Source of the DNA: Thermodesulfobacteriota bacterium
Lineage (GTDB): Bacteria > Desulfobacterota_D > UBA1144 > Nemesobacterales > Nemesobacteraceae
Direction: 5' to 3'
Length of the DNA: 64,000 nt
NCBI GenBank assembly: GCA_965197885.1
Contig: OZ240231.1
Span: 1,839,366 to 1,903,365, forward strand
This document shows, piece after piece, positions 1 to 64,000 of this stretch. The notes beneath the pieces were generated by a model. The model was not told the DNA's origin and did no database searches. It worked only from the letters and a program-made list of their open reading frames with translations. A program made the translations under genes and the position numbers. Position 1 is the first letter of the stretch; each line of letters opens with the position of its first letter.

Positions 1-530
1 ACATCAGATGTACGGTACACGGTGGAGAGAAAGGCACTGACTTCTTTGGGTTTGCGATGAGTCGTAACGGTTACCTGATGCATAGCGCAACGGGACAGTT
101 CGACGACAAGCAGGTAACACCTCCGTATTTCTATGGCAAGACGGACTGGGGCAAGTTCAACATGAAGGTAATAACGCGTCCGGACGTATCGAGTTCGGAG
201 TGGCAGCTGACGTATCTGCCATCGGCGTTGCCGCCTCCGTTTGACGCAATGATCCAGGGGCACAGGTTCAAGATCAAGCCTGAGCACACCAGGACGGCAA
301 GTGGAGACGCGATAAACTGGTTCATGCAGGCTACACCGTTTGACAACATGGGAGCGGAGCTGAAGATCCAGGAGATAACGGGACTGATATCGTTTGTATT
401 CGATCTCGTAATACCGCCGGCGGTGGTACTGTGGACGGAGACGTACGAGAGGCCAGCGAGTTACCGGGGATATGCCACACCATACAAGTATGGATTGAGG
501 CAGCAGTTCCCGATCAGTCAGGGTTCATAA
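1..530 (+). CDS. Acetoacetate decarboxylase (ADC) family protein, 5-prime partial. The frame is open back to nt 1.
   Basis: Its C-terminal half aligns with the next gene (YGKTDWG, TRPDV, VTYLPS, GLISF-F-L-IPPA motifs). No stop lies upstream of the ATG at 57, so the gene probably starts before the window. Confidence 0.55.
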   Translation, partial: IRCTVHGGEKGTDFFGFAMSRNGYLMHSATGQFDDKQVTPPYFYGKTDWGKFNMKVITRPDVSSSEWQLTYLPSALPPPFDAMIQGHRFKIKPEHTRTASGDAINWFMQATPFDNMGAELKIQEITGLISFVFDLVIPPAVVLWTETYERPASYRGYATPYKYGLRQQFPISQGS

Positions 531-559
531 GCAAAGAAAGTTAAGGAGGTAAGACCATA

Positions 560-1531
560 ATGGGATTACAAGCAAATGAGTATAGTTATCCTTGGCTGGA
601 TGAGGGAGAAGTTCCACCATTACCATTGGACAGGGACAGGATCCATATCATCAGTCAGGGCGTAGCGGACCCGGTGTTCGACTACGATATCATACCGCTA
701 ACGTATACAGAGAGCAGGTGGATGGCCTATGTAATAAGGGCAGACATCAATGCAATGAAAGCGGTGGTACCGGAGCCGATCGAGGTCCATGATGATCTAA
801 TAGAGTTTTGGTACGTAATACACAAGAACACGATGTTAGGTCCATACATGGAGATGGGCGTAACGTTCTCGGCAACGGTGGATGACGGGAGTGGTCACAT
901 ATACAGGGCGGGATACTATCCGTACATGTATCTGTCAAACGACTCACCGATATTCGCGGGTAAAGAGCCCTTCGGATTTCCGAAGAAGGCTGCTTACATC
1001 GCCGGGTATGAGCATGGTACCAATAACAACTACTTCAATCATCTGATGGAGCGCAGAGGTTATATACTGCACACAGCGAACGGGCGTTATTCTGACAGGC
1101 CGCTATCGGCGAGGCCGACATTTTACGGCAAGACCGATTGGGGACGTATGAACTACAGGATAACAACGAGGCCGGATGTAGCGAACAGTATCCACGAAGT
1201 AACGTATCTTCCTTCGGATCTTCCTCCGGGATTTGGGACTGGACACAGGTTCATGCTGAATCCTGAGAGTGTAAGGACCGCGGTAACAGAGGATGTACGT
1301 TCGTGGTTCATGTCAGGCACACCGTTTGACTATATGGGTGGACAGATACCGGCGACGGAGGTAGTAGGGTTGATAAGCTTCACGTTCAACCTGATCATAC
1401 CGCCGGCGTTGACGATCTGGACAAGGACGGTAGAGAGGGCGACTGAGGACTTTGGTCATGTTGTCTACTCCACGCCGTTTGTGTACACGATGCGTCACAG
1501 GTTCCTGCTGCCGCAGTATAGCCAGGGCTAA
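560..1531 (+). CDS. Acetoacetate decarboxylase family protein
   Basis: Recalled ADC signatures are present: VVPEPIEV near the N-terminus, YMYLSND and FGFPKK around the catalytic Lys. An RBS aggagg lies upstream. Confidence 0.7.
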   Translation: MGLQANEYSYPWLDEGEVPPLPLDRDRIHIISQGVADPVFDYDIIPLTYTESRWMAYVIRADINAMKAVVPEPIEVHDDLIEFWYVIHKNTMLGPYMEMGVTFSATVDDGSGHIYRAGYYPYMYLSNDSPIFAGKEPFGFPKKAAYIAGYEHGTNNNYFNHLMERRGYILHTANGRYSDRPLSARPTFYGKTDWGRMNYRITTRPDVANSIHEVTYLPSDLPPGFGTGHRFMLNPESVRTAVTEDVRSWFMSGTPFDYMGGQIPATEVVGLISFTFNLIIPPALTIWTRTVERATEDFGHVVYSTPFVYTMRHRFLLPQYSQG

Positions 1532-1587
1532 TGACAAAGATGAGCTTGCGTCAGTAGACGTTGAGCTTGTGATAGTTGAAGGGGGGA

Positions 1588-1632
1588 GGGAAGCCGGAAA
1601 CGGTTATCCTTCCCCCCTTTTTTTGTCCTTGG
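1588..1632 (+). terminator. Rho-independent terminator after the ADC gene pair
   Basis: GC-rich stem aaggggggagg / ccttcccccctt followed by a T7 run. Confidence 0.55.
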
Positions 1633-1766
1633 TCAGCTGGGAGGAGAGAGTTTTCTATTCAGCCTTAATGGTGGCGAAGGGTTAACGAAGCGTAAGCGCG
1701 ATGTCGCGAGGTGTGGTCTTAAGGAAGTGCGTGACTCTGAAGATATACGGCCCTTTTTCTAAATCT

Positions 1767-2978
1767 TTAACGCCAGAGAGGGCTGAATACGAGTCCGGAG
1801 AGAATTTTCGGATAGAAGTAGGTGGTCTTGTGAGGCATCTTGGTTCCGTCGAGAACCACTTTGAATATGTCTTCTGATTTTAGTTTAGGAAGAAGAAATC
1901 CGGCCTCAAACTCACCGTTGTGCACGCTCTCGAATACTTCTTCCGGGAACTTGGAGTATCGTACACCCGCATTGTTTTCTTCTATCAGTTTTCCGAACAC
2001 CTGATTGTGAAGAATTATCACGGCGAGGTTCTTGTAGTCTTTTTCACGTTTTGTCTTGGGGGTAACCCTGAAAGTTCTCCCGGGATCTTTGGTTACAACG
2101 GATATCTGGTCCGGGCCAAGATCAAGTGAATGCTCAAGCGAAATTCTCTCGAGTTCGAAATCTTCCCGCAGATTATCAATCAGGTTTCCTCCGACGTTTC
2201 TTGCCATTCTGTGGGTGGGGTTGACTACCAGTCCCTGGCCTTCTCCCCGCGAGAGATAGGTCATTACGTAGTCCCAAGGCATCGGTCCTGAATTTCTTCC
2301 AGTCTCCTTTCTCTTAAGGTTTCTGAAGTTTATCGAGGTTTCATAACGGTGGTGACCGTCTGCGATCAGGATAGACTTGTCTGCTAGGCGGCTTTTTATG
2401 TGTTGTATGATTTTCGGGTCGGATATCTTCCAAAGAGTGTTTCTTATTCCCTCTTCGAACGTAACGTCCACAAGGGGTTCACCGATATTCTCGTCTATGT
2501 TTTCCTCGATCTCTCCTGAGGCGTCTGGGTAAACGCAGAAAATCTGGCTCAGGTTAGAGTTGCAGGCGATTGTGAGTGCCAGGCGGTCTTCCTTGTGTTT
2601 TCTGAAAGTCTGTTCATGAGGCAGGATAATTTTTTTGTCGAAGTCTTCAACTTTTACATTCGCTATAAACCCTTTTCTTGTGTAGCGCTGTCCTTCAAAC
2701 TCGAAATCCTGATAATAAGGATAGATTGACGGCTCGTCGTCCCTTATAAGTACCTTGTCCTGGAGCCACTTCGAATAGGTTTCTTTCGCGTTTATGTAAC
2801 GCTGTTTGCCCTCTCCGCCGGGCAACTCAATCCTCACGGTGTTAAAAGGACTTTTTGCGTAGAGTTCCTCGCGTTGCCGCGGACTTATGACGTCATAGGG
2901 AGGAGCAATGACTTTTGCGAAATCCTCGACCGCTTCTTCGTTATATCTTATACCTCTAAGAGGTTCTATCTCAGCCAT
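1767..2978 (-). CDS. DUF1015 family protein
   Basis: 403-aa ORF. The N-terminal PPYDVIS and RYNEE motifs are typical of DUF1015. Confidence 0.55.
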   Translation of the reverse strand: MAEIEPLRGIRYNEEAVEDFAKVIAPPYDVISPRQREELYAKSPFNTVRIELPGGEGKQRYINAKETYSKWLQDKVLIRDDEPSIYPYYQDFEFEGQRYTRKGFIANVKVEDFDKKIILPHEQTFRKHKEDRLALTIACNSNLSQIFCVYPDASGEIEENIDENIGEPLVDVTFEEGIRNTLWKISDPKIIQHIKSRLADKSILIADGHHRYETSINFRNLKRKETGRNSGPMPWDYVMTYLSRGEGQGLVVNPTHRMARNVGGNLIDNLREDFELERISLEHSLDLGPDQISVVTKDPGRTFRVTPKTKREKDYKNLAVIILHNQVFGKLIEENNAGVRYSKFPEEVFESVHNGEFEAGFLLPKLKSEDIFKVVLDGTKMPHKTTYFYPKILSGLVFSPLWR

Positions 2979-3588
2979 AAAGAATCTTCTCTATCTCGGT
3001 TACGGAAAGGTCACCTTCTCTGATAATCTCGGGTGACAAGGTTGTTAGATTCACTATTGCGGAACCCGTTGAGGATGGAAGAGTACCAGAATCCACGATA
3101 ACATCAATTCCGCTTGGGAAATCCCTGCGAATATCGATGAATCGATTGGAGTTGCCCCTGCCGCTTATGTTAGCGCTCGTAGATGTTATAGGTTCGCCCA
3201 CGCGACGAAGAACCTCTTTTACGAAGGGGGATGTGGAGATTCTTACTGCGACGGAGTCTCTGCCTCCTGAGACCTCTTCGGGGAATGTGGATTTCGGATG
3301 CAGTATAAGCGTGAGGGGTTTTTGGCTTCGGGAGTATCTTTCGAGCAGCTTGGCTGGAACATGGAAGTGGCGGTCCAGCATCTCTTTATCACTTACGAGA
3401 ACTATAAGCCCCTTCTCTTCGGATCTTCGTTTTATCTTTACTATTCTCCGGCAGGCCTCTTGGTTAAACGCAAGACATCCTATCCCGTAGAGCGTCTCGG
3501 TCGGGTATATGATCACCCCTCCGCCTGTAAGGCACTCGGATATTTTGTCGAATACAAGCGGATCGTTTTCTTTTATAATCTCAGTCAA
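2971..3588 (-). CDS. tsaC: L-threonylcarbamoyladenylate synthase (Sua5/YciO/YrdC family)
   Basis: TETLYGIGC and PITSTSANISG motifs; 205 aa. Confidence 0.8.
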   Translation of the reverse strand: MTEIIKENDPLVFDKISECLTGGGVIIYPTETLYGIGCLAFNQEACRRIVKIKRRSEEKGLIVLVSDKEMLDRHFHVPAKLLERYSRSQKPLTLILHPKSTFPEEVSGGRDSVAVRISTSPFVKEVLRRVGEPITSTSANISGRGNSNRFIDIRRDFPSGIDVIVDSGTLPSSTGSAIVNLTTLSPEIIREGDLSVTEIEKILYG

Positions 3589-3630
3589 TTTTTAGCGTTT
3601 GCCAGGTTGCGATATACTATAAGTTTAACG

Positions 3631-5118
3631 ATGAGTTCGCAAGCCGCAAAAAGAACTGGAAAATGGAAATCCCGTATCGCTTCGGAACTCGTAGCAATAC
3701 TGGGCACAGAAGCCGTTATCTCCGCCGAGGATGAACTGATTGCCTATGAAAGCGACGGGCTTACTGGATACAGGGTAAAGCCTGTTTTCGTCGTTCTGCC
3801 TTCGAGCGTAGAGGAGGTTTCCCGGGTAGTAAAGCTTTGCAGTCGGGAGAAAATCCCTTTCGTGCCCAGAGGAGCGGGAACCGGGCTCTCCGGAGGCGCT
3901 CTTCCGAACCGTGAGGGAATAGTGATAGCGCTTTCAAGAATGAACAGGATTCTCGACGTGGATATCCCTAACCGCGTAGTAGTGGTCGAGCCCGGAGTGG
4001 TGAATATTTCTGTGACCGAGGCTGTAAGCGCCGAGGGGTTTTATTACGCCCCCGATCCTTCAAGCCAGATCGTGTGCACCATAGGAGGCAACGTTGCGGA
4101 AAACTCGGGAGGAGTGCATTGTCTTAAGTACGGAGTCACGACCAACCATGTGCTCGGAGTGGAGATGGTTCTTCCCGACGGTGATGTGATTACGCTCGGG
4201 GGCATGACCCCGGAGAATCTCGGGTACGACCTTCTCTCGCTCGTGGTTGGAAGCGAGGGACTTTTGGGGATTGTCACCAAGGTCTTTTTGAGGATAATCA
4301 AAAAACCCCAAGCGGTTAAAACTCTTTTTGCCTCGTTTGAGAGAATCGAAGATGCCGGAGCGTCGGTCTCTGCGATTATTTCTTCCGGGGTGATTCCCGC
4401 GGGAATGGAAATCATGGACAATCTCAGCATAAACGCTGTCGAATCAACTGTGGGCGCTGGATACCCAAGGGACGCCGGGGCGATTCTTCTCGTGGAGCTT
4501 GACGGGCCCGGGGTAGAAGTTAACGCTCAGGTTCCTGCCGTAATCGGGATACTTCGGGAAAACGGCGCGATTGAAATAAAGCTGGCGGCGGATGAAAGCG
4601 AGCGCCAGCTTTTCTGGAAGGGGCGTAAAAGCGCGTTTGCCGCAATGGGGAAAATAAGTCCTGGATACTATGTTCAGGATGGCGTAATACCTAGGAGCAG
4701 CTTGGCCAGGGTACTTGGAGAGATAGGGGAACTGGGTAACCGGTACGGTCTTCGAGTCGCGAACGTCTTTCACGCGGGAGACGGGAATCTGCATCCGCTT
4801 GTGCTCTATGATCCCGAAGTTGAGGGAGAATCAGAGAAAGCCGAGGAGCTTTCCGGAGAAATTCTCAGGGTATGCGTTGATGTCGGCGGGAGCATTACCG
4901 GAGAGCACGGCGTCGGGTTTGACAAAAAGAGATTCCTTCCGCTTATGTTCAGCGAACAGGAAATAGATACAATGAATTTCGTGCGGTGCGCTTTTGACGA
5001 GGAGGGGCTCTGCAATCCCGGCAAAGTATTTCCGACGCCGAGAACGTGTGTTGAGCCCGGGATGCGAAAACAGGACTCCCAAGCTCCTCCAACAAAGGAA
5101 ATGGGGGAGCTTTTCTAA
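3631..5118 (+). CDS. glcD: Glycolate oxidase FAD-linked subunit GlcD
   Basis: FAD-binding PCMH-type domain (GAGTGLSGGA). Start trimmed to MSSQAAK at 3631; the track ORF from 3298 overlaps tsaC on the opposite strand. Confidence 0.8.
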   Translation: MSSQAAKRTGKWKSRIASELVAILGTEAVISAEDELIAYESDGLTGYRVKPVFVVLPSSVEEVSRVVKLCSREKIPFVPRGAGTGLSGGALPNREGIVIALSRMNRILDVDIPNRVVVVEPGVVNISVTEAVSAEGFYYAPDPSSQIVCTIGGNVAENSGGVHCLKYGVTTNHVLGVEMVLPDGDVITLGGMTPENLGYDLLSLVVGSEGLLGIVTKVFLRIIKKPQAVKTLFASFERIEDAGASVSAIISSGVIPAGMEIMDNLSINAVESTVGAGYPRDAGAILLVELDGPGVEVNAQVPAVIGILRENGAIEIKLAADESERQLFWKGRKSAFAAMGKISPGYYVQDGVIPRSSLARVLGEIGELGNRYGLRVANVFHAGDGNLHPLVLYDPEVEGESEKAEELSGEILRVCVDVGGSITGEHGVGFDKKRFLPLMFSEQEIDTMNFVRCAFDEEGLCNPGKVFPTPRTCVEPGMRKQDSQAPPTKEMGELF

Positions 5119-5120
5119 TT

Positions 5121-6476
5121 GTGCTAGGGCCGTATTCTCGGTTTCATGGCCCGTTCGTTAAAAAGATGTCTTACGTAGCAGAATTTTCCAAGATGGTTTC
5201 AAGTTTCTATGTTCCGGGTTCTGGAGACGCGGATCGAAGCGTTCCGGAATTCGGGTTCGCTCCCGAAATAATTCTCTATCCTGAAACCGTCGAGGAGATA
5301 TCCCGGATCCTGAGGTTTGCTTCGCAAAGGAGCATCCGTGTTTTTCCTTTTGCGGGAGGCACCAAGCTTTTTCTCGGTAATCCTGTTGGGACGGTCGGAG
5401 TGGCGCTTTCGCTCAGGCGTCTTTGCAGGGTTTTGTTTCACGAACCTTCCGATATGGTTTCCACGGTTGAGTGCGGCATGGAGGTCAGGGAGTTTCAGAA
5501 GGTTGTCGGGTGCGAGAATCAGCTTTTTCCCGTGGATCCGCCCCGTCTTACCTCCGGGGCGACTGTGGGAGGGCTGGTGTCAACAAATCTTTGCGGTCCA
5601 CTGAGCACCAGATACGGTACCTGCAGGGAACTTATCCTCGGAGTCAAAGCCGTAAGGGCTGACGGCGAGATCATAAATTTGGGAGGAAAAGTAGTTAAAA
5701 ACGTAGCGGGCTATGATATTCCTAAACTTATGGTAGGTTCGCTCGGAACCCTGTGCGTTTTGGTAGAAGCGACTTTCAGGCTCTATCCCCGACAGCCATT
5801 ATCTAGGACTGTTGTCCTGAGTTTCGACGAGCATGTTCCCTGTTCCCGGGCTGCCCGAGCGATACTTGCTGCGGATATTGTTCCCACATGCTTTGAAATA
5901 CTGGATGAAAAACTCTCTTCTGAGCTTGAAGTGGCACAGGGGGCGAAAAGGAGCATCCTGCTTCGGTTCGACAGTTTCGAAGATGCCGTAGTCGACCAAA
6001 TAAAACAGGTAGGGGAAATAACCTCAGGCGAGTCTGCTGCCTTTGTTGAAATGGACGATGAGCATTCGCAGAACTTATGGGATGCGGTAAGGGAGTTTCC
6101 GTTTTCGCCCGAGGCGAGTTTTTCCTCCAAACTCACTCTTCCCGTCACGGGCTCAATAGAGGTTCTTTCTGATATTGAGAGTAATCCGGCGCTCTCGGGA
6201 GTCACGGTGCGATGTCTTTCAAGGCCTGCCAGAGGGGTTGCGCTTGTTTCTGTAAGCGGCGAGAGTGACAGGGCGGTCGGCGCATCGCGTTTTCTCGAAA
6301 ATCTTGCTGATTCGCTCGGGGGCCGTATCATGTTTTCGGGAATCCGCCACGAACTCAGAGAGAGGGTAAAAGCGTGGGGAGATTTCGGAGAGGCGCTTTT
6401 GCTTATGAAAAACATTAAACGGCGTTTTGATCCCGGGGACATACTGCCCGGCGAAAAAATACTCGACGCGGACTGA
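5121..6476 (+). CDS. glcE: Glycolate oxidase FAD-binding subunit GlcE, with a C-terminal extension
   Basis: FAD-binding domain (LGGKVVKNVAGYD) immediately downstream of glcD. The true start may be the internal MSYVAEF. Confidence 0.7.
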   Translation: MLGPYSRFHGPFVKKMSYVAEFSKMVSSFYVPGSGDADRSVPEFGFAPEIILYPETVEEISRILRFASQRSIRVFPFAGGTKLFLGNPVGTVGVALSLRRLCRVLFHEPSDMVSTVECGMEVREFQKVVGCENQLFPVDPPRLTSGATVGGLVSTNLCGPLSTRYGTCRELILGVKAVRADGEIINLGGKVVKNVAGYDIPKLMVGSLGTLCVLVEATFRLYPRQPLSRTVVLSFDEHVPCSRAARAILAADIVPTCFEILDEKLSSELEVAQGAKRSILLRFDSFEDAVVDQIKQVGEITSGESAAFVEMDDEHSQNLWDAVREFPFSPEASFSSKLTLPVTGSIEVLSDIESNPALSGVTVRCLSRPARGVALVSVSGESDRAVGASRFLENLADSLGGRIMFSGIRHELRERVKAWGDFGEALLLMKNIKRRFDPGDILPGEKILDAD

Positions 6477-6487
6477 GGATACTGATT

Positions 6488-7282
6488 ATGATAAGAAGAG
6501 AATCCGGCGAGGGATGGACACTCATAACGCAGCCAAGCCATGCTTTTCTTTCTTCTAGAATAATGAATTTCTGGGGCAATGAGGATTTTGAAAGCATCGC
6601 TCCCAGAGATGAGGTGATGCTGGCGATAAGAGAACATGACTGCGGATGGGAGAAAACGGATACCATGGCTGAACTCAACCCGGGAAACGGCTATCCAAGA
6701 AACTTCATGGAGATGCGGGCCGAGAGCCAGTTAGAGATCTGGTCCGAGTGTTTCAAGAGACATCTCGGCGAACATCCATACGCCTGCGCGCTTATAGCGC
6801 TTCACTTCTCCGAACTTAACGACAGAACCATATACAGAGATCCGGCCAACGAAGCGGCCGTTTCGCTTAGAAAGAAAATCAGGGAACTTCTGCGCCAAAG
6901 CCTTGGGATCAAAACTGGAGAAGGAAGCCTGAATGGATACCTTCCTGCCGATGTCCGGACCAATGTCAGGTTTCTTCAGGTAGGTGACATAATATCGCTT
7001 GCTTTTTGTCACGGAACAAAATCAGTCACGATTCCTGATGTTCCGGTTAATTACCTCGGAGACACGACGGAAGTAACCCTGCTATCAGAAGACGGGCTTA
7101 ACTATACAGTTTTCCCCAATCCTTTTTCACGGGACTTACTTCGTTTTGACATATCGGGCAGAAAACTTGAGAAAAAATCGTTTGGCGCGACGTCGGAACT
7201 TGAAGAAGCGTTTTGCCACGCGGGCGGCGAAACCTTCGATCTTTCGATTTCTTTGCGAGTGGAGGGAAAGAATGTCGCTTGA
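6488..7282 (+). CDS. Hypothetical protein, possibly DUF3891-like, between glcE and glcF
   Basis: 264-aa ORF on the same strand. Its stop overlaps the glcF start as ATGTCGCTTGA. Confidence 0.4.
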   Translation: MIRRESGEGWTLITQPSHAFLSSRIMNFWGNEDFESIAPRDEVMLAIREHDCGWEKTDTMAELNPGNGYPRNFMEMRAESQLEIWSECFKRHLGEHPYACALIALHFSELNDRTIYRDPANEAAVSLRKKIRELLRQSLGIKTGEGSLNGYLPADVRTNVRFLQVGDIISLAFCHGTKSVTIPDVPVNYLGDTTEVTLLSEDGLNYTVFPNPFSRDLLRFDISGRKLEKKSFGATSELEEAFCHAGGETFDLSISLRVEGKNVA

Positions 7283-8567
7283 GACCGCTTTTGACGATAC
7301 AGACCGCCCGAGCAGGAAGATAATACAGGATTGCGTTCACTGCGGGTTCTGTCTTCCCTCCTGCCCCACCTATCTTGAAACCGGAAACGAACTCGACTCT
7401 CCCAGGGGAAGAATCCATCTGATAAAAGCCGCGGAAGAGGGGAGAATCCCGATGGGTTCCTCGCTTGTAAAACATCTTGACCTGTGTCTTGGGTGTCTTG
7501 CCTGTGAAACCGCGTGTCCCTCAGGAGTCAAGTATGGAAGCCTGATAGAAATGTCGAGGGATCAGATTGAAAGGAGATTCAAGAGGGGGCTGCGGGAGAA
7601 AATGCTAAAGGCTTTTATCTTCAGCATTTTTCCCTATCCGCGAAGGCTAAGGTTTCTTCTGCCGTTTGTCTACCTAGTAAAAGCACTTGGCCTTAAGAAA
7701 ATTTTCCCGCCGTGGCTTCTTGACAGGGTAAGTCTCTCGGCTTCTTCCATGTTCCATATGCTCCCCGAGGTCAACTCTGCTTTCGGGGAAACTCTTACGG
7801 CTTTTTATCCGGCACTTGGAGAGAGAAAAAAGAGAGTCGCTCTTCTGAGCGGCTGCGTGCAGGGGGTTTTTTTCCCCGAAATAAACAGGGCTACGGCCGA
7901 AGTGCTTAGCGCAGGCGGTTGCGAAGTTCTTGTTCCGCAGAATCAGGGGTGCTGCGGAGCCCTTTCCATTCACTCTGGAAGGCTTGAGGAGGGAAGGAGG
8001 TTCGCAAGAAGACTCGTGGATCTTTTCGCCGCCGTGGATGTAGATGCCATAGTTGTTAATTCCGCTGGATGCGGTTCGACCATGAAGGAGTACGTCGAGA
8101 TTCTGCGGGGGGATCCGGTTTACTTCGAAGCTGCAGCGCGACTTTCAGAGAAAACCGTAGATGTCATGGAATTTCTTTCAGATATGGAAATCGGGGCGCA
8201 ACTGCACCCTCTTGATATAAGGGTTACTTATCAGGACGCGTGCCATATCGTTCACGGCCAAGGGATAAAATCTGCTCCAAGGGAACTTCTGAAAAGCGTC
8301 CCGGAGCTCACGCTTACCGAGATGCAAAGATCGGATCACTGCTGCGGAAGTGCCGGAATATATAATATGATACAACCGGAGATGTCCGCCAAGCTCCTTT
8401 CTGGGAAGGTGCGGGAAATACAAAAAACCGGTGCCGATTATCTGGCTGTCGGGAACCCTGGATGCATGATGCAGATCCGCAAGGGGTTGCTCGGCTCAGA
8501 CTCTGGAACCAAGATTGTACATCCCGTCGAAATCATCAACTGGTCGCTCAAAGGTGGTATCAGTTAA
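7272..8567 (+). CDS. glcF: Glycolate oxidase iron-sulfur subunit GlcF
   Basis: Two 4Fe-4S ferredoxin motifs (CVHCGFCLPSCP, CLGCLACETACP) and two CCG cysteine-rich domains. Start set at MSLETAF. Confidence 0.8.
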   Translation: MSLETAFDDTDRPSRKIIQDCVHCGFCLPSCPTYLETGNELDSPRGRIHLIKAAEEGRIPMGSSLVKHLDLCLGCLACETACPSGVKYGSLIEMSRDQIERRFKRGLREKMLKAFIFSIFPYPRRLRFLLPFVYLVKALGLKKIFPPWLLDRVSLSASSMFHMLPEVNSAFGETLTAFYPALGERKKRVALLSGCVQGVFFPEINRATAEVLSAGGCEVLVPQNQGCCGALSIHSGRLEEGRRFARRLVDLFAAVDVDAIVVNSAGCGSTMKEYVEILRGDPVYFEAAARLSEKTVDVMEFLSDMEIGAQLHPLDIRVTYQDACHIVHGQGIKSAPRELLKSVPELTLTEMQRSDHCCGSAGIYNMIQPEMSAKLLSGKVREIQKTGADYLAVGNPGCMMQIRKGLLGSDSGTKIVHPVEIINWSLKGGIS

Positions 8568-8586
8568 GCAAAGTCAGGAGACGCTT

Positions 8587-8883
8587 TTAACCCAGCACAG
8601 AGTCCTTGCAGGCTTTTGCCACCCTGAACTTCAATACCTTTCTAGCCGGTATGTTGATTGCTTCACCGGTAGCGGGATTTCTTCCCATTCTGGCGCTACG
8701 ATTGCTAATAACCAGTTTGCCGACTCCGGGAATTGTAAATTCTCCTTTTGCTTTTACTTCTTCACATGCAATTGACGCTATAGAGTCAATAACGGTTTTG
8801 GCTGTTGCCTTCGTTATTCCCACCTTCTCTGCGAGGCTGCTTGAAAGCTGGGATTTTGTTAATGGTTTTTCGTTCACTAACAT
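8587..8883 (-). CDS. hup: HU family DNA-binding protein
   Basis: 98 aa with a typical HU/IHF fold signature (GFGKF-like GEFTIPGVGKL, RNPATGE). Confidence 0.85.
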   Translation of the reverse strand: MLVNEKPLTKSQLSSSLAEKVGITKATAKTVIDSIASIACEEVKAKGEFTIPGVGKLVISNRSARMGRNPATGEAINIPARKVLKFRVAKACKDSVLG

Positions 8884-9021
8884 CCTCCTTAAGGATTTCT
8901 TAGTAGATTATCGGAGTATTTTGGTTAAAAGTCAATCATTTTATCCGTTGTTGCCAAACCTCAGGACTCTTGATACTGTATAAATATCCTGTTTTATTTG
9001 AATTTTTGGGTGGAAAGCTAG

Positions 9022-10155
9022 ATGAGATCTTGGTTCAGGGAAAAGAGAAGCTGGTTGGTTTTCCTTTCAATATTCTTGGGGTTCCTCTTTGTTCTGGTTT
9101 TTCTGTATGCGAAGTTTCTTTACGAAAGGGAGTCGAATGCGCACTATCATTCAGAAGAGAGCGCCTACAGGCCCATAAAGGTAATGACGCCTGTTTCATC
9201 TTCAGGTTCAATTTACACCGAAGTTCTCGGAAGGGTCCGCGGCAAGCAGACTGTCTTGGTCCGCACGACCGTTTCGGGATGGGTAAGGCGGATAGATTCC
9301 GGCCGGGGCCAAGAAATTGAGAAGGACGGAATCATTCTGGAGCTCTACGATTACCGTGTGGAAACGCGGCTTGACGAGGCGAAGTACAATCTTGAATCCG
9401 TTAGGGGAAAGCTTGCCGAGGCCGACAGAGTATACCGAAGGAACACGGCTCTTTTTGAGAAGGGAATAGTATCTGGGGATGAGACCGAAGCGTCGCGCAA
9501 CCTGTTTGAAACCGCTTCGGCAAGTGTAAAAGCGCTTGAAGCTTCTTACAACAGGGCCAAGTGGAATTATGACAACCTCAAAATCCGGTCCCCTATCCAG
9601 GGTCAGGTTGTTGAAATCGTTCCCGACATCGGACAGGAAATAAGAAACGGGGACGTAGTAGCGAGGGTCGTTAACCTAAGTGGCAGAAAAGTAATAGCTG
9701 GTGTGGACGTGTTGGTTGCTAGAGGCGTCAAGCGGGGGGATGTTCTGGAGGTGGTTCTCTCAAGAGATGGCATTGTGGAAACCGTCAAGGGCGAAGTTGA
9801 GGGCGTAAGTCCAGGTTCTGATGATTTCTCGGGTACCTACGATATCGAGATTGCCATATCCGATCCCTCGGTAAAATGGTGGCCGGGGGAAATAGTTTCC
9901 GTGAAAATATTGATGCGGAGATTTGATAATGTCGTCAAGATTCCTAAAACAGCCGTTTTATTCGACAATAAGGAAGCTTTTTCTTTCGTGCTGGTCGAGA
10001 AAAATGGGGAAGTTTCCAAGATTAAAGTGACACCCACCTGGATTGACAATAACTCGGCTTACATATCTTTTAATTCACTTCCGCCAGATTCCAGAATTAT
10101 AACCGAGGGAAACTTCGGTCTGCTTCCTGGCCAACTAGTAAGGATTATCGACTGA
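9022..10155 (+). CDS. Efflux RND transporter periplasmic adaptor subunit (HlyD/membrane fusion protein family)
   Basis: N-terminal TM segment, coiled-coil region and beta-barrel/lipoyl-like motifs. Its C-terminal RIITEGNFGLLPGQLVRIID is duplicated in degraded form at 16141-16204. Confidence 0.75.
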   Translation: MRSWFREKRSWLVFLSIFLGFLFVLVFLYAKFLYERESNAHYHSEESAYRPIKVMTPVSSSGSIYTEVLGRVRGKQTVLVRTTVSGWVRRIDSGRGQEIEKDGIILELYDYRVETRLDEAKYNLESVRGKLAEADRVYRRNTALFEKGIVSGDETEASRNLFETASASVKALEASYNRAKWNYDNLKIRSPIQGQVVEIVPDIGQEIRNGDVVARVVNLSGRKVIAGVDVLVARGVKRGDVLEVVLSRDGIVETVKGEVEGVSPGSDDFSGTYDIEIAISDPSVKWWPGEIVSVKILMRRFDNVVKIPKTAVLFDNKEAFSFVLVEKNGEVSKIKVTPTWIDNNSAYISFNSLPPDSRIITEGNFGLLPGQLVRIID

Positions 10156-10161
10156 TTTTCC

Positions 10162-10260
10162 ATGCATATCGCCATTTTTCAACTTTTGTGGTACTTTATC
10201 CGGTTCCCTGCCTTTATTTGGCTCTTGACGATATTGGCGAGAGGCGATGGAGACGTTCTG
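10162..10260 (+). pseudogene. Remnant of an RND permease gene: the first ~20 nt are fused to the last ~75 nt
   Basis: atgcatatcgcc-atttttca matches the RND start at 16211. ctttatttggctcttgacgatatt matches the RND 3-prime end at 19229-19252. The fusion is out of frame. Confidence 0.55.
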
Positions 10261-10281
10261 TCCCCACAAAGGCACTCGGGT

Positions 10282-11445
10282 TCAGTGCGGGTGGTTCCTG
10301 AGAAATTCGCATTTCTGCCTGATGATTTCCGTCGCCGTTTCTACCTCATCGAAACTGTTTTCTGGGCAGAAACTGAATCTTACGCTTGAATAAGCGTGCT
10401 GTTCGCTGAGTCCCATGGCGGTTAGCACGTAGGAGGGCGCAACCTCGAAATTTGTGCAGGCGGAACTCTGCGAACACCTTATTCCCGATTCATCAAGGAG
10501 AGAAACCAGTTTTCTTCCGTTAGTTCCCCCGAAATGAATATTCGTGGTGTTACATACTCTTTTTCCGGCAAGTCCGTTAATTGAGGTCTGCGGTATGGAT
10601 TTGATGATTATTTTCTCAAACTGATCGCGAAGGTCTTTCATTTTCCCGACGGCTTTCTCAAAATTTACGCGTCTTATCTCGCATGCGGCCCCGAGGCCCG
10701 CTATACCCGGAAGATTCTCGGTTCCGGGACGAAACCCTTCTTCTTGGAATCCTCCGAAAAGAAAAGGATTCACAAGCAGTCTGTCTTTTGCGTATAGAAC
10801 TGCGGCGCCCTGAGGCCCGTTGATTTTATGAGCCGTGAAGGAAAGGAAATCCACGTGAAGCTTCTCCAGGTCCACCCTGAGTTTTCCTATGGCTTGGGCG
10901 GCGTCGGTGTGAAAAGGAACCCCCTTCTCCCTGCAAAGTTCGGAAATAGGTTCCATGTCCTGTATCACTCCAGTTTCGTTGTTAACCCACTGAACAGAAA
11001 CAAGATCGGTTTTTTCGCAAAGCGCGTCTTCCAGCCTGCGGACATCAAGAATCCCTTGTTTGTCCACCTCGAGTATTTCCACGTGGACACCGTTCAGTTC
11101 GAGAAAACTGCACATCTTCATTATCGAGGAATGCTCAATTCCCGTTGTGACGATTCGGGGTTTTTTCTTCTTCCCTGTGCAGGAATAAAAGACCATGTTA
11201 TTTGATTCCGTGCCGGAGCTTGTGAATATAAGGTCTTCTGGGGAACATCCCAGAAGACCGGAGGTACGTTTGCGCGCAAGCTCCATGCGGTGCCTCGCCC
11301 TCTCGCCCGCCGAGTGGGCACTTGAAGGATTGCCGAATTGCTCCCCAATGGCCTCGCACATGGCCTCCGTCACCTCCGGAAGGGGCCTTGTGGTTGCATT
11401 GTTGTCAAAGTAGATTTCGCCGGAATTTTCCTCTATACACCCCAT
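10282..11445 (-). CDS. Cysteine desulfurase (NifS/IscS family, class V aminotransferase)
   Basis: YFDNNATT near the N-terminus, SFTAHKINGPQG with the PLP lysine, and a C-terminal SSACT motif. Start set at MGCIEEN. Confidence 0.8.
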   Translation of the reverse strand: MGCIEENSGEIYFDNNATTRPLPEVTEAMCEAIGEQFGNPSSAHSAGERARHRMELARKRTSGLLGCSPEDLIFTSSGTESNNMVFYSCTGKKKKPRIVTTGIEHSSIMKMCSFLELNGVHVEILEVDKQGILDVRRLEDALCEKTDLVSVQWVNNETGVIQDMEPISELCREKGVPFHTDAAQAIGKLRVDLEKLHVDFLSFTAHKINGPQGAAVLYAKDRLLVNPFLFGGFQEEGFRPGTENLPGIAGLGAACEIRRVNFEKAVGKMKDLRDQFEKIIIKSIPQTSINGLAGKRVCNTTNIHFGGTNGRKLVSLLDESGIRCSQSSACTNFEVAPSYVLTAMGLSEQHAYSSVRFSFCPENSFDEVETATEIIRQKCEFLRNHPH

Positions 11446-11474
11446 TATGAAGCTAATAATACATGATTTTGCGG

Positions 11475-11882
11475 CTAAGGTGTCTCTTGCGGCAGGTCTT
11501 CTGGCAGAAGAAGGGTTATGCAAGGTTCCTCGGAGTCTTTCGTTACCGGCCCTAGACAGGAAATGACCTGAAATTCCTGACCTTTTCCGTCTTTGGTAAC
11601 TGAAGCGGTGAAATTGATCAGGTTTGTTCTCCTCGTCTTTCTAGTCGCCCTTATTGATGAAACAAGCGGAGAAAGTATCTCTTTTAGCCTCGTGTTCTCA
11701 TCCTCGCCGCGGGCTGTGGCCTCGGAGTCAGGCTCCATTATTTCTTTTTTCAGCAGAGAGGTCACGAATATGCGGATCATGAGGCCTGATTCTCTCGCCA
11801 CCTCAGATACCTCGAACTGTTTTTCCAGTTCGATGTCCGCCTCTCTTTCCATGCAGAACATTTCCATTTTTCTCTCCGGCAA
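11475..11882 (-). CDS. Hypothetical protein upstream of the desulfurase on the same strand
   Basis: 135-aa ORF sitting 27 bp before the nifS-like start. I recognise no domain. Confidence 0.3.
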   Translation of the reverse strand: MPERKMEMFCMEREADIELEKQFEVSEVARESGLMIRIFVTSLLKKEIMEPDSEATARGEDENTRLKEILSPLVSSIRATRKTRRTNLINFTASVTKDGKGQEFQVISCLGPVTKDSEEPCITLLLPEDLPQETP

Positions 11883-11954
11883 TATCAGTAGTATATACTA
11901 GATAGTTTAGCCGGGATATACAAAACGCGGTCGTGGAAGCGGGAGAGATTTTAG

Positions 11955-12731
11955 ATGAGCAAAACTGGAGAAATAAGACTTGTTTCCCTCGGGGGAATGC
12001 GGGAAGTGAAAAAGGGAGACAATCTCGGGGAGATGATCCTTCGCGCCGCCGCCCGGGAGGGGTTTTTGTTTCTCGACGGAGATGTCTTGGTGGTTGCGCA
12101 GAAGGTGGTCTCGAAAGCTGAAGGCAGGGTCGTTAATCTTTCCCGGGTCAAGCCTTCTGGTTTTGCAGTTACGGTTTCGCGGGAGGTTTCAAAGGATCCT
12201 AGGCTCGTAGAGGTAATTCTCGGGGAGACTAGAAGGATCGTAAGAATGGACCAGAGGGAAAGCGGCAAGGGGAGACTTATAGTTGAGACCGCTGGGGGGT
12301 TTATACTGGCAAATGCTGGCGTGGACGCCTCAAACGTTTCTGGAGGAGAAGATGTCACACTTCTGCCGCTTGATTCCGACCGCTCCGCCGGGGTTATAAG
12401 AGAACATATAAAAGGAGAAACTGGCAGAGATGTTGCCGTTATAATAACCGACACTGTCGGACGTCCCTGGCGGGAAGGTCTTACAGACATTGCGATTGGC
12501 TGTAGTGGCATGAAGGCGCTTTCTGATCGCAGGGGGGAGACCGACGCCAAGGGGCTTGTGCTTACCGCGACTGAGATGGCGACTGCTGATCAAGTGGCGT
12601 GTGCTGCCGGGATGCTGATGGAGAAAACCGCAGCGACCCCTGTGGTGGTAGTGCGCGGGGTCGACTACATTCGGGGAGAGGGAGGCTCGGGTGAACTGAT
12701 CAGAGATCCGGCTCATGATCTGTTTAGATAG
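11955..12731 (+). CDS. cofE: Coenzyme F420-0:L-glutamate ligase family protein (CofE-like)
   Basis: GDVLVVAQKVVSKAEGR and ILANAGVDASN motifs as recalled for the CofE/FbiB N-domain. Confidence 0.65.
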   Translation: MSKTGEIRLVSLGGMREVKKGDNLGEMILRAAAREGFLFLDGDVLVVAQKVVSKAEGRVVNLSRVKPSGFAVTVSREVSKDPRLVEVILGETRRIVRMDQRESGKGRLIVETAGGFILANAGVDASNVSGGEDVTLLPLDSDRSAGVIREHIKGETGRDVAVIITDTVGRPWREGLTDIAIGCSGMKALSDRRGETDAKGLVLTATEMATADQVACAAGMLMEKTAATPVVVVRGVDYIRGEGGSGELIRDPAHDLFR

Positions 12732-12745
12732 TTTCCACGGATTTC

Positions 12746-13429
12746 ATGAAAGGTTTTTTCGAAAAAGATTTTCTTCTCATTTCTCATCGGGGCGCTAGTC
12801 ATTACGAACCGGAGAACACGCTTCGATCTTTCCGCAGAGCTCTGGACATGGGATCCAGTGCGATAGAATTCGACGTAAGAAAAAGTCTTGAGGGCCGTCT
12901 GGTAGTCATTCACGACGGGACGGTTGACAGGACCACGGACGGTAAGGGAACCGTTTCGGGAAAAACTCTTGGCGAACTTCGATCTCTTGATGCCGGCTGT
13001 GGGGAACGGATACCGACTCTTGAGGAGGTATTGGAGAATTTCGGGGGGCGTTGCGGACTTGTAGTCGAGCTCAAGGAAAAAGGCACGGAAGAGAAAACGG
13101 TTTCGCTTATAAAGAAACATGGTCTTACAAAAGATGTCGCGGTGGTTTCTTTCCGCGAGGACTGTATCCGTGCGGTAAGGGAGCTTGATCGCTCAATTAC
13201 AACGGGACTTATTACGGTTTTCGGCTTCGGATGCGTTAATAAGGCTCTTTCGCTCGGTTGCCGGGTAGTTGCTACGAATTACCGTTTCATGACGCGCCGG
13301 CTTGCCTCGAAAGCGCGAAGAAACGGTCTTTTTGTGTGCTGCTGGACGGTCAATGACCCAAAGCGAGGTGAAAAACTGGCCGGGATTGGGATTGACGGGC
13401 TGATTACCAACAAGCCCGACCTGCTTTGA
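12746..13429 (+). CDS. Glycerophosphodiester phosphodiesterase
   Basis: HRG-x-ENT and EFDV motifs of the GDPD family. Confidence 0.8.
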   Translation: MKGFFEKDFLLISHRGASHYEPENTLRSFRRALDMGSSAIEFDVRKSLEGRLVVIHDGTVDRTTDGKGTVSGKTLGELRSLDAGCGERIPTLEEVLENFGGRCGLVVELKEKGTEEKTVSLIKKHGLTKDVAVVSFREDCIRAVRELDRSITTGLITVFGFGCVNKALSLGCRVVATNYRFMTRRLASKARRNGLFVCCWTVNDPKRGEKLAGIGIDGLITNKPDLL

Positions 13430-13569
13430 AACCCGTTTGCCGCCACGCCCGATTTTACCCCCGCGGCGTTAACCTGCTGAAATTAACTTGACTCCAGGTT
13501 GCTTCCGGTACTGTGCGTTGCCGTGATTTGCGCGGTTGATCGGTTATTATTCGATATCAGATATGCTGT

Positions 13570-14754
13570 TTGACCGACGGTGAAAAAATGTCGCCCGATC
13601 CCGGACATTACATATATCTCGACTATAACGCGACCACGCCCCTTGACCCGTGCGTTCTGGAAGAGATGATTCCCTATCTTGCAGAAAATTACGGGAACCC
13701 TTCCAGCATTCACTCTCCCGGAAGCGCCGCGCGCGCGGCGCTTGACTGCGCTCGGGAGAGAGTATCGAGTTGCCTGGGGGCTAGGCCAGGAGAAATAGTT
13801 TTTACTTCCGGGGGGAGTGAAAGCAACAATTTTGCCGTGAAGGGTCTCGCCTGCGCTCTTTCGGACAGGGGAAACCATCTGGTTACGACCGCGGTCGAGC
13901 ACGCCTCGTGTCTTGAAACGTTCAAGTTCCTTGAGCGCAGCGGTTTCGAAGTCACTTACCTTCCGGTGGATTCCTTCGGGCTGGTTTACCCTGAGCAGTT
14001 CCGGGAAGCGATTACCGAGCGAACGATTCTTGTATCCTGCATGTACGTTAACAACGAGACCGGGGTTATAAGCCCGATTCGCAAGATAGGAGAGATTGCC
14101 CGCGAGAGGGGTGTGATTTTTCACACGGACGCGGTACAGGCTCTAGGAAAAGTGGAAATAGACTTTGCGGACCTGCCGGTGGATATGGCGTCTTTTTCCG
14201 CCCACAAGGTCTGCGGTCCGAAAGGAGCCGGGGCTCTTTACGTAAGAAAGGGAGTCGGACTGGAATCTTTTGTTCACGGCGGGGGACAGGAGAGGGGAAA
14301 GAGGTCGGGAACCGAAAACGTGGCGGCCGTCTGCGGATTCGGTTTTGCGTGCGAACTTCTCCGCGGGCAAGTGGGGTTTGAGAACAAAAGACTGACAAAC
14401 TTGCGAGACCGTCTCTTCGAAGAGCTTTCCCGGAGAATAAAGGATGTTTATCTGAATGGACATCCCGATGAGAGGGTCTGCAATACTCTTAACGTGGGTT
14501 TTTCCGGGACTCCGGGCGACTCGGTGGTAATGAATCTTGATACCGAGGACGTGGCGGTTTCAACCGGTTCAGCTTGTTCCGAGGGGAACGTGGACGCTTC
14601 CCATGTATTGATCGCTATGGGACGCGAGGAAAAGGAGGCGCTCAGCTCGGTCAGGTTTAGCTTCGGCCGTTTTACACGGGAGGAGGAAGTCGACAGGGTG
14701 ATCGATCTTCTCCCGGCGGTAGTGAGAAGAATAAGAGAAATCCAGAGCTTGTAA
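13570..14754 (+). CDS. Cysteine desulfurase (NifS/IscS family), second paralog
   Basis: YLDYNATT, SFSAHKVCGPKG and SSVRFSF motifs. Confidence 0.8.
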   Translation: MTDGEKMSPDPGHYIYLDYNATTPLDPCVLEEMIPYLAENYGNPSSIHSPGSAARAALDCARERVSSCLGARPGEIVFTSGGSESNNFAVKGLACALSDRGNHLVTTAVEHASCLETFKFLERSGFEVTYLPVDSFGLVYPEQFREAITERTILVSCMYVNNETGVISPIRKIGEIARERGVIFHTDAVQALGKVEIDFADLPVDMASFSAHKVCGPKGAGALYVRKGVGLESFVHGGGQERGKRSGTENVAAVCGFGFACELLRGQVGFENKRLTNLRDRLFEELSRRIKDVYLNGHPDERVCNTLNVGFSGTPGDSVVMNLDTEDVAVSTGSACSEGNVDASHVLIAMGREEKEALSSVRFSFGRFTREEEVDRVIDLLPAVVRRIREIQSL

Positions 14755-14817
14755 GAACCCAGAATACCTAACCTATTTAAAATGTTGACATTACCCTTAT
14801 AATAAGCCCCGCCGAAA

Positions 14818-15858
14818 CTAGGGATAAAGCGGGAGGGAGTCAAGTCCGAGACTCTCGGGAAGGTCAAGCATAATGTTCATGTTCTGTATCGCTTGGCCCG
14901 AGGCTCCCTTTACAAGGTTGTCTATAGCGCACACTAGGACTGCGGTTTTTTTGTCAGAATTTGCCTTTACACCTATGTCGCAGAAATTCGAGCCCCTGAC
15001 GCAGGAAGTGTTCGGAAATGTTCCCTCCGGAAGAATTCTCACGAAAGGCGAGTTCTCGTAAAATTGCCCGAGAGCGTCCAGAAGTTCGCGGGTTGTATGC
15101 TTGCCTGAGAGGGTTACGTATATTGTCGAGAGGATTCCCCTGTTTATCGGTATCAGGTGTGGTGTGAAAACGACTTCTATTTTGCCGCCGAGAAAATCCG
15201 AAAGACCCTGCTCTATTTCAGGGGTATGACGGTGTTCGCCGACTTTGTAGGCTTTCATCCCTTCAGAGATCTCGCAGAAATGAAGATCAAGTGAAGGGTT
15301 CCTTCCGGCACCCGAGGCGCCCGATTTCGAATCGATAATTACCCCTTCCGTTTCCACCATGCCGTTCTCGAGAAGCGGGGCGAGCGGAAGAATTGAAGAG
15401 GTGGGGTAGCATCCCGGGTTTGCCACCAGTTTTGCCTCCGATATCTGCTCCGCATGCAGTTCGGGGATTCCGTAAACGGCGTTTTCGAGAAGGTGGGCGC
15501 ATGGATGATCCCCGTACCACTCTTTGTAGGTGCCTTCCTTGAGGCGGAAATCTGCCCCGAGATCAATTATTCTTATGTCTCTTCCGTAAATTTCTTCTAT
15601 AAGTTCGGCGGATGCGCCGTGTGGCAGTGCTGCGAATACCACGTCGGTATCGTGTGGAATGAGCGAAGGGTCAGAATTGGAAAGTTCAAGATCGGTTATT
15701 CCGCCGAAGTGCGGAAAAACTTCTGCCAATGCACGCCCGGCGTGCCTTGACGCGGTTAAATGCGAAATGCTCGCTTGGGGATGTCCCTGAAGCAGTCTTA
15801 TGAGTTCCGCTCCCGTGTAGCCGCTTGCTCCCAGAATACATACGCTAAGCCTTTTCAT
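14818..15858 (-). CDS. argC: N-acetyl-gamma-glutamyl-phosphate reductase
   Basis: GASGYTG N-terminus and the active-site motif PGCYPT. Confidence 0.9.
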   Translation of the reverse strand: MKRLSVCILGASGYTGAELIRLLQGHPQASISHLTASRHAGRALAEVFPHFGGITDLELSNSDPSLIPHDTDVVFAALPHGASAELIEEIYGRDIRIIDLGADFRLKEGTYKEWYGDHPCAHLLENAVYGIPELHAEQISEAKLVANPGCYPTSSILPLAPLLENGMVETEGVIIDSKSGASGAGRNPSLDLHFCEISEGMKAYKVGEHRHTPEIEQGLSDFLGGKIEVVFTPHLIPINRGILSTIYVTLSGKHTTRELLDALGQFYENSPFVRILPEGTFPNTSCVRGSNFCDIGVKANSDKKTAVLVCAIDNLVKGASGQAIQNMNIMLDLPESLGLDSLPLYP

Positions 15859-15929
15859 AACCGTGAAACGATACTACGGGAATTGGGAAAACTCAATCCA
15901 TATTCGCAATTCGGGCATCTGTCCGAGAG

Positions 15930-16204
15930 ACTACGGAAGGAATTTTACGTTGCTGATACTTCTTTCTGGAAGTTCCGGTGCTTCTTCCGAGAATTAGGCG
16001 GTGTTCTATTATCCGGTACAATTACCGAAGGCGTTTTGAAGTCATGACTGACTGTAGATCGGGTGGAAATTCTGTTTGACAAGGCAAGATACGGTTTCTA
16101 GTCCCAGGGGGAAATCTGCCGATACCGAAGAGACATACAGCTTGATCGGTTTCCCGCAGACTCCGGGGATTATAATAGAGTGCACAGTAAGTATTATCGA
16201 CTGA
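15930..16204 (+). pseudogene. Decayed 3-prime remnant of an efflux adaptor gene, directly upstream of the intact RND gene
   Basis: 16141-16204 aligns to the adaptor gene end at 10081-10155 with a 24-nt deletion. The terminal agtaag.attatcgactga is 18/19 identical. Confidence 0.5.
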
Positions 16205-16210
16205 TTTTCT

Positions 16211-19200
16211 ATGCATATCGCCGATTTTTCAGTAAGAAATTCCTTTTTCGTGAACCTGTTGATGGGAGCCATAATATTTATAGGGCTTCTGTTTTCATTC
16301 TCCCTTCCTCTTGAGCTGTTTCCGTCTGTCAAACTTGAGATGGTGACAGTAACCACGTCTTTTCCGGGTTCTTCAGCCGAAGACGTCGAGAATCTTGTAA
16401 CTATTCCTATCGAGCAGCAGATAAAAAACGTCTCCGGCGTCAAGATCGTAAAATCCGTTTCTTCCGAAGGCTTCTCACGGGTTACGGCTGAGGTTTATCC
16501 AGGTGAAGACACCCGAAGAATCTCTTGGGAGATCGATTCCAAAATCAACCTGATAGCGGATGATCTTCCCGAGGACGCCGAGGAGCCTGTGACCGAAGAG
16601 AAAGAGGCGAGTTTTCCGCTTGTGAGCGTTTCTATTTCAGGGGATATGCCAATAGCTGTTCTCTATCCCAGTGCCAAAAAATTGCGGGATGAACTTGCGC
16701 TTTTAGACGGTATTGACAACGTAACTTCCGTAGGGCTGCCCGACCCGGCCCTGTGGGTGTATCTCGATTATCCGAAGATGGTGCAGTTCGGACTGGGCAT
16801 TGAAGAGATTTCAGATGCCATCAACAGAAGAAATCTGGATGTTCCCGGAGCGAACTTTACGCGGAGCAATGCTGATTTTCTGTTGAGAACCGAGGGCAAG
16901 ATAAGATCTGTGGAAGACCTTCTCGATATTCCGGTCGCTAAAAACGTGGAGGGCAAACATGTTCTGCTCCGCGACGTGGCGACGGTCACTATCGGCGAGC
17001 AGCAAGAGGATTTGAGGTCAAGAATAAACGGTCGCCCCGCGATTACCTTCTGGGTGGAAAAGCAGAAAAACGTCGATATCTTGGATACAGTCGACCGCAT
17101 AAAGCAGCTTACCGAAAAATACGAAAGCGAACTGCCAAAAGATGTGGAGATAACCCTGGCGTTTGACAGGTCAGACTGGGTGAAAAGTCGTCTTGGTACC
17201 ATGCTTAGAAGCGGTGGACTGGGGCTTGTTCTGGTAGTGATCCTTCTCGGTCTTTTTCTTGACCGCAAGGCGGCCTTTATCGCCGCCTTGGGAATTCCCG
17301 TTTCTTTTCTGGGAGCCGCGATATTAATGAAGATGACCGGAACAACGCTAAGCACCCTTTCCATGTTCGGTCTTATAATGATGCTGGGCATGATCGTGGA
17401 TGACGCAATAATCGTCGTTGAGAATGTGCAGAGGCATATATTAAGGGGAGTGGAACCGCTGAGGGCGGCGGTAATAGGGACAAAAGAGGTCGCTTGGCCT
17501 GTGGTTGCGACGGTGCTGACCAATATCGCCGCGTTTACCCCCCTTCTTCTCGCGACCGGGCTCATGGGACAGTTCCTTTCCATCATTCCCAAGGTCGCGA
17601 TCTTTGCGCTTTGCTTTTCCCTTTTCGAAGCCTTGGTGATTATGCCGTCTCACTGCGCCGACTGGCTTCCGGCAAATGGCGCAGCGAGACCCCCTCGCGG
17701 AAACGCGGCACTTCTGCGCGTAAGAGGCCTTTATCTGCGAGGACTTCTATTTGCGCTTAGAAACCGTTACGTGGTAATAGGCTGTTTCTCGGTCATTTTT
17801 CTTTTTTCGGTTTTTATATTTGTCCGGATTCCCAACGTCATGTTCTATCTTCATGATACCGAGGAGATACTGGTAAGGGTTGAGAATCCTCCCTCATCCA
17901 GCTTGGAGTATACGGTCGCTTCCGTAGCCCAGGTGGAAGAAGCCGTACGCAGTAGCGTTCCCTCTCATGTTCTGAAGAACACTTTATCCATGGTAGGCAT
18001 TGATATGTCTGATCCTGACGACCTGTTTTTTATGGGGGACCACGTGGCAACGGTCCTGATTGAATACGAGGATTATTCCGCTAGGAAAGAAAATGCGATT
18101 GAACTCTCCAAAATCGCAGAAAAAAATGTAGAGGAAACGGTTACGGGACCTAAACAAGTTGATTTCATCACGACAACGGGTCTTCCCACCGGAAAACCGG
18201 TAGACGTCAAAATAAGCGGAGATGATATCCCGGTGCTGATGGACATAGCTTCTCAGACCCGGGAGTTTCTGAGTAGTCAATCGGGGGTGAGCGCCGCGGC
18301 AAGCAATCTTGTTTACGGAAAGCCTGAGGCCACAGTCGAAGTGGACGGGAGAAAAGCCGGGGTGTTCGGTCTTGACAAGTGGAACGTGGCGCGGGAAATC
18401 AAGGCTCTCGGAGACGGTCTCACGGTTGCCAAGACAAGAGTGGGGGAAGAAGAGGCTGAGATAAGCCTGCGATACCATACGGGGGAGTCCGATGTCTTCT
18501 CGGTAAAATCGCACCAGATTCCGACTCCTCTCGGGCGGAGGGTTCCTATCGGCACTGTGGCGGAGATAAAGGACTCTAAGACACCGCTTGAGATAAGAAG
18601 GGAGAACCTTCGCAGAACGGTAACCGTAACGGCTGAAGTGGACGTCCGAACGACTACTTCAAGGGAGGTAAACGCGAATCTTTCGCGGTATCTCGACAGC
18701 CTTTTAGAGAACTACTCGGGCTACTCGTTTCGATTCGCGGGGGAGGAGGAGCAGTACACCCAAGCGATAAGCGACATAAAAAAGGCGTCGCTTGTTGCCC
18801 TGCTTCTCATTTATCTCATTCTCGCGAGCATACTGCGCTCCGGCTTTCAGCCGCTTATCATAATGAGCGTTCTGCCTCTTTGCGTTACTGGCGTGCTCGT
18901 GGGGATTCTGCTGCGTGGAGAGCCCATGACGCTTCCCGCCATAATAGGAATAGTTGCGCTTCTGGGCATAGTTGTGAACGACAGCCTGCTGCTGCTGAAT
19001 TTTATCAACCGAAGGGCGAAAAAAATGCCGAGCAAGGCAATAGCCGTCATGTTTTCCGCAAGGTATCGCTTTCGGCCCATCGTTCTTACCACGCTTACGA
19101 CTTTCTCTGGACTTTTCTCCCTGATGTTAGCCTATAAGGGCCAAGCAGGCATTCTCGCTCCTATGGCCACTTCCATTGGATTCGGACTTGTTTTCTCGAC

Positions 19201-19327
19201 CTTTGTTATACTTTATCTGGTACCTTGTCTTTATCTGGCTCTTGACGATATTACCAAGCGGTTACGATATTTAACCCGTGCGAAAACATTCGGACCAAGT
19301 GTGGGAGGTTCCCTGCAAACTGGCTAA
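16211..19327 (+). CDS. Efflux RND transporter permease (AcrB/CzcA family)
   Basis: 1038 aa with 12-TM RND topology and large periplasmic loops. Confidence 0.9.
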   Translation: MHIADFSVRNSFFVNLLMGAIIFIGLLFSFSLPLELFPSVKLEMVTVTTSFPGSSAEDVENLVTIPIEQQIKNVSGVKIVKSVSSEGFSRVTAEVYPGEDTRRISWEIDSKINLIADDLPEDAEEPVTEEKEASFPLVSVSISGDMPIAVLYPSAKKLRDELALLDGIDNVTSVGLPDPALWVYLDYPKMVQFGLGIEEISDAINRRNLDVPGANFTRSNADFLLRTEGKIRSVEDLLDIPVAKNVEGKHVLLRDVATVTIGEQQEDLRSRINGRPAITFWVEKQKNVDILDTVDRIKQLTEKYESELPKDVEITLAFDRSDWVKSRLGTMLRSGGLGLVLVVILLGLFLDRKAAFIAALGIPVSFLGAAILMKMTGTTLSTLSMFGLIMMLGMIVDDAIIVVENVQRHILRGVEPLRAAVIGTKEVAWPVVATVLTNIAAFTPLLLATGLMGQFLSIIPKVAIFALCFSLFEALVIMPSHCADWLPANGAARPPRGNAALLRVRGLYLRGLLFALRNRYVVIGCFSVIFLFSVFIFVRIPNVMFYLHDTEEILVRVENPPSSSLEYTVASVAQVEEAVRSSVPSHVLKNTLSMVGIDMSDPDDLFFMGDHVATVLIEYEDYSARKENAIELSKIAEKNVEETVTGPKQVDFITTTGLPTGKPVDVKISGDDIPVLMDIASQTREFLSSQSGVSAAASNLVYGKPEATVEVDGRKAGVFGLDKWNVAREIKALGDGLTVAKTRVGEEEAEISLRYHTGESDVFSVKSHQIPTPLGRRVPIGTVAEIKDSKTPLEIRRENLRRTVTVTAEVDVRTTTSREVNANLSRYLDSLLENYSGYSFRFAGEEEQYTQAISDIKKASLVALLLIYLILASILRSGFQPLIIMSVLPLCVTGVLVGILLRGEPMTLPAIIGIVALLGIVVNDSLLLLNFINRRAKKMPSKAIAVMFSARYRFRPIVLTTLTTFSGLFSLMLAYKGQAGILAPMATSIGFGLVFSTFVILYLVPCLYLALDDITKRLRYLTRAKTFGPSVGGSLQTG

Positions 19328-19499
19328 TGCCTAATCATCCGGTACAATTACAAAAGGTGTTTCGAGGGGCTTAGTTAACTGGAAGCCGGGTGGAAAGAAC
19401 AAACTAAAATCACGATGCTTTACCATTCGTATGGCTGTGTGAAATGGCGCGGTCACGGGGCGAAACACTGTGATTGTTCTCAAATTGATTATCCTATTT

Positions 19500-19532
19500 G
19501 ACTAACCGCAGACAAGTGTATAGTTTTTGCGA
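19500..19532 (+). promoter_or_regulatory. Candidate sigma70 promoter for the gap-pgk-fbaB cluster
   Basis: TTGACT, then a 15-16 nt spacer, then TATAGT, about 30 nt upstream of the gap RBS ggagg. Confidence 0.35.
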
Positions 19533-19562
19533 AATTCAAAGTCAAGTTTCGGAGGTTTTACG

Positions 19563-20570
19563 ATGTCTATCAGGGTTGGAATAAATGGGTTCGGGAGGAT
19601 AGGAAGGCACGCACTTAGAATTGGTCTTGGTAGAGAAGATCTTGAGTTCGTGGGCATAAACGATATTACCGATACAGAAACCCTGGCCCATCTTTTCAAG
19701 TATGATTCGGTGTTCGGTCGCTACCCGGGAGAGGTAAAGTGCGACGGCGAGGGAATAACCGTTGACGGAAAATCCATAAAGGTGTTTTCTGAGAGAAACC
19801 CTGCGAATATTCCGTGGGCCGACACGGGAGCGCAGGTCGTGGCGGAGGCAAGCGGTATTTTCAGAACCCGCGAGGCTGCGGCGGCGCACATGGGCGAGAC
19901 CGTGAAAAAGGTCATAATTACCGCGCCCGCAAGCGGCAAGGTGGATTTCACTACGGTAATGGGTATAAACGACCATGAGTACGAGCCCGAAAGTCACGAC
20001 GTGATCTCAAACGCGTCCTGCACGACCAACTGTTTCGGTATGCTGGTCAAAGTTCTCCACGAAAATTTTGTGATCAGGCGGGGGGAGATGACCACCATAC
20101 ATTCCTATACGAACGATCAGAGAATACTTGACACCCCTCATAAGGATAAAAGAAGGGCAAGAGCGGCCGCTCTTTCAATTATTCCCACCAGCACCGGGGC
20201 GGCAAATGCAATACAGATCGTCTTCCCTGAACTCAAGGGAAAACTCTCCGCGGTAGCCGTGAGAGTACCTACACCCAACGTATCGCTTGTGGATTTTACC
20301 TGTGAGGTGGAGAAAGGAACTTCTACGGAGGAAGTAAACGCAAAATTCAAGGAGGCGGCCGAAGGAAACCTCGGCGTTTACCTGGCATACGTCGAGGACG
20401 AAATCGTTTCTTCCGATCTGGTGGGAGACACCCATTCCTGCTCTCTTGACTCCATGCTGACTTCGGTTGTAGAGGATAGTCTGGTCAAGGTTGTCGCCTG
20501 GTACGACAACGAGTATGGATACACTTCCAGGGTAGTTGATCTTATAGCGCTTGTCGGGAGAACGCTTTGA
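19563..20570 (+). CDS. gap: Type I glyceraldehyde-3-phosphate dehydrogenase
   Basis: INGFGRIGR N-terminus and the active-site motif SNASCTTNC. Start trimmed to MSIRVG at 19563. Confidence 0.9.
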   Translation: MSIRVGINGFGRIGRHALRIGLGREDLEFVGINDITDTETLAHLFKYDSVFGRYPGEVKCDGEGITVDGKSIKVFSERNPANIPWADTGAQVVAEASGIFRTREAAAAHMGETVKKVIITAPASGKVDFTTVMGINDHEYEPESHDVISNASCTTNCFGMLVKVLHENFVIRRGEMTTIHSYTNDQRILDTPHKDKRRARAAALSIIPTSTGAANAIQIVFPELKGKLSAVAVRVPTPNVSLVDFTCEVEKGTSTEEVNAKFKEAAEGNLGVYLAYVEDEIVSSDLVGDTHSCSLDSMLTSVVEDSLVKVVAWYDNEYGYTSRVVDLIALVGRTL

Positions 20571-21763
20571 AGAAAAAGCTTCTTGTAACCGATCTTCCCG
20601 GTTCGCAGTACGAAGGGAGAAGAGTTTTCGTAAGGGTTGATTTCAACGTTCCTGTAAACGGTGGGAAAATAACCGAAGATTACAGGATAAGACGCACTAT
20701 CCCCACAATCGATTACCTTACCAAGTGCGGAGCCAGGGTAATACTTGCTTCCCACATGGGAAGACCCAAGGGACGCAGGGTAGAAGATCTTTCAATGGCT
20801 CCGGTGGCGGCGAGGCTTAGCGAGTTTCTGGGAGCCAAGATCCGTTTTCCGGGTGCCGTTGTGGGCAAGAAGGTTGAAAACGCCTCGAAAAAGCTCAAAA
20901 ACGGCGAGGCAATGCTCCTTGAGAACCTCAGGTATCACAATGAGGAAGCGGAAAACGACGCGGATTTTTCGAAAAAACTTGCGTCTTTGGCCGATATCTA
21001 TGTGAACGAAGCTTTTGGCACCTCGCACAGGGCTCATGCTTCTACTTACGGAATGACTGCCCACTTCGAGAAAAAGCTCGCCGGCCTCATGGTGGGAAAC
21101 GAAATAAAGTTTCTTAGCCGTCTAATAAAAAAACCCAAGAAACCCTACGTGGTCATTGTAGGGGGAATGAAGATAAAAGACAAGATAGGCGCTCTCAAGA
21201 ACATAATCAAAAAGGCGGACAGGGTTCTTTTAGGTGGCGGGGTGGCCTATACTTTTCTGGCGGCGTCCGGGGTGAGCGTCGGGAAATGCTCCGTGGAGAA
21301 GGAAATGCTTTACTGGGCCCGGGAGGCTCTTGAAACCTACAAGGAAAAAATCCTTCTCCCCATTGACCACGTAATGGCCGAGACCGCCAGCGGCAAAAAA
21401 ACACTTGTGGTGACTGCCGCAGAGATTCCCGATGACATGACGGCTTTTGACATAGGGCCGAAGACGGTGGAGAAATTCACTTCCCATATAAAAGGGGAGG
21501 GCACGGTTTTCTGGAACGGCCCCATGGGATTTTTCGAGAGGGACGATTTTTCAAACGGCACGAGCTCCATCGCCAGGTCGTTCGCTCTCGCCACGTGGAG
21601 GGGGGCTACTACGGTTCTCGGAGGAGGAGACAGCGTGGTGGCACTTAAAAAGTCCGGTGTTAAGTTCTCCGAAATAACCCACGTGTCTACCGGGGGCGGG
21701 GCCTGTTTTGAATTTCTAGGAGCATCCGACCTTCCGGGAATATCGATTCTCAGTGACAGTTAG
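20567..21763 (+). CDS. pgk: Phosphoglycerate kinase
   Basis: TTG start overlapping the gap stop (TTTGA). Pgk motifs RVDFNVP and GGGD are present. Confidence 0.9.
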   Translation: MKKKLLVTDLPGSQYEGRRVFVRVDFNVPVNGGKITEDYRIRRTIPTIDYLTKCGARVILASHMGRPKGRRVEDLSMAPVAARLSEFLGAKIRFPGAVVGKKVENASKKLKNGEAMLLENLRYHNEEAENDADFSKKLASLADIYVNEAFGTSHRAHASTYGMTAHFEKKLAGLMVGNEIKFLSRLIKKPKKPYVVIVGGMKIKDKIGALKNIIKKADRVLLGGGVAYTFLAASGVSVGKCSVEKEMLYWAREALETYKEKILLPIDHVMAETASGKKTLVVTAAEIPDDMTAFDIGPKTVEKFTSHIKGEGTVFWNGPMGFFERDDFSNGTSSIARSFALATWRGATTVLGGGDSVVALKKSGVKFSEITHVSTGGGACFEFLGASDLPGISILSDS

Positions 21764-21815
21764 AACTCGATCAGGTATTTATTTCGATAGAATCTGAGAT
21801 TTTCAGGGGGAACTC

Positions 21816-22889
21816 ATGGCCATAAAAGAACTTAAGGGGATCGATAAGATACAGGCGGTGCTGGGAGAGGATTCGGAATACCTGCTCGGCCACAAGTGCT
21901 CTACTATAAGCAAAAAAAGCCTTTATCTCCCCGGCCCGGATTACATAGACGAGGTATTCGTCCAGAACGACCGCTCGCCCGCGGTAATCAGAAACCTGCA
22001 GACCATCCTTAATCACGGACGTCTCGGAGGAACTGGATACGTATCAATTCTTCCGGTGGACCAGGGGGTTGAGCATTCGGCGGGAGCTTCTTTTGCGGTG
22101 AATCCTATCTATTTCGATCCGGAGAACATAGTAAAGCTTGCAATTGAGGGGGGCTGTAACGCCGTGGCCTCGACCGTGGGGGTGCTGGGTTCGGTCTCAA
22201 GAAAATACGCTCACAAAATTCCTTTCATAGCCAAGATCAACCACAATGAGCTGCTTAGTTATCCCAATACCTTTGACCAGATTCTCTTCGGAAACGTCGA
22301 CCAGGCTTTTCAGATGGGAGCAGTAGCGGTCGGCGCGACGATATATTTCGGCTCCGAGGAAAGTCCCCGTCAGATCGAGGAAATATCCGAGGTTTTCAGC
22401 CATGCTCATTCCCTAGGTCTTGCGACCATACTCTGGGCTTATCTGAGAAACCCGGCTTTCAAGCAGGATGAGGCCGACTACCATGTCTCAGCTGATCTCA
22501 CGGGGCAGGCAAACCACCTCTCGGTGAGTGTAGGTGCCGATATAGTCAAGCAGAAGCTTCCGGAAAACAACGGCGGCTTCACGGCCCTTTCCTTCGGAAA
22601 GACCCACGAGCGCGTTTATTCAAAACTGACTTCCGATCACCCCATAGACCTCACCCGCTATCAGCTCGCAAACTGCTACATGGGAAGAATAGGGCTAATA
22701 AATTCGGGGGGTGCTTCGGGTTCAGACGATCTCGGAGACGCGGTGAGAACCGCCATTATAAACAAAAGGGCCGGAGGAATGGGGCTCATAAGCGGAAGAA
22801 AATCTTTCCAGAAACCCATGCGCGAAGGAGTCGCGCTTCTGAAAACCATTCAGAACGTCTACCTGGAGCGGGGAATCACGGTTGCCTAA
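21816..22889 (+). CDS. fbaB: Class I fructose-bisphosphate aldolase (FbaB/DhnA type)
   Basis: Near-collinear with recalled E. coli FbaB ([23 protein letters not shown], [19 protein letters not shown]). Confidence 0.9.
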
Positions 22890-22899
22890 ACGGCGGGAA

Positions 22900-23952
22900 T
22901 CACTTGAAGTGACCGGTTACTTCCCCTGCAAGAACGTCAAAGGAATATTCTAGGTCGGGACTGAAATCCCTGATTATGAAGTGGGTGACTCCGGCTTCTA
23001 TGTATTCCTCAAACCTTTTTATAGCGTCGCGGGCCGTTCCGTAAATCACGAAATCAGACAGTATCTCCCGGGTATAGTACTTTTCTCCCATCTGCCTGAA
23101 TCTGGTTAGCATATCTTGGTCGTTTGGCATTATGCTTGTATAGGAAAGCCCCTTGTACAGCGGGTCTATTTTTAGATCGTATCCGGCTTCCTCTATGACA
23201 TCGGGCCAGATTATAGCGTGTTTTATTCTGTCCAGAGTCCCGTAGGCAGTGTCTTTATCCTTGGCGATGGACACAAAAATGTATATGCACTTCTCAAAGT
23301 TCTCCGGGGCGACGGGATTCTCATTCATGGCTTTTTCCACTTCACCGAGTTTGCTTGAAAAAACCCAGGTTGGCATCGCATTTGTTACCCAGCCGTTTCC
23401 AAGCGCACCGGCGGCCCCGAGAGCTTTCGGGCCGGTTGCGGCTATGTATAACGGGACTTCTTTTCCGTCAACCGGGCTTATCCTTACTTCGGCTTCACTA
23501 AGGGAGTAGAACTCGCCTTGGAAGGTCACCGTCTCTCCTGCCCAAAGCCGCCTCATAAGCGGCACAGCTTCCCGCAGACGCGCAAGAGGCCTGTTCCAGT
23601 TTATGCCGTAGTAATCAAGATTCATCTTTTCCCCGTACCCAAGACAACTGAATGCTCTTCCCTGAGAGAGATTGTCTATGGTTGCGAGTCTGTGGGCGAA
23701 TATTGCTGGATGGGATCTGTGAGGGTCCCCGATGGCTCCAAGGCGGATTCTGTCCGTTTTTACCGCAGCCGCCGTGATTATTGACCACACTTCGGGGGTC
23801 AGTTTTTTCGCCATAAACAGTATGTGGTCGGGAAACCATACGGCATCAAAACCGGCAGCCTCGCAGCGGACGGCGAAATCCACGAGTTCGGTAACGGGTT
23901 TGCCCGGAAGAGGTGCAGTAAGCCCGAAACTGATTTTTTCGCCCATTCTCAC
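22900..23952 (-). CDS. LLM-class flavin-dependent oxidoreductase (luciferase-like, possibly F420-dependent)
   Basis: TIM-barrel luciferase-like motifs (DAVWFPDH, GIGxxGYG-like). Confidence 0.65.
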
Positions 23953-24968
23953 CCCTCCTCGGATTCTTTAGTGTCTTTTAAGAAGTTCAGAACCTTGCTT
24001 ACCATGTTATAAGAACCAATATATATCGGGGTTCTCTGGTGAAGTTCCGTCGGATGAATATCAAGCGTTCTCTCCGTCCCGCTCGACGCCGCTCCTCCGG
24101 CTTGTTCAACGATAAACGCCATCGGGTTACACTCGTAGAGAAGTCTGAGTTTTCCGTTCGGAGAATCTGAAGTCTGCGGATAAAGAAATATTCCTCCCTT
24201 AAGCAGGTTCCTGTGAATGTCGGCGACCATGGATCCGACATACCTGAGCGAAAGACTGGAACTGTTTTCCCCGTCCCTGCAGTGGTCGAGATACTCCCTT
24301 ACCCTCTTGGGGAATTTCGAGTAGTTATAGTAATTGACCGAGAAGATATCGCCGTGACTGGGAATCTTTATGTTTGGATGGGAGAGGCAGAATTCCCCTA
24401 TCGACGGGTCAAGAGTAAATCCGTTTACTCCGTGCCCGGTAGTGTATACCAGCATGGTCGAAGAACCGTATATTATGTATCCGGCGGCCGTCTGGGCCTT
24501 GCCCGGTTGCAGGAAATCCTCCTTGAGACACGGGGAGAACATCTTCGACATTCTTCTGTATACGGAAAATATAGTTCCCACCGACACGTTTACGTCTATG
24601 TTGGAGGACCCGTCGAGAGGGTCCATCGCTATGACGTATTTCGAGGTTTTTGATTTATCGTCTGAAAAAGGTATGAAATCCTCATTTTCCTCAGAAGCCA
24701 CCCCCGCGCATTCTCCGCCATGTTCAAGCGCGATCAGAAACCTTTCGTTCGCGTAGGAATCTAGCTTTCTTACCTCTTCTCCCTGAATGTTTATCTGGCC
24801 CGTTTTGCCCAGGATATCCGCGACCAAACCGGCTTTGTTTACTTCCCTGTGAACTATTTTCGCCGCGAACCCTATATCCCGAAGCAGCCTGGAAAGCTCC
24901 CCGGTGGAATAGGGAAATTCATACTGATTTCTTATGATGAATTCGTCAAGAGTAGTTATTGAAACCAT
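23949..24968 (-). CDS. fbp: Class 1 fructose-1,6-bisphosphatase
   Basis: [10 protein letters not shown] metal-binding motif and GKLRLLYE. Confidence 0.85.
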
Positions 24969-25173
24969 GTTGAGAGTTGTTCTAGAAAAAGGCCCCAGAC
25001 AAAACGCTTTTCCTATAAGAGTTTAACTGAATCGGAGGAGTTAATTAAGGGAAGATCGGTTAATAATAATTGCAGAAAAAACGTTTCAGGCTCACAAACC
25101 ACGCAGGTTTCCAGGATCCTTAAGGTAGCGTTGTGGAGAAGGCAGCTATGAAAATCCAACGGTTCATCTTTGC

Positions 25174-25710
25174 TTATTCAAAGTCTGACTCTCGTTTTCC
25201 TTCCCGAAGTTCCCGGAGTTTTTCCAAGCTTTCGTCAATGTTATCCGGCACCTGTTCCCTGATAATGTGATATCCGATGATCACTTTGGGCGCCAGAACG
25301 GAATTTTTAACGAAAGGAGCATCCTCGTCTACAAATTGCTTTACCCCTGCTACCACGAGGTAACAGAGCAGCAGACCTATTATAAATCCCAGTGCTCCTC
25401 CGAGAAGGTGGTTAAGCCACCCCATATTAATTTTTTCCACCAGGGCTGTCAGGAAATGCGAGAGATAATGTATGAGCATGTACGCGAGGCAGGCTACTAT
25501 CAGAAATCCCAGAATATCCGCGATTTTCGGTTCGGCGATGATATTGTTTTCAAGTAAGACAGTTCCGAGAGATTCGTGAAAAAAAAAGCCCAGCACGATT
25601 CCCCCTATTATGGCTGTGAGGGAGAAAACCTGCTTTATAAGACCTGATCTGAGTCCCGCCGCGAAACAGATCAGAATCATGCATAAGAGCAAGATATCGA
25701 AATAGTTCAA
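25174..25710 (-). CDS. cvpA: CvpA family membrane protein
   Basis: 178 aa with 4 TM segments and a typical CvpA N-terminus (NxxDxLLL). Confidence 0.65.
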   Translation of the reverse strand: MNYFDILLLCMILICFAAGLRSGLIKQVFSLTAIIGGIVLGFFFHESLGTVLLENNIIAEPKIADILGFLIVACLAYMLIHYLSHFLTALVEKINMGWLNHLLGGALGFIIGLLLCYLVVAGVKQFVDEDAPFVKNSVLAPKVIIGYHIIREQVPDNIDESLEKLRELREGKRESDFE

Positions 25711-25840
25711 ATCGGTTTACCGTTACGCTTTTGTAAACTATCTTACGTAAAATTTCATTTGAAAAAGGAAACTTACATTAGGTTCACGGCGGTGTCCAGT
25801 CTTTGACTTGTCGGGTTCATTCATATAGTCTAAGCGTCCG

Positions 25841-26824
25841 ATGGAGTTCTCGGACATAATTGAGATAATTCACCCCAGCCTTGCGGAAACGGAAAGGAAA
25901 ATCGATGAATTCATAAAATCCGATATTCCGTTGGTTTACGAAATAGCCAGGTATCTGCTTGGCGGAGGGGGAAAAAGAATCAGACCTTCTCTCGTTCTTC
26001 TCTCAAGCGCGGCCTGCGGGCTTGCCGAAGGGGAGGACCGGATTGCAGCCGCCGCGGGTATTGAACTTTTTCACGCCGGCACCCTTTTTCACGATGATGT
26101 AGTTGATCAGGCGGAATTCAGAAGGGGAAACGCCTCTTCCAATATGGTATGGGGAAACAAACCCACCGTGCTCGTAGGGGACTTTATGCTTGCACGAGGC
26201 CTTGAGCTCATATACAGCTGTGGCAGTCTCGAACTTCTGAGGGTGGTTTCCAGGGCCTCATCACGCCTAGCCGAGGGTCATGTACTTGAGATCATGAGCG
26301 AAAGAAAGATGATTGAAATTTCAGAGGATTTCTGTTTTTCCGTAATTGATCACAAAACGGCGGCGCTCATTGAGTGCTCGACCGAGACCGGAGCGCTTTT
26401 GGCGAACACTTCAAATGGAGCGGTTAAAGCTCTTTCATGCTACGGCCACAACATAGGAATAGCGTTTCAGCTCATAGACGATGCGCTTGATTACTGTTCG
26501 GAGGAAAACAAGTTCGGAAAAAAGACCGGCCAGGACCTGGCTGAACGCAAGATGACCCTCCCGCTTTACTATTCAATTGAAAACGCCCCGGAAGACATAA
26601 GACGCAAAGTGATCGAAACGCTTGATAAGGAAGATGAACTTGATAGTTCCGAGATAGCGGAAATAACGGAGATCGTAAGCCACTACCGGGGAGTCGACCT
26701 GACCAGGCAACGTGCAAAAGAATTTGTTGTCGACGCAAAAAAGTCTCTGGATGGGATAGCCAAGAGCGATTATAAAGAATCCCTCGGCTGCCTTGCCGAT
26801 TACGTGGCTGAGAGAAACTTCTGA
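25841..26824 (+). CDS. Polyprenyl synthetase family protein (IspB-like trans-prenyltransferase)
   Basis: First and second Asp-rich motifs (LFHDDVVD, LIDDALDY) and GGGKRIRP. Confidence 0.8.
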   Translation: MEFSDIIEIIHPSLAETERKIDEFIKSDIPLVYEIARYLLGGGGKRIRPSLVLLSSAACGLAEGEDRIAAAAGIELFHAGTLFHDDVVDQAEFRRGNASSNMVWGNKPTVLVGDFMLARGLELIYSCGSLELLRVVSRASSRLAEGHVLEIMSERKMIEISEDFCFSVIDHKTAALIECSTETGALLANTSNGAVKALSCYGHNIGIAFQLIDDALDYCSEENKFGKKTGQDLAERKMTLPLYYSIENAPEDIRRKVIETLDKEDELDSSEIAEITEIVSHYRGVDLTRQRAKEFVVDAKKSLDGIAKSDYKESLGCLADYVAERNF

Positions 26825-27273
26825 TAGTATAGATCAAGCGCAAGGCCCATGACAAAAGCGTCTCCCCTGTCCCTGCTGTAGTAGTTTTTACGCGTCCTTA
26901 TGATTTCGAACCCGAGTTTTTTGTAAAGAGCGATTGCGGGGGTGTTTGTTGTTCTTACCTCAAGAATTACGGAGAGAGCACCCATTTTCTCGTAAAAATT
27001 AAACGTGTCGGAAAGCAGTTCAATCGCCACTCCCTTTCTCCTGTGGCAGCGTGACACGGCGATCTTAAATACGTGAATTTCATCGTAAATAAGGGTGGAT
27101 ATGGAGTAGCCCGCAACATTCTCGTCGCTTCCGCTTATCGCGATGTTGCAGAAAAACCCCGGTTTTTTTATGTAATCGGCGAGTATCTGTTTCGGCCACG
27201 GGGTGATGAAGGAGTCGTCTTCGATTCTCACGATCTCGTCAATGTGTTCGGGTGAAACAGTTTTGATAATCAT
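26800..27273 (-). CDS. GNAT family N-acetyltransferase (RimI-like)
   Basis: Acetyl-CoA binding motif RRKGVAIELL. Overlaps meaB by 4 nt. Confidence 0.65.
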   Translation of the reverse strand: MIIKTVSPEHIDEIVRIEDDSFITPWPKQILADYIKKPGFFCNIAISGSDENVAGYSISTLIYDEIHVFKIAVSRCHRRKGVAIELLSDTFNFYEKMGALSVILEVRTTNTPAIALYKKLGFEIIRTRKNYYSRDRGDAFVMGLALDLYYQKFLSAT

Positions 27274-28295
27274 TGTTCTCGTGCCGACGGGGACAAGCGA
27301 AGCTTTTCAAAATAGAGGTCAAGCAGATTCGCGGCTCCCGTGTACGGGTCCGTTTTTCCTTCCATCACTTCTTTTTCCATTTCGCCGAGCGTTTTTTTGA
27401 CCAGAGGGTTTTCGTAAAAGCTGTCTTCAAGGTTCTGGGTCAGCGCTTCGTGCAAACGGTATTTCGCCTGTTTTTTCCTTTTTTCCATAAAGTATCCGTT
27501 TTCTCTGCAGAGCTTTTCATACTCAACGACGCATTCCCAGATTTCCCTTATTCCGTAGCCCGTAACGGAGGAGCAGGCGTAAGACTTTGGAACCCACCCG
27601 GATTCAGGCGGTTTATGAAATCTGAGCGCTTCTTCCATTTCCTGTCTCGTAATCTCCGCCTTCTTTTTGTTCCTTCCGTCCGCTTTAGCTATCAATACGG
27701 CATCGGCGCGTTCAATTATTCCCTTTTTTATCCCCTGAATGTCATCTCCCGCCCCGGTAATCATGAGCAGCATGAAAAAATCGACCATGGAGTGGCAGGT
27801 GATTTCAGACTGTCCGACTCCCACTGTTTCTATGAGAATCGTGTCGAATCCCGCCGCTTCGCAGAGAATCACCGCGTCACTTGTCTTTTTTGAAACTCCT
27901 CCGAGGGAGCCGGCCGACGGAGAAGGCCGTATATAGACGTTTTCGTGTCTGGAAAGTTCTTGCATTCTGAGTTTGTCGCCGAGAACACTTCCTCCCGTTT
28001 CGCTGCTTGTGGGGTCAATTGCGAGCACGGCTATCTTTTTTTCGCACTCGCGCGCGAGGTAGAGGCCCAAAGATTCTATGAAACTGCTTTTTCCAACTCC
28101 CGGTATGCCTGTAATTCCTACCCTTATGGATTTTCCGGACCGTGGCAGACACCACGTGATTATTTCCCGCGCAAGTTTTTTATGCTCGGGCAGGGTGCTT
28201 TCCGCAAGGGTTATCGCTCTGCTCAGAACGGTTATCTCTCCCTTGGCTATACCCTGGCGGTAGGCCTCCGCTTCTGTTTTTCTGCGCGGCGTCAT
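27270..28295 (-). CDS. meaB: Methylmalonyl-CoA mutase-associated GTPase MeaB/ArgK
   Basis: P-loop GIPGVGKSS, switch motifs and ETVGVGQSE. Confidence 0.85.
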
Positions 28296-30424
28296 ATTCG
28301 GGTTTCCATCAGGGACAGGAGTATAGCTTCAGCCGCCGTGGACAGCACGGTTCCCGGACCGAATATCTGCGAGACTCCGGCGTCCCTTAGGTAATCGTAA
28401 TCGCGTTTCGGGATAACTCCTCCAGCCACTACCATTATGTCTTCTGCCCCCACTTCTCCGAGCTTTTTTATCAGTTCGGGAATAAGAGTTTTGTGACCGG
28501 CGGCCAAGCTTGATATTCCGATTACGTGGACATCATTTTCAACCGCCTGTCTTGCCGCCTCTTCGGGAGTTTGAAAAAGCGGGCCTATGTCCACGTCGAA
28601 ACCGAGGTCGGCAAACCCCGTCGCTATTATTTTCGCTCCGCGGTCATGGCCGTCCTGTCCCATTTTGGCGACCAGTATTCTGGGTCTTCTCCCTCCCGCC
28701 GCGGCGAAACGGTCGGCAAGCTCTCTTGCCTTGGCAAATCCAGCGTCCTTGGAGATTTCCGAGGAATATACCCCCGAGATCGTGCGCCATCCGGGCTGAT
28801 ATCTTCCCCATACCTCTTCGCACGCGTCTGATATTTCTCCCAGGGTGGCGTTTTCCCTTGCGGCCTCAACTGCCAGGGAAAGGAGGTTGCCTTCACCGGT
28901 TCTGGCACATTCGGTGATTTTCTGAAGCGCGTGTGCTACTGCCTTGGAGTCTCTTTTTTCTTTTAGCCTCTTGAGTCTTTCGATCTGGTTTTGCCTCACC
29001 TTGCGGTTATCCACTTCCAGTATATCGAGTTCTTCCTGTGTGTCCGAGTCGTATCTGTTAACTCCCACTATCACGTCTTTCCCCGAATCTATTCTCGCCT
29101 GTTTTCGGGCTGCCGCCTCCTCGATTCTCATTTTCGGTATGCCGGTTTCTATGGCTTTGGACATTCCTCCCAGATCCTCTATCTCCATTATAAGTTCCCA
29201 TGCTTTTTTTGCCAGATTGTGAGTCAGGTATTCAACGTAGTAGGATCCCGCCCAAGGGTCGATCGACCTGCATATATCGGTTTCTTTCTGGAGATAAAGC
29301 TGGGTATTTCTCGCTATTCTGGCGGAAAAGTCGGTGGGAAGGGCGATGGCTTCATCAAGGGCATTTGTGTGAAGCGACTGGGTGCCGCCGAGCACTGCGC
29401 TTAGGGCTTCAACGCAGGTTCTCGTCACGTTGTTAAACGGAGACTGTTCCGTAAGACTCCATCCGGAAGTCTGGCAGTGGGTTCTGAGCATAAGCGATTC
29501 CGGACTTTTAGGGTTAAACTGCTTGACGATTTTGGCCCACAGCATTCTCCCTGCCCTCATCTTTGCGATTTCCATGAAATGATCCATGCCTATTCCCCAG
29601 AAAAAGGAGATTCTGGGCGCAAAATCGTCAATGTTGAGTCCCGCTTCAACCCCTGCTCTTATGTACTCACGGCCATCTGCCAGCGTGTAAGCAAGCTCTA
29701 TGTCCGACGTGGCCCCCGCTTCCTGCATGTGGTAGCCGCTTACGCTTATTGAATTAAACTTCGGCATCTTTTTCGACGTGTATTCGAAAATGTCCGATAC
29801 TATTTTCATTGAGAATTCGGGCGGGTAAATGTAGGTGTTCCTTACCATGAACTCCTTGAGTATGTCGTTTTGGATCGTGCCGCTCAGTTTTTCCGGCCCC
29901 ACTCCCCGTCGCTCCGCAACGACTATGTAGAAAGCCATGATCGGCAGAACCGCGCCGTTCATGGTCATGGAAACCGAGATTTGATCAAGAGGTATTCGAT
30001 CGAGAAGAATTTCCATGTCAAGAACCGAATCTATTGCCACGCCTGCCTTTCCGACGTCTCCCGAAACCCTGGGGTGATCCGAGTCATACCCCCTGTGAGT
30101 CGGAAGATCGAAGGCTATGGAGAGCCCCTTCTGCCCCGCGGCCAGGTTTCTTCTGTAAAAAGCGTTTGATTCCTCGGCGGTGGAAAAGCCCGCATACTGC
30201 CTTATGGTCCAAGGTCTTGTAACGTACATGGTCGGGTAGGGTCCGCGAAGATAGGGCGGGATTCCTGAGACAAATCCCAGGTGTTCCGAGCTGCTGAGAT
30301 CGTCACGGACATAAAGCGTCTTTATTTCTATTTTTTCCGGTGATTGACGCGCTATATTCCCCGCTGCCTCGGTGCTGCCCCTTGGGACGCTGCCAAGTTT
30401 TATTTTCGAAAAATCGGGTCTCAT
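28292..30424 (-). CDS. scpA: Methylmalonyl-CoA mutase large subunit (catalytic, with C-terminal B12-binding domain)
   Basis: 710 aa with a B12-binding DxHxxG-type region ([13 protein letters not shown]) and a conserved mutase core. Confidence 0.9.
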
Positions 30425-32340
30425 GTTCGGGCCTCGTCTGAGAAAAACGGCTGCTGGTATCTTTCAAGCACATCGCAGACATCGGAATCTGCGTGGATGA
30501 AGTCATCCGCTCCTGCCTGAGCGAGTCTCTCCAGTACGCTTTGTGCGCCCTCAGAGACGACTACTTTCATTTCCGCTCTTTTGTTTTTGAGTTTTCTTAT
30601 CGCTTCCTCCGCGAACTGCTCGTAATCTCTGTCGGAACCGCAGATTACTACCGCCAGCGGGTTCTCGGAAAGAGCTGCGGTGACTCCCTCATGCATTCCC
30701 GGATTTCCCGCTCCGTCAACTAACGCAAATCCCCCGCATCCGAAAAAATTCATCGAGAAAGCCGCTCTTGCTATTGTCTGCGGAGAATCGCCCAGATGAA
30801 GAAGAAAAACCCTTGGCCCTCCGCCCGTTTTTTCCGCGTATTTTTCGCTTAGAAGCCTTATTTTTTCAAAACGCTGCGCCTCTCTTGATTCCCCAAGAGG
30901 TGTCACTTTCGGAGCCGCGCTACTCATCTCTTTTCCGGCGGACGCGGTTTTCCGGATATTTGCTGTCATCTTTTCCAGTGGATTGGGAAACTCATTTGTT
31001 CCGATGAGCGTTTTTTTCCTTCGGGAAATGTCGTGGAGCGTTTTTTTTCTGCTGGTTTCAACCGCGTTCTGTATGAACCCGTTTTTCAGACATTCAAGGT
31101 AGCCGCCTTTTGTTTCTATTTCCTGGAACAGCTCAAGGGATTTTTGTGATATGGACTGCGTCAGCTTCTCTATGTGATAGGAGCCGCCCCCGGGGTCGGT
31201 TACCACGTCGAGGTGAGATTCGTTTTTTATCAGAAGCTGGATGTTTCTCGCCACTCTCCTCGAGAACTTGCCGGGTTCCCCGTAGTGGGCGTCAAAGGGC
31301 TCCACGGTCAGAGAATCCGTCCCTCCGATTACCGACGCCATGGCTTCAAGTGTTGCCCGCGGTATGTTTACATGGGAGTCGTAAACGGTTTTGTTGAAGG
31401 TCGCGGTGCGGCAATGGATTTTCATTTTTGTAGACTCGGCGGAGGCGGGGGCGAATTTCTCCGCGATGTTCCCCCAGAGCGCTCTTGCGGCGCGAAGCTT
31501 AGCGATTTCCGTAAAGTAGCTTGAGCCGGTGGAAAAGGAAAAAACGAGATGACGGCAGGCGCAGTCCGCATCAACGTCCCTTTGGCGAAGCATGACCAGA
31601 TACTCGACGGCCGCGGCGATTGTGAAAGCGAGTTCCTGAGTTATTGTTGCCCCTGAGTTTTTAAACGCTGAGCTTTTTACCGAAAACGCCGCGTAACCGG
31701 GTGCGGCATCGGAGAGATGTCCAATAGTTTTTGCGATTTTCTCCACGTGTTTGTCAAGCGTCGTCGCCAGAGACCCGTGGGCGAGCAACTGTGAAAGAGG
31801 GTCGAAAAAAAATGCCCCGCTCAGTTCCTGGGTGTTGATTCCTTTCTTCCTGCAGCAGGAAATAAAAAGCGCGCAGACTTTTTCCGGATCTTCTCTCAAA
31901 GCAAAATTGAAGCTGGTGCGCAAGGGATCTATATCTTTTATGAGAGTTTCCATAACCTCGCGTTTTATCTTCGTTTCCGCAAAGAAGGTAAGGGAACCCG
32001 CTCCGCCTTTTATCGCCGTAAGCGCATCACGCACCGCGTCTTCTGGGGCGGCGAGTTTTATGTCTTCGGTTAGAAGCCAGCTGTTATCTTTTTTGCGGGT
32101 TCCGCGGACGAAGGGGAACTCTCCCGGAAACTGGTTTTCCCTGAAGAAGAAATCCTTGGTTTCCTCTTCGGTGTAGAAAGGTTCAACCGCTATGCCGTCT
32201 TCTGTGTGCCATACCAGATCTTCGTAGCGGGCATGCTTTGCGATTCTTTTTTCGGCTTCTTTTTTCCAGCTCTCTTTTGATACGCTTGGAAAATCATCGA
32301 AAAGAAGAATTTGCCCATGTTTTCTTTTCGCTTCGCTCAT
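30421..32340 (-). CDS. mutA: Methylmalonyl-CoA mutase small (beta) subunit
   Basis: MCM-fold without the canonical B12 His motif. Start trimmed to MSEAKRK at 32340, which has a ggaga RBS. Overlaps scpA by 4 nt. Confidence 0.75.
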
Positions 32341-32515
32341 AGAATTTCTCCGTGCCGTGCCTCCCCCGACTTTTGGGTAAGTAAGTATATAATTCACATT
32401 TGTTTCTGCCAACATGCTGAAACCGTTTAAATTTCGATTTTTCCCGCCTGTCGCCGTGGTGCCGGTTCGGTTGCGGGAATTGTTATTTGCTTTTTTCGGC
32501 TTTAATATTAAACGA

Positions 32516-33190
32516 GTGTCTGGAAAAGCCGTTGTCATGCTCTCGGGAGGAGTGGACAGTTCTACCCTCTGCTACAAAGCGGTGCGGGAAGGTTACGAAG
32601 TCTTTCCTCTTAGCTTTATCTACGGGCAGAAACATGAAAAAGAGATTCACTCCTCGGAGAATATATGCCGCCATCTGGGACTTCGGCCGAACATAGTTGA
32701 TCTTTCTTCCATAAAGGATCTTTTCGGTGCCAGCGCGCTTACCGACCGGGACATCGAGATTCCAAGGGTTTCCGCATCCGCGCGCAATTACGAGACTCTC
32801 TCCTCTACGGTTGTTCCGAACCGAAACGCCATTTTTCTTTCCCTGGCAGTCGCGTATTCGCAGAGCATCGGCTGCGACACGGTGTTCTACGGCGCGCATC
32901 ATTCCGACAGGGGCGTGTATCCCGACTGTCGCCTGGAGTTTGTTTCCGCTTTCGAGGAGGCGGAGAGACTCGCGACTGATAACAAGCGGCTCGCCATAGT
33001 CGCTCCGTTTGTGGATATGGACAAGTCCGGTATAGTCAGGCTCGGTGTGCGTCTCGGAGTTCCTTTCAAAGACACGTGGTCATGCTACGTGGGTTCCCGG
33101 GTGCACTGTGGCACCTGCAGTTCCTGCAGAGAGAGAAAAAGGGCTTTTATCGAAGCGGACGTGGCCGACCCGACCGAATACGAGGCGTAA
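32516..33190 (+). CDS. queC: 7-cyano-7-deazaguanine synthase
   Basis: SGGVDSS PP-loop and a C-terminal zinc motif CxxC (CGTCSSCRER). The start is uncertain: GTG at 32516 or ATG at 32537. Confidence 0.8.
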   Translation: MSGKAVVMLSGGVDSSTLCYKAVREGYEVFPLSFIYGQKHEKEIHSSENICRHLGLRPNIVDLSSIKDLFGASALTDRDIEIPRVSASARNYETLSSTVVPNRNAIFLSLAVAYSQSIGCDTVFYGAHHSDRGVYPDCRLEFVSAFEEAERLATDNKRLAIVAPFVDMDKSGIVRLGVRLGVPFKDTWSCYVGSRVHCGTCSSCRERKRAFIEADVADPTEYEA

Positions 33191-33195
33191 TTGCG

Positions 33196-33837
33196 ATGAA
33201 GGTAAGCGAGATCTTCTTTTCAATACAGGGGGAGGGAGTCCATATCGGGCTGCCGACGGTTTTTCTCAGGCTTTTTGCCTGTGATCTAAGATGCAGCTGG
33301 TGCGATACCATGTACGCGGTGGAGGGAACCGATTTCCGGGAAATCGAAAACGAGAAAGTGCTGAGCAGAATTCTTGAGTACGGCTGCTCCCGCGTCTGCA
33401 TAACCGGCGGTGAGCCGCTTATCCAGCGGGAGGCCGTGGAGGAGGTAGCGGAATTTCTGCTCGAAAGGGATTTTGCGGTCGTGCTTGAAACGAGCGGAAA
33501 CAAGAAACCGCCTGAGATTTTTTCCCACCCGAATTCGATTGTGAGTATGGACTGCAAGTGTCCCGGTTCGGGCATGGACTCCAGAATGGATTTTTCACTT
33601 TACGATTCCTTGGAGGAAAAGGACCAGCTTAAGTTCGTGATAGCCGACAATGCGGATTACGAATACGCAAGGGGTGTTATAGCGGAGCATAATATCAGGG
33701 CTTCGATCATATTCCAGCCCGTTTACGGCACACAAGCAGACTGGATAGCCGAGAGAATTCTCCGTGATGGTATGGGAAACGTGAGAGTGCTTCCCCAGCT
33801 TCACAAAATATTCTGGGGAGAAAAAAGAGGGGTTTAG
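33196..33837 (+). CDS. queE: 7-carboxy-7-deazaguanine synthase (radical SAM)
   Basis: FSIQGEG and Cx3Cx2C-like CDLRCSWCD motifs. Start trimmed to MKVSEIF. Confidence 0.8.
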   Translation: MKVSEIFFSIQGEGVHIGLPTVFLRLFACDLRCSWCDTMYAVEGTDFREIENEKVLSRILEYGCSRVCITGGEPLIQREAVEEVAEFLLERDFAVVLETSGNKKPPEIFSHPNSIVSMDCKCPGSGMDSRMDFSLYDSLEEKDQLKFVIADNADYEYARGVIAEHNIRASIIFQPVYGTQADWIAERILRDGMGNVRVLPQLHKIFWGEKRGV

Positions 33838-33966
33838 CCTCGTTGCTTGTTTTGGAAACTTCCACGTCGTTTTTGATTTTTTAACGTTTTTATTGCTATT
33901 GTGTTAGAATTCAGGGTATAAAAGGTATGTTGTGCGGGCGGGCTAAAAGCCGAGGAGAGATACACG

Positions 33967-34830
33967 ATGGAAAAGCATGCTGAAGATTATAATTATGAGC
34001 CTTTTGCCGATACAGAAGAGTACAGAAAGGTAAACGGCGATATAACAAGAAACTGGATACAGATAATGGTCGACAGGGGAGTGGAGAGTCTTGACAGGTT
34101 TCTTGACATCGCTACCGGCGCGGGCACAATGGCCCAGCTTTTTTTCGATATGCTTCCCTCGCACCTCAAGGAGTCCGCGGTGTTCTGCCTTGACCAGTCG
34201 GCCGGCGCGCTTAAGCTTGCCAAACGCAGGCTTGAGAAAGAGGTTGACAAGCTGACTCTTATAAATTCATCCATACAGGAACTTGATTTGCCTCCGAAAA
34301 GCCTTGACGTAGCGATATGGGGTAACGGCATTCACTACCTTGACGAGGAGGAGCAGATTCTGAGCCTTAAGGCGATTAAAAAAGCACTCAAGCCTGGAGG
34401 CTGGTTTTTTTTCAACACCGCTTTCTACGAAGAGGCAAGGCCCGCGGAAACAATACCTTTCTACAGAACCCAGGTGAAAAACGCCGTCCAGTTCCTGAAA
34501 AAACAGGGAGTGAAGAGAGTTAGGGTTGAGAAAAAAGCCGAGGCCGCGAAATTTCACCCGCGTTCTTACTACGAAGAACTGGTTGGCAAGGTGGGATTTG
34601 ATCTTATTGATGCTCAGGAATTTGCCGCCGATCTTACCAAAGAAGCGTGGGAACATATAAGTTCCTTCCAGCAGTACGCCTCAGGGGCTCTTCACGGCTA
34701 TCCGGATGATGTTGCGTCCGATGCGATGAAAAACGCGGTTGAACCCGCCATCCTTCTCCACGGGGAAGTGAATGAAGACGGCGACCACTTCGTTACCAGA
34801 AACTGGCTTTCGATAAGCGCGCGGGCGTGA
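33967..34830 (+). CDS. Class I SAM-dependent methyltransferase
   Basis: Motif I LDIATGAGT and motif post-I/II. Confidence 0.6.
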   Translation: MEKHAEDYNYEPFADTEEYRKVNGDITRNWIQIMVDRGVESLDRFLDIATGAGTMAQLFFDMLPSHLKESAVFCLDQSAGALKLAKRRLEKEVDKLTLINSSIQELDLPPKSLDVAIWGNGIHYLDEEEQILSLKAIKKALKPGGWFFFNTAFYEEARPAETIPFYRTQVKNAVQFLKKQGVKRVRVEKKAEAAKFHPRSYYEELVGKVGFDLIDAQEFAADLTKEAWEHISSFQQYASGALHGYPDDVASDAMKNAVEPAILLHGEVNEDGDHFVTRNWLSISARA

Positions 34831-34848
34831 TTTTCCGACGCGGGGACG

Positions 34849-35202
34849 TTATTTGCCCGGCACACAGTTTTTTCTGAGAAAATCGAATGTGTAGAACCCG
34901 GTTTCGCACCAGGTCTCTCCTATAAACCTTATAGCGTAATTCCCAACGTATTCTATTCTCTCCGGTGCCAAGCCGCTTTTTCCAAGGGGAATGCGTTTTT
35001 TAAACGGAAGTTTTCCCGTCCTGCTTTTCTTTCTGAGTCTCCTGCAGGTGGCGCAGGGACAGATTTCCCTGAGTTCGTCGTAAAAGAATATGTTTTCTTC
35101 TCCGTCATCCCAGACGATCTGAAGAGCTTTTTCAGTAAATTCGTTTATTTCCTTAGGTTTTACGCCCATAACACGATATTCTACCTGTCCGTTGAAGAGC
35201 AA
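34849..35202 (-). CDS. DUF971 family protein (gamma-butyrobetaine hydroxylase-like N-terminal domain)
   Basis: 117 aa with a CPCATC motif. Confidence 0.5.
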   Translation of the reverse strand: MLFNGQVEYRVMGVKPKEINEFTEKALQIVWDDGEENIFFYDELREICPCATCRRLRKKSRTGKLPFKKRIPLGKSGLAPERIEYVGNYAIRFIGETWCETGFYTFDFLRKNCVPGK

Positions 35203-35293
35203 TCGATCTAAACCAGACTCACTATGTTATGAAGAGTTTCTCCTCAAGAGCTTTTAACAGGATGAAATCTATGGAAAGAATTTTCCGCGGAAT

Positions 35294-36295
35294 CTAATCT
35301 CTGGTGCCGGCGAAAACCTGCTCTCCGAATATAACCGCGGTCAGGTCAACCAGGAGTTTTGCCGTCTGTCCCCTGTTGTCGAGAAACGGGTTTAACTCCG
35401 CAAGATCAAGAGATGACAAAAGCCCGCTCTCGTGGATCATCTCCATAATAAGGTAAGCTTCCCGCAGTCCCAGTCCCCCGGAGACCGGAGTGCCTGTGCC
35501 CGGAGCCAGCGACGGATCTAGCGAGTCGGCATCAAAAGAGACATGCAGAAGACCTTCTTCCTCACGTACCCAGTTTAGATAGTCCAATAAGAGTGGTGCG
35601 CGGACGCCTCCTTCGCTCACGGAACGTATATTGATAAGCTCGATTCCACTGGATTTAAGCCCGATGCGTTCGATCCGGTCAACGGAACGCAGGCCGACTA
35701 GCGCTACTCTTTCCCCCGAGATCGGACAAGGCGGAGAGGGAAACTCTTCGACTTCAAAGCCCGATTGCCCGGTCAGCCAAGCGACGGACATGCCGTGAGT
35801 ATGTCCGCTTTCGCTTGTCATGGGCGTGTTAAAATCGCTATGGGCATCAATCCAGAGTAAAAAGAGCTTGCGGTCCATCTTGGCGGTCCGTAGGGCCATT
35901 GCGGAGACAGAACCCATGGAGAGCGAGTGATCGCCTCCAAGAAAAATCGGTAATTCTTCATCGCCGAGGTCTTCTCCGACCTTCTGCAGGGCTTCAATCC
36001 AATTGACGGTCTGTTCGGGCTCGTGGATGATCGGTTCGTCAAACATCGGGTCATCAAGCATAGCATCGTCAAGCATCGGATCGGGTACCGGAACATGAAT
36101 GGGTGAGGAAAGAATTTCGGATGGGATAATGGAACCTATGTCACGCACGTTGTGCTCCAGATCCTCAAGAGCCTTCGCCAGACCGGCGACATGCAGCGCA
36201 TCCGGTCCCATTCGACAGCCTTTCTGACGTTTTCCGCTGTCAACCGGCGCTCCAATCAGACATATGTTTTTCGGAGTAATTGTTTTTTCTGCCAT
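35294..36295 (-). CDS. Arginase family protein (arginase/agmatinase/formiminoglutamase-like)
   Basis: GGDHS, DAHSD and SFDADSLDP Mn-binding motifs, plus an unusual Asp/Pro-rich insertion. Confidence 0.75.
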   Translation of the reverse strand: MAEKTITPKNICLIGAPVDSGKRQKGCRMGPDALHVAGLAKALEDLEHNVRDIGSIIPSEILSSPIHVPVPDPMLDDAMLDDPMFDEPIIHEPEQTVNWIEALQKVGEDLGDEELPIFLGGDHSLSMGSVSAMALRTAKMDRKLFLLWIDAHSDFNTPMTSESGHTHGMSVAWLTGQSGFEVEEFPSPPCPISGERVALVGLRSVDRIERIGLKSSGIELINIRSVSEGGVRAPLLLDYLNWVREEEGLLHVSFDADSLDPSLAPGTGTPVSGGLGLREAYLIMEMIHESGLLSSLDLAELNPFLDNRGQTAKLLVDLTAVIFGEQVFAGTRD

Positions 36296-36545
36296 GGAAA
36301 CAGTATTACTCTATTTAAGGTCGGATGTTCCACTGTTAATTTTTAATCCAAAAAGAATATCTTGCTGTAATTCGTTGTCAAAATGCTGCGATGCGAGTAG
36401 GCAGTTGCGGCGGCGTAATGCATTTCCGTGGTTTCCCCGAACGTATCACTACATGCAAATTGACGCGTACGGTGCAAGTACAGTTTTAATTCGCCGCCTG
36501 CTTTTATTCAGCGTGGTTTCAAGTGCCAAACGTAGCGGGTGGATC

Positions 36546-36590
36546 AGTTCCGAAGAACAACTGATCCGGTGTTTTTCGCGGTCTGAATTC
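36546..36590 (+). other. Stable hairpin followed by a T-run (terminator-like) inside the 360-bp divergent intergenic region
   Basis: GGATCAGTT-ccgaagaac-AACTGATCC, then ggtgtttttcg. Confidence 0.3.
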
Positions 36591-36658
36591 GTTTGCTGTC
36601 GGTAAGCTGCAATCAATTTGCGGACAGTTGACGCAAGCGGTTATAATCAAAACCTGAA

Positions 36659-37423
36659 ATGAGCGAGCAGGAACAGGATGCGCTTTCGGTTACAGTAACC
36701 TGGATTCGGGAGTCCTCCCAAGTAGTTTTTCTTACTGGAGTTGAGCTTTCCCTTGATGTCGGGCTGCCGGACGTTTCAGATCTTAGCTTCAATCCCGACA
36801 TAGGAAAATTCAAGAATCGCCCAGAGGTCAGAAGGGAGTACTGGGAAAAAATAAAGGATTTCTATCCCAGAATTTCAGAGGCTCGGCCTTCTCCCGCCCA
36901 CGAAGCGATTTACGAGATGGAGTTTCTCTGCAACGTCGATTGCGTTTTGACCCAGGCGGCCGACGGGTTGCACAGCAAAACCGGCAGCGAAAAGATAATA
37001 GAGATATACTCGACGATAAACTGGGTCCACTGCCACGAATGCGGAAACGATTACCGGACTGACGGGATTTTGCTTTCTCTTGAAGACAGCAAAACCGGTA
37101 TTCCGAAGTGCAGGGAATGTCAAAGCGACCAGATGAAGCCTCCGCTGTCCTTTCCGGGCCAGCCACTTCCTCACTGGGAGATAAGAGAATCTTGGATGAG
37201 GCTTCAGCACTGCGATCTTTTCATAATCGTCGGGGCGAACCTGGAAATCGAACCCGTGGCGTCTTTTCCCTTTCAGGTCATGAACAAGGGAAACAGGGTC
37301 GTTATTATCGGCGAGAGAAAAACTCCAGCTGACGATCACGTGAGCGCCGTCATATACGGAAGCCCCAGCATGGTGATGCCTTACATAGTCGATAAACTCA
37401 AGGAAACGCAAACGCTTTCCTGA
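36659..37423 (+). CDS. Sir2-family (sirtuin-like) protein with degenerate catalytic motifs
   Basis: Collinear with CobB, including the Zn ribbon (CHEC...CREC). GAGIS becomes GVELS, QNID becomes QAAD, and the catalytic HG becomes YS. Confidence 0.6.
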   Translation: MSEQEQDALSVTVTWIRESSQVVFLTGVELSLDVGLPDVSDLSFNPDIGKFKNRPEVRREYWEKIKDFYPRISEARPSPAHEAIYEMEFLCNVDCVLTQAADGLHSKTGSEKIIEIYSTINWVHCHECGNDYRTDGILLSLEDSKTGIPKCRECQSDQMKPPLSFPGQPLPHWEIRESWMRLQHCDLFIIVGANLEIEPVASFPFQVMNKGNRVVIIGERKTPADDHVSAVIYGSPSMVMPYIVDKLKETQTLS

Positions 37424-37460
37424 ACCGCTTGGGCCATGGGCTGGGGACCGGGGAGCAGAT

Positions 37461-38960
37461 TTGTCTGTCGAGGTGAAAATGGCACTGGATGATAATAGCG
37501 TCGCCCGAGAAATGGAACGTTACGTTTCGAATCTCGACAGGGACATTTATACCATAAGCAATATTCCCGAAGAAGTCGTTGCTGTTATCTTCGCCTATGT
37601 AAGCAGAAGCCCGAAAAGTTTCAGGGAAAACATAGATACTGTGATAAGGGAGCAGGAGATGGGGAGGGACAGGGCGGAGAAGTTCCATGAAAAATGGGTT
37701 CTTAACTACGGTCACGCCTCTGTTGCCGAGCACGCGACTGTGCACATAGGCGTTGAGAGGGTTTCAAGACTTTTCTCTTCCCTGCTTGAGTGCGCAAACG
37801 AGTTTCTCTCGTTCACCGAATATTCCCAGAGATACCAGAGACCGCGCAAAGGCGATAATTACATTCCCGAAGAGCTTGACTCACACCCGGCTCTTAAAAG
37901 AGAGTTCGAGTCGCTTTGCGATTTTCAGTACGAAGTTTACTCGAGGCTTAATGGGGAACTTTTTGATTTTCTGAAAAGAAAATTTCCCGTCCCCGAAGGC
38001 AAGGAGGAAAAACCCCACTTCAGGGCGCTTGAGAAAATAGCGTTTGAAGACGCGAGGTACGCTCTTAATCTCTCTACCCTTACGAATCTGGGTATGACGG
38101 CAAACGCAAGAGCCATAGAGCAGACTATCTCCGCGCTTCTTTCAAGCTGCTACCTTGAGGCGAGAAAAAGGGCCGAGGAGATAAAAAGCGAGGTCGGATT
38201 CTCCGTTCCTACGCTTGTAAAATACGCTGACGAAAACCCTTACATAGTCAAAACGCGCGAGGCGCTTGCGGAATTTTCCCGCGGTCTTGGCGGTCCGGAA
38301 AAAAGCAAACCCGAAAACGGATCCTCTGTGACTCTTTTTGACTACACAGGAAAGGGAAAGGAACGTCCCCAGGTCGAGGCGTTAAAGGAGATCGCTAGGG
38401 GGCTTCTTTTCGAATTCTCGGGACTTTCAGCCGGCGATATAGAAAGACATCTTTCCGAAAACACCTCTGAACTTGAGGGGATTTTCTCAATTGCCGTTGA
38501 GGCACTCGGAAGGCACGATAACCCGGCCGGGATATTCAAATCGGTTAGTTACAACGCGGAGTTTGTCCTGAGCGAGGCGGCGTGGCATCAACTGCTCAGG
38601 CACAGGAAAGTCAACTGGACCGCGAAGGAGCCTTCTATTGAGCAAGGCGTGACTATTCCCCCGCACGTTACGGAATCAGGAACGGAGGAACTCCTGCTCG
38701 AGGCCGTCGGACGAAGCGAGCAGTTCTACGAAAAACTCATTGACGCTGGTTTTCGCGATGTCGCGAGCTATGTTGTCACAAATGCTCATAACAGGAGGGT
38801 TTCGGGCAGTTTCGACCTATGGGAGCTTTATCACCTGACGAATCTCAGAATGTCTACCTCGGCACAGTGGGATATAAGAAATGTCGTCAGGCAGCTTGCG
38901 CAGAGCATTGAAGAGGTTCATCCGGTCTTCGTCCGTTCCGCCCTGCGGAGAGTCGAGTGA
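37461..38960 (+). CDS. thyX: FAD-dependent thymidylate synthase ThyX, tandem two-domain form
   Basis: Domain 1 has GHASVAEH and EYSQRY but lacks RHR. Domain 2 has RHR and NLRMSTSAQWDIRN, the ThyX LRxxxHAQWE motif. Confidence 0.65.
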   Translation: MSVEVKMALDDNSVAREMERYVSNLDRDIYTISNIPEEVVAVIFAYVSRSPKSFRENIDTVIREQEMGRDRAEKFHEKWVLNYGHASVAEHATVHIGVERVSRLFSSLLECANEFLSFTEYSQRYQRPRKGDNYIPEELDSHPALKREFESLCDFQYEVYSRLNGELFDFLKRKFPVPEGKEEKPHFRALEKIAFEDARYALNLSTLTNLGMTANARAIEQTISALLSSCYLEARKRAEEIKSEVGFSVPTLVKYADENPYIVKTREALAEFSRGLGGPEKSKPENGSSVTLFDYTGKGKERPQVEALKEIARGLLFEFSGLSAGDIERHLSENTSELEGIFSIAVEALGRHDNPAGIFKSVSYNAEFVLSEAAWHQLLRHRKVNWTAKEPSIEQGVTIPPHVTESGTEELLLEAVGRSEQFYEKLIDAGFRDVASYVVTNAHNRRVSGSFDLWELYHLTNLRMSTSAQWDIRNVVRQLAQSIEEVHPVFVRSALRRVE

Positions 38961-38978
38961 GGAAAAAGGGATAATCCG

Positions 38979-39185
38979 ATGCCGCTGCAACCTGTCAGAA
39001 GATGTGAAGAGTGCGGTTACGAAAGCACCGCGAAAACTGATGTCTGTCTTGCCTGCGGGGAGAGGATTCGAGGCAAGATGAAAGGTGGTCTAAGGGGGTT
39101 TCTTCGAAGCATAATACTTCTCGCGATAGCGGTTTATATCCTTTTGTCCGCGTTTAAAGTTTTCGGATTTTCACTGGCGGTATGA
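38979..39185 (+). CDS. Small zinc-ribbon membrane protein
   Basis: CEECGY...CLACG zinc ribbon plus a C-terminal TM helix. Sits 19 nt after thyX and 4 nt before the next gene. Confidence 0.4.
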   Translation: MPLQPVRRCEECGYESTAKTDVCLACGERIRGKMKGGLRGFLRSIILLAIAVYILLSAFKVFGFSLAV

Positions 39186-39189
39186 TACT

Positions 39190-39687
39190 GTGGCTGATTC
39201 AAATCACGTCTCGAAAATAAAGGAGGGGGCGGCCGCGTGGAACCGTTGGCGGGGAGAGGAGCCCGATGTTCTGCCGGATCTTGGCTGGGCTAATCTTAAC
39301 GGGCTTAATCTTGACGGTGTGGTATTTGCGAAATCGGTTCTCAAGCTCGCTTTCTGCAAGGGGTGCAGTTTGGTGGGCGCGGATTTCTCCGGGGCTAATC
39401 TGCGCGGAATTAATCTTGAAGGATGCGATCTTCGTGGCGCGGTATTCAGTAATGCTAACCTTGAAGGAGCCCACATGCTGGGCGCTGATCTTACGGGTGC
39501 CGATTTTGCGGGAGCTGACCTCAAGCTTGCCAATTTCGACGGGGCGATCCTGAGGGATGCTAATCTTGCGGGCGCGAAAAAACTGCGGGCTTCCCAGCTT
39601 TTCAGTCTTGGGGATCTTGAAAATCTCAAGGTTTCAGACAAAATCCTGGAGAAGGTGAAAAGCCAGTCCCCTCATCTGTTTGAGTAG
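39190..39687 (+). CDS. Pentapeptide repeat-containing protein
   Basis: Repeated A(D/N)LxG pentapeptides (ADFSGANLRGINLEGCDLRGAVFSNANLEGAHMLGADLTGADFAGADL). GTG start. Confidence 0.8.
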   Translation: MADSNHVSKIKEGAAAWNRWRGEEPDVLPDLGWANLNGLNLDGVVFAKSVLKLAFCKGCSLVGADFSGANLRGINLEGCDLRGAVFSNANLEGAHMLGADLTGADFAGADLKLANFDGAILRDANLAGAKKLRASQLFSLGDLENLKVSDKILEKVKSQSPHLFE

Positions 39688-39852
39688 GTTTTCTCTTCGG
39701 GAACATTCTTTGAAGCTTTACCCTCGTCTCTAAAAGCGGCTCCGTGCTTTCGCTTGGATGTTTACCTATACGAAGATTCTGTGCCGCCGCTTGCCTGTGG
39801 CTTTTCTGGGGAATTTCACCAAAGCTTTTGGTATTTGGACGGAAATTTAAGC

Positions 39853-39908
39853 TTGACTTAGGAAATTATTTACTTATTATAGCAGATAATGATATTTTAT
39901 GCATATCA
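39853..39908 (+). promoter_or_regulatory. abiEi promoter with an inverted-repeat operator
   Basis: -35 TTGACT at 39853-58, a 16 nt spacer, and -10 TATTAT at 39875-80. The inverted repeat TGATAT-N7-ATATCA lies at 39890-39908 over the predicted transcription start. Confidence 0.45.
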
Positions 39909-39922
39909 ATACGGAGACTGCC

Positions 39923-40720
39923 ATGAATAATAAGCGCCCTAGGGCAAGCAGTGTCATAGATGAGTTTGCCTCGGTCGGCCGGTACCATTTCACTGCCGCG
40001 GAAATACGTTCGGCACTAGGCGTATCAGATGCTGCGACTAGACTTGCTCTTGGAAGGCTGGTGAAAAAAGGTTTGGTTGCGAGTCCGGGCCGTGGCTTCT
40101 ACGTCATCGTGCCGCCCGAATACCGACGCTTCGGATGTCTGCCTCCGGCCCAGTTTATCCCGCAGCTTATGGAGCGTCGTGAACGACCGTACTATGTCGC
40201 TTTGCTTTCCGCCGCCCAGTATCATGGGGCCGCTCATCACCGTCCGCAGGTATTCCAAGTCGCCGTCTCCGGAAGCCGCCGCCCGATTTCCTGTGGCGCG
40301 GTCAGGGTTTCCTTCATCTCACGGGCGCGCATTGCCGAGGTTCCGGTTCAGACTCTCAATACGCCATGCGGGACGCTTCTTCTTTCAACCGTTGAAGCAA
40401 CCGCGGTTGACTTGGTGGGTTACGCGCGACGCGCTGCGGGGTGGGACAACGTGGCGACAATTCTCTGCGAACTTGCTGAAGAAATTGATCCGAATCTGCT
40501 GTGCGAAGCTGCGCGAACCGCTCCGGTCACCTGGGCTCAGCGCCTTGGCTATCTCCTGGAACTTGTCGGCGCGGCGGATAAGGCGTTGCCGCTAAAGAAC
40601 TATGTGCGGCGCTACGCCCGTGACATCACGCCGCTCATTCCGCATGCCGCCGTAGATCACGCGAGGCGCGCCGATGACTGGCGGCTGTTGGTAAATGCCG
40701 ACGTGGAGTCTGAGGTATGA
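39923..40720 (+). CDS. abiEi: AbiEi family antitoxin/transcriptional regulator (type IV toxin-antitoxin system)
   Basis: N-terminal winged helix-like region and the AbiEi architecture. GC is clearly higher than in the flanks. Start set at MNNKRPR with a ggaga RBS; the track start at 39899 lies inside the operator. Confidence 0.7.
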   Translation: MNNKRPRASSVIDEFASVGRYHFTAAEIRSALGVSDAATRLALGRLVKKGLVASPGRGFYVIVPPEYRRFGCLPPAQFIPQLMERRERPYYVALLSAAQYHGAAHHRPQVFQVAVSGSRRPISCGAVRVSFISRARIAEVPVQTLNTPCGTLLLSTVEATAVDLVGYARRAAGWDNVATILCELAEEIDPNLLCEAARTAPVTWAQRLGYLLELVGAADKALPLKNYVRRYARDITPLIPHAAVDHARRADDWRLLVNADVESEV

Positions 40721-41532
40721 TCCCGCACCGTTACATCGCCGAGTGGCGAACTCAGGCACCGTGGCTGGAGGATTTCCAAGTCGAGCAGGACCTAATAATA
40801 AGCCGCGCGCTAGTTGAAATATTTTCCCATCCCGTCTTGGCGGCCGGACTTGCTTTTCATGGCGGCACGGCCCTCTACAAACTCTACCTGGAGCAGTCGA
40901 GCCGTTATTCGGAAGATATAGATCTGGTTCGGATAGCTCCCGGACCCGCCGGTGCCATAATGGATTCCATTCACGAAGTTCTCGATCCGTGGCTCGGTAA
41001 ACCTAAATGGAAACAGACCGAGCGCTCCGTTACGCTTCTTTACAGGTTTGAATCAGAAGATACACCGCCTTTACGCATGACTCTGAAAATTGAGATCAAT
41101 TCCCGCGAGCACTTCTCTGTCTTTGGCTATAATAAAGTTCCTTTTTCCGTCATTTCTTCCTGGTTTAACGGAACCTGTGATATTGTTACGTACTCGCTAG
41201 ACGAGCTTCTCGGCACGAAATTGCGCGCCCTTTATCAGCGCAAGAAAGGACGGGATCTTTTTGACTTGGCAACTGCGCTGGATAACGCGGCTGTCGATCC
41301 CGAACGTGTTATCACAGCATTTTTCGAATACATGAAACGGGGCGGCGACCACATCACCCGTGCCTTGTTTGAACGAAACATGGCGGACAAACTGCAAGAC
41401 CCGCGATTTGACGCCGACATAGTACCCTTGCTGGCGCCTGGCTGCCTCTGGAATATGGAAGAGCTGGCTAGAAGCGTTTCCACACGGCTCATTGCATTGT
41501 TGCCCGGTCAACCGTGGAAGGGAGAGGGATGA
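40717..41532 (+). CDS. abiEii: Nucleotidyltransferase AbiEii/AbiGii toxin family protein (DUF1814)
   Basis: HGGTALYKLY...RYSEDIDL nucleotidyltransferase motif. ATGA overlap with abiEi. Confidence 0.8.
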   Translation: MIPHRYIAEWRTQAPWLEDFQVEQDLIISRALVEIFSHPVLAAGLAFHGGTALYKLYLEQSSRYSEDIDLVRIAPGPAGAIMDSIHEVLDPWLGKPKWKQTERSVTLLYRFESEDTPPLRMTLKIEINSREHFSVFGYNKVPFSVISSWFNGTCDIVTYSLDELLGTKLRALYQRKKGRDLFDLATALDNAAVDPERVITAFFEYMKRGGDHITRALFERNMADKLQDPRFDADIVPLLAPGCLWNMEELARSVSTRLIALLPGQPWKGEG

Positions 41533-41729
41533 TTGTAGTAGATAATGACAGTAATTTTGGTAAGTTCTGTTATGCTGCTTGTTCCAGTCTCCATTACTGA
41601 AAGATCCGGTCAATCAGGGCAATTTAAATCGATTCTTACGGATTAGGGAATTTTTACAGTTTAAACTATGTCGAGCGTGATCTCTTGGTCTATGGCCTTG
41701 CCAACGCACTGCCAACCGATTAGCTTAGG

Positions 41730-42887
41730 TTGAAGATGAGCAGAAAAATCTACAGTGTATCGGAACTCAATTCCTCGATAAAAGGGGCGATTGAACTTGA
41801 GTTCGGCGGGCAGACGATATGGGTTGCGGGAGAGATCTCCGGTTTTAAGGGGCATTACGCAAGCGGCCACTGGTATTTTTCCCTAAAGGATGAGCAAAGC
41901 CAGATCTCCGCTGCCTGCTTCAGAAGGGACAACCAGCAAATAAAGTTCACGCCGGAGAACGGAATGGAAATTATATGCGCTGCTCGCGTGGGGGTTTACG
42001 AGAAAAACGGCGTTTACCAGTTATACGTAAGCGCTATGGAACCGAAAGGAGTGGGTGCCGATGCGCTCGCACTTGAAAGACTCAAGCAAAAGCTTCTGGA
42101 AGAGGGACTTTTTGACGTCTCGAAAAAGCGACCCCTTCCGTTTCTCTCCCGTAAAATAGGGGTTGTTACTTCTCCTTCGGGAGCCGCCGTGAGGGATGTC
42201 ATAAAGGTCGTGTACAGAAGGTCTCCCAATGTTGAGGTGATTATTTCACCCGCGAGCGTTCAGGGAGATGGTGCCCCGGGTGAGATAGTTAAAGCTCTTG
42301 AGAGGCTTTACGGCATGGAAGACCTTGATCTTGTGATCGTAACCAGGGGAGGGGGGTCAAAAGAAGATCTGAGGGCTTTTAACGATGAGTGGGTTGCGAG
42401 GAAAATCGCCGCTTCCCCCTTTCCCGTGATCTCCGCCGTAGGTCATGAAGTGGACGTGACCATAGCCGATCTCGTATCCGACGTGAGGGCGGCCACGCCT
42501 TCAATGGCCGCCGAACTTGCCGTAAAGGAAAAAAGGGAGATTCTCGAAGATCTCGCGCAGTTTCGCCGCAGGCTCGATTTTTCTCTCACAAGCCGCATCG
42601 ATATGTTCTCCATGCAGCTTGACGGACTCGCAAACAGCTTCAAACATCACATGACCTTCCGGATTGAGAATCTTGAACGCCGCATCGAGAATTATTCGGG
42701 AAAACTCACTTCTCTTAACCCTTTCGGTGTTCTCCAGAGGGGGTACGCCATAGTTTCAAAGGAAGAAAGCGGCGAGATAGTGCAGGATTCCCGGACGCTT
42801 GAGCACAAGGAAAAGCTCGTTTTAAGACTCAGCAGAGGCAAGGCGTTTTGCAGCGTTGAGGGGACGGAGAACGAACCGCAGACTTGA
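41730..42887 (+). CDS. xseA: Exodeoxyribonuclease VII large subunit
   Basis: N-terminal OB fold (IWVAGEIS) and the catalytic region VISAVGHEVD. Confidence 0.85.
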   Translation: MKMSRKIYSVSELNSSIKGAIELEFGGQTIWVAGEISGFKGHYASGHWYFSLKDEQSQISAACFRRDNQQIKFTPENGMEIICAARVGVYEKNGVYQLYVSAMEPKGVGADALALERLKQKLLEEGLFDVSKKRPLPFLSRKIGVVTSPSGAAVRDVIKVVYRRSPNVEVIISPASVQGDGAPGEIVKALERLYGMEDLDLVIVTRGGGSKEDLRAFNDEWVARKIAASPFPVISAVGHEVDVTIADLVSDVRAATPSMAAELAVKEKREILEDLAQFRRRLDFSLTSRIDMFSMQLDGLANSFKHHMTFRIENLERRIENYSGKLTSLNPFGVLQRGYAIVSKEESGEIVQDSRTLEHKEKLVLRLSRGKAFCSVEGTENEPQT

Positions 42888-42890
42888 TCT

Positions 42891-43886
42891 TCAGGAGATG
42901 ACCGAAAGGCTCCTAAGCTCGACAACGGATATGTTCTCTGCGAGCAGTCGGGCTCTTGTTTTCTCAGGTGGGGAGACATCCGTAAGTATCAGCCTTATCC
43001 TTCCGCCGAGACCACTTCTGAGGGTTTCCGCCGAACCGTTTTCACCGCAAAGCTTGTTAACTACGTTTTCAATCTCCGCGCCCGGAAGAAAGACCATAAC
43101 CGGCATTATCTCGGGAACATCCGCAAAAAAACCCTCAGCGTCCTCCGCTATGGCCCCCCTAGCCGCGGTCTGCAGGTTAAGCAGATTGGCGAATTTCGAA
43201 AAAGAACCGCTGTGGGGAAGGTAGGAAAACGTCTGGTCCTCGATCGAAACCGCTCCCAAATCCTGTTCCGAGAGGCGCAGAAGATCAAGTATGTCTCCAT
43301 GGGAAAAGCTCTTACTCTCAGCCGGGCCGACTCCCGCGTTGAATATTACAGCCGCTGAGTCTTCTTTTACCGAACTTCCAAGCGCGCTTATTTCGTCCTT
43401 AAGCTTTTTTCTGGCGAGAAAGCCGAATTTTACGACGTTTGAGTAACTGACTGTTTTTTCCTCCACGGGAATCCTTTCATTCACGCTAAGAAAGGCTTTT
43501 TCTATTTTCTCTGCGAGCACGGGGTCGTTAACGAGTCCCCGCGCGTCATCAGCGCTTGCGGAAAGGGAAAAGCAGTTTCCAGCCGAGTTCAGAAGGATCT
43601 CTCTTGCTTCCTTCATGTTCCTTGCTGGCAGGGAGATTCCTCCGAGCGTTAATACAGCCAGTTCGAAGAAAAGACACTCCAGAGTGTTGGGAGAGAGAAC
43701 AACAATTCTGCTTCCGGTGGAGAACCCCGAATTCAGAAGAAAACAGGCTATACTTTCAACCTCGGTTGAAAGATCGGGCCAGGTGATTTGTTTCCAGCTC
43801 CACCCGTCTTTTTTCTGAAACAGCAGCCTTGAGCCGTTTTCCTTTGTCTTTTGTGCAAGAAAATTATGGAAATTCCTTTGGTTCAT
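42891..43886 (-). CDS. AMP-binding (adenylate-forming) domain-like protein, short and degenerate
   Basis: N-terminal half resembles acyl-CoA synthetase (WKQITWPDL, SPNTLE), but the core adenylation motif is degenerate and the protein is only 331 aa. Confidence 0.4.
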   Translation of the reverse strand: MNQRNFHNFLAQKTKENGSRLLFQKKDGWSWKQITWPDLSTEVESIACFLLNSGFSTGSRIVVLSPNTLECLFFELAVLTLGGISLPARNMKEAREILLNSAGNCFSLSASADDARGLVNDPVLAEKIEKAFLSVNERIPVEEKTVSYSNVVKFGFLARKKLKDEISALGSSVKEDSAAVIFNAGVGPAESKSFSHGDILDLLRLSEQDLGAVSIEDQTFSYLPHSGSFSKFANLLNLQTAARGAIAEDAEGFFADVPEIMPVMVFLPGAEIENVVNKLCGENGSAETLRSGLGGRIRLILTDVSPPEKTRARLLAENISVVELRSLSVIS

Positions 43887-43973
43887 TGTTCTTCGGACCG
43901 CCTTTACCGGTTGTGATTCGGGTAAAATTAAAAACTATAATTTAACCGGTTTGCGCGCTATGGTGACGAATTT

Positions 43974-45329
43974 ATGAAAAGGGAACTTGATTTTGAGAAG
44001 AAAACTTTCGCGGGGGCACTTGAGATCGTAAAGACCCTCGGGGAAAAGGGGCACGAAGCTTTTTTCGTGGGCGGATGCGTGCGCGACGCCCTGCTTGGTG
44101 TTGCGTGCGACGAGATCGATATAGCCACAAGCGCGACTCCGGAGCAGGTGCAGCAAGCGTTTGAGAAGACCGTGGCCGTGGGGGAGAGCTTCGGCGTGGT
44201 GCTCGTGATAAAAGGAGACATGAAGTTTGAGGTTGCCACTTTCAGGAGGGAGTCAAGATATGGTGACGGAAGACACCCAGAAAGTGTCGACTACACGAAA
44301 AGTGCGGAAGAAGATGTCCGAAGAAGGGATTTTACGATCAACGGCATGTTGTACGACCCGGTTTCGGGAGAGCTTTACGATTATGTGGAAGGCCTTGGGG
44401 ATCTTGAACGTGGATTGGTCAGGACCATAGGGGATCCCGAGAAAAGGTTCGGCGAGGACAGGTTGAGAATGATGAGGGCGGTGCGCTTTACGTCATGTCT
44501 CGGTTTTGAGCTTGACGGGGCGGCGCTTTCGGCCATCCGTGAGGCGGCTTCAGGCATATCTGTTGTAAGCGGAGAGAGAATACGGGAAGAACTCGTTAAG
44601 ATACTTACCCGCCAAAATCCGGGTGCCGGACTCAGTCTTCTGAGCTCCTGCGGTCTTCTTCAGCACTTTCTCCCGGAAGTCGAATGCATGCATGGAGTGC
44701 AGCAGCCTCCTCAGTTCCATCCCGAAGGTGATGTGTTTGACCACACCTGTCTCGTGATGGAGATGCTCTATGGCAACACAGACGGCCGCTACTCTGAGGA
44801 ACTTGCGGTTGCCGCGCTTCTCCATGATGTGGGCAAGCCGCCTACTTACAGCGAATCCGACAGGATAAGGTTCAACGGACATGACAGGGTGGGGGCCAGG
44901 ATGTCGGAGGATATATGCAGGAGGCTCAGATTTTCCAAAAAGCAGATAAAGAGAATTTCCGAGCTTATCCTCGAGCATCTCAAGTTCAAGGACGTTTTCA
45001 ATATGAGAGAAAGTACCCTGAAAAAATTCCTTTCACTTCCGTATTTTGAAGAACATATGCAAATGCATCTTGCCGACTGCATGGCCAGCCACGGGAAAAC
45101 GGACGCCTACGATTTTATCAGGGAAAAGATGGAGGAGTACGGACGGGAGGAAATAAAGCCCCTTCCGCTTCTCGGCGGAGGGGATCTTATAGACCTCGGT
45201 TATTCTCCCGGTCCCGTTTTTTCCGAAATACTGGGACAGGTGGAAGAACTCCAGCTTGAAAACAGGCTTTCCTCAAAGGAAGAGGCTATAGATTTTGTTC
45301 TGAAAAATTATCCCGGCAACAACAGTTAG
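43974..45329 (+). CDS. cca: CCA tRNA nucleotidyltransferase with an HD domain
   Basis: GGCVRD and DIDIAT polymerase-beta motifs, and the HD motif LLHDVGK. Confidence 0.85.
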   Translation: MKRELDFEKKTFAGALEIVKTLGEKGHEAFFVGGCVRDALLGVACDEIDIATSATPEQVQQAFEKTVAVGESFGVVLVIKGDMKFEVATFRRESRYGDGRHPESVDYTKSAEEDVRRRDFTINGMLYDPVSGELYDYVEGLGDLERGLVRTIGDPEKRFGEDRLRMMRAVRFTSCLGFELDGAALSAIREAASGISVVSGERIREELVKILTRQNPGAGLSLLSSCGLLQHFLPEVECMHGVQQPPQFHPEGDVFDHTCLVMEMLYGNTDGRYSEELAVAALLHDVGKPPTYSESDRIRFNGHDRVGARMSEDICRRLRFSKKQIKRISELILEHLKFKDVFNMRESTLKKFLSLPYFEEHMQMHLADCMASHGKTDAYDFIREKMEEYGREEIKPLPLLGGGDLIDLGYSPGPVFSEILGQVEELQLENRLSSKEEAIDFVLKNYPGNNS

Positions 45330-45350
45330 CGGTTATCCTTCAAGCTTCGC

Positions 45351-45530
45351 TCACGATCTGACCTGTAGTGGCAGATTTTCCGGATCAATAGCAAAGGCAG
45401 CGGGATCACCGAGCCATTCGTCCGCATATTCGAATACAGAACTTCGGCCTTGGGGCCTGAAATGGCGTAACAGTCCGACCATGCGTGCACCGTCTGGCCG
45501 ATCAATATGGACTTCAATTGTGTCTGTCAT
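45351..45530 (-). pseudogene. hipA: Truncated HipA toxin gene: only the N-terminal 59 codons remain
   Basis: Frame read by eye as MTDTIEVHIDRPDGARMVGLLRHFRPQGRSSVFEYADEWLGDPAAFAIDPENLPLQVRS, which fits the HipA N-terminal domain pattern (VG.L, F.Y...WL, LPL). ATGA overlap with the upstream XRE gene. The kinase core is absent. Confidence 0.5.
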
Positions 45531-45898
45531 CGGAAAATCCTGTTTTTCCTGCGGCGGGTAGGCATGATTTTCTTGGGCAGATGGTCCTCGTCGAGGTCAA
45601 GACCCAAGGTGTCATTGATGCGATCGGCAACTTGACCGAGGCCTTCTGCGAGACCAAGGATAGCGAGAACTGCCGCGTAGATACCTATCGAGACTGTGGG
45701 GTCGCCCTTTTCAACCTTGTAAAGCGTGGCGCGACTGATAAAGGCGCGTTCCGCCATTGAGACCGTCGAGATACGGCGTTTTTTGCGCGCAACAGCTATA
45801 TCCGCGCCGAGTTTCACTAAAGCTCGCCGGGCTGCCCGAGGAAGCGTTCTTGGTGCTTGTGATTTCATAATTTGTCTTATATTATTACCGATAGACAT
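45527..45898 (-). CDS. hipB: XRE-family HTH regulator (HipB-like antitoxin)
   Basis: HTH motif ISTVSMAERAFISRATLYKVEKG. The start is uncertain: ATG at 45898, 45868, or GTG at 45922. Confidence 0.6.
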   Translation of the reverse strand: MSIGNNIRQIMKSQAPRTLPRAARRALVKLGADIAVARKKRRISTVSMAERAFISRATLYKVEKGDPTVSIGIYAAVLAILGLAEGLGQVADRINDTLGLDLDEDHLPKKIMPTRRRKNRIFR

Positions 45899-45921
45899 TA
45901 GTTTGTCTATTATACAAGACA
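45873..45921. promoter_or_regulatory. Cluster of TGTCT/AGACA half-sites at the hipB 5-prime end (putative HipB operators)
   Basis: TGTCT 45873-77, AGACA 45893-97, TGTCT 45904-08, AGACA 45917-21. They form TGTCT-N8-AGACA and ATAGACA-N6-TGTCTAT palindromes. Confidence 0.45.
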
Positions 45922-46161
45922 CTAAATTAAAAAAAGAGGTTGCGGGTGTGCCGACAAACCTGTGATTACAGTCGGAGCACTTCTTCGCGAAATATGTCTT
46001 TCGGGTAATTTACATAAGATGCATGGCTTGGATGGAAGGCCGGAATCTGCAAATAACGGGTTCTTCTCCCACAACAGGCCATGAACGGAACGGCAGGGAA
46101 TAAAATAAAAGACGGAGAACGACGTATTGTTCCGCTGTTCCCCGTCCTTGTTGTGTATGCG

Positions 46162-46488
46162 TCAGATTTTTCCCTGAAGCAGGAATGCTATCAGCAGGGC
46201 GTAGATTACCAGAGACTCGATCAGGGCGAGACCAATAATCATCGGCGGCTGAATCTTCCCCGAAGCGCCGGGATTTCTTGCTATGCCGTCAAGGGCGCCA
46301 GCCGTTGCGAGCCCTTGTCCTATTCCCGCGCCGCCGGCGGCTATGCCTATTCCTACGCCGGCACCGATGCCAAGCCCCATTTTCGCCATTTCTCCTAGGC
46401 CCCCCTCCGTCGCGGCAACCGCGTCAGGAACGAAAGCGCCCAGCGAAACAAGCGCCGTCAGACCTATAAAAGAAAACAACCTTCTCAT
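46162..46488 (-). CDS. atpE: F0F1 ATP synthase subunit c with an N-terminal signal-like extension
   Basis: Gly-rich helix 1 ([20 protein letters not shown]), ARNP loop and IGLALIESL. It is 108 aa versus the usual ~80. Confidence 0.85.
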
Positions 46489-46528
46489 TTCTTACCTCCT
46501 AGATTTATGTCAATAGTAGAATTAGGTT

Positions 46529-47218
46529 TCATTGTTCATGCGCTTCGGCAAGCGCGATATATATGGTCGAAAGCATAGCGAATATAAAAGCCTGTAGAAA
46601 AGATACGAAAATACCTAGTCCCACAAAAGCCATGGGAATCAATATATGCGTGAGGTTGGTAAATACCCCAAGCACCATGTGGTCGCCCGTTATGTTCATG
46701 AAAAGCCTTAGGGAAAGCGACAGGGGTCTTACGAGATGGCTTACCACCTCGATGATCACCATAAGCGGCGCTAGGAAAATTACCGGGCCCAGAAAATGTT
46801 TCAGGTAACCGAACCCGTGCTCCCTTATTCCGTAGTAGTTGTACACGACGAATATGAGAAGCGAACACGCGACCGTGGTGTTGAGATTTCCGGTCGGCGC
46901 AAGAAAGCCCGGAATCATTCCCAGCAGGTTCGCAAACAATATGAAGAAAAACGACCCGGCTAGAAGCGGGAAGTATTTTTTGGCTTTCTCGCGGGATCCG
47001 AACACGGTTTCAATTGTGGTGAAAAGAAACTCAAGCCCAATGAGTTCGTAGAAAACATTCATCGACGGCTTTTCTTCGGGGATTACGGATTCTTCTTTCG
47101 AGTAATGATTTTTTATCCTCAAGCCCGTAAACAGTATGAACAAAATTACGAGCACTCCGCCCAGAATATGGTCGTATTCTATAAGACCGGCCAGTGAAAA
47201 CCAGCTGAAATGTTCCAT
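46529..47218 (-). CDS. atpB: F0F1 ATP synthase subunit a
   Basis: Conserved LSLSLRLFMNITGDH region containing the essential Arg. Confidence 0.9.
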   Translation of the reverse strand: MEHFSWFSLAGLIEYDHILGGVLVILFILFTGLRIKNHYSKEESVIPEEKPSMNVFYELIGLEFLFTTIETVFGSREKAKKYFPLLAGSFFFILFANLLGMIPGFLAPTGNLNTTVACSLLIFVVYNYYGIREHGFGYLKHFLGPVIFLAPLMVIIEVVSHLVRPLSLSLRLFMNITGDHMVLGVFTNLTHILIPMAFVGLGIFVSFLQAFIFAMLSTIYIALAEAHEQ

Positions 47219-47220
47219 GT

Positions 47221-47562
47221 CTAGCCCTTCAAACCCTTACCTATTATTATTATCATTACGGAAGCTAAGCCTATCATTAAACCATATATATTTAGTTTTG
47301 CAAATAGGAGTAAAACCGCTATTATCGCAAGCAGCGCGAGCAATTTCATAACCAGTATGAATATGGAAAACGCGAGTGAATACCTGTTTTCCGCAAGCGC
47401 TCTTACGACAAATTTTATGGCCACGTAATCCAGCAGAAAAAGTACTCCCGCGACCGCTATGGCCACCGCGACCTCTCTTTCCCCGATGGCGATATTCACG
47501 GCGAAAAGAAGTGCCGTTACGGCCAAAGACAGTTTCTCAACTCCAAGATTAAGATTCTTCAT
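47221..47562 (-). CDS. atpI: ATP synthase protein I-like small membrane protein
   Basis: 113 aa with 3-4 TM segments, immediately upstream of atpB. Confidence 0.45.
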   Translation of the reverse strand: MKNLNLGVEKLSLAVTALLFAVNIAIGEREVAVAIAVAGVLFLLDYVAIKFVVRALAENRYSLAFSIFILVMKLLALLAIIAVLLLFAKLNIYGLMIGLASVMIIIIGKGLKG

Positions 47563-47786
47563 CGTTGCCGTCTTCTCTTTTCTGTCTCAGTTTCAGGGTC
47601 CGCAAAAGCAGGGTCAGTCCCGCTATTACTCCGCACACAAGACCTAGCAGGGTAAAGAAAGGGAAGGCGGTGTCAAGTTTTCCGTCGATATAGTCGCCGA
47701 GGAAGAGCCCCGCTATGACGGAAAAAGCGAACTCAATTCCGATTACAGCGAAAAAAAGCCAGTTAGGATTTCTGATTTTTCTCTCC

Positions 47787-49070
47787 TCAGGAAATTTCCT
47801 TAAGTGAGGTGCGTATGGCTTGAAGCGTCTGGTCTATCTGTTTTTTCGTGTGCGCGGCTGAAACAAATACGCTTTCGAACTGAGACGGGGGAAACATGAC
47901 CCCGTTTTGAAGAAGATTTCTGAAGAAGCTCGCGTACTTTTCGGTATCGCATCCAAGCGCCCCGGCGTAATCCGTGACCCTCTCTGCGGTGAAAAACACG
48001 GTGAACATTGAGCCTACCGAGTTTACGGTGGCGGAGATACCGAGCTCGGCTATTGCCTCCTCTATTCCCGATACCAGAGAGCCGGTTAAGCCCTCCAGGC
48101 GTTTGTAGGTTCTTGCGTTAAGTTCTTTTATGGTCGCAAGCCCCGCCGCCATGGCAAGGGGATTTCCCGACAGGGTTCCCGCCTGGTACATGGGACCTTC
48201 CGGGGAAACCATCCGCATTATTTCCCCGCTTGCACCGTATGCTCCCACCGGAAGCCCTCCTCCTATTATTTTCCCGAGGCAGGTTATGTCCGGGGTTACG
48301 CCGAACAGCGCCTGAGCGCCCCCTCTTGTGAGTCGAAACCCTGTTATGACTTCATCAAAGATAAGAACTGCTCCGTGTTTTTTGCATATCGAACGCAGCT
48401 GTTTGAGGAAGCTTCTTCCCGGGGTTACCACTCCCATGTTCCCAGCCACGGGTTCGATTATCACTCCGGCGATTTTCCGGGGGTACTTCGCGAAAAGCCT
48501 TTCGACGGAACCTATGTCGTTATACCGCGCAAGCAGCGTTCTGTTCACAAACGATTTCGGAACCCCGGCGCTGCTCGGATTACCGAAAGTCGTGGCTCCG
48601 GAACCGGATTTTACAAGCAGAAAATCCGAGTGCCCGTGGTAGCACCCCTCGAACTTGACTATGTATTCCCTCTCGGTGACCGCTCTTGCGAGCCTTATGG
48701 CGCTCATCGTTGCCTCGGTTCCGGAGTTGGTCAGGCGAACCTTTTCAATCGAGGGAAAGCTTCTGGCTATAAGCGTGGCAAGATCCGTTTCCAGTTCGCA
48801 CGGGGCGCCGAAACTGGTTCCAAGAGGAAGCCTTTTCTCAATGGCGCTTACGACCGAGGGGTGTGAGTGACCCAGTATCAGGGGACCCCACGAGGCCACG
48901 TAGTCGATGAACCTGTTGCCGTCCGCGTCATACACGTAAGAACCCTCGGCCCTTGATATGAAAAGGGGAGAACCTCCCACGGCCGCAAAAGACCTCACGG
49001 GACTGTTTACACCGCCCACGAGAACGTTTTTCGCCCTGCGAAAAAGCTTTTCTGAGTTGTCAGTATTCAT
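47787..49070 (-). CDS. hemL: Glutamate-1-semialdehyde 2,1-aminomutase
   Basis: Class III aminotransferase with typical HemL N-terminus (SEKLF..A....GGVNSPVR) and the PLP Lys region. Confidence 0.9.
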   Translation of the reverse strand: MNTDNSEKLFRRAKNVLVGGVNSPVRSFAAVGGSPLFISRAEGSYVYDADGNRFIDYVASWGPLILGHSHPSVVSAIEKRLPLGTSFGAPCELETDLATLIARSFPSIEKVRLTNSGTEATMSAIRLARAVTEREYIVKFEGCYHGHSDFLLVKSGSGATTFGNPSSAGVPKSFVNRTLLARYNDIGSVERLFAKYPRKIAGVIIEPVAGNMGVVTPGRSFLKQLRSICKKHGAVLIFDEVITGFRLTRGGAQALFGVTPDITCLGKIIGGGLPVGAYGASGEIMRMVSPEGPMYQAGTLSGNPLAMAAGLATIKELNARTYKRLEGLTGSLVSGIEEAIAELGISATVNSVGSMFTVFFTAERVTDYAGALGCDTEKYASFFRNLLQNGVMFPPSQFESVFVSAAHTKKQIDQTLQAIRTSLKEIS

Positions 49071-49105
49071 AAGAAACGGTTAGGAGGTGACCACAATTGA
49101 AGTTT

Positions 49106-49921
49106 TTATTCTTCCGGTGCCGACAGGCTCTTTAGGTGTTTTTTCGCCTCGGCGGCCTCGGGCGACTCCGGGTATGCCTCAATCAGGGATTCGAAAAAAA
49201 GACTTGCCTCGTTCGGTTTTTCTATCTCCATAAGAGCGAGTCCCTGGTTGAGCTGGCAAAGAGGGATTTTGGGGCTGGCGGGCCAGGTTTCGATTATGTT
49301 CTGGTATTCGAGTATGGCTTCTTCGTAAAGCTTTTCCCTAAAATAGGAGTCCGCGATAAAGAACATCGCATCTGAAGCCTCATCGCTCCTGGGGGCATTG
49401 GCCAGGTATTTTCTCAGCGTCGCTCTTGCGGCCTCGTAATTACCGTCGGCGAACTCCTTTCGTCCAAGATCGTAGTTCTCCTTGGGATCCTTTTCCACGG
49501 GAGGGGATTTCATTTCGGGTTCCCCGGTTGAACTTTCCTGAGTCTTCGGGGGATCCGTTGCGGGCGGTGTTTCCGGTTTCGGGACTGAGTCTTGGGATAC
49601 AGAGCTTTCTCTCATCGACAATCTGCCCTCTATTGTCTTAAAGCGCTCTTCATTCTGCGTGTGCATTTCTCCTATTATCTGTTCCAGTTCCAGGAGCTTG
49701 TTTTCGAGTTCGAAAGTCTTTTCATTCAGATCCAGTATGTTCTCTTCTTTCTTGACTTCCGCCTTTAGCCAGTCGATATCCTTCTGCGTTTTTTTTAAAG
49801 TCGTTTCAATTTCCCTTTGCCTTGAGTAAAGAAAATCCATGTCTCCTTCCGATGCTACGCACCCGTACATGAACATGGAGCAAAACGATATTGCGGCGAC
49901 GGCCAGATATTTTTTTCTCAT
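49106..49921 (-). CDS. ybgF: Tol-Pal system protein YbgF/CpoB
   Basis: Signal peptide, coiled-coil region and C-terminal TPR repeats. Confidence 0.75.
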   Translation of the reverse strand: MRKKYLAVAAISFCSMFMYGCVASEGDMDFLYSRQREIETTLKKTQKDIDWLKAEVKKEENILDLNEKTFELENKLLELEQIIGEMHTQNEERFKTIEGRLSMRESSVSQDSVPKPETPPATDPPKTQESSTGEPEMKSPPVEKDPKENYDLGRKEFADGNYEAARATLRKYLANAPRSDEASDAMFFIADSYFREKLYEEAILEYQNIIETWPASPKIPLCQLNQGLALMEIEKPNEASLFFESLIEAYPESPEAAEAKKHLKSLSAPEE

Positions 49922-50691
49922 TGGTTGTCTGAAGAATTATCTTTTGAGAGAGCCATGAAGTGTCCACGCCTGTTGCGGCTGTAGGCCTCTTCGGACGTTC
50001 CTTCCTGCCATATTTCCGTCTCTCCCTTGCTGATGGAGTGCAGCATGTCAGGAGACACTCCCCGCCCGATCATGTATTTCTTGATCTCATCCGCTCTTTT
50101 TTTTCCGAGGGACAGGTTGTATTCCTCGGTCCCGCGGGTGTCGCAGAAACCGAAGACAAGGATGAATTTGATTTTGTCCTCATCTTTTTCAAAGACGCTT
50201 ATGTTGCTGTCGATTACCTCCATTGCCTCTTTTGATATCTCCGCTCTGTCGAATTCGAAAAACACGTCCGAAGTGGGAAGGTTAATGAGGTTTTCCCTTG
50301 AGAAGGAGCCGCGGAGCAGGGATTTTCGTCTTTCCTGCGCCTCTTCGTCAAAGCCCTCCATGTAAGTATCTTCCCTGACGGCTCCAACCGCTTGGGTGGC
50401 CCTGAGTTCCGCCTGAGAAAGAATCTCTTCCGCCTCCTCAAGCTCTCCCTTGCTGATCAGATCTTTGGCCAGCTCGAAAAGTTTTTCCGCCTCCTGATAT
50501 TCCCAGGTGTCTTCGGCGTTTTCCGCGCGGGCTTCTTCAAGTTTTTCTGAAACTGCCAGAACCCTGTACTCAACTTCCGTTGAGGGTTCTTCAGGCGGGG
50601 GAGGCGGGGGAGTCTTCTTTGAGCACCCAGAAATGTGCAGAACACCAACGACCAGGAAGAGAAAAGCGACCGCCGGAATTATTTTTTTCAT
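49918..50691 (-). CDS. pal: Peptidoglycan-associated lipoprotein Pal (OmpA-like C-terminal domain)
   Basis: Lipobox LHISGC, Pro-rich linker and OmpA domain (FEFDRAEI, NLSLGKKRA). Confidence 0.85.
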   Translation of the reverse strand: MKKIIPAVAFLFLVVGVLHISGCSKKTPPPPPPEEPSTEVEYRVLAVSEKLEEARAENAEDTWEYQEAEKLFELAKDLISKGELEEAEEILSQAELRATQAVGAVREDTYMEGFDEEAQERRKSLLRGSFSRENLINLPTSDVFFEFDRAEISKEAMEVIDSNISVFEKDEDKIKFILVFGFCDTRGTEEYNLSLGKKRADEIKKYMIGRGVSPDMLHSISKGETEIWQEGTSEEAYSRNRRGHFMALSKDNSSDNQ

Positions 50692-50831
50692 AATAGGATT
50701 TCAGTCTGTTTAAAAGGCGCCGACGCGTTGTTGCGGGTAAACTTAAAAGATCGGGTTACTATAGCACAAGGGGGATGTTTTTTCAATTCTCCCGCAGCAT
50801 TTTTTGCTCGGTATAAAAAAGGAGTTTTCTA

Positions 50832-51407
50832 GTGAACGACGCGTCTTCGGTTTCAGGGGTTTTCTGGCATAGTTCCCCGGTCGTGGTTATAACCAGCAGG
50901 CGGGAGGATGATATAAACGGCCAGGTGGCCGTAACGCTTGTTACCTCCTCCATAGTCCATACCGTCCCGAGACTCCTTATCGGGATATGGAAGGGGAACC
51001 ACACTCACGGATTCATAATGAAAAGCAGGAATCTCGTGGTTCACCTTCTGAAAAAAGATCAGATAGCCCTTGTGCGAAACTTCGGCTTTTATTCGGGCAG
51101 GGAAAGGCAGAAGTTCCCCGGCATAGACCACTTCGAGGGTAAAAACAGGTGCCCTGTCCTAAGGGATGTCCATTCCTATGTTGAGTGTTCGGTGCTAAAC
51201 GCCATGGACGGCGGAGATATGACAGCTTTTCTGGTGAGCGCCGACTACGGGGAGATAGTAAGGGGAGGGGAGTGGATGACGCTTGGGGACTTCTACGCCC
51301 TGGCTCCCGAGCAGTGGGTTATTGAGTACGGACAGAAGCTGATGGAGTCTGTTAGTTTCTCCATGCCGATAATCCATAAAATAAGCCACGAGCCGTTTCA
51401 GCCGTAA
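50832..51407 (+). CDS. Flavin reductase family protein (FMN-binding split barrel)
   Basis: Flavin reductase-like domain pattern with the VVVITS N-terminal strand. Confidence 0.6.
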   Translation: MNDASSVSGVFWHSSPVVVITSRREDDINGQVAVTLVTSSIVHTVPRLLIGIWKGNHTHGFIMKSRNLVVHLLKKDQIALVRNFGFYSGRERQKFPGIDHFEGKNRCPVLRDVHSYVECSVLNAMDGGDMTAFLVSADYGEIVRGGEWMTLGDFYALAPEQWVIEYGQKLMESVSFSMPIIHKISHEPFQP

Positions 51408-51426
51408 AAGGCGGCCGTTTTTTCCT

Positions 51427-51825
51427 TCAGCGGATTATTATGGTCGCGGAGCCGGAGTTTCTCTCCGCATATTTCCTGAGCCTGTTTTGAAGTTCTTTTT
51501 TGAACCAGTTTCTGGTTAAGGGAATAAGAAGGGAGAACCCCAGAAGGTCCGTAAGCAGTCCCGGAGTTAAAAGCACCACCCCTCCCACGAGTATAAGAAG
51601 GCCGTTTAGAAGGCTTTCCGTAGGCGCTCTGCCCTGGGCGAGTTCCGCTCTTATAGCGCCGACGGTACGCATGCCCTGGTTTCTGGCGAGCGCCGCTCCC
51701 AGCACTCCCGTCGCTATGACTATGGATATAGTCGGCCAGAGCCCTATTAGGTTTCCGAGCTTTATGAGCAGCGCCAGCTCAATGAGCGGAACCACGGTGA
51801 ACAGAATTAAAAGTCTTACAAACAT
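51427..51825 (-). CDS. fxsA: FxsA family membrane protein
   Basis: 132 aa with a PLIELALLI-type N-terminus and FxsA topology. Confidence 0.7.
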   Translation of the reverse strand: MFVRLLILFTVVPLIELALLIKLGNLIGLWPTISIVIATGVLGAALARNQGMRTVGAIRAELAQGRAPTESLLNGLLILVGGVVLLTPGLLTDLLGFSLLIPLTRNWFKKELQNRLRKYAERNSGSATIIIR

Positions 51826-51893
51826 TTGAAGTTGTCAGAGATAATCCCAGCTATCTGTACGGTATAATAATATATCTGGGGGGAAATGCCGAA

Positions 51894-52640
51894 TTGTTGA
51901 TGGGAAAGCTGCCTTCGCGAAGAAAAATTCTCATATCTTTTCTGCTTGTTTTATGTCTGGGGGCGGGGGGATGCCGGCTTTTCAGGTTCCTTGAGGTAAA
52001 GGGCCAGCTTGGGAATTTCAGCGAAAATTTCAGTGTGAGCGACCACGACGGTCTACGCCTCTCTTTCAAAAACCCGGCGCTGCTCGCAGAAGACATTGCA
52101 TGGCTTATGGTCTACTCGCCACCCGTAAAAACCCGTGTTTCCAAGGACACGGAGCTTTGGGTCTATGACCTGGTGAAAAAATACCCGGGCAGAAAAACCG
52201 AAAGCGGGAATTTCGATCTGGCCATGGGGATGAAGCTTTGTCGCGGAAAACTCTGCGAGGTCGTCTTCCCCGACCGTCTCACAAAGTATATAAACAAAGA
52301 GGTTCTCGGCAAGATAATGGGTTCTGTGGGCGGCGCCGAAGTGAAAAAGCTTAAGAAAACCAGCACCGCGGCTGTAAAGTCTCTTGAAGACAAGGAAATC
52401 CCAAGCCTCTCCGAAGTGATTGAGATTCTCGGCCGTCCGTACGCAAGGCTAAAAGATGAAGGCGGCAGTGTTTTTGTCTACAAATACAGGCTGCGGGAAA
52501 AAACCCCGGAGGGAAAGTACATCATGTTCAGGCTTCTGCTGAGCTTTGACGAAAAAACAGCCAAGCTCAAAAGACTGGTGCTTCCGCTTAGAAGCGTGAG
52601 GCTTACGATGAATTTCGAGCCGGGCGTGGCGCGAAGATGA
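51894..52640 (+). CDS. Hypothetical lipoprotein
   Basis: Signal peptide with lipobox LGAGGC. Overlaps the ispE start by 4 nt. Confidence 0.4.
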   Translation: MLMGKLPSRRKILISFLLVLCLGAGGCRLFRFLEVKGQLGNFSENFSVSDHDGLRLSFKNPALLAEDIAWLMVYSPPVKTRVSKDTELWVYDLVKKYPGRKTESGNFDLAMGMKLCRGKLCEVVFPDRLTKYINKEVLGKIMGSVGGAEVKKLKKTSTAAVKSLEDKEIPSLSEVIEILGRPYARLKDEGGSVFVYKYRLREKTPEGKYIMFRLLLSFDEKTAKLKRLVLPLRSVRLTMNFEPGVARR

Positions 52641-53503
52641 GTTCTCTAAAGCTTCTCTCCCCGGCGAAAGTAAACCTGTTTCTCAGGATTCTCGGAAAGC
52701 GCCCAGACGGGTACCACGAGCTCCAGTCCTTAGTGCAGCCCGTAAGCCTTTTTGACGAAATAAGCCTTTCGGTCGAACCGGGAGAGGGGATCAGTCTTTC
52801 TCCTTCGGGAAGGGAGATGCCTTCTGGGAGGGACAATCTTGCCGTGGCCGCCTGCAACCTTTATCTTGAGGCGGCCGCGATGCGAAAAAAGGTCTTGATG
52901 GGAATAAAAAAGAATATCCCCCTGGGCGCGGGACTCGGCGGCGGAAGCTCAAACGCCGCGGCGGTTCTCGTGGGCCTTAACAAGGTCCTCAGGAAATTTA
53001 CCGATAGAGATCTGCTGCGGATGGCCGCATCTCTCGGAGCGGATGTCCCGTTCTTTATAAGATCCACCTCTTCGTTTGTCGAGGGGGTGGGGGAGAGGGT
53101 AGAGGTGATTTCGGATTTTCCGCTTTTTCACTACGTTATCCTCTTCCCCCGTAAGAGCCTCTCGACCCGGGAAGTCTATGGCAGGTGGAAGAGCCCCGAC
53201 CGTTCCCCCGAGAAAGTCAAAAGCGCTTCCCTGGTGGAGCAGTTCCACCGCGGCGATTTCCCCGTTGAAAACGGTCTTTCCGAGGCGGTTTTCGGGATTT
53301 TCCCCGATATTCTCTCCCTCAGGGAGATTTTCCGGTCGCTCGGAGCGCGGTTCGTGCTCGTCTCGGGAAGCGGGTCATCGGTTTTTTCCGTTTTCCGCAA
53401 ACAGGGGGAAGCCGAGGAAATCTATGAATACCTGAGAACCTCTTCCGAATTTGATGTTTTTCTGGCCCGGGGAATAAAAGGCTGGCACTTTCTTGCGGAC
53501 TGA
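52637..53503 (+). CDS. ispE: 4-(cytidine 5-prime-diphospho)-2-C-methyl-D-erythritol kinase
   Basis: GHMP kinase motif PLGAGLGGGSSNAAA and N-terminal PAKVNLFL. Confidence 0.85.
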   Translation: MSSLKLLSPAKVNLFLRILGKRPDGYHELQSLVQPVSLFDEISLSVEPGEGISLSPSGREMPSGRDNLAVAACNLYLEAAAMRKKVLMGIKKNIPLGAGLGGGSSNAAAVLVGLNKVLRKFTDRDLLRMAASLGADVPFFIRSTSSFVEGVGERVEVISDFPLFHYVILFPRKSLSTREVYGRWKSPDRSPEKVKSASLVEQFHRGDFPVENGLSEAVFGIFPDILSLREIFRSLGARFVLVSGSGSSVFSVFRKQGEAEEIYEYLRTSSEFDVFLARGIKGWHFLAD

Positions 53504-53627
53504 ACCGTTTTAAGTTGCGCCGCTTGGCCGCGGTCCCCATTTCCGCTTAACAAAAAAAAGGGATGACAGATAGTCCCAAAATCAGTAGTATAGAAGTGTC
53601 GTTGCATATAAAAAAGGAGGTCTCAAG

Positions 53628-54977
53628 ATGAGAGTGGCGTGTTTGGGAAAACTTGGAAATCACTTTTTGAACAATGGTAATTATGTAGCGCGGGTTGGAA
53701 AAAGAGTTGCCAAATCTCTTGACGTTTCGCGCGTTTTTATCGTGGCGGCTGGCCTCCTGCTCGGGTTTTTGCTTCTGGGCGGACCCGTGGAGGTGAGAAC
53801 ACAGCAGACCAACTCCGACGGCGATCTTAGGCTGGTGGACAAGACAGCAGGTACGGTAATTGACCTCACTACGGCTACGACGCCTTCGGGCAGACTTGAG
53901 ATATTTGATGATGAGGATGGCGACGGTACCGGGGAATGGAAGGGAATATGCGATGATGCTCTGGGAGTGCTGGGAACAGAAAAGGAAGGAAACGTTCGGG
54001 TGATCGGCAGGCAGGAGGCCGAGGTCGCGTGTCGCCAGTTGGGTTTCTCGGGAGGCACTCCGATAACTCAGTTGACGTTGCCGGATGATTCGGATTACCT
54101 GCTTGACAATCTTGAATGCGCGGGTTCGGAAGCAAAAATTCTAGGAGAGGGCAAATGCAGACATAACACGCGCGGAGAACATAATTGCGAAAGCGCGGAG
54201 GCTTTTGGCGTCACCTGTGCGGCCGCCACCACGAACAACGATGCCGTAGGCCGACTTGCGATCACGGGAACAACTCAGTTGCGCCAGACGCTTACCGCGG
54301 ATCACACCGGTATCACCGATGAGGACGGCAAGCCGACCGAGGCGACTTCTTTTAGCTATCAGTGGATCAGGGTTGATTTTTACTGGAACGAGACCGAGAT
54401 CTCGGGCGCAACGTCTTCCACCTATGTCCTTCAGGACGCCGATGAGGAAAACTGGATCAAGGTGAAGCTTACTTTCACGGACGATGAAGAGAACGAGGAG
54501 GAGGTTTTCAGTTTTGAAGAGGGATCTGTCTATACCGACAAGCCCGACGGTTCCCTTCGATTAAAGCCCCTTAGGCTTACTTATGATCTTGGTGGTGGTG
54601 TTAGTATCACCGTGGACTCGGATGAATTCACGGGCATGGTTGAAATATATGATGAGCCGAGCAAGAAATGGAAGGGGGTATGTGATGACGGGGCGGGTAA
54701 TGAGAATCTGGGATGGGGCACGGAAGAATCGGAGGTTGCATGTCGCCAGCTGGGTTTTGCGGGAGGCACCCCGCTAACCCAGATAAATGGGGCCACTTAT
54801 CCGCCGATCTATTTCCTGCTTGATGAAGTAGTGTGCGAGGGGACGGAGGATAAGCTGCTTGATTGTGAGCATGCGGAACGTGGAACCCACGACTGCACCT
54901 CCGCGGAATACGCAGGTGTTTTTTGCGACGATCCTGATGCTGAAGACGACAGCACCACGGACGACAGCGGCAGCTAG
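53628..54977 (+). CDS. Secreted protein with two scavenger-receptor cysteine-rich (SRCR)-like domains flanking an Ig-like domain
   Basis: Each SRCR unit has LRLV...GRLEIFD...W.G.CDD...EA.VACRQLGF.GGTP...LLD.(V/L)(E/V)C.G.E..L..C.H...G.H(N/D)C...E.AGV.C with six Cys. The middle domain is SFSYQWIRV...ISGATSSTYVLQ.ADE..WIKVKL.FTD. An AAGGAGG RBS lies upstream. Confidence 0.7.
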   Translation: MRVACLGKLGNHFLNNGNYVARVGKRVAKSLDVSRVFIVAAGLLLGFLLLGGPVEVRTQQTNSDGDLRLVDKTAGTVIDLTTATTPSGRLEIFDDEDGDGTGEWKGICDDALGVLGTEKEGNVRVIGRQEAEVACRQLGFSGGTPITQLTLPDDSDYLLDNLECAGSEAKILGEGKCRHNTRGEHNCESAEAFGVTCAAATTNNDAVGRLAITGTTQLRQTLTADHTGITDEDGKPTEATSFSYQWIRVDFYWNETEISGATSSTYVLQDADEENWIKVKLTFTDDEENEEEVFSFEEGSVYTDKPDGSLRLKPLRLTYDLGGGVSITVDSDEFTGMVEIYDEPSKKWKGVCDDGAGNENLGWGTEESEVACRQLGFAGGTPLTQINGATYPPIYFLLDEVVCEGTEDKLLDCEHAERGTHDCTSAEYAGVFCDDPDAEDDSTTDDSGS

Positions 54978-55070
54978 GCTCAGAAAATTTCCGAGGTGAA
55001 TTGAAGAACCATCCGCGCCTTGGGAGCAACCTGATTGTATCAAGCGGAAAATAAAAGGACTGAGAATATC

Positions 55071-56204
55071 ATGAAAACTGTAAAATTTCTGCTTCTTTTC
55101 TGTTGTATGTTGGGGCTTGCTTGTCATAACGGTTCTGACGAAGGCATAACCGTCGGTGAAGTTACAGACGATGTCACCACCTTGAGAGAATTCGTGGAAT
55201 ATGCGGCAGGGCGCCTGCAGGACTCGGCCAGTTTTGAAGAAGCGATGCAGCTCATAAACGAGTTCAGGGATGTTGGGGGGGACTGGAACGATGGTTCCAC
55301 GTACCTCGTTCTTCTTACCAAGGGTGGCGGTGTGTATATCCATGCAAAAAACAGAAAGCTTGAGGATCAGGACTGGTCTGGTCTTCAGGATGCAAGTGGC
55401 AAGAATGTGGGAGAAGAGTTTCTCAGGGAGGAAGGGGGTTTTGTAGGATATCATGGGGAGGACGGGGACCCGAAGGTGAGTTATGCGTTTCCGTTTGCCG
55501 CTACGTCTGTTCCGCTTACCAATCCATTTGCGCCTGAAGGACAGGAGCTTGTCCTGGTTGGCGGCTTTGATTATGAGCCCCCGGAGGTCAGTGAAAAAGC
55601 TTCCTATGAGCAGCTTTCCGACTCTTATAATCTACGCCAGTTCGAGCCGACTCTGCAAGCCAGATATGTGGATACTCGAGCGGAGCTAAAACAGTTCGTG
55701 GAAGAGGCGATCAGTTTTTTTACAGGAGCCTTGGCACGGGGTGTTTCTGGTCATTCGGTGGTGGGGGATGCTGCTGGCAATATTGACGTCGTGCTGTTAC
55801 GGAGAATCTTCAGGCTTGAAAATGGCCCTTGGCGATATGGTTCCACCTACATCTATATAATGGATGACCGGGGCAATGTTGTATTCAACGGGGCCAACAG
55901 AAGTATTGAGCAGACAAACTTGTGGGATTTTACTCCTCCTGACAGTGTCGATACGTTTATTCAGAGGATCATAGCCGCGGCGGAGATACCGGGCGGAGGT
56001 TTTGTCGACTACAACTGGGATGATCCAGAGGATCCGAAGGACGACCCGCCTGGTGGTGGTGCCGGAGGTTCTTCGCCCAAGCTTGGCTACGCGAAAGCCG
56101 TCCGGATCGATAAGGGCGATCCCATGTCCCCCGTCTATGTTTTTGGTTCCGGGCTCTACCATCCGGAGCGACTGGAGGAGCCGAAGGAAGAACCCGGAAG
56201 ATAA
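55071..56204 (+). CDS. Lipoprotein with two Cache-like (extracellular sensor-type) repeats and no transmembrane or signalling domain
   Basis: Lipobox LGLAC. Two repeats end in GGFVGYHGEDGDP and GGGFVDYNWDDPEDP, which resembles Cache G-x-G-(F/Y)-V-x-Y-x-W. Start trimmed to MKTVKF. Confidence 0.45.
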   Translation: MKTVKFLLLFCCMLGLACHNGSDEGITVGEVTDDVTTLREFVEYAAGRLQDSASFEEAMQLINEFRDVGGDWNDGSTYLVLLTKGGGVYIHAKNRKLEDQDWSGLQDASGKNVGEEFLREEGGFVGYHGEDGDPKVSYAFPFAATSVPLTNPFAPEGQELVLVGGFDYEPPEVSEKASYEQLSDSYNLRQFEPTLQARYVDTRAELKQFVEEAISFFTGALARGVSGHSVVGDAAGNIDVVLLRRIFRLENGPWRYGSTYIYIMDDRGNVVFNGANRSIEQTNLWDFTPPDSVDTFIQRIIAAAEIPGGGFVDYNWDDPEDPKDDPPGGGAGGSSPKLGYAKAVRIDKGDPMSPVYVFGSGLYHPERLEEPKEEPGR

Positions 56205-56524
56205 AAAGCAAATTAAGATTTAAAAATCATGCCGGGGCTGCAACACCGCCTGATTTATATGTGATCACTGCAGTATTGCTCCCAAACACCCACTGTTTTT
56301 CGCCGACACTGTCGGTTCCAGATTCTTCTTAGCCCATTTATGTTTCTTTTTAGTCATCCTTCTTTTGCTGTTGCGAAGTTTCCGTCAGACGGTCTGCTTT
56401 TGTGAAACTTGCCTTAGAAGCGGACTCCAAAAACTGGACGGTGTTTTAACTTGGCCTATGTCCGCGGTTCTGGCTTTTGCTTTAACAGTCGCGCGGATGT
56501 GGTAACATAAAACTTCTTCCCGAC

Positions 56525-56598
56525 TGGGGCGTCGTCTAACGGCAGGACACCGGGTTTTGGTCCCGGTAGTGGGGGTTCGAGTCCTCCCGCCCCAGCCA
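56525..56598 (+). tRNA. tRNA-Gln (anticodon TTG)
   Basis: Cloverleaf folded by hand. Acceptor stem TGGGGCG/CGCCCCA has the U1-A72 pair typical of bacterial tRNA-Gln. Anticodon loop is TTTTGGT and the T-loop is GTTCGAGTC. CCA is encoded. Confidence 0.8.
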
Positions 56599-56620
56599 AA
56601 GAAGACGGTTCAAAGCGCCC

Positions 56621-58747
56621 GTGCCAAAAAATTCTCTTAAAGGACTTAACTCTTCCCAGATCGAAGCCGTAAGCCATGGAGAAGGCCCTCTGCTTGTTCT
56701 AGCGGGTACAGGTACAGGAAAAACTAGGATAATAGCCCACCGGATCGCCTACCTGCTGAACGATCTTTCGATTTCTCCCAGAAACATCTTGGCCGTAACT
56801 TTTACCAACAAGGCGGCCGCGGAGATGAAAAAAAGAGCGGGGGAACTATCGGGCGAGCGGACAAGAGGCATCTGGCTCGGCACCTTTCACTCGATTTGTC
56901 TTCGGATTCTTAACATAGAGGCGGATTCTCTTGAGGGACACACTAGGGATTTTGTCGTCTACGACCAGAACGATCAGCTGAACTTGATAAAAAACTGCAT
57001 GAAGGAGCTTGACTATGGGGAAAGCCTTTTCTCGCCCAAGGGTGTGCTTTCCGAATTTGATGCTGTTGAGAACCGAGGAGACGTGTTTTTCAAAGATGAC
57101 TTTTACGGCCGCGCGCTGAGAGAGCTTTATGATTTCTGCAAAAATGAGCTCGTGAAACGAAACGCCATGACGTTTAATGACCTGCTACGCCTTGCGAACA
57201 AGCTTCTTTCGGAGAATGAAGAGGTTTGTTCCCGCTATCAGGACAGGTTCTCTCACGTGCTTGTCGATGAGTATCAGGATACAAATGTTGTTCAGTACCG
57301 CTTCGTAAAGACCCTCTCGCAGCGGCACCGAAACCTTTTCGTGCTAGGTGATGACAGCCAGTCGATTTACGGGTGGAGAGGGGCTGACATAAACAATATC
57401 CTTAACTTCGAGAGAGACTTTTCGGGGGCCAGGGTTGTTAAGCTTGAGCGCAATTATCGCTCGACGTCTACCATACTTGGCATTGCGAACTCGGTAATAG
57501 AGAAAAACCTGAGGAGAAAGAAAAAAAAACTCCGGACCGAAAACCCTGCGGGAGAGAGGGCGGTGGTATTCAGAGCCGGCGACGGCGCTGACGAAGCTCA
57601 GTTTGTTGCGGAGCGAATTTCACTTCTGGTCGAATCCGGGGATTTCACATGGGGCGACGTGGCGATTTTCTACAGGGCAAACTTTCAGTCGAGGGTGATT
57701 GAGGAAGGACTCGGGGCCGGGGGGATCCCCTACAGGATAGTGTCGGGAGTCGGCTTTTATCGGAGGGCCGAGATAAAGGACGTGGTCGCCTACCTTCGGC
57801 TGATTCAGAACCCGAGGGACGACGTTAGCTTTGAGAGGATAGTGAACGTTCCCCCGAGGAAAATAGGGAAAATCACGCTTCGAAAACTGCGCGAGGTTTC
57901 GGAAGCCGGCGGATTCACTCTTCTGGACGCTATTGAATACAGCCAGGAGGAAAACCTTCTGTCGGGACGCGCGCTCCTGGCGCTCTCACGGTTTCTTGAC
58001 ATCATAAAGGAGCTTAGCTCGGCGGCGCAAGACCAGCCGGTGGCAACCGTTATCAAGGCTCTTTTGGAGCGTACCGGTTACCTGGATTACATCGGAGAAG
58101 AGCACTACAGGGTGGAGAACGTTAAAGAGCTTTTAAATGCCGCTGAGGTCTTCGGGGAAATGACCCTATCTGATTTTCTCGACCTTGTGCTGCTCGCTAC
58201 AGACGAGGACAGAGCGGATCCCGGAGAGGGAAAAGTTTCCCTCATGACGATTCACGCGGCAAAGGGGCTTGAGTTTCCCGTGGTGTTCGTGGTCGGGATA
58301 AACGAGGGTCTGCTTCCCCACTATAGATCTGCTTCCACTCTTGAGGGGCTTGAGGAGGAGAGAAGACTTTTCTATGTTGCGGTCACCCGGGCCAAGCAGC
58401 TTCTCTACCTCAGTTACGCTTCCCAAAAAGCTGCTTCGGGTCGCATGCATAGCGCGCACAGATCAGTTTTTCTGGATGATCTCCCGTCGGAACACGTCGT
58501 CTACGAATCCCGCAAGGAAGAAATTTCCGGTCGGGGTTCTGACCTTTCTGCGGATTCGTCCTCAAAAACACCGCGCGAGTCCGGGGACGAAGGTCAAAGC
58601 TTAAGACCCGGCCAGAGGGTTACCCACCCGACTTTCGGTCCCGGGATCGTTAACCGGATTGATGGTAAAGGGAACGAGGCCGAGGTCACGGTTGATTTTT
58701 TTGGTTCCGGAGTGAAGAAGATCGTCGCGAGTTTTCTTACCTCCTAG
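56621..58747 (+). CDS. pcrA: ATP-dependent DNA helicase (UvrD/PcrA/Rep family)
   Basis: Walker A AGTGTGKT and helicase motifs I-VI. GTG start 23 nt after the tRNA. Confidence 0.9.
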   Translation: MPKNSLKGLNSSQIEAVSHGEGPLLVLAGTGTGKTRIIAHRIAYLLNDLSISPRNILAVTFTNKAAAEMKKRAGELSGERTRGIWLGTFHSICLRILNIEADSLEGHTRDFVVYDQNDQLNLIKNCMKELDYGESLFSPKGVLSEFDAVENRGDVFFKDDFYGRALRELYDFCKNELVKRNAMTFNDLLRLANKLLSENEEVCSRYQDRFSHVLVDEYQDTNVVQYRFVKTLSQRHRNLFVLGDDSQSIYGWRGADINNILNFERDFSGARVVKLERNYRSTSTILGIANSVIEKNLRRKKKKLRTENPAGERAVVFRAGDGADEAQFVAERISLLVESGDFTWGDVAIFYRANFQSRVIEEGLGAGGIPYRIVSGVGFYRRAEIKDVVAYLRLIQNPRDDVSFERIVNVPPRKIGKITLRKLREVSEAGGFTLLDAIEYSQEENLLSGRALLALSRFLDIIKELSSAAQDQPVATVIKALLERTGYLDYIGEEHYRVENVKELLNAAEVFGEMTLSDFLDLVLLATDEDRADPGEGKVSLMTIHAAKGLEFPVVFVVGINEGLLPHYRSASTLEGLEEERRLFYVAVTRAKQLLYLSYASQKAASGRMHSAHRSVFLDDLPSEHVVYESRKEEISGRGSDLSADSSSKTPRESGDEGQSLRPGQRVTHPTFGPGIVNRIDGKGNEAEVTVDFFGSGVKKIVASFLTS

Positions 58748-58754
58748 CGGCGGA

Positions 58755-58782
58755 GGCCCTTATAAAGGGGTTTTCCGCCCTA
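58755..58782 (+). terminator. Weak terminator-like hairpin after the helicase gene
   Basis: ggaggCCCTtataaAGGGgttttcc. Confidence 0.3.
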
Positions 58783-58897
58783 GAACGGATAATTCGCTTT
58801 TCTGCACTGTGCCGTTTAAGTCGCCTGCGGTTCTGCATAATATTTTTGACTCGACCGGTTGTTTCCAATATTCTTATATTAGTGCATTTTACTTGCG

Positions 58898-60100
58898 GTG
58901 GGGAAAATGACTAGATCTTTTAAAATTCTGCATATTTTCCTGGTTGCGGTGGCGCTTTTACTGCTGGGAGGGTCCACGCAGATAAGTGCGCAGGGTACCA
59001 ATGCTGACGGCGACCTTCGGTTAGTGGATACGACCGCCGGCACTGTGGTGGACACTACTGCCGCTACTGGGCTTTCGGGCAGGCTTGAGATATTCGATGA
59101 TGCGGACGGTGATGGCACCGGCACGTGGAAGGGAATATGCGATGATTTCATGGAACCGGTAAACGGGGTGATGAGGGGCACAGAAGAGGCACAGGTTGCG
59201 TGTCGGCAGCTTGGCCTTTCTGGGGGTACTCCGATGACCAGGCTTACCGTACCGGAGAGCACGTACTCCTCGGACTATTACCTGCTTGATGAGCTTGAGT
59301 GCACGGGTTCGGAGACCAGGATCCTCGGCCAGGATAAGTGCAGACACCGCCCGCGCGGGGAGAACAACTGCTTCAGCATTGAGGCTTTTGGCGTTACCTG
59401 TGTGGCTGCTACAACTTCCTCGAACAGCACTGCCACTGGCAGGCTCACAATCTCGGGCACGACAGAAACAGGGCAGACTATGACCTCAGACCGCTCCGGG
59501 GTGACTGACGAGGATGTTATGCCATCAGAGGAAAGTTCGTTTTCCTATCAGTGGATCAGGGTAGGTTATTACGACTACAGCGAGACTGAAATTTCCGAAG
59601 CGACGAGCTCGACATATGTTCTCCAGTCGGCGGATGAAGACCACTGGATCAAGGTAAAGCTTAGTTTTACCGACAAAGAGGAGAATTCGGAGGAGATCTC
59701 AAGCTTCCCGGAAGGTCCTGTTTATCCCGATGTTTCCGACGGCACCCTTCGTTTAAGCCCTACCAGCGATTCCTCGGATAATTACACGGGCATGCTTGAA
59801 ATATTCGATAACCAAAAGAAGCGATGGAAGGGAGTATGCGATGACGGCTGGGGCACGGAAGAGGCGCAGGTTGCATGCAGCCAGCTGGGATTCTCGGGTA
59901 ATACTCCGAAGACGGACATAATCAGGACGGGGTGGCCGCCGCTGCTTTTCCTGCTTGACGAAGTGGATTGTGACGGTACGGAAGAAACTCTGCTAGATTG
60001 CGACCATGCGGAACGCGGCGTGAACGACTGCGTTGCCTGGGAGTACGCGGGCGTCTCTTGCGAGGCTCCTTCTGAGCCGGAAGTCTCGCCCACGCAATAA
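58898..60100 (+). CDS. Secreted SRCR-Ig-like-SRCR protein, paralog of 53628..54977
   Basis: Canonical signal peptide (cleavage near ISA-QG) and the same three-domain order with conserved Cys spacing. Confidence 0.7.
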   Translation: MGKMTRSFKILHIFLVAVALLLLGGSTQISAQGTNADGDLRLVDTTAGTVVDTTAATGLSGRLEIFDDADGDGTGTWKGICDDFMEPVNGVMRGTEEAQVACRQLGLSGGTPMTRLTVPESTYSSDYYLLDELECTGSETRILGQDKCRHRPRGENNCFSIEAFGVTCVAATTSSNSTATGRLTISGTTETGQTMTSDRSGVTDEDVMPSEESSFSYQWIRVGYYDYSETEISEATSSTYVLQSADEDHWIKVKLSFTDKEENSEEISSFPEGPVYPDVSDGTLRLSPTSDSSDNYTGMLEIFDNQKKRWKGVCDDGWGTEEAQVACSQLGFSGNTPKTDIIRTGWPPLLFLLDEVDCDGTEETLLDCDHAERGVNDCVAWEYAGVSCEAPSEPEVSPTQ

Positions 60101-60143
60101 TAAGGGCCACTGGCAAGCCGGCCGCAGACGGGGGTTTTTTCAG

Positions 60144-61619
60144 CTAGGAAAGACAGCTCACGACGAGGTCTTTTGCCCACTCGGGGGAGGAAATTGCGTA
60201 GTTCCCATACTCCGGCTGATCCGAGAAGGGATTCTCGAAGATCCTCCTTACTTTTTCTATTTCCGAATAGTCTTCCCGCTCAAGAGCCTCCCTTATCGCG
60301 GTCTCCATTATATGGTTTCTCAGGACGTACCTGGGATTAACGGAGTCCATGAGCTTCTTTCTCTTGAGGTCAGGAAGCGAATTTCCCCTGAGCTCCCCGA
60401 CGTACTCACGGAACCACCGCCGCCATTGCTCCGAAGTTTCGGAGAGTTCTACGAGCCATGGGTTTTCCCCGAAAGAGCCGTCACTCTTTACGTCCGAGAT
60501 GTTTCGAAGAAAGATATGGTAATCCGTTTTGAATTCGGCGAGCATCCCGAGAGTCTTTTCGATGAACCGCAGGGATTCCTTTTTTTCCTTTTCAAAACCG
60601 AACTTGCGCAGCATGAGTTCTCTGTAGGCATTTGAAAACGTTTTGTTGTAGACTTCGATTGCGTCCCGCGCCTGTTTTTCGTCCACGAGGCCGTCGAGGC
60701 ATTTTGTGAATTTCTCAAGGTTCCACCGCGCGATTGCGGGCTGGTTCGCGTAGCTGTACCTGCCGAAATGATCCGAGTGGTTTGAGACGTGATCCCTGTC
60801 GAATGTCTCGAGGAATCCGTACGGTCCGTAATCAAGGGTTAGACCCGTTACGGACATGTTGTCGGTATTCATTACGCCGTGGGTGAAGCCGAAAGCCTGC
60901 CACTTTGCGATTGTGGAAGCCGTTTTTTCGGCCGTTGCGGACAAAAAGAGCCCGTAGCCTTCCTTTGTCCGGTGGGGAATCTCGGGGTAGTGGCGGGCGA
61001 TTACGTAATCCGCAAGCGTCTGGACGTTTTCCTCCTCCCCCCGGTGATAAAAGCCTTCGAAAGAACCGAACCGCACGTGGGTTTCCGCGACCCGAAGCAT
61101 CATCGCGGCGGGTTCCCTGGTTTCCCTGTCGATTTTCTCTGTGCTACCCACCACGCAGAGCGCCCTTGTGGAGGGAATCCCCAGATGATGAAGAGCCTCG
61201 CTTCCGAGATATTCTCTTATGGAGGACCTGAGCGTAGCCCTTCCGTCAAAGCCTCTTGAAAACCTGGTCGCTCCGCATCCCTTGAGATGGAGATCCCACC
61301 TGCGGTTTTGCTCATCGATTATCTGCCCGAGCAGAAGCGCTCTTCCGTCTCCAAGGTGCGGGTTATAGACACCGAACTGCCACCCGGCGTAGTACATCGC
61401 CAGGGGGTCTGCGCCCGCGATGGTCCTTTTCCCGCAGAGATACTCTGCCAGAAGGGGGTTTTGTTTCTCGCCGGGGTCTATGCCTATCTGCGCAGCCAGG
61501 TTTTCATTGAACGCCACCATATGGGGGCTCTCAAAGGGGACAGGGTCTTTTTTCTGGTAGAACCCAGGCGGCAGTTCCGCGTAGGCGTTTTCAAAGCGAA
61601 GGTTTGTTATTTTCCTCAT
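60144..61619 (-). CDS. selO: Protein adenylyltransferase SelO (YdiU/UPF0061 family)
   Basis: 491 aa with a SelO kinase-like fold signature (GDGRA, HGVMNTDNMS). Confidence 0.85.
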   Translation of the reverse strand: MRKITNLRFENAYAELPPGFYQKKDPVPFESPHMVAFNENLAAQIGIDPGEKQNPLLAEYLCGKRTIAGADPLAMYYAGWQFGVYNPHLGDGRALLLGQIIDEQNRRWDLHLKGCGATRFSRGFDGRATLRSSIREYLGSEALHHLGIPSTRALCVVGSTEKIDRETREPAAMMLRVAETHVRFGSFEGFYHRGEEENVQTLADYVIARHYPEIPHRTKEGYGLFLSATAEKTASTIAKWQAFGFTHGVMNTDNMSVTGLTLDYGPYGFLETFDRDHVSNHSDHFGRYSYANQPAIARWNLEKFTKCLDGLVDEKQARDAIEVYNKTFSNAYRELMLRKFGFEKEKKESLRFIEKTLGMLAEFKTDYHIFLRNISDVKSDGSFGENPWLVELSETSEQWRRWFREYVGELRGNSLPDLKRKKLMDSVNPRYVLRNHIMETAIREALEREDYSEIEKVRRIFENPFSDQPEYGNYAISSPEWAKDLVVSCLS

Positions 61620-61729
61620 GTCGGGGCGTCCTCTGCCGCTTCGTTACCAAATTACGGAGGATTGGGGAACTGGGGAAAATCCTCGCACCCGGCCGTGGGA
61701 TACCCGCCAGTTCCTGTAAATGAAGTATA

Positions 61730-62032
61730 ATGTTTCTTGGAGAGAGTATGAAATACAGAAAAAACAAGATAAAAACCGAACATTCTATAATAAAGGGACT
61801 CCGCCGTTTTCTTGAGGACAACATTTCGGGCCTTGACCACGTGACGGGAATCATCCCCGGTGAGATAAAGGTCGGTCGCGCCACGGGGGAGAACCTCGCG
61901 GTAAGCTACAAGTACAACACCCGAAGCGGGGCCAAGCTCATAGCGAGAAGCGGCACTTCTGTGCAGGAGGTGTTCATTATTACGAAGGACCCTGAGGAGC
62001 TCAAAACGGTTATAGAGCTTTCAGGCAAATGA
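61730..62032 (+). CDS. Hypothetical small protein
   Basis: 100-aa ORF whose end overlaps the dnaE end. No recognised domain. Confidence 0.3.
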   Translation: MFLGESMKYRKNKIKTEHSIIKGLRRFLEDNISGLDHVTGIIPGEIKVGRATGENLAVSYKYNTRSGAKLIARSGTSVQEVFIITKDPEELKTVIELSGK

Positions 62033-64000
62033 GCTTTCCCTGAGGGTTACCGCTCCTTCCCCGAGCAGCCCCTCCACGTTTTGTATGAGTTCATCCCTGA
62101 AGTCAACCTTGCAGTTTCCGACCCTCAAAACGGCCTCTGAGCGGCTGGTTTTCATATCTATTATCACGGTTGAGTCTCCCGGGAACTTCTCGAGGATTTC
62201 TCTCAGGCTTGTTATGTTCTGCTCGTTTGCGGCTTCACAAGCAATGCTGATATAGACCGCGGAGTTCGTTCTGGTTTCCCTGAGTGAAGAGATGTCGCTT
62301 GTGAGAAGACGTACTTTTTCATCCGAAATCTCGACCCTTCCCTTCACTATTACCGGTTCTACCTTCTGCTCGAGGAGCACTCGCGACCTCTGCAGGACAT
62401 CGTTAAAGACTATCGCTTCGGTGAATCCGTTTAGGTCTTCGAGGGTCAGGTAACCGATAAAACTGGTTCCTTTTTTGGTGTTTTTGATCTCGATCGATCT
62501 CACCACCCCGGCGATTCTCACCTCAGAACCGTCTTTCGCCTGCTTTATGGATTCGGTGTCGTAAAGGGGGCTGTATTTTTCAAGCTCAGAAGAGTACTTT
62601 CGAAGCGGGTGGGATGATATGAAAAACCCGAGCACGTCAAGTTCGTTCTCAAGCCTGATGCGGTCGTCCCATGGCTCGCTTTCCTCAAGCGTCGGGGCGG
62701 TCACTGAATTTGGAAGGTCAAACAGCATTCCCTGCCCGTTTGTCGGCGTGTGATGTTTTATGGAGTTATAGTCGAGCAGAGACTCGCGGGAAGCAAACAA
62801 CCGCGCCCTGCTCGGTTCGAGGGAATCGAAAGCGCCCCCCATCACCAGGCTTTCAAACGCTTTTTTGTTAAGCTTTCTCGAATCCACCCTGGCGCAGAAG
62901 TCGGTAACGGATTCGAATACCCCGTCTTTTTCCCTGGTTCTGACTATTTCCTCGACCAGACTGTCGCCGACGTATTTGATCGCGGTGAACCCGAACAGTA
63001 TTTTCCCGTCTGAAACCGTAAACCCCGAGCAACTGCGGTTTATGTCCGGCTGCAGCACGTCGATTCCAAGTCTTCTGCACTCGGTTATGCCGGAGATCAC
63101 CTTGTCCACATTATGTGCCTCGACGGACATGAAGGCTGCCATGAATTCCGCCGGGTAGTGCGACTTGAGGTAGGCCGTCTGGTAGGTGATCATTGCGTAG
63201 GCGGCGCTGTGACTTTTGTTAAAGGAGTATTCGGCGAACTTCTCCAGAGTATTGAAAAGCTCGCCGGCTTTTTTGCGTTCTATGCCTTTTTTCTCCGCTC
63301 CCGTGAGAAACCTTTTGCGCTGGGCCCTCATTTCGCTTGATTTCTTCTTGCCCATCGCCCTTCGCAGAAGGTCCGCCTCCCCCATGGTAAAACCCGCAAG
63401 CTCGCTTGCCGTCTGCATTATCTGTTCCTGGTAAACGAAAAGGCCGTAGGTCCCCCCCAGTATCTCCCGAAGCGCCGGATGCGGGAAATCAACTTTGCTC
63501 CCCTTTTTTCTCAGGGTGAACTCCTCCGCCATGCCGCTGTCAAGAGGACCCGGGCGGTAAAGCGCAAGGGCGGCCGTTATGTCCTCAAATTCCGAGGGCT
63601 GCAGTTTCGCCAGAAGGTCTTTCATCCCCGCCGATTCAACCTGGAATATCCCCATGGTCGCGCCTTCACTGAGCAGAGTGTAGACCTCCGGGTCGTCAAG
63701 AGGAATTTTGTCCAGGTTAAACTCCTTTTCGCCCTTTTCCTGGTTTTCCCGGACGTACTTTACCGCCTTGTCGATTATGGTAAGGGTTTTAAGGCCGAGG
63801 AAATCGAATTTCACGTAACCCAGCTTCTCTATGGAGTTCATGTCGAACTGGGTTACGATCTCGTCCTTGCTTCCCTTGTATAGGGGTATGTAATCGGCAA
63901 TCGGTTCGTTTGATATCACGATGCCCGCGGCGTGAGTCGAGGAATGACGCACCATGTTCTCAAGCGATTTCGCAAGTTCCACCACTTCGGCAAGCTGCTT
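62021..64000 (-). CDS. dnaE: DNA polymerase III subunit alpha, C-terminal part. The gene runs off the window end.
   Basis: Fingers/beta-binding/OB regions (FNKSHSAAYA, GMLFDL). The ORF is open to nt 64000. Confidence 0.9.
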   Translation of the reverse strand, partial: KQLAEVVELAKSLENMVRHSSTHAAGIVISNEPIADYIPLYKGSKDEIVTQFDMNSIEKLGYVKFDFLGLKTLTIIDKAVKYVRENQEKGEKEFNLDKIPLDDPEVYTLLSEGATMGIFQVESAGMKDLLAKLQPSEFEDITAALALYRPGPLDSGMAEEFTLRKKGSKVDFPHPALREILGGTYGLFVYQEQIMQTASELAGFTMGEADLLRRAMGKKKSSEMRAQRKRFLTGAEKKGIERKKAGELFNTLEKFAEYSFNKSHSAAYAMITYQTAYLKSHYPAEFMAAFMSVEAHNVDKVISGITECRRLGIDVLQPDINRSCSGFTVSDGKILFGFTAIKYVGDSLVEEIVRTREKDGVFESVTDFCARVDSRKLNKKAFESLVMGGAFDSLEPSRARLFASRESLLDYNSIKHHTPTNGQGMLFDLPNSVTAPTLEESEPWDDRIRLENELDVLGFFISSHPLRKYSSELEKYSPLYDTESIKQAKDGSEVRIAGVVRSIEIKNTKKGTSFIGYLTLEDLNGFTEAIVFNDVLQRSRVLLEQKVEPVIVKGRVEISDEKVRLLTSDISSLRETRTNSAVYISIACEAANEQNITSLREILEKFPGDSTVIIDMKTSRSEAVLRVGNCKVDFRDELIQNVEGLLGEGAVTLRESSFA

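Follow-up and report, generated by a model that had tools for sequence, protein, structure and literature searches.

An old tandem duplication with complementary loss as the probable origin of a split RND efflux operon in Dadabacteria

How did an adaptor gene and an RND permease gene, adjacent in outgroup genomes, come to lie on either side of a block of housekeeping genes? The question is raised by the window, i.e. the whole stretch of 64,000 nucleotides analysed here, and by a rearranged clade of Dadabacteria with the same split efflux operon. By their domain models the two genes are predicted RND efflux components (Table 1). The adaptor scores 155.3 bits against NCBIfam TIGR01730 RND_mfp (cut-off 94.9, residues 53-375 covered), also matches Pfam HlyD_3 and HlyD_D23, and is full length in every relative with a locus covering that gene. 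The intact permease, R2, matches Pfam ACR_tran with 619 bits over model positions 1-1020 of 1021. Its best NCBIfam match, RND_permease_2 at 534 bits, is below the subfamily cut-off of 1250, and no named RND subfamily (HAE1, HME etc.) can be given, all NCBIfam equivalog models being far under their cut-offs. No OMF-type domain was found in the genes scanned across 560-24968 of the window. Within the intervening block, block X, Pfam detects no mobility genes; its domains are NifS-like, CofE, GDPD and ArgC only.

Table 1. Features of the split efflux locus, in positions of the window
Feature	Position	Strand	Remarks
Adaptor (RND periplasmic, MFP), intact copy 1	9022-10155	+	377 aa
GTGGAAA in adaptor (nt 337-343)	9358-9364	+	left end of duplicated segment; microhomology partner
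J1	10137-10181	+	last 6 adaptor codons, stop, 6-nt spacer, first 20 nt of lost RND copy
R1, RND copy 1 remnant	10162-10301	+	first 20 nt fused at TTTTTCA repeat to ~last 120 nt
Block X, retained copy 1	10282-15858		ancestral downstream neighbour of operon; Pfam, NCBIfam, synteny
NifS/IscS-like gene, block X	10282-11523	-	Pfam/NCBIfam
CofE, block X	11955-12731	+	Pfam/NCBIfam
GDPD, block X	12746-13429	+	Pfam/NCBIfam
Second NifS/IscS-like gene, block X	13570-14754	+	Pfam/NCBIfam
ArgC, block X	14818-15858	-	Pfam; NCBIfam above cut-off
ArgC-gap intergenic segment, copy 1	15978-16069	+	now 5' of RND gene
mfp', adaptor remnant 5' piece	16058-16140	+	adaptor nt ~338-422 (window 9359-9443)
Adaptor remnant 3' piece	16141-16204	+	adaptor nt ~1047-1134 with internal deletions
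J2	16186-16231	+	adaptor-remnant end, stop, 6-nt spacer, first 21 nt of functional RND
RND permease, intact copy 2 (R2)	16211-19327	+	1038 aa
Join from block copy 2 deletion	19307-19327	+	C-terminus comparison
ArgC-gap intergenic segment, copy 2	19313-19396	+	still upstream of gap
GAPDH	19527-20570	+	Pfam; synteny; block X ancestral right flank
PGK	20567-21763	+	Pfam; synteny; block X ancestral right flank

The gene order in relatives gives the polarity of the change. Seven outgroup loci (L020, L022, L041, L045, L051, L085, and L105) read adaptor-RND-[NifS-like, CofE, GDPD, NifS-like, ArgC]-GAPDH, and a further locus, L069, has the block X-GAPDH side as in the outgroups but stops short of the adaptor side. 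Adaptor-[block]-RND-GAPDH is the order in the window and in 29 related loci, 26 of these covering the RND side. This split-order set is made up of the window, 26 loci from MAGs, and the metagenome loci L032-L034, which cover the adaptor side; in all of them the adaptor is next to block X without RND between, and the MAG loci also have X-RND-GAPDH. The step from the outgroup to the derived order is a swap of adjacent blocks with all strands unchanged. On a concatenated-protein NJ tree rooted on L020, the split-order loci form one clade, across which the adaptor remnant and both spacer copies are shared, and within which 4-fold-degenerate sites differ by up to ~0.5. Sequence comparison makes the remnants orthologues of one another throughout the clade and paralogues of the retained copy, as after a single old event: R1 remnants are ~66-83% identical to every R2, that of their own genome being no closer, and are closer to each other (85% for L026 vs L008/L024). 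The rearrangement is an ancient, fixed duplication-loss. An earlier note on this DNA had set an ancient fixed arrangement against a rearrangement footprint; both hold here. The block was also considered as a mobile element or genomic island and rejected as such: it is present, with the same gene order inside it, in each of the 36 related loci covering it, among them the outgroups.

One tandem duplication followed by complementary loss would account for all of the remnants, and we give this reading a probability of about 0.85. It was one of two origins proposed in the earlier note (as tandem duplication with reciprocal deletions), and the comparative data support it, with remnants at the predicted places. 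From an ancestral order HU< adaptor> RND> <NifS-like CofE> GDPD> NifS-like> <ArgC [spacer] GAPDH> PGK>, a tandem duplication of ~9.7 kb, running from adaptor nt ~338 to the gap leader and joined end to end at the 7-nt microhomology GTGGAAA, would have given adaptor-RND1-X1-[spacer']-adaptor'-RND2-X2-[spacer]-GAPDH. The adaptor copy, 5'-truncated and dead from the start, would have shrunk to fragments of ~80 and ~60 nt. Deletion of X2, beginning at the stop codon of RND2 and reaching almost to the promoter-like element of the spacer, would have left RND2 with four more C-terminal codons and a new stop. RND1, probably functional beside the adaptor for a long time, would later have been destroyed by different microhomology-flanked deletions in each lineage; in the window lineage its two ends would have been fused at TTTTTCA before one G was lost. 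The net effect would be the movement of RND across about 5.6-5.7 kb and five housekeeping genes without inversion or a mobile element. The adaptor would retain its own upstream region, and RND now most likely uses the duplicated promoter-like element that originally lay between argC and gap.

The positions of three joins can be read from the sequence. At the first, adaptor homology in the ArgC-RND spacer starts exactly at GTGGAAA. This hybrid join (16063-16069) shares the heptamer with both parents, 9358-9364 and 19390-19396, and within 16051-16085 gap-leader sequence precedes GTGGAAA and adaptor sequence from nt 338 follows it. The leader itself forms a fourth repeat, missed by the earlier note, in which 16008-16069 matches 19334-19396; the 17-mer TTATCCGGTACAATTAC occurs in the 64 kb window only at 16009-16025 and 19335-19351 (0.11 expected). 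The piece mfp', likewise absent from the earlier note, matches the adaptor-gene nhmmer profile with E 2e-6 in the window (shuffle p 0.0005) and 3e-12 in L026, and the profile matches the same spacer position in 17 loci. The 3' piece is closed by the old adaptor stop TGA (16202-16204) and reads in frame ...FPQTPGIIIECTVSIID, compared with ...LPPDSRIITEGN..VRIID in the adaptor. A decayed adaptor 3' fragment had been described here: its last 19 nt (16186-16204), within J2, are solid, and 16141-16185, marginal alone in the window (shuffle p about 0.03, nhmmer E 0.32), is backed by position-consistent nhmmer matches in L024 and L026 (E 0.017-0.026). No conserved translated ORF was found upstream of R2.

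The second join, at 19312/19313, lies at the end of R2. The ancestral ...GGS ends at 19312; beyond it R2 reads on through four codons, LQTG (19313-19324), to a new TAA stop (19325-19327), all drawn from the ArgC-gap spacer, an extension that the earlier note had missed. The C-termini are GGS* in R1 and outgroup L020, RGS* in outgroup L022, and GGSLQTG* in R2. The string ACTGGCTAA is common to the R2 end join and the outgroup ArgC-GAPDH spacer, and copy 1 has similar strings, TTCCTGAGAAATT (10296-10308) and TTCCGAGAATT (15984-15994), on either side of the deleted interval. Block X copy 2 has left no internal remnant; its trace is the fused RND C-terminus. Since the ancestor is not among the outgroups, the join microhomologies are those of present-day sequences.

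The third join is that within R1, which ends at the ancestral RND stop TGA (10299-10301). Positions 10175-10244 are 80% identical over 70 nt to the RND tail at 19192-19261, with 23/24 identity in the core (10212-10235 vs 19229-19252). The RND pseudogene of the earlier note stands as a 5' end fused to a tail with this core, except that the tail runs ~120 nt to the old stop, not ~75. Relative to L001 and L003, the window has a 1-nt G deletion after 10173, overlooked in the earlier note, which frameshifts R1; with the G restored, R1 reads MHIADFSTFVVLYPVPCLYLALDDIGERRW...GGS*. L001 and L003 retain the G and hence an intact fused 46-codon R1 ORF. Erosion of R1 is lineage-specific. The longest remnant, in L026, has 5' ~250 and 3' ~130 nt (~380 nt) with both TTTTTCA repeats present; the window, L001, and L003 keep 5' 20 and 3' ~120 nt, L008 and L024 keep 5' 110 nt, L017 and L021 have scraps, and other loci have a 37-nt spacer. 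Lineages with the 37-nt form are non-monophyletic on the NJ tree. Its sharing requires recurrent deletion at the same short repeats, or inter-lineage recombination. Both RND copies were intact in none of the 29 other split-clade loci, a limited sampling, and a protein search with the R1 N-terminus gave nothing useful on an intact two-copy intermediate.

Codon-position patterns suggest that RND1 stayed functional long after the duplication. Differences at codon positions 1/2/3 number 16/7/35 between R1 and R2 of L026, and 6/0/9 (99 nt) between the R1 remnants of L026 and L008, for which comparison ~0.21 of 4-fold sites differ in neighbouring genes. At third codon positions R1 differs from R2 by ~52%, almost the distance of either to outgroup L020. 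That divergence fits an old duplication and also a second copy from a related lineage.

Every repeat in the earlier note is present at or near its stated position. The two junction copies agree at 43/46 positions, aligned with a single 1-nt gap (in a small search space, blastn E 5e-12), and their stop-to-start strings, TGATTTTCCATG and TGATTTTCTATG, are 11/12 identical. The almost exact junction repeat and the essentially identical 12-nt stop-to-start junctions of the earlier note are thereby borne out. The recent event that this near-identity had seemed to imply is contradicted by the clade-wide split order and the 4-fold divergence given above, and by J1 and J2 of other lineages. Mismatches between J1 and J2 number 2/45 in L001 and L003, and likewise in the window plus a 1-nt deletion, compared with 10-12/45 in L026, L008, and L024, lineages retaining both copies. 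Because the copies of these other lineages are far less alike, local gene conversion is indicated, not a recent event. Window-group J2 has the J1-type GTAAG and window-group J1 has the J2-type ATTATC, and, as in concerted evolution, the copies are more alike within one genome than between genomes. We infer lineage-specific homogenisation by local gene conversion in the window's lineage; chance retention, the tract being short, is a less likely source of the likeness (binomial p roughly 1e-3). At J2 the whole clade keeps the ATTATCGACTGA-6 nt-ATG context.

Within the duplicated leader, the hexamer TACAAT lies at 16017-16022 in copy 1 and at 19343-19348 in copy 2. The spacer core is nearly invariant in 22/22 aligned spacers, and the outgroup ArgC-GAPDH spacer has the equivalent TTATTCTGTATAATCTC. 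Upstream of R2, TACAAT hardly varies across all aligned loci, against ~50% divergence in the adjacent spacer (15906-15990). In L028 the adaptor remnant is gone and only the element is retained, ~30 nt before the RND ATG. The copy 2 segment is deleted in L006, L011, L014, and L021, which keep only the gap-proximal TTGACT...TATAGT element. Owing to its poor -35 region, the TACAAT element was not scored as a promoter by a simple sigma-70 scan. Judged by this conservation, the RND gene is most likely transcribed from the duplicated promoter-like element, with the adaptor remnant as leader.

The best-surviving alternative, although an improbable one, is that the region upstream of gap gained a second, partial adaptor-RND fragment, brought in from elsewhere or from another lineage, and that the resident RND then decayed; for the fragment, non-tandem duplication, a circular intermediate, or horizontal transfer could have been the route. 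The third-position distance of R1 from R2, nearly that to L020, would suit such a source. Inter-lineage recombination does occur at the efflux locus, judging from the mosaic L026, whose adaptor-to-ArgC segment is 85-90% identical to the window vs 92-95% in the flanks. However, simple insertion into the gap leader would leave the left leader part only upstream of the insert, whereas both sides of R2 carry the same 60-90 nt segment, with its part to the left of the join. The end of R2 also passes into the ArgC-gap spacer exactly where the old stop codon stood, as expected if block X had followed R2 and was then deleted, and a donor already carrying spacer-adaptor'-RND-spacer would itself need a tandem-duplication history.

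Less credible still is the other origin proposed earlier, i.e. a recombination event that inserted the 5.7 kb housekeeping block into an intact adaptor-RND operon. Taken by itself, the window does show the block between two 46-nt junction copies, a picture resembling a target duplication. In 7/7 outgroup loci, however, the same five genes lie in the same order and orientation between RND and GAPDH; the block was already adjacent to the operon as its right-hand neighbour, and insertion is rejected. Nor does the block carry a transposase, integrase, or other mobility domain, and inserting it would explain neither a gap leader duplicated to either side of RND, nor an adaptor fragment from nt ~338, nor an altered RND C-terminus. 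Chance similarity or an assembly artefact (chimeric contig, collapsed repeat) might be suspected, as the source is probably a metagenome-assembled genome and 16141-16185 is marginal on its own, but can practically be dismissed given main repeats with E 5e-12 and 2e-14, copies too diverged (66-93% identical) to have been duplicated in assembly, the recurrence of this architecture in 26 genomes that were assembled independently (many as single-contig chromosomes), and lineage-specific variants among relatives.

The tandem duplication-random loss (TDRL) model of gene order is established for animal mitochondrial genomes. TDRL cases found in a literature search were mitochondrial only (e.g. PMC5745709, PMC4223735). 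As in that model, adjacent blocks here swap order without inversion, complementary copies are lost, and pseudogene remnants and duplicated non-coding sequence occupy the positions of lost copies. The present case differs in involving a bacterial chromosome, a ~9.7 kb protein-coding segment, and a functional two-gene operon that was broken; RND1 appears to have been long under purifying selection, not quickly lost, and the joins are short microhomologies, not replication-origin-linked slippage. An intermediate with both full copies was absent from the 29 other split-clade loci. Roth, Andersson, and colleagues have reportedly described bacterial tandem duplications between short repeats and an innovation-amplification-divergence view of duplicate retention. 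The 7-nt microhomology join, the later losses at short direct repeats, and a period with two selected paralogues, one then lost, would resemble these, but no sign of more than two copies or of a new function is seen here. Duplications in the laboratory are as a rule unstable, homologous recombination returning them to the original order, whereas complementary losses here fixed a new one.

Like acrAB/mdtABC-type tripartite RND operons, the locus has an adaptor above the TIGR01730 cut-off and a full-length 12-TM RND permease. Unlike in those operons, the two genes are separated by 6 kb that hold five unrelated genes in both orientations, and no outer-membrane factor gene is adjacent (560-24968 scanned). 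The ancestral adaptor-RND junction is stop-6 nt-start without a Shine-Dalgarno sequence, an arrangement typical of translational coupling, and a further difference is that RND here retains this coupling-type start without a conserved translated ORF upstream. With a conserved duplicated promoter-like element preceding RND, it is plausible that adaptor and RND are now separate transcription units. The locus does not represent a new kind of system; it illustrates clearly, in a bacterium, a rearrangement route that is already known, and leftover gene fragments still mark every breakpoint of the rearrangement.

Genes in the window were assigned with Pfam and NCBIfam.

Genes in and around the efflux locus of the window
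Gene product	Position	Strand	Remark
Fe-S/CCG protein	7146-8567	+	
HU	8587-8883	-	
RND adaptor (MFP)	9022-10155	+	TIGR01730 above cut-off
NifS/IscS-like aminotransferase	10282-11523	-	
CofE	11955-12731	+	
GDPD	12746-13429	+	
Second NifS/IscS-like gene	13570-14754	+	
ArgC	14818-15858	-	
RND permease	16211-19327	+	ACR_tran, full length
GAPDH	19527-20570	+	
PGK	20567-21763	+	

The pump is an ordinary adaptor and RND pair of unassigned subfamily. An exact-sequence look-up of the RND protein gave no record. The closest relatives are MAGs labelled Candidatus Dadabacteria or Thermodesulfobacteriota, many with identifiers in the style of marine host-associated sequencing projects, and the RND protein of related locus L001 is 98% identical to that of the window. 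Adaptor and RND gene are separated by block X, the five genes from the first NifS-like gene to ArgC. Its two NifS/IscS-like cysteine desulfurase paralogues, on opposite strands and ~43% identical to each other, flank CofE and the GDPD-family gene, an arrangement kept in all relatives including outgroups. Between the first NifS-like gene and CofE, a 135-aa ORF (11475-11882, negative strand) gives a sub-threshold match to DUF6573 (23 bits vs a cut-off of 27).

Gene order was compared in 31 genome loci retrieved with the RND protein and 80 metagenome loci retrieved with a NifS-like protein as query. Seven more distant Dadabacteria-like loci (L020, L022, L041, L045, L051, L085, and L105) have the outgroup order DUF3891-FeS-HU-adaptor-RND-<NifS-CofE-GDPD-NifS-<ArgC-GAPDH-PGK; L069, covered only over the block X-GAPDH-PGK portion, has the same order there. 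In the window, 26 MAG loci and L032-L034 the block lies directly 3' of the adaptor gene, and the RND gene of these split-order loci lies, wherever covered, between ArgC and GAPDH. They form a single clade in a neighbour-joining tree of concatenated proteins. Insertion of the 5.7 kb block into the operon, one of two origins offered in the earlier note, is thus excluded, since the seven outgroup-order loci already have the block beside the operon. The block always adjoined the operon, and it is the RND gene that has changed sides relative to it. In the metagenome scan with the NifS-like protein, L032-L034 were the only close loci added, all of split type, and no intermediate was found. Locus L026 is a mosaic relative to window positions 6488-21763: its DUF3891, Fe-S, HU, RND, GAPDH, and PGK proteins share 92-95% identity with those of the window, its adaptor-to-ArgC segment only 85-90%, and its adaptor is nearer that of L008 (89%). 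This pattern suggests that a ~7 kb segment was swapped by homologous exchange between Dadabacteria lineages.

The other origin offered earlier, tandem duplication with reciprocal deletions, is supported and extended, as each predicted join and remnant was found; we give this duplication-loss history a probability of about 85%. A tandem duplication of ~9.7 kb, from adaptor nt ~338 to the gap leader, would have produced adaptor-RND1-X1-spacer'/adaptor'-RND2-X2-spacer-GAPDH, which complementary losses would then have reduced to the present order. The hybrid join predicted between spacer' and adaptor' is present at 16051-16085, where the sequence is gap leader up to GTGGAAA (16063-16069) and adaptor from GTGGAAA on; the heptamer occurs in both parents, at 19390-19396 and 9358-9364. 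The predicted 5'-truncated adaptor copy stands before RND2, the intact RND gene, shortened further by a clade-wide internal deletion. The second spacer copy, expected after RND2 once X2 was lost, is found at 19313-19396, and the RND1 remnant predicted after the adaptor gene is likewise present. RND2 ends in ...GGS-LQTG before its stop, vs ...GGS in RND1 and outgroup L020 and ...RGS in L022. The X2 deletion thus took the old stop and fused RND2 to spacer sequence ACTGGCTAA, which is also found in the outgroup ArgC-GAPDH spacer. In the retained copy, similar strings mark the ends of the deleted interval (TTCCTGAGAAATT at 10296-10308 and TTCCGAGAATT at 15984-15994), a microhomology of the form TTCC..GAGAA..TT. 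The ancestral RND gene shares its final 20 nt with the 3' end of the convergent NifS-like gene (window 10282-10301), so the last six NifS-like codons are carried, antisense, inside the relocated RND tail (~19295-19312).

The repeats and remnants on which the earlier note rested are confirmed in the sequence. The junction repeat, comprising the adaptor stop and RND start (J1, 10137-10181; J2, 16186-16231), is identical at 43 of 46 positions. The RND tail remnant at 10175-10244 is 80% identical to 19192-19261 and contains the 23/24 core noted before. Behind the adaptor gene the remnant consists of the first 20 nt of RND joined to about its last 120 nt, up to the old stop at 10299-10301. Its reading frame is recovered if one G is put back after 10173, the product then being MHIADFS-TFVVLYPVPCLYLALDD...GGS-stop; L001 and L003 retain this G and with it an intact 46-codon ORF. 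The adaptor remnant 5' of the RND gene is in two pieces. The first, 16058-16140, corresponds to adaptor nt ~338-422 (nhmmer profile E 2e-6 for the window, 3e-12 for L026; shuffle p 0.0005), and the profile hits one and the same position of the spacer in 17 loci. The second, 16141-16204, matches the 3' end of the adaptor gene, solidly in its last 19 nt only and otherwise marginally (shuffle p 0.03). A further repeat, absent from the earlier list, pairs 16008-16069 with 19334-19396, and its 17-mer core has no other site in the window. In annotation, neither the 46-codon ORF that follows the adaptor nor the short ORFs preceding RND should be taken for small genes; they are gene remnants.

The duplication is old. 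At 4-fold-degenerate sites the window differs by ~0.32 from L008 and by ~0.50 from L016, which is the most basal of the split-order loci. Remnants of RND1 are about 66-83% identical to any RND2, that of their own genome being no closer, and are closer to one another (85%, L026 vs L008/L024). This pattern points to one duplication before the clade diversified and no wholesale gene conversion afterwards. Recent conversion between the two copies over the whole gene is rejected on the same comparison, only the 45-nt junction being homogenised.

Erosion of RND1 differs by lineage. It is least advanced in L026, which keeps ~250 nt of the 5' end and ~130 nt of the 3' end; the window, L001, and L003 keep 20 nt and ~120 nt. 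L008 and L024 keep ~110 nt of the 5' end, and L032 and L033 are likely the same, judged by an identical ~133-nt gap length alone. Scraps remain in L017 and L021, and most other loci have only a 37-nt spacer. A deletion between two TTTTTCA repeats, both of them found in L026, would turn an L026-like form into that of the window. Over 202 nt, RND1 and RND2 of L026 differ at 16, 7, and 35 first, second, and third codon positions; RND1 of L026 and L008 differ at 6, 0, and 9 over 99 nt. In neighbouring genes ~21% of neutral sites differ, and zero second-position changes would be very unlikely in a pseudogene (roughly 4e-4). The codon-position counts indicate that RND1 evolved under coding constraint during most of its existence, and it is likely to have been functional for long. 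Two functional RND paralogues would then have coexisted, the adaptor-attached copy being lost later, several times. RND1 keeps an outgroup-like VLV where all RND2 copies have FFV. A search for intact RND1 with the L026 RND1 N-terminus as protein query returned only the L026-type remnant itself (P0001) and a 95-aa fragment in L112. The latter was rejected as intact RND1, its scaffold being unrelated to the clade, its adaptor 37-46% identical, and its RND fragmented. L112 (GCA_011774285.1, contig JAACBK010000188.1) is a distantly related low-GC scaffold that includes a run of N, and its RND gene is split into six called ORFs behind the adaptor 3' end.

The near-identity of the two junctions had implied a recent event, a reading that does not hold. 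In L026, L008, and L024, which also retain the RND1 5' end, J1 and J2 show 10-12 differences over 45 positions. The difference is 2 of 45 in L001 and L003, and the window shows the same two plus a 1-nt deletion. In the window group J2 carries GTAAG, elsewhere typical of J1, and J1 carries ATTATC, elsewhere typical of J2. This mosaic is probably the product of short-tract gene conversion in the window's lineage. The similarity is in part constraint, J1 being adaptor coding sequence and J2 the RND start region.

The ArgC-RND spacer, ~350 nt in most loci, is unevenly conserved: 15906-15990 diverges by ~46-50% between lineages, the spacer copy and adaptor remnant by only 10-28%. Its core TTATCCGGTACAATTAC is almost invariant, and outgroups have TTATTCTGTATAATCTC at the corresponding site between argC and gap. 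In L028 the adaptor remnant is wholly lost and this promoter-like element is kept ~30 nt upstream of the RND start. The copy that lies 3' of RND2 is deleted in L006, L011, L014, and L021, hence dispensable; in these loci TTGACT...TATAGT is the sole upstream element left. This gap-proximal promoter-like TTGACT, 15 nt, TATAGT (window ~19478-19510) is conserved in nearly all split-clade loci. The conservation of the duplicated element argues for it as a putative promoter now driving the RND gene, and such promoter capture is the somewhat favoured reading of the spacer sequences. Alternatively or in addition, the TACAAT-type element may act for argC, on the opposite strand. A simple promoter/terminator scan called no more sites than in shuffled sequence, and its calls included neither the TACAAT element nor any terminator 3' of the adaptor gene. 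No Shine-Dalgarno precedes the RND start, which retains the stop-6 nt-ATG arrangement inherited from the coupled junction. Translational coupling from an adaptor-remnant ORF was rejected, as no conserved translated ORF lies 5' of the RND start; the frame ending at the old adaptor stop lacks a start codon in many loci and ranges from 9 to 114 codons. An Rfam search of 8000-21000, even at E<=1, found no known RNA family, so the conserved spacer is not a described riboswitch or leader. For the leader RNA, RNAalifold gives a few hairpins with a covariation term of only -1.54 kcal/mol. Among relatives, both the ArgC-RND and the RND-GAPDH spacer are hot spots of insertion. A TnpB/IS605 OrfB gene lies at L005:8396-9700 (Pfam PF01385, PF07282). 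The 2.7 kb insert at L014:6885-10000, bounded by a direct repeat (~130 nt) of the promoter-like region, contains part of a DDE transposase and a 498-aa ORF that has no annotation. Further inserts lie at L007:9102-10000 and 13061-17637 and at L025:13115-14431.

A tentative and rather doubtful joint reading is that the remnants have been put to use: the argC-gap promoter copy and ~150 nt of adaptor fragment would form the RND promoter and leader, the 45-nt junctions would have converted each other 6 kb apart, and RND2 would be a replacement partner. If so, RND expression would follow the signal that also controls the glycolytic gap-pgk operon, independently of the adaptor, and conversion between J1 and J2 in the window's lineage would keep the old translational-coupling context intact. 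The surviving RND2 would be a diverged paralogue (FFV vs VLV); the ancestral-type copy, long kept, would have been lost in several independent events, leaving the adaptor to work with a replacement partner.

In a literature search for duplication-loss operon rearrangements in prokaryotes, the tandem duplication-random loss (TDRL) model came up for mitochondria only, the other hits being unrelated. Bacteria are well known to form, and to lose, tandem duplications at short repeats, and changes in their gene order are usually ascribed to inversions, mobile elements or transfer, with intermediate steps rarely visible. The rearrangement is of a known kind and involves no new molecular system; uncommon here is a fixed case with all joins and an erosion series still readable. 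All three breakpoints of the duplication and complementary loss can be read at nucleotide resolution, and about thirty related genomes provide successive stages of pseudogene erosion. The locus is thereby a clean natural case of operon break-up, probable promoter capture, and pseudogene decay: a datable example of an operon dismantled without loss of either gene, of how a displaced gene may gain a promoter through the duplicated upstream region of a neighbour, of how long a redundant paralogue can persist, and of short repeats (7-12 nt) guiding duplication and later deletions alike.

What the first reader, a model, noticed from the sequence alone, without database searches (positions are those of the whole stretch)
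36659..39687. Four-gene operon starting with a catalytically degenerate sirtuin homolog ahead of thyX
The Sir2-family protein is collinear with bacterial CobB and keeps the Zn-ribbon cysteines, but every signature residue for NAD binding and catalysis is changed. GAGIS...FR becomes GVELS...DV, QNID becomes QAAD, and the catalytic His of the HG motif becomes YS. It is followed, with 38-nt, 19-nt and 4-nt gaps, by a tandem ThyX, a 68-aa zinc-ribbon membrane peptide and a pentapeptide-repeat protein. A sirtuin pseudo-enzyme co-transcribed with flavin-dependent thymidylate synthase is not a described pairing. It might act as a non-catalytic NAD(P)-, ADP-ribose- or nucleotide-binding partner or regulator. 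The 360-bp leader upstream (36296-36658) contains a strong hairpin with a T-tract, which could be an attenuator or a small RNA.
Basis: partly seen in the sequence, partly recalled or inferred. Interest (0 to 1): 0.6.

Follow-up and report, generated by a model that had tools for sequence, protein, structure and literature searches.

The report
Dead sirtuin conserved beside tandem ThyX
A whole bacterial lineage (Candidatus Dadabacteria) keeps, under strong selection, a sirtuin-shaped protein that has lost every residue needed to bind NAD+ or catalyse deacylation, almost always encoded directly next to an unusual double-domain thymidylate synthase, so it probably works as a non-enzymatic partner, but what it does has not been shown.

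Summary
ORF 36659-37423 encodes a full sirtuin fold (AlphaFold pLDDT 92, TM 0.83 to Sir2Af2/Sir2Tm) with four invariant Zn cysteines. The NAD+/catalytic signature is gone: GAGIS is GVELS, FR is VS, QNID is QAAD, and the catalytic His is Tyr.

This is a discrete family. In 105 unique homologues the second Gly is never Gly (Glu in 99), the Arg is never Arg, and the Asn and His positions drift; none has both. A profile search of 1.84 billion representatives gives 395 and 285 bits for the family, then 175 bits for canonical sirtuins. All labelled members are Dadabacteria.

It is not decaying: dN/dS is 0.055, the lowest in the block.

A tandem ThyX lies within 2 kb downstream in 108 of 110 loci. 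That is tighter than any other neighbour, and it persists where the flanks differ.

The ThyX halves keep complementary subsets of the catalytic motifs, invariantly.

The "360-nt leader" idea fails. A conserved TTG-N17/18-TATAAT promoter ends 7-11 nt before the ATG, giving a leaderless mRNA, and the hairpin lies upstream of it.

The most likely function is a non-catalytic accessory protein of the ThyX module. That is inferred, not shown; rate covariation gave no support.

The parts
36659..37423 (+). Sir2L: sirtuin-fold pseudoenzyme (254 aa). Zn-ribbon intact; NAD+/catalytic motifs replaced (GVELS, VS, QAAD, Y117, SFPGQ, GAN).
   Evidence: motifs; invariant Cys and new invariant residues; pLDDT 92, TM 0.83 to Sir2Af2/Sir2Tm; motif census; dN/dS 0.055; isolated clade.
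36618..36647 (+). Inferred sigma-70-type promoter: -35 TTGCGG (36618-36623), 18-nt spacer, -10 TATAAT (36642-36647). It ends 11 nt before the ATG, so the mRNA is leaderless or nearly so. An inverted repeat TTGCG-N9-CGCAA (36618-36636) overlaps the -35 element and spacer and could be an operator.
   Evidence: TATAAT conserved in all 34 genome loci. It lies 7 nt (L030), 9 nt (L031/L032) or 11 nt from the ATG, with TTGnnn 17-18 nt upstream. No SD is evident; the only perfect TATAAT abutting a start codon among about 50 putative genes in the window. No transcript data.
37461..38960 (+). Tandem ThyX (499 aa; two Thy1 domains) with complementary half-motifs. The N-half lacks RHR (A-N-E) but keeps S117..E120.S122-Q-R-Y125, R199 and N215-A-R217. 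The C-half keeps H376-Q377..R380-H-R382 and R463 but lacks the others.
   Evidence: TIGR02170 80.2 vs cut-off 87.9; alignments to Mtb, Cgl and Tma ThyX; pattern invariant in 94 unique sequences; the confident part of the model matches ThyX structures; the N-half model is unreliable.
38979..39185 (+). 68-aa zinc-ribbon (CxxC-N9-CxxC) peptide with a hydrophobic C-terminal segment.
   Evidence: DZR, below cut-off; present in 58/73 loci; dN/dS 0.215, so a real coding gene.
39190..39687 (+). Pentapeptide-repeat protein (165 aa).
   Evidence: 62/73 loci; dN/dS 0.132; the only protein whose distances covary with Sir2L after controlling for the others, partial r 0.49.
39786..39811 (+). Terminator-like hairpin plus T-run after the pentapeptide gene. 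It lies in window-specific sequence next to the AbiE insertion.
   Evidence: consensus scan only.
41730..42887 (+). xseA (exonuclease VII large subunit), probably the ancestral fifth gene of the unit. Here it is separated from PRP by an inserted AbiEi/AbiEii module (39899-41532).
   Evidence: xseA downstream in 63/73 loci; PRP-to-xseA gap under 200 nt in 49/59.
36541..36579 (+). Hairpin (GGATCAGTT-N9-AACTGATCC) followed by GGTGTTTTTCGC. It lies upstream of the inferred promoter and is not part of a leader; its role is unknown.
   Evidence: identical in 4 arginase-bearing relatives; a different-sequence hairpin plus T-run at the same place in L022; no Rfam match; z = -1.26.
34849..35202 (-). 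GBBH-like_N (DUF971) gene. It is the usual divergent upstream neighbour of Sir2L, displaced here by the arginase insertion (35294-36295, minus strand).
   Evidence: divergent upstream in 85/110 loci.

Best explanation
Sir2L is a lineage-specific sirtuin pseudoenzyme found in Candidatus Dadabacteria. It keeps the complete Rossmann plus Zn-ribbon fold but cannot bind NAD+ in the sirtuin mode or catalyse deacylation. It is made from a leaderless transcript as the first gene of a unit whose constant second gene is a tandem ThyX.

Shown here: the fold; the loss of every NAD+/catalytic signature; the relaxed constraint at exactly the former catalytic Asn and His positions; new invariant residues in the former substrate/NAD cleft (E29, K160-P-P-x-S-F-P-G-Q-P-x-P-H-W-E-x-R-E-x-W179); very strong purifying selection; and near-universal adjacency to ThyX.

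Inferred: the remodelled cleft is now a binding surface, and Sir2L acts as a non-catalytic accessory subunit (assembly, stabilisation or regulation) of the ThyX enzyme or of the thymidylate/DNA-metabolism module encoded with it (ThyX, Zn-ribbon peptide, pentapeptide-repeat protein, exonuclease VII).

The tandem ThyX itself most likely forms a dimer of tandems that mimics the usual homotetramer. Only the composite sites built from the N-half S..SQRY/R/NxR residues and the C-half HQ..RHR/R residues would then be functional, which leaves half of the former sites vestigial.
For: Fold and Zn site. Loss of function motifs, conserved family-wide: (the second Gly of GAGIS is E in 99/105 and never G; Arg never present; Asn 9/105; His 14/105; none with both). 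All nearest outgroups inspected are canonical. Discrete clade: 395/285 bits, then 175 bits, in 1.84e9 representatives. Purifying selection: dN/dS 0.055, the lowest of 10 genes in the block. Linkage: ThyX within 2 kb downstream in 108/110 loci and 24/25 at <=50% identity, against GBBH_N 10/20 and PRP, ZnR and xseA 3/8 each. Same strand with a gap <=300 nt in 89/99. The pair persists with different flanks (ExbBD upstream in L037/L040; IMS-family (PF00817) gene upstream in L046). All 4 ThyX-side look-ups found Sir2L upstream. [quoted passage not shown] Promoter. Precedent for neighbouring pseudoenzyme regulators of bacterial metabolic enzymes: bioRxiv 10.1101/2025.10.31.685773.
Against: There is no direct evidence of a Sir2L-ThyX contact. 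Distance-matrix covariation between Sir2L and ThyX vanishes after controlling for the other block proteins (partial r -0.09). In Ca. Mycalebacterium the two genes are convergent, so not co-transcribed. In five loci unrelated genes are inserted between them, and one locus (L115) has Sir2L without ThyX within 2.7 kb. All labelled members belong to one phylum-level lineage with generally conserved local synteny, so part of the linkage may be inherited gene order. No fusion protein was found. A complex could not be modelled, and the ThyX N-half model is unreliable.
Confidence: 0.45

Rival explanations
1. Sir2L is a genuine non-catalytic protein, but its function is unrelated to ThyX (for example an acyl-lysine or peptide 'reader', or a structural Zn protein). 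The adjacency would then be gene order inherited within one lineage.
For: All labelled members are Dadabacteria, and the wider block (queC, queE, methyltransferase, GBBH_N, xseA) is also syntenic. There is no specific rate covariation with ThyX. Convergent orientation in Mycalebacterium, insertions between the genes, and L115 without ThyX.
Against: ThyX linkage (108/110; 24/25 at <=50% identity) clearly exceeds that of every other neighbour at the same divergence (GBBH_N 10/20; PRP, ZnR and xseA 3/8 each). It also survives complete replacement of the upstream flank. Even after the Mycalebacterium rearrangement the two genes remain immediate neighbours.
Confidence: 0.25
2. Sir2L is not a pseudoenzyme but a repurposed enzyme or small-molecule sensor. 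The new invariant polar residues in the old cleft (E29, D102, K160, Q168, H172, R176, E177) would bind, and perhaps transform, a ligand other than NAD+, such as a nucleoside/nucleotide, folate or flavin species relevant to ThyX.
For: Several pocket residues are retained (G27, S31, Q99, D102, G192) and the new ones are invariant rather than decayed. dN/dS is very low. ThyX lacks a Rossmann-type domain for its reductant NADPH (PMC3498832), so a Rossmann-fold partner is suggestive.
Against: The glycine that contacts the dinucleotide pyrophosphate is an invariant acidic residue, the loop Arg is absent and the adenine-ribose Asn is mostly lost. This argues against NAD(P)H, FAD or ADP-ribose in the canonical mode. 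No ligand evidence of any kind was obtainable here.
Confidence: 0.2
3. One reading: a non-catalytic NAD(P)- or ADP-ribose-binding regulator of ThyX, with an attenuator or small RNA in a 360-nt leader.
For: Sirtuin fold. The hairpin plus T-run is present.
Against: NAD-contact residues are replaced family-wide. A conserved promoter abuts the ATG, so the hairpin is not in the transcript from that promoter. The long spacer exists in only 5 genomes because of an arginase insertion. No Rfam match, and the fold is not better than shuffles.
Confidence: 0.07
4. A defence-type SIR2 NADase, or a decaying pseudogene or misannotation.
For: An AbiE toxin-antitoxin module lies 200 nt downstream of the block in this window. 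Databases label some members simply 'hypothetical'.
Against: No PADLOC model matches any of the four proteins. The best matches are CobB/Sir2Af2-type sirtuins, not SIR2_2. NAD-binding residues are absent. AbiE is present in only a minority of relatives. dN/dS of 0.055 and intact ORFs in more than 100 loci exclude decay.
Confidence: 0.02

Closest known systems
Sir2Af2 (Archaeoglobus fulgidus) and Sir2Tm (Thermotoga maritima) / bacterial CobB NAD+-dependent protein deacylases
   Same: Same length, collinear, same Rossmann plus Zn-ribbon fold (TM 0.83, E 1e-23). The four Zn cysteines, TQ..D..H, and the overall FGE-loop and GxS positions can be aligned.
   Different: Every NAD+-contact and catalytic signature is replaced (GAGIS to GxELS, FR to [FV]S, QNxD Asn lost in 96/105, His lost in 91/105, VFFGE to SFPGQ, GSS to GA[NS], IIN to II[GS]). 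Scores are far below the curated CobB cut-offs (138 vs 320).
Sir2Tm H116Y (PDB 2H4H), an engineered catalytic-His mutant used to trap the p53 peptide-NAD complex
   Same: The same His-to-Tyr replacement that the window protein, and 42/105 family members, carry naturally.
   Different: The engineered mutant keeps the NAD+ and peptide sites intact. The natural family has additionally lost the NAD+ site.
Neighbour-encoded pseudoenzyme regulators of bacterial metabolic enzymes (e.g. the Thermus thermophilus alanine-dehydrogenase-like protein that regulates CoA transferase; bioRxiv 10.1101/2025.10.31.685773)
   Same: A catalytically dead homologue of a dinucleotide-dependent enzyme, proposed here to work by binding rather than catalysis.
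   Different: Different fold. ADLP retains NAD(H) binding and senses the NAD+/NADH ratio, whereas Sir2L has lost the dinucleotide motifs. The interaction is demonstrated for ADLP and only inferred here.
Homotetrameric ThyX (T. maritima, M. tuberculosis, PBCV-1)
   Same: Thy1 domain fold. All the ThyX-motif residues compared here are present somewhere in the chain.
   Different: Two Thy1 domains in one chain, each retaining only a complementary subset of the motifs. The protein scores below the TIGR02170 cut-off. Whether tandem ThyX with split motifs has been described could not be established from the searched literature.
Cofactor-less middle domains of thiamine-diphosphate enzymes (PF00205, the same DHS-like NAD/FAD-binding fold superfamily); from my own knowledge, not tested here
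   Same: A Sir2-like Rossmann domain that in some members binds no dinucleotide and serves structural or regulatory roles. Faint PF00205 hits were recorded for some family members.
   Different: A domain inside a larger enzyme rather than a stand-alone protein, and without a Zn-ribbon.

Membership tests
Sirtuin / CobB NAD+-dependent protein deacylases | Sir2 fold: Rossmann domain plus small Zn-binding module | tested here: met
   Pfam SIR2 83 bits; AF2 pLDDT 92.4; Foldseek TM 0.83 to Sir2Af2/Sir2Tm.
Sirtuin / CobB NAD+-dependent protein deacylases | Four Zn-coordinating cysteines (CxxC...CxxC) | tested here: met
   C125, C128, C151, C154 invariant in 40 aligned members.
Sirtuin / CobB NAD+-dependent protein deacylases | NAD+-binding signature GAGIS...(F)R, GxS and the adenine-ribose Asn | tested here: not met
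   GVELS / VS / GAN / G in the window protein. Family-wide: second Gly never G (E 99/105), Arg never R, Asn 11/105. All outgroups inspected are canonical.
Sirtuin / CobB NAD+-dependent protein deacylases | Catalytic Asn (QNxD) and catalytic His (HG) | tested here: not met
   QAAD and Y117 in the window. Asn 9/105, His 14/105, none with both.
Sirtuin / CobB NAD+-dependent protein deacylases | Reaches a curated equivalog score | tested here: not met
   Best NCBIfam hit NF040867 scores 138 bits against a cut-off of 320; all seven models are below cut-off.
Sirtuin / CobB NAD+-dependent protein deacylases | NAD+-dependent deacylase or ADP-ribosyltransferase activity | not testable with these tools
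   Needs a biochemical assay.
Defence-associated SIR2 NADases (ThsA, DSR, SIR2-HerA, SPARSA) | Match to a defence SIR2 model and presence of the partner gene (HerA, pAgo, SLOG, etc.) | tested here: not met
   No PADLOC hit for any of the four proteins. The neighbours are ThyX, a Zn-ribbon peptide, PRP and xseA.
Flavin-dependent thymidylate synthase ThyX | Thy1 domain | tested here: met
   PF02511, 162 bits, two stretches. The confident part of the model matches ThyX structures.
Flavin-dependent thymidylate synthase ThyX | ThyX motif RHR(x7)S plus the dUMP/FAD-binding Arg and Asn residues | tested here: inconclusive
   Neither half has the full set, but the two halves together do, invariantly in 94 sequences. 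TIGR02170 scores 80.2 against a cut-off of 87.9. The fold family also contains PolB and a ThyX described as not required for thymidylate biosynthesis.
Flavin-dependent thymidylate synthase ThyX | dUMP to dTMP activity with FAD, NADPH and CH2-H4folate | not testable with these tools
   Needs an assay or complementation of a thyA-deficient host.
Pentapeptide-repeat proteins | Tandem A(D/N)LXX repeats | tested here: met
   PF00805, 89 bits, three stretches.
Transcription attenuator / riboswitch / sRNA in a 5' leader | Lies within the transcribed 5' UTR of the regulated gene | tested here: not met
   The conserved -35/-10 promoter ends 11 nt before the ATG, and the hairpin is 51 nt upstream of the -35. 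This is inferred from sequence conservation, with no transcript data.
Transcription attenuator / riboswitch / sRNA in a 5' leader | Conserved structure or a match to a described RNA family | tested here: inconclusive
   No credible Rfam match (best E 0.14, a eukaryotic lncRNA family). z = -1.26. The hairpin is identical in 4 near-identical relatives, and a different-sequence hairpin plus T-run sits at the same place in L022.

The most novel reading that the evidence does not exclude
Sir2L is an obligate non-catalytic subunit or allosteric regulator of a half-of-sites tandem ThyX. It would be the first sirtuin-fold pseudoenzyme shown to control an enzyme of DNA-precursor synthesis, perhaps by docking on the vestigial half-sites or by gating access of the reductant or folate to a flavoenzyme that has no nucleotide-binding domain of its own.
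Probability: 0.25. Interest if true: 0.75.

Novelty: new variant of a known kind. Interest (0 to 1): 0.55.

Why it matters
Sirtuins are treated as NAD+-dependent enzymes. Public annotation already labels members of this family "Sir2 family NAD-dependent protein deacetylase" or "SIR2 family NAD-dependent protein deacylase", which the sequence evidence contradicts.

The family is a clean natural example of pseudoenzyme evolution in this fold. The cofactor loop was lost once. The catalytic Asn and His then drifted freely, while a remodelled cleft became invariant and the protein came under stronger constraint than its enzyme neighbours.

Its near-obligate pairing with a tandem ThyX whose halves have divided the catalytic residues between them suggests an unrecognised accessory factor for flavin-dependent thymidylate synthesis. 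ThyX is studied as an antibacterial target, and how it is regulated and how its reductant binds remain poorly understood.

The case is directly testable with two recombinant proteins. It also matters for metabolic reconstruction of Dadabacteria, a widespread uncultured lineage of marine, sponge-associated and sediment habitats.

Tried and rejected
1. Defence-system SIR2: rejected, with no PADLOC hits and no partner genes.

2. Decaying pseudogene: rejected, on dN/dS 0.055 and intact ORFs in more than 100 loci.

3. Shifted catalytic residues: rejected. Pairwise, profile and family alignments agree, and all outgroups inspected are canonical at the same columns.

4. Attenuator or riboswitch in the leader: no credible Rfam match, folding not better than shuffles, and a promoter abutting the ATG.

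5. Mirror-tree / rate covariation as evidence for a Sir2L-ThyX contact: negative (partial r -0.09). The method is weak with 54 related taxa, so this is not evidence of absence.

6. Co-folding Sir2L with ThyX as a linker-joined paired alignment: sequences were prepared but not submitted.

7. ThyX structure model: overall pLDDT 66.6 with residues 1-125 below 50, so it was not used for inter-half geometry.

8. AlphaFold-database fold search: library unavailable.

9. Literature on tandem ThyX with split motifs, and on sirtuin pseudoenzymes in bacteria: nothing relevant found in the searched library. Absence from this library is not proof of absence.


Full report
**What is there.** The four + strand ORFs are as described: 36659-37423 (254 aa), 37461-38960 (499 aa), 38979-39185 (68 aa) and 39190-39687 (165 aa), separated by 37, 18 and 4 nt. 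Pfam assigns SIR2 (83 bits), Thy1 in two stretches (162 bits) and Pentapeptide (89 bits); the 68-aa peptide has a weak double-zinc-ribbon hit below cut-off. Upstream on the minus strand lie an arginase (35294-36295) and a GBBH-like_N/DUF971 gene (34849-35202). Downstream come an AbiEi/AbiEii toxin-antitoxin pair (39899-41532) and then xseA (41730-42887). Related loci carry titles naming Candidatus Dadabacteria or Thermodesulfobacteriota MAGs of 1.5-2.4 Mb.

**The sirtuin is degenerate.** Alignments to solved sirtuins show full-length collinearity with Sir2Af2 (E 1e-32) and Sir2Tm. They confirm each substitution:
- TGAGIS becomes TGVELS.
- IPDFR becomes LPDVS.
- TQNID becomes TQAAD.
- ELHG becomes EIYS.
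- VFFGE becomes LSFPGQ.
- GSS becomes GAN.
- The adenine-ribose Asn of "IVN" becomes Gly.

One of the top sequence hits, 2H4H, is the engineered Sir2Tm H116Y mutant, which carries the same His-to-Tyr change. Every NCBIfam CobB model is far below cut-off (best 138 vs 320). An AlphaFold model built on 40 family sequences is confident (pLDDT 92.4, pTM 0.89) and superposes on Sir2Af2 and Sir2Tm at TM about 0.83. The fold is therefore intact and only the chemistry is gone.

**It is a family, not an accident.** Fifty clusters at 46-85% identity were found, plus 34 genome loci and 80 metagenome loci. In 105 unique sequences:
- The residue replacing the second Gly of GAGIS is Glu in 99, Asp in 3, and never Gly.
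- The loop Arg is never Arg.
- The QNxD Asn survives in 9 and the catalytic His in 14, and no sequence has both. The His position is Y/N/H/F/L/C/S.
- The four Zn cysteines and a new stretch, K160-P-P-x-S-F-P-G-Q-P-x-P-H-W-E-x-R-E-x-W179, are invariant or nearly so.

This pattern fits an ancestral loss of cofactor binding, followed by neutral drift at the now-useless catalytic positions and by new constraint on the old cleft. A profile search of 1.84 billion representatives returns the family at 395 and 285 bits and then drops to 175 bits. All the outgroups inspected carry canonical GAGIS, FR, QN.D, HG, GSS and IIN. All members with a taxonomic label are Dadabacteria or Thermodesulfobacteriota. 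They are annotated as "hypothetical protein", "Sir2 family NAD-dependent protein deacetylase" or "SIR2 family NAD-dependent protein deacylase".

**It is under strong selection.** Nei-Gojobori dN/dS among the 35 closest loci is 0.055 for Sir2L. This is the lowest of ten genes in the block (ThyX 0.116, xseA 0.095, queE 0.098, PRP 0.132, ZnR peptide 0.215).

**Linkage to ThyX.** ThyX lies within 2 kb downstream in 108 of 110 loci with enough sequence, and in 24 of 25 at <=50% Sir2L identity. For full-length ThyX ORFs, 89 of 99 loci have it on the same strand within 300 nt (median gap 44). The other neighbours are clearly less constant: GBBH_N 85/110 (10/20 at <=50%), PRP 62/73, ZnR 58/73, xseA 63/73 (3/8 each at <=50%). 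The pair persists where the upstream flank is replaced, by ExbB/ExbD in L037/L040 and by an IMS-family (PF00817) gene in L046. Four look-ups that started from ThyX homologues at about 60% identity all found a 250-aa SIR2 gene upstream.

The exceptions are instructive:
- In Ca. Mycalebacterium the block is rearranged, and ThyX is adjacent but convergent.
- Five loci have 1.3-1.6 kb of unrelated genes inserted between the pair.
- L115 has Sir2L and GBBH_N but no ThyX within 2.7 kb.

The caveat is that everything lies within one lineage whose local gene order is generally conserved.

**The ThyX is unusual too.** Aligning each half to Mtb, C. glutamicum and T. maritima ThyX gives the following. 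In the N-half, RHR is replaced by A-N-E, but S117, E120, S122-Q-R-Y125, R199 (the "AR" arginine) and N215-A-R217 are kept. The C-half keeps H376-Q377, R380-H-R382 and R463 (the "NLR" arginine) but lacks the other three groups. This complementary split is invariant in 94 unique sequences. [quoted passage not shown] The simplest reading is therefore a dimer of tandems in which only one of the two kinds of composite site is functional. That is an inference: the AlphaFold model is unreliable for residues 1-125. Its confident part matches ThyX structures, but also PolB and a C. glutamicum ThyX described as not required for thymidylate biosynthesis. The TIGR02170 score is just below cut-off.

**The leader idea fails.** Directly upstream of the ATG the sequence is GGTTATAATCAAAACCTGAA-ATG. 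The TATAAT (36642-36647) is conserved in all 34 genome loci, including the most distant: L030 has 7 nt to the ATG and L031/L032 have 9 nt. A TTGnnn element lies 17-18 nt upstream, and I saw no Shine-Dalgarno sequence. It is the only perfect TATAAT abutting a start codon among about 50 putative genes in the window. The transcript is therefore most likely leaderless or has a 4-5 nt leader.

The hairpin (36541-36567) and its T-run lie upstream of the -35. The long spacer exists only because an arginase gene sits there in the window and four close relatives; elsewhere GBBH_N is roughly 90-250 nt away. Rfam finds nothing credible, and the region folds no better than shuffles (z = -1.26). A different-sequence hairpin plus T-run at the same place in L022, and a conserved "TTTTTCGC..CTGAATTC" in many loci, leave some unexplained upstream element. 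It is not an attenuator of the promoter inferred here.

**How it probably works.** Shown: the fold is retained, the NAD+/catalytic residues are lost, the cleft is remodelled and constrained, selection is strong, and the ThyX adjacency is near-obligate. Inferred: Sir2L acts by binding, as an accessory of the ThyX enzyme or of the thymidylate/DNA module (ThyX, ZnR peptide, PRP, xseA).

The canonical dinucleotide mode is unlikely because an acidic side chain replaces the pyrophosphate-contacting glycine. A different small ligand cannot be excluded, since G27, S31, Q99, D102 and G192 are retained. ThyX has no Rossmann-type NADPH domain, which makes a Rossmann-fold partner tempting, but nothing here supports reductant binding.

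The one interaction test I could run, distance-matrix covariation, gave no Sir2L-ThyX signal (partial r -0.09). It gave a modest Sir2L-PRP signal (0.49). I therefore put 0.45 on the accessory-of-ThyX reading, 0.25 on an unrelated non-catalytic role, 0.2 on a repurposed ligand-binding or enzymatic role, and little on the rest.

**Comparison with the known.** By fold the protein is a sirtuin, closest to the Sir2Af2/Sir2Tm/CobB type. It fails the defining cofactor and catalytic features, so it should not be filed as an NAD+-dependent deacylase. It is not a defence SIR2. Conceptually it resembles neighbour-encoded pseudoenzyme regulators such as the T. thermophilus alanine-dehydrogenase-like protein, but unlike that protein it has lost dinucleotide binding. 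No paper in the searched library links thyX with a sirtuin or discusses thymidylate synthesis in Dadabacteria.

**Verdict.** This is a real, conserved, previously undescribed subfamily: a new variant of a known kind. Its genomic association with a split-motif tandem ThyX is strong, but its mechanism is open. Interest is moderate to good (0.55). Pseudoenzymes are common, so a dead sirtuin alone is not startling. The tight pairing with an unusual ThyX and the clean evolutionary signature make it an inexpensive and worthwhile experimental target.

Noticed in passing
window 36618-36661: A conserved -35 (TTGCGG) / 18 nt / -10 (TATAAT) promoter ends 11 nt before the Sir2L ATG, with no SD evident, implying a leaderless or near-leaderless mRNA. 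The TATAAT is kept in all 34 genome loci at 7-11 nt from the ATG. It is the only such case among about 50 putative genes in the window. An inverted repeat TTGCG-N9-CGCAA overlaps the -35 and spacer and could be an operator.
   Followed up: partly
window 37461-38960: The two Thy1 domains of the tandem ThyX retain complementary, non-overlapping subsets of the ThyX catalytic/cofactor motifs, invariantly across 94 sequences. This suggests composite active sites and half-of-sites architecture.
   Followed up: partly
window 39899-41532: An AbiEi/AbiEii type IV toxin-antitoxin module is inserted between the pentapeptide gene and xseA. It is present in only about a quarter of close relatives (L013, L014, L017-L020, L022, L034). 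In L020 the AbiEii gene is itself split by about 3 kb of extra DNA, and in L019 only AbiEi remains.
   Followed up: partly
window 35294-36295 (minus strand): The arginase gene between GBBH_N and Sir2L is present only in the window and four close relatives (L001, L002, L007, L026). In L001 it matches as two adjacent pieces, possibly a frameshift.
   Followed up: partly
window 34849-35202 (minus strand); L035, L039, L044, L045, L115: A small Cys-rich GBBH-like_N (DUF971) gene is the usual divergent upstream neighbour of Sir2L (85/110 loci). It stays next to Sir2L even in L115, which lacks ThyX, and in rearranged Mycalebacterium. It may belong to the same functional unit.
   Followed up: no
window 39190-39687 and related loci: After controlling for the other block proteins, Sir2L distances covary with the pentapeptide-repeat protein (partial r 0.49) but not with ThyX (-0.09). 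This is a weak lead that PRP rather than ThyX could be the partner.
   Followed up: no
window 36541-36579; L022, L006, L012, L016 upstream regions: A hairpin plus T-run sits upstream of the Sir2L promoter on the + strand, with no + strand gene before it. L022 has a different-sequence hairpin at the same position, and 'TTTTTCGC..CTGAATTC' recurs in many loci. A palindromic AATCGATT-like motif also recurs upstream. The function is unknown (small RNA, insulator or binding site).
   Followed up: partly
L044 3682-4873; L070, L072, L079, L080: In one subgroup, 1.3-1.6 kb of unrelated genes (in L044 a SnoaL-like gene on the opposite strand plus a 173-aa ORF) are inserted between Sir2L and ThyX. Co-transcription is therefore not obligatory.
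   Followed up: no
public annotation of family members (P0011, P0023, P0320): Members are annotated 'SIR2 family NAD-dependent protein deacylase', 'Sir2 family NAD-dependent protein deacetylase' or 'NAD-dependent deacetylase' in public databases. This is probably wrong, because the NAD+ and catalytic residues are lost.
   Followed up: yes
window 32414-33837: queC and queE (7-deazaguanine/preQ0 synthesis) lie just upstream and are syntenic with the block in most relatives. The listed queC and queE ORFs overlap because of long upstream alternative starts.
   Followed up: no

Follow-up and report, generated by a model that had tools for sequence, protein, structure and literature searches.

An apparently intact two-gene AbiE toxin-antitoxin cassette between housekeeping genes of an uncultured Dadabacteria genome

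Two overlapping genes of an uncultured Dadabacteria genome were originally predicted to form an abortive-infection cassette that stands out in composition from its surroundings and is bounded by a short direct repeat, possibly an insertion scar. Two questions follow: does the pair look like a working toxin-antitoxin (TA) module, and did it arrive recently? We analysed the 64-kb stretch of DNA that holds it, called the window below, together with related genomes. The locus is an ordinary, apparently intact two-gene AbiE TA module of the phage-defence type, and a further member of a very common system: public data hold >8000 AbiEii and >5000 AbiEi homologues at 60–94% identity, some of them named 'AbiEii/AbiGii toxin family protein [Candidatus Dadabacteria bacterium]'. 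It is an old, horizontally acquired accessory element, retained by some relatives, reduced by half in others and missing from the rest, and not a recent arrival bounded by a scar. By comparison with homologues, it is very probably a functional TA/abortive-infection module of the AbiE family (COG5340-COG2253 type), whose nearest match in fold is Rv2827c-Rv2826c (MenA4-MenT4) of Mycobacterium tuberculosis.

Two genes of the AbiE family

The cassette lies, as predicted, between a pentapeptide-repeat gene (upstream) and xseA (downstream); its surroundings in the window are housekeeping genes, neither a defence island nor a mobile element. The window contains a second, hipBA-like TA module, which no longer has its toxin. 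We compared the penta-xseA site in eight further Dadabacteria lineages, designated here by L numbers. Four carry the full cassette (L009, L089, L114 and L153), one has an orphan antitoxin gene (L010/L154), and three lack it (L011, L012 and the distant outgroup L013). In the cassette-free relatives the pentapeptide-repeat gene directly adjoins xseA. Features are collected in Table 1.

Table 1. Coordinates of features at the abiE locus, counted from the first base of the window
Feature	Position	Strand	Evidence or remark
-35 hexamer TTGACT of abiE promoter	39853..39858	+	Promoter scan; invariant in 5/5 aligned Dadabacteria cassettes
Operator-like palindrome homologue TACTTATTATAGC-agataat-GATATTTTATGCA, 13-N7-13	39871..39903	.	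Overlaps -10 and predicted transcription start
-10 hexamer TATTAT	39875..39880	+	Promoter scan; 16-nt spacing, within operator left arm
Direct repeat, left copy ATTATAGCAGATAATGA	39876..39892	+	Covers -10, operator spacer and first two bases of right arm
Inverted repeat TGATAT-N7-ATATCA of the original prediction	39890..39908	.	Arms 39890-95 and 39903-08
Shine-Dalgarno GGAG	39913..39916	+	Read from sequence; 6 nt upstream of abiEi ATG
abiEi, antitoxin and putative autorepressor, 265 aa	39923..40720	+	N-terminal winged HTH and AbiEi_1 (Rv2827c-type) C-terminal domain
abiEii, DUF1814 pol-beta-type nucleotidyltransferase toxin, 271 aa	40717..41532	+	Pfam, PADLOC, motifs, fold
Direct repeat, right copy ATTGTAGTAGATAATGA	41532..41548	+	Begins at last base of abiEii stop codon; neither operator-like nor conserved
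Cassette-associated downstream spacer	41533..41696	+	Present only with the cassette
Native xseA-proximal block CTTGCCAAC...CGATTAGCTTA, probably xseA promoter	41697..41735	+	Outside cassette; alignable in all cassette-bearing loci and in cassette-free L012

The antitoxin gene comes first and the toxin gene second, in a bicistronic arrangement whose stop and start codons overlap in the predicted ATGA junction (40717–40720). The junction is ATGA or GTGA in 54/54 homologous loci, and the 4-nt overlap probably couples translation of the two genes. An alternative ATG at 39899 would give an abiEi product of 273 aa; most homologues have 265 aa, which supports the start codon at 39923.

Assignment of the pair to AbiEi and AbiEii was confirmed, HMM searches, motif-level alignment and predicted folds being concordant. 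The searches that the original prediction had proposed, with AbiEi_4 and DUF1814, both gave matches. AbiEi matches Pfam AbiEi_4 over residues 12–63 (E = 2.6e-7), the full AbiEi_1 model over residues 72–214 (3e-45) and, at full length, the PADLOC AbiEi model PDLC02282 (2.6e-87). AbiEii matches Pfam AbiEii (DUF1814, PF08843; 8.9e-38, 131 bits against a cut-off of 22.5) and, at full length, PADLOC PDLC02294 (5.9e-108). Against the NCBIfam equivalog NF047376 TAA_AbiEi, AbiEi scores 22.2 bits (E = 9.5e-5) and does not reach the curated cut-off of 150 bits, and AbiEii is matched by no NCBIfam model, so the cassette belongs to a subfamily other than the curated equivalogs. By these scores AbiEi falls within the wider AbiEi family, outside the curated NF047376 group.

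The DUF1814 catalytic motifs I–IV are hGG...x15...DhD with R in motif II, K...R in motif III and +DxxD in motif IV. The predicted HGGTAL...SEDIDL motif is present in AbiEii, where the series reads FHGG(49–50)...R63-Y-S65-E-D67-I-D69, T-K168-LRALYQ-R175 and R179-D180-LF-D183 and is invariant in two family alignments; the residues invariant across the family are G49, G50, R63, S65, D67, D69, K124, E126, K168, R175, R179, D180 and D183. Mutations that abolish toxicity of Streptococcus agalactiae AbiEii affect G49, R63, D67, D69, K173, R180 and D192 (PMC3985639). All of these are identical or equivalent here (K173/K168, R180/R175 and D192/D183, mapped through the 9HLO_B alignment), and AbiEii has all those on which the toxicity of DUF1814 nucleotidyltransferases is known to depend. 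The dN/dS ratios in the Dadabacteria comparison, 0.10–0.16 for AbiEi and 0.13–0.15 for AbiEii (the latter over dS of ~0.8–1.2), point to purifying selection on both genes.

MenA4-MenT4 is the best structural match for both partners. The AF2 model of AbiEii (pLDDT 86.6) has only DUF1814 proteins among its top 14 PDB matches, with MenT4 (6Y56) at TM 0.68. The AbiEi model is of modest confidence (pLDDT 68.6, pTM 0.52; residues 54–57 and 95–109 low), and its only significant PDB matches (E <= 1e-3) are 1ZEL (1e-8) and 6Y8Q (4e-7). Like the cassette, MenA4-MenT4 has its antitoxin gene upstream of the toxin gene and a long antitoxin (~265–295 aa) that combines a wHTH with a C-terminal domain of the AbiEi_1 type, and the MenT4 motif II, RFSTDLDF, aligns residue for residue with RYSEDIDL here, although sequence identity is only ~16–17%. 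The reference AbiE system, S. agalactiae AbiEi-AbiEii (SAG1284/1285), is likewise a bicistronic operon with a 4-nt overlap. Its antitoxin is shorter (~195 aa; DUF4095 in the 2014 paper, PMC3985639), and it resides on an ICE, whereas the cassette here is chromosomal, between housekeeping genes.

Promoter and putative operator

The predicted sigma70 promoter TTGACT-16-TATTAT is present, with 10/12 matches. The promoter scan finds 2 sites against 1.8 in shuffles, so its support comes from conservation across orthologues: besides the invariant -35 hexamer, the orthologous -10 positions, at equal spacing, read TAATAT (L009), TAAACT (L010 and L114) and TAATCT (L089). The Shine-Dalgarno block ATACGGAGACTGCCATG is kept in L009 and L153.

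The original prediction also proposed TGATAT-N7-ATATCA as the operator for AbiEi autorepression. This repeat exists, and an operator-type palindrome does lie at the predicted transcription start, but the repeat itself is neither significant nor conserved. At least one perfect inverted repeat with 6-nt arms occurs in 36% of shuffled spacers, and the partner arm is ATATAA in L010, L089 and L114 and GTACAG in L009; it was therefore rejected as the operator. Its TGATAT arm is shared with the right arm of a 13-N7-13 palindrome upstream of abiEi, which is conserved in the family and is the putative AbiEi operator. The window copy matches the family consensus TGCGTAAAGTATC-N7-GATACTTTACGCA at 18/26 positions (in shuffles the 99th percentile is 16 and the maximum 17), and those of L010, L089 and L114 at 21–22/26, in the same register and at the same 19-nt distance to the start codon. 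The window copy has a well-preserved right arm and a degenerate left one, and an internal palindromy of only 8/13. Because the palindrome is this poor and its left arm doubles as the -10, AbiEi may repress weakly, or through the right arm alone.

Homologues matched by PDLC02282 and PDLC02294, thousands in number and uncharacterised, differ in nothing essential and have the same 13-N7-13 consensus upstream of abiEi. The window differs in its degenerate left arm, and in Dadabacteria an 18-nt leader containing the Shine-Dalgarno sequence separates operator and start codon (19 nt versus 1 nt). In the characterised systems, Rv2827c is autoregulated through inverted repeats overlapping its promoter (PMC7319586); the putative operator here also overlaps its promoter. 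At the Rv2827c promoter there are two pairs of 23-bp repeats, four in all, in contrast to the one palindrome of the family here. In S. agalactiae AbiE the promoter lies within ~60 bp of the start codon, as here, and a palindromic operator spans promoter and transcription start (the start being predicted here), but that operator consists of two 23-bp repeats 3 bp apart, of unrelated sequence (TGTTGCTTTTA...).

Composition, direct repeat and age of the cassette

A sliding-window check upheld the predicted GC islet only in part. No other 800-nt stretch of the window is as GC-rich as abiEi (GC content 0.591, z +3.2; window mean 0.507); abiEii, at 0.518, is ordinary (z +0.4); and the flanking spacers, described as AT-rich, have 0.41 and 0.40, which is normal beside the 0.453 +/- 0.043 of intergenic DNA in the window. 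The abiEi excess sits in codon positions 1 and 2 (GC1 z +3.05, GC2 z +2.6; GC3 only z +0.7) of an Ala/Arg-rich protein, and in L010 the GC3 of abiEi (0.70) is below that of the flanks (0.72–0.78). The foreign signature is arginine codon choice, with a CGN:AGR ratio of 40:7 in the cassette versus 37:84 in its flanks (p = 1e-10); the cassettes of L009, L010 and L089 share this bias. The predicted preference for CGC/GCG-rich codons thus holds for arginine CGN, while GCG-alanine is not enriched. Homologues at 60–67% identity lie on contigs with a GC content of 0.52–0.69.

The 9-mer AGATAATGA occurs exactly twice in the 64 kb, at 39884–39892 and 41540–41548, and the match extends to 15/17 (Table 1). 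Together with the GC-rich abiEi and the existence of cassette-free relatives, this could speak for a recent islet whose insertion or recombination left the repeat at both ends, with a single copy expected at empty sites. An extended match of this quality is found in 0.4% of shuffled spacer pairs, its length having been picked after the match was seen; an exact 9-mer common to both spacers turns up in 19.5% of shuffles, and 30% reach or exceed the observed gapped local score. The empty sites of L011, L012 and L013 carry no copy of AGATAATGA. Both copies lie within the stretch whose presence varies among lineages, not at its edges (left ~39757–39839, right ~41697). The left copy is the spacer of the conserved operator; the right copy matches the operator consensus at no more than 14/26 positions in any register, and its orthologous positions read aAATAATGA in L010, an imperfect copy, and AACTGGTGA and AAGTGGC-A in L089 and L009, where it is missing. 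GC3 is unremarkable, and cassette dS (0.70–1.2) is about equal to flank dS (0.57–0.82), so the insertion is old. The two exact copies stand as described, then, but not as an insertion scar, and we regard a recent insertion as very unlikely. The original prediction had itself named syntenic, compositionally unremarkable occurrences in relatives as evidence against an islet; such a picture is found in part, with the same genes occupying this site in no fewer than five other lineages (L009, L089, L114, L153 and, with a half cassette, L010/L154).

Horizontal acquisition from a GC-richer donor using CGN arginine codons, before these Dadabacteria species diverged, is very probably the origin of the cassette, which would since have remained in a single chromosomal position, with the pentapeptide-repeat gene on one side and xseA on the other. 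The identity profile along the locus is a mosaic, and later recombination would have partially shuffled the cassette among lineages. Since the trees of cassette and flanks do not agree in every respect, a single ancient gain is a parsimony argument from few genomes. Loss in some lineages would have been stepwise, of the toxin first (L010/L154, which have an identical abiEii deletion junction) and then of everything (L011 and L012). The downstream spacer is 76% identical to that of L010/L154, diverged in L089 and absent in L009, L153 and the empty sites; it matches no Rfam family and has an RNA fold z-score of 0.06.

Mode of action and role

In the mechanism suggested by characterised homologues, the sigma70-type promoter (39853–39880) would drive both genes, AbiEi would bind the 13-N7-13 palindrome and repress its own operon, and AbiEii would add nucleotides to tRNA 3' ends, blocking aminoacylation and translation and leading to growth arrest. 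Phage infection or other loss of antitoxin supply would release the toxin. Neutralisation by AbiEi would proceed either through binding and induced auto-phosphorylation of Ser65 (type VII) or by the non-contact MenA4-MenT4 route (type IV-like), and on our analysis the two seem about equally likely. The label 'type IV' given originally agrees with Pfam and with the 2014 literature, but a 2026 preprint moves S. agalactiae AbiE to type VII, in which the toxin's auto-phosphorylation is triggered by the antitoxin, as is also reported for MenAT1 and MenAT3. Type VII systems have a Ser or Thr as phosphoacceptor in the place of AbiEii T65 or MenT3 S78, and an antitoxin that uses a conserved loop (AbiEi D85-E86-I87) to bind the toxin and triggers phosphorylation. 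The family-invariant S65 here aligns with T65 of S. agalactiae AbiEii (9HLO_B, to which the profile E-value is only 1.2e-3), so both toxins have Ser/Thr at position 65; such a residue is necessary for type VII, not sufficient. It does not settle the mode, since MenT4, reported to be GTP-specific, has a Ser at the equivalent position and is reported not to be phosphorylated.

Might the cassette instead be a decaying or domesticated remnant, with genes intact by chance or kept only for a regulatory role of AbiEi, the toxin being inactive? Toxin loss does occur in the lineage, as the orphan abiEi of L010/L154 shows, the hipBA-like module of the window is without its toxin, and the left operator arm is degenerate. 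Several metagenomic loci also match AbiEii in part, but most such matches stop at a contig end. Against this, abiEii in the window has its full length and lacks none of the catalytic or family-invariant residues, its dN/dS is low, the promoter, the Shine-Dalgarno sequence and the ATGA coupling have stayed intact, and all five of the other strain-level contigs spanning the cassette keep AbiEii 99.6–100% identical where covered. We consider a remnant improbable.

That the same intact module serves mainly for addiction or stabilisation, or as a growth regulator responding to stress, rather than for anti-phage abortive infection, is a less favoured but real possibility. AbiE stabilises ICEs in Streptococcus suis (PMC11062541); AbiEi influences stress response and nodulation in Mesorhizobium (PMC8436566); and of the plasmid-borne relatives, the closest are found for the most part on conjugative Rhizobium plasmids. 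S. agalactiae AbiE gave E. coli no protection from 32 coliphages, so an individual AbiE need not have a defence role, and the cassette here sits among housekeeping genes, outside any defence island or mobile element. The same chromosomal setting, however, leaves nothing obvious to stabilise. Lactococcus lactis AbiE and the related SanaTA and RlegTA defend against phages, AbiE has been described as the fourth most abundant defence system, and patchy presence and absence with recombination is typical of defence genes.

Beyond the functional, anciently acquired module that we favour, a bolder and more doubtful reading is that the penta-xseA spacer of this Dadabacteria clade is a small fixed recombination site at which AbiE cassettes are repeatedly exchanged, replaced and dismantled, toxin first, and that the 13-N7-13 palindrome defines the operator of the large Rv2827c-type AbiEi subfamily. 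Toxin-first decay is also seen at the hipBA-like module of the window. An orphan AbiEi left behind for long periods could then serve as a repressor, or act against incoming abiE cassettes as an 'anti-addiction' factor. If this tentative reading is right, the cassette in the window would have traded its left operator arm for a better -10 box, loosening its autorepression.

Gene content and family assignment

The cassette between the pentapeptide-repeat gene and xseA is laid out as an operon of two open reading frames, abiEi and abiEii, which have the four bases ATGA in common, as originally described. Upstream lie the pentapeptide-repeat protein, a small zinc-ribbon-like ORF and a double-domain ThyX, and downstream XseA, an AMP-binding enzyme and a CCA-adding enzyme. 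ThyX is kept in all relatives, including the distant L013 (L-numbers denote loci and contigs compared with the window); its two stretches matching the Thy1 domain suggest a flavin-dependent thymidylate synthase with a doubled domain, tandem or fused.

Features of the cassette and its surroundings (window positions)
Feature	Position	Strand	Remark
ThyX gene	37461-38960		499 aa
Stretch from pentapeptide-gene stop to shared promoter block	39688-39816		~130 nt
Terminator-like hairpin	39786-39801		inside the preceding stretch
Promoter match	39853-39880		TTGACT-16-TATTAT
Operator-like palindrome	39871-39903		TACTTATTATAGC-agataat-GATATTTTATGCA
Inverted repeat of the original prediction	39890-39908		TGATAT-N7-ATATCA
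abiEi	39923-40720	+	ORF, 265 aa; ATG further upstream at 39899 would make 273 aa
abiEii	40717-41532	+	ORF, 271 aa
Downstream spacer	41533-41696		164 nt
Native xseA-side block	41697-41735		CTTGCCAAC...CGATTAGCTTA; right limit of present/absent segment
CCA-adding enzyme gene	43974-45329		two genes downstream of AbiEii
hipBA-like TA module	45351-45868	-	3.8 kb downstream of cassette
tRNA-Gln gene	56525-56598		~15 kb from cassette

The assignment of the two genes to AbiEi and AbiEii was upheld by Pfam, PADLOC, residue alignment and predicted folds. The proposed HMM search for AbiEi_4 and DUF1814 gave 2.6e-7 for AbiEi_4 and 8.9e-38 for Pfam AbiEii; AbiEi also matched AbiEi_1 across the entire model (3e-45), and the PADLOC matches were full-length (AbiEi 2.6e-87, AbiEii 5.9e-108). 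AbiEi missed the cut-off of the curated NCBIfam AbiEi equivalog (22 vs 150 bits) and therefore belongs to a different subfamily.

The catalytic residues of AbiEii are intact. Residues G49, G50, R63, S65, D67, D69, K124, E126, K168, R175, R179, D180 and D183 are invariant among the aligned homologues, and by alignment to PDB entry 9HLO_B this set maps onto G49, R63, D67, D69, K173, R180 and D192 of Streptococcus agalactiae AbiEii, mutation of which abolishes toxicity (PMC3985639). S65 aligns with T65 of the S. agalactiae toxin, described as a phosphoacceptor in a 2026 preprint.

Structure prediction was needed to place the proteins further, because sequence searches of PDB gave at most weak matches: single-sequence phmmer with both proteins found nothing relevant, the AbiEi profile was also unsuccessful, and weak matches to 9HLO and 6Y56 came from the AbiEii profile alone. 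The AlphaFold2 model of AbiEii (pLDDT 86.6) had DUF1814 nucleotidyltransferases as all of its best 14 PDB matches, with Mycobacterium tuberculosis MenT4 (Rv2826c) giving the top TM-score, 0.68. The AbiEi model was less confident (pLDDT 68.6), and its only four significant matches were to Rv2827c/MenA4 (1e-8) and S. agalactiae AbiEi (4e-7). By structure, then, both toxin and antitoxin indicate an AbiE of the Rv2827c-Rv2826c type. The locus is an ordinary AbiE module, a member of a very common kind.

Promoter, operator and cassette edges

The predicted promoter is present. A promoter scan found no more sites than in shuffled sequence, so its better support is conservation: five orthologous Dadabacteria cassettes have an identical -35 box and a -10 box in the same place. 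The inverted repeat proposed as operator is not supported: 36% of shuffled spacers hold at least one perfect repeat with 6-nt arms and the downstream arm is unconserved. Comparison of 50-odd homologous metagenomic loci revealed a different palindrome directly upstream of abiEi, with consensus TGCGyAAAGTATC-N7-GATACTTTrCGCA, and a variant, TGCAAAAAGGGAT-N7-ATCCCTTTTTGCA, in a low-GC branch whose AbiEi proteins are more distant (34-38% identical). The window copy agrees with the consensus at 18/26 positions (maximum in shuffles 17), and those of L010, L089 and L114 at 21-22/26 in identical register and with the identical 19-nt gap to the start codon. In the window copy the right arm is good (11/13) and the left arm degenerate, coinciding with the -10 hexamer. 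The palindrome covers the -10 box and the start site predicted at about 39887-39889, a position suited to autorepression, and is the putative binding site of AbiEi. S. agalactiae AbiEi and Rv2827c bind inverted repeats in their promoters, although the sequences and repeat architectures of those operators are unlike the palindrome here. In L153 (3880-3925) the operator right arm, RBS and abiEi start occur a second time, in part, upstream of the abiE -35 box (…ACGCGTATAAATATGTAGACTGCCATGAATAATGAGC…); this may be what is left of a tandem duplication, or of a previous cassette that was exchanged in place.

The 9-nt direct repeat AGATAATGA, originally read as a possible insertion scar, does recur: the 64-kb window contains two copies and no more, at 39884 and 41540, and the match extends to 15/17 (39876-39892 vs 41532-41548). 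The left copy consists of the operator's 7-nt spacer, AGATAAT, and the two right-arm bases next to it; the right copy, in its extended form, has the final base of the abiEii stop codon as its first and is not conserved (aAATAATGA in L010, AACTGGTGA in L089, AAGTGGC-A in L009). No copy was found in the spacers of cassette-free L011, L012 and L013 (32, 77 and 88 nt between the flanking genes), where a scar predicts a single one. Among shuffled spacer pairs, 19.5% have an exact 9-mer in common and 30% reach or exceed the observed gapped local score; the 15/17 match turns up in 0.4%, but its length was picked post hoc. The edges of the cassette also lie elsewhere. Cassette-bearing loci are homologous from 15-35 nt upstream of the -35 box onwards, which sets the left limit, and on the right the segment stops at a block that is native, because it is also found in L012. 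We conclude that AGATAATGA is not an insertion scar, and it is probably a coincidence in AT-rich sequence. The right copy was rejected as a second operator (at most 14/26 in any register, inside the null range), as was a derivation of the right spacer from a second promoter or abiEi 5' end (local alignment score no better than shuffles). CTTG at both edges (~39754 and ~41697) was considered as a target-site duplication; it is very short and the spacers are much diverged.

The downstream spacer is 76% identical to that of L010/L154, diverged in L089 and missing in L009 and L153. It holds small ORFs of 23 aa (ATG 41529, overlapping the abiEii stop) and 33 aa (from 41545), and its RNA folding (z = 0.06) gives no evidence of structured RNA. 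Rfam over 39500-41900 gave one sub-threshold snoRNA match within abiEi, dismissed as chance. The stretch before the shared promoter block occurs in the window lineage only, and its hairpin is possibly the terminator of the pentapeptide gene.

Composition, age and distribution

The cassette had been described as a GC-rich islet between AT-rich flanks. We ran the GC and codon-usage check, which does not support the islet as a whole: only abiEi is GC-rich, its GC of 0.59 (window 0.507, z +3.2) being the highest among 800-nt stretches; abiEii is ordinary (0.518), and the flanking spacers (0.41 and 0.40) fit the values for intergenic DNA elsewhere in the window (0.453 +/- 0.043). The abiEi excess falls at codon positions 1 (z +3.05) and 2 (z +2.6), with GC3 unremarkable (z +0.7), because the protein is rich in Ala (14.7%) and Arg (10.6%). 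Arginine codon choice is the true synonymous anomaly: CGN 40 to AGR 7 in the cassette vs 37 to 84 in five flanking genes (p = 1e-10), with the CGN bias recurring in the L009, L010 and L089 cassettes (p 1e-5 to 1e-11). Non-Dadabacteria homologues of 60-67% identity lie on GC-richer contigs and use CGN nearly exclusively, which supports a horizontal origin from a GC-richer lineage, though not a recent one.

Recent arrival of the cassette is contradicted by divergence and distribution. The window is a Candidatus Dadabacteria genome, and the cassette is present in 5/5 other strain-level contigs reaching the region. Among species-level relatives, L009, L089, L114 and L153 carry the full cassette at the identical site, L010 and L154 (97.6% identical mutually) carry abiEi alone with abiEii cleanly removed, and L011, L012 and L013 have none. 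Between the window and L009, L010 or L089, dS is 0.70-0.82 for abiEi and 0.80-1.2 for abiEii, like that of flanking genes (0.57-0.82), and cassette dN/dS is 0.10-0.16; the cassette is therefore an old resident under purifying selection. Single gain, vertical descent and two losses serve only as a first approximation. The abiEi dS of L010 vs L089/L114 is 0.34-0.44 (flanks 0.70-0.81), and in sliding windows the L010 promoter and 5' two-thirds of abiEi resemble L089/L114, the 3' end and downstream spacer the window; this mosaic and the low dS show recombination, and the partial second copy in L153 is another departure from purely vertical descent. The simplest reading is that the cassette was acquired once, ahead of the split of these species, that lineages later recombined at the fixed penta-xseA site, and that loss was stepwise, the toxin going first. 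Phage records yielded two relatives only and plasmid relatives were just 45-52% identical; no vehicle was found among these records. The sole tRNA gene in the window has no adjoining integrase.

In L010 (9780-9800) and L154 (4790-4810) the abiEi 3' end is joined to the final ~20 nt of abiEii, so that the fused AbiEi has 269 aa and ends ...ESEVPWFQ; as the junction is the same in both assemblies, the orphan antitoxin is a shared state within that species. Toxin-gene decay may be common in this AbiE family, because the AbiEii matches of L143 (3001-3258) and L137 (3001-3435) end early, at 82 and 147 residues, though the contigs continue; most other partial matches in metagenomic loci end at the contig end. 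The pattern of L010, toxin gone and antitoxin retained, is seen again in the hipBA-like module, where a ~1.05 kb deletion has cut the hipA-like toxin of the window to its first 56 codons and left the 113-aa HTH partner intact. L003 is like the window; sister strains L001, L002, L006, L007 and L008 have full HipA (405-407 aa). An IS605-type OrfB/TnpB gene (394 aa) between ATP-synthase genes and an aminotransferase gene in L001 (17935-19119), L005 and L006 (both 16916-18100) is a strain-level insertion polymorphism, not in the window (near 47219-47786), L002, L003 or L007. L006 (1996-2992) has an extra SocA_Panacea-domain gene (181 aa) and a 138-aa ORF, possibly another TA-like pair; other variants lack both there.

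Proposed function and significance

By analogy with homologues, AbiEi would repress its own operon and neutralise AbiEii, and AbiEii would add nucleotides to tRNA 3' ends, stopping translation; such transfer is known for MenT toxins and reported too for S. agalactiae AbiEii. The closeness of abiEii to the CCA-adding enzyme gene, given that AbiEii homologues modify tRNA CCA ends, is probably coincidental, because the cassette-free L011-L013 have the identical gene order. The 'type IV' label of Pfam and the 2014 literature is now contested. The 2026 preprint has AbiEi binding the toxin and inducing auto-phosphorylation of T65, which is type VII; MenT4, by contrast, reportedly neither interacts with MenA4 nor is phosphorylated. 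We would give type VII neutralisation and a MenA4-MenT4-like mode roughly equal chances, because S65 is present here, yet the best structural match, MenT4, also has a serine at the equivalent position. A defence role is plausible.

AbiE has been ranked fourth in abundance among defence systems, thousands of near relatives of this subfamily are already labelled by automated pipelines, and the discovery value is small. The locus is a caution for reading from sequence alone: the high GC of one gene reflected the residues it encodes, and a conspicuous short repeat at the flanks proved to be no scar. The palindrome consensus is a candidate operator for the Rv2827c-type AbiEi subfamily. In this uncultured phylum a single chromosomal location shows the full cassette, the orphan antitoxin and the empty site as a clean natural series, an example of how TA/defence modules arrive, recombine and disappear, with the toxin lost before the antitoxin.
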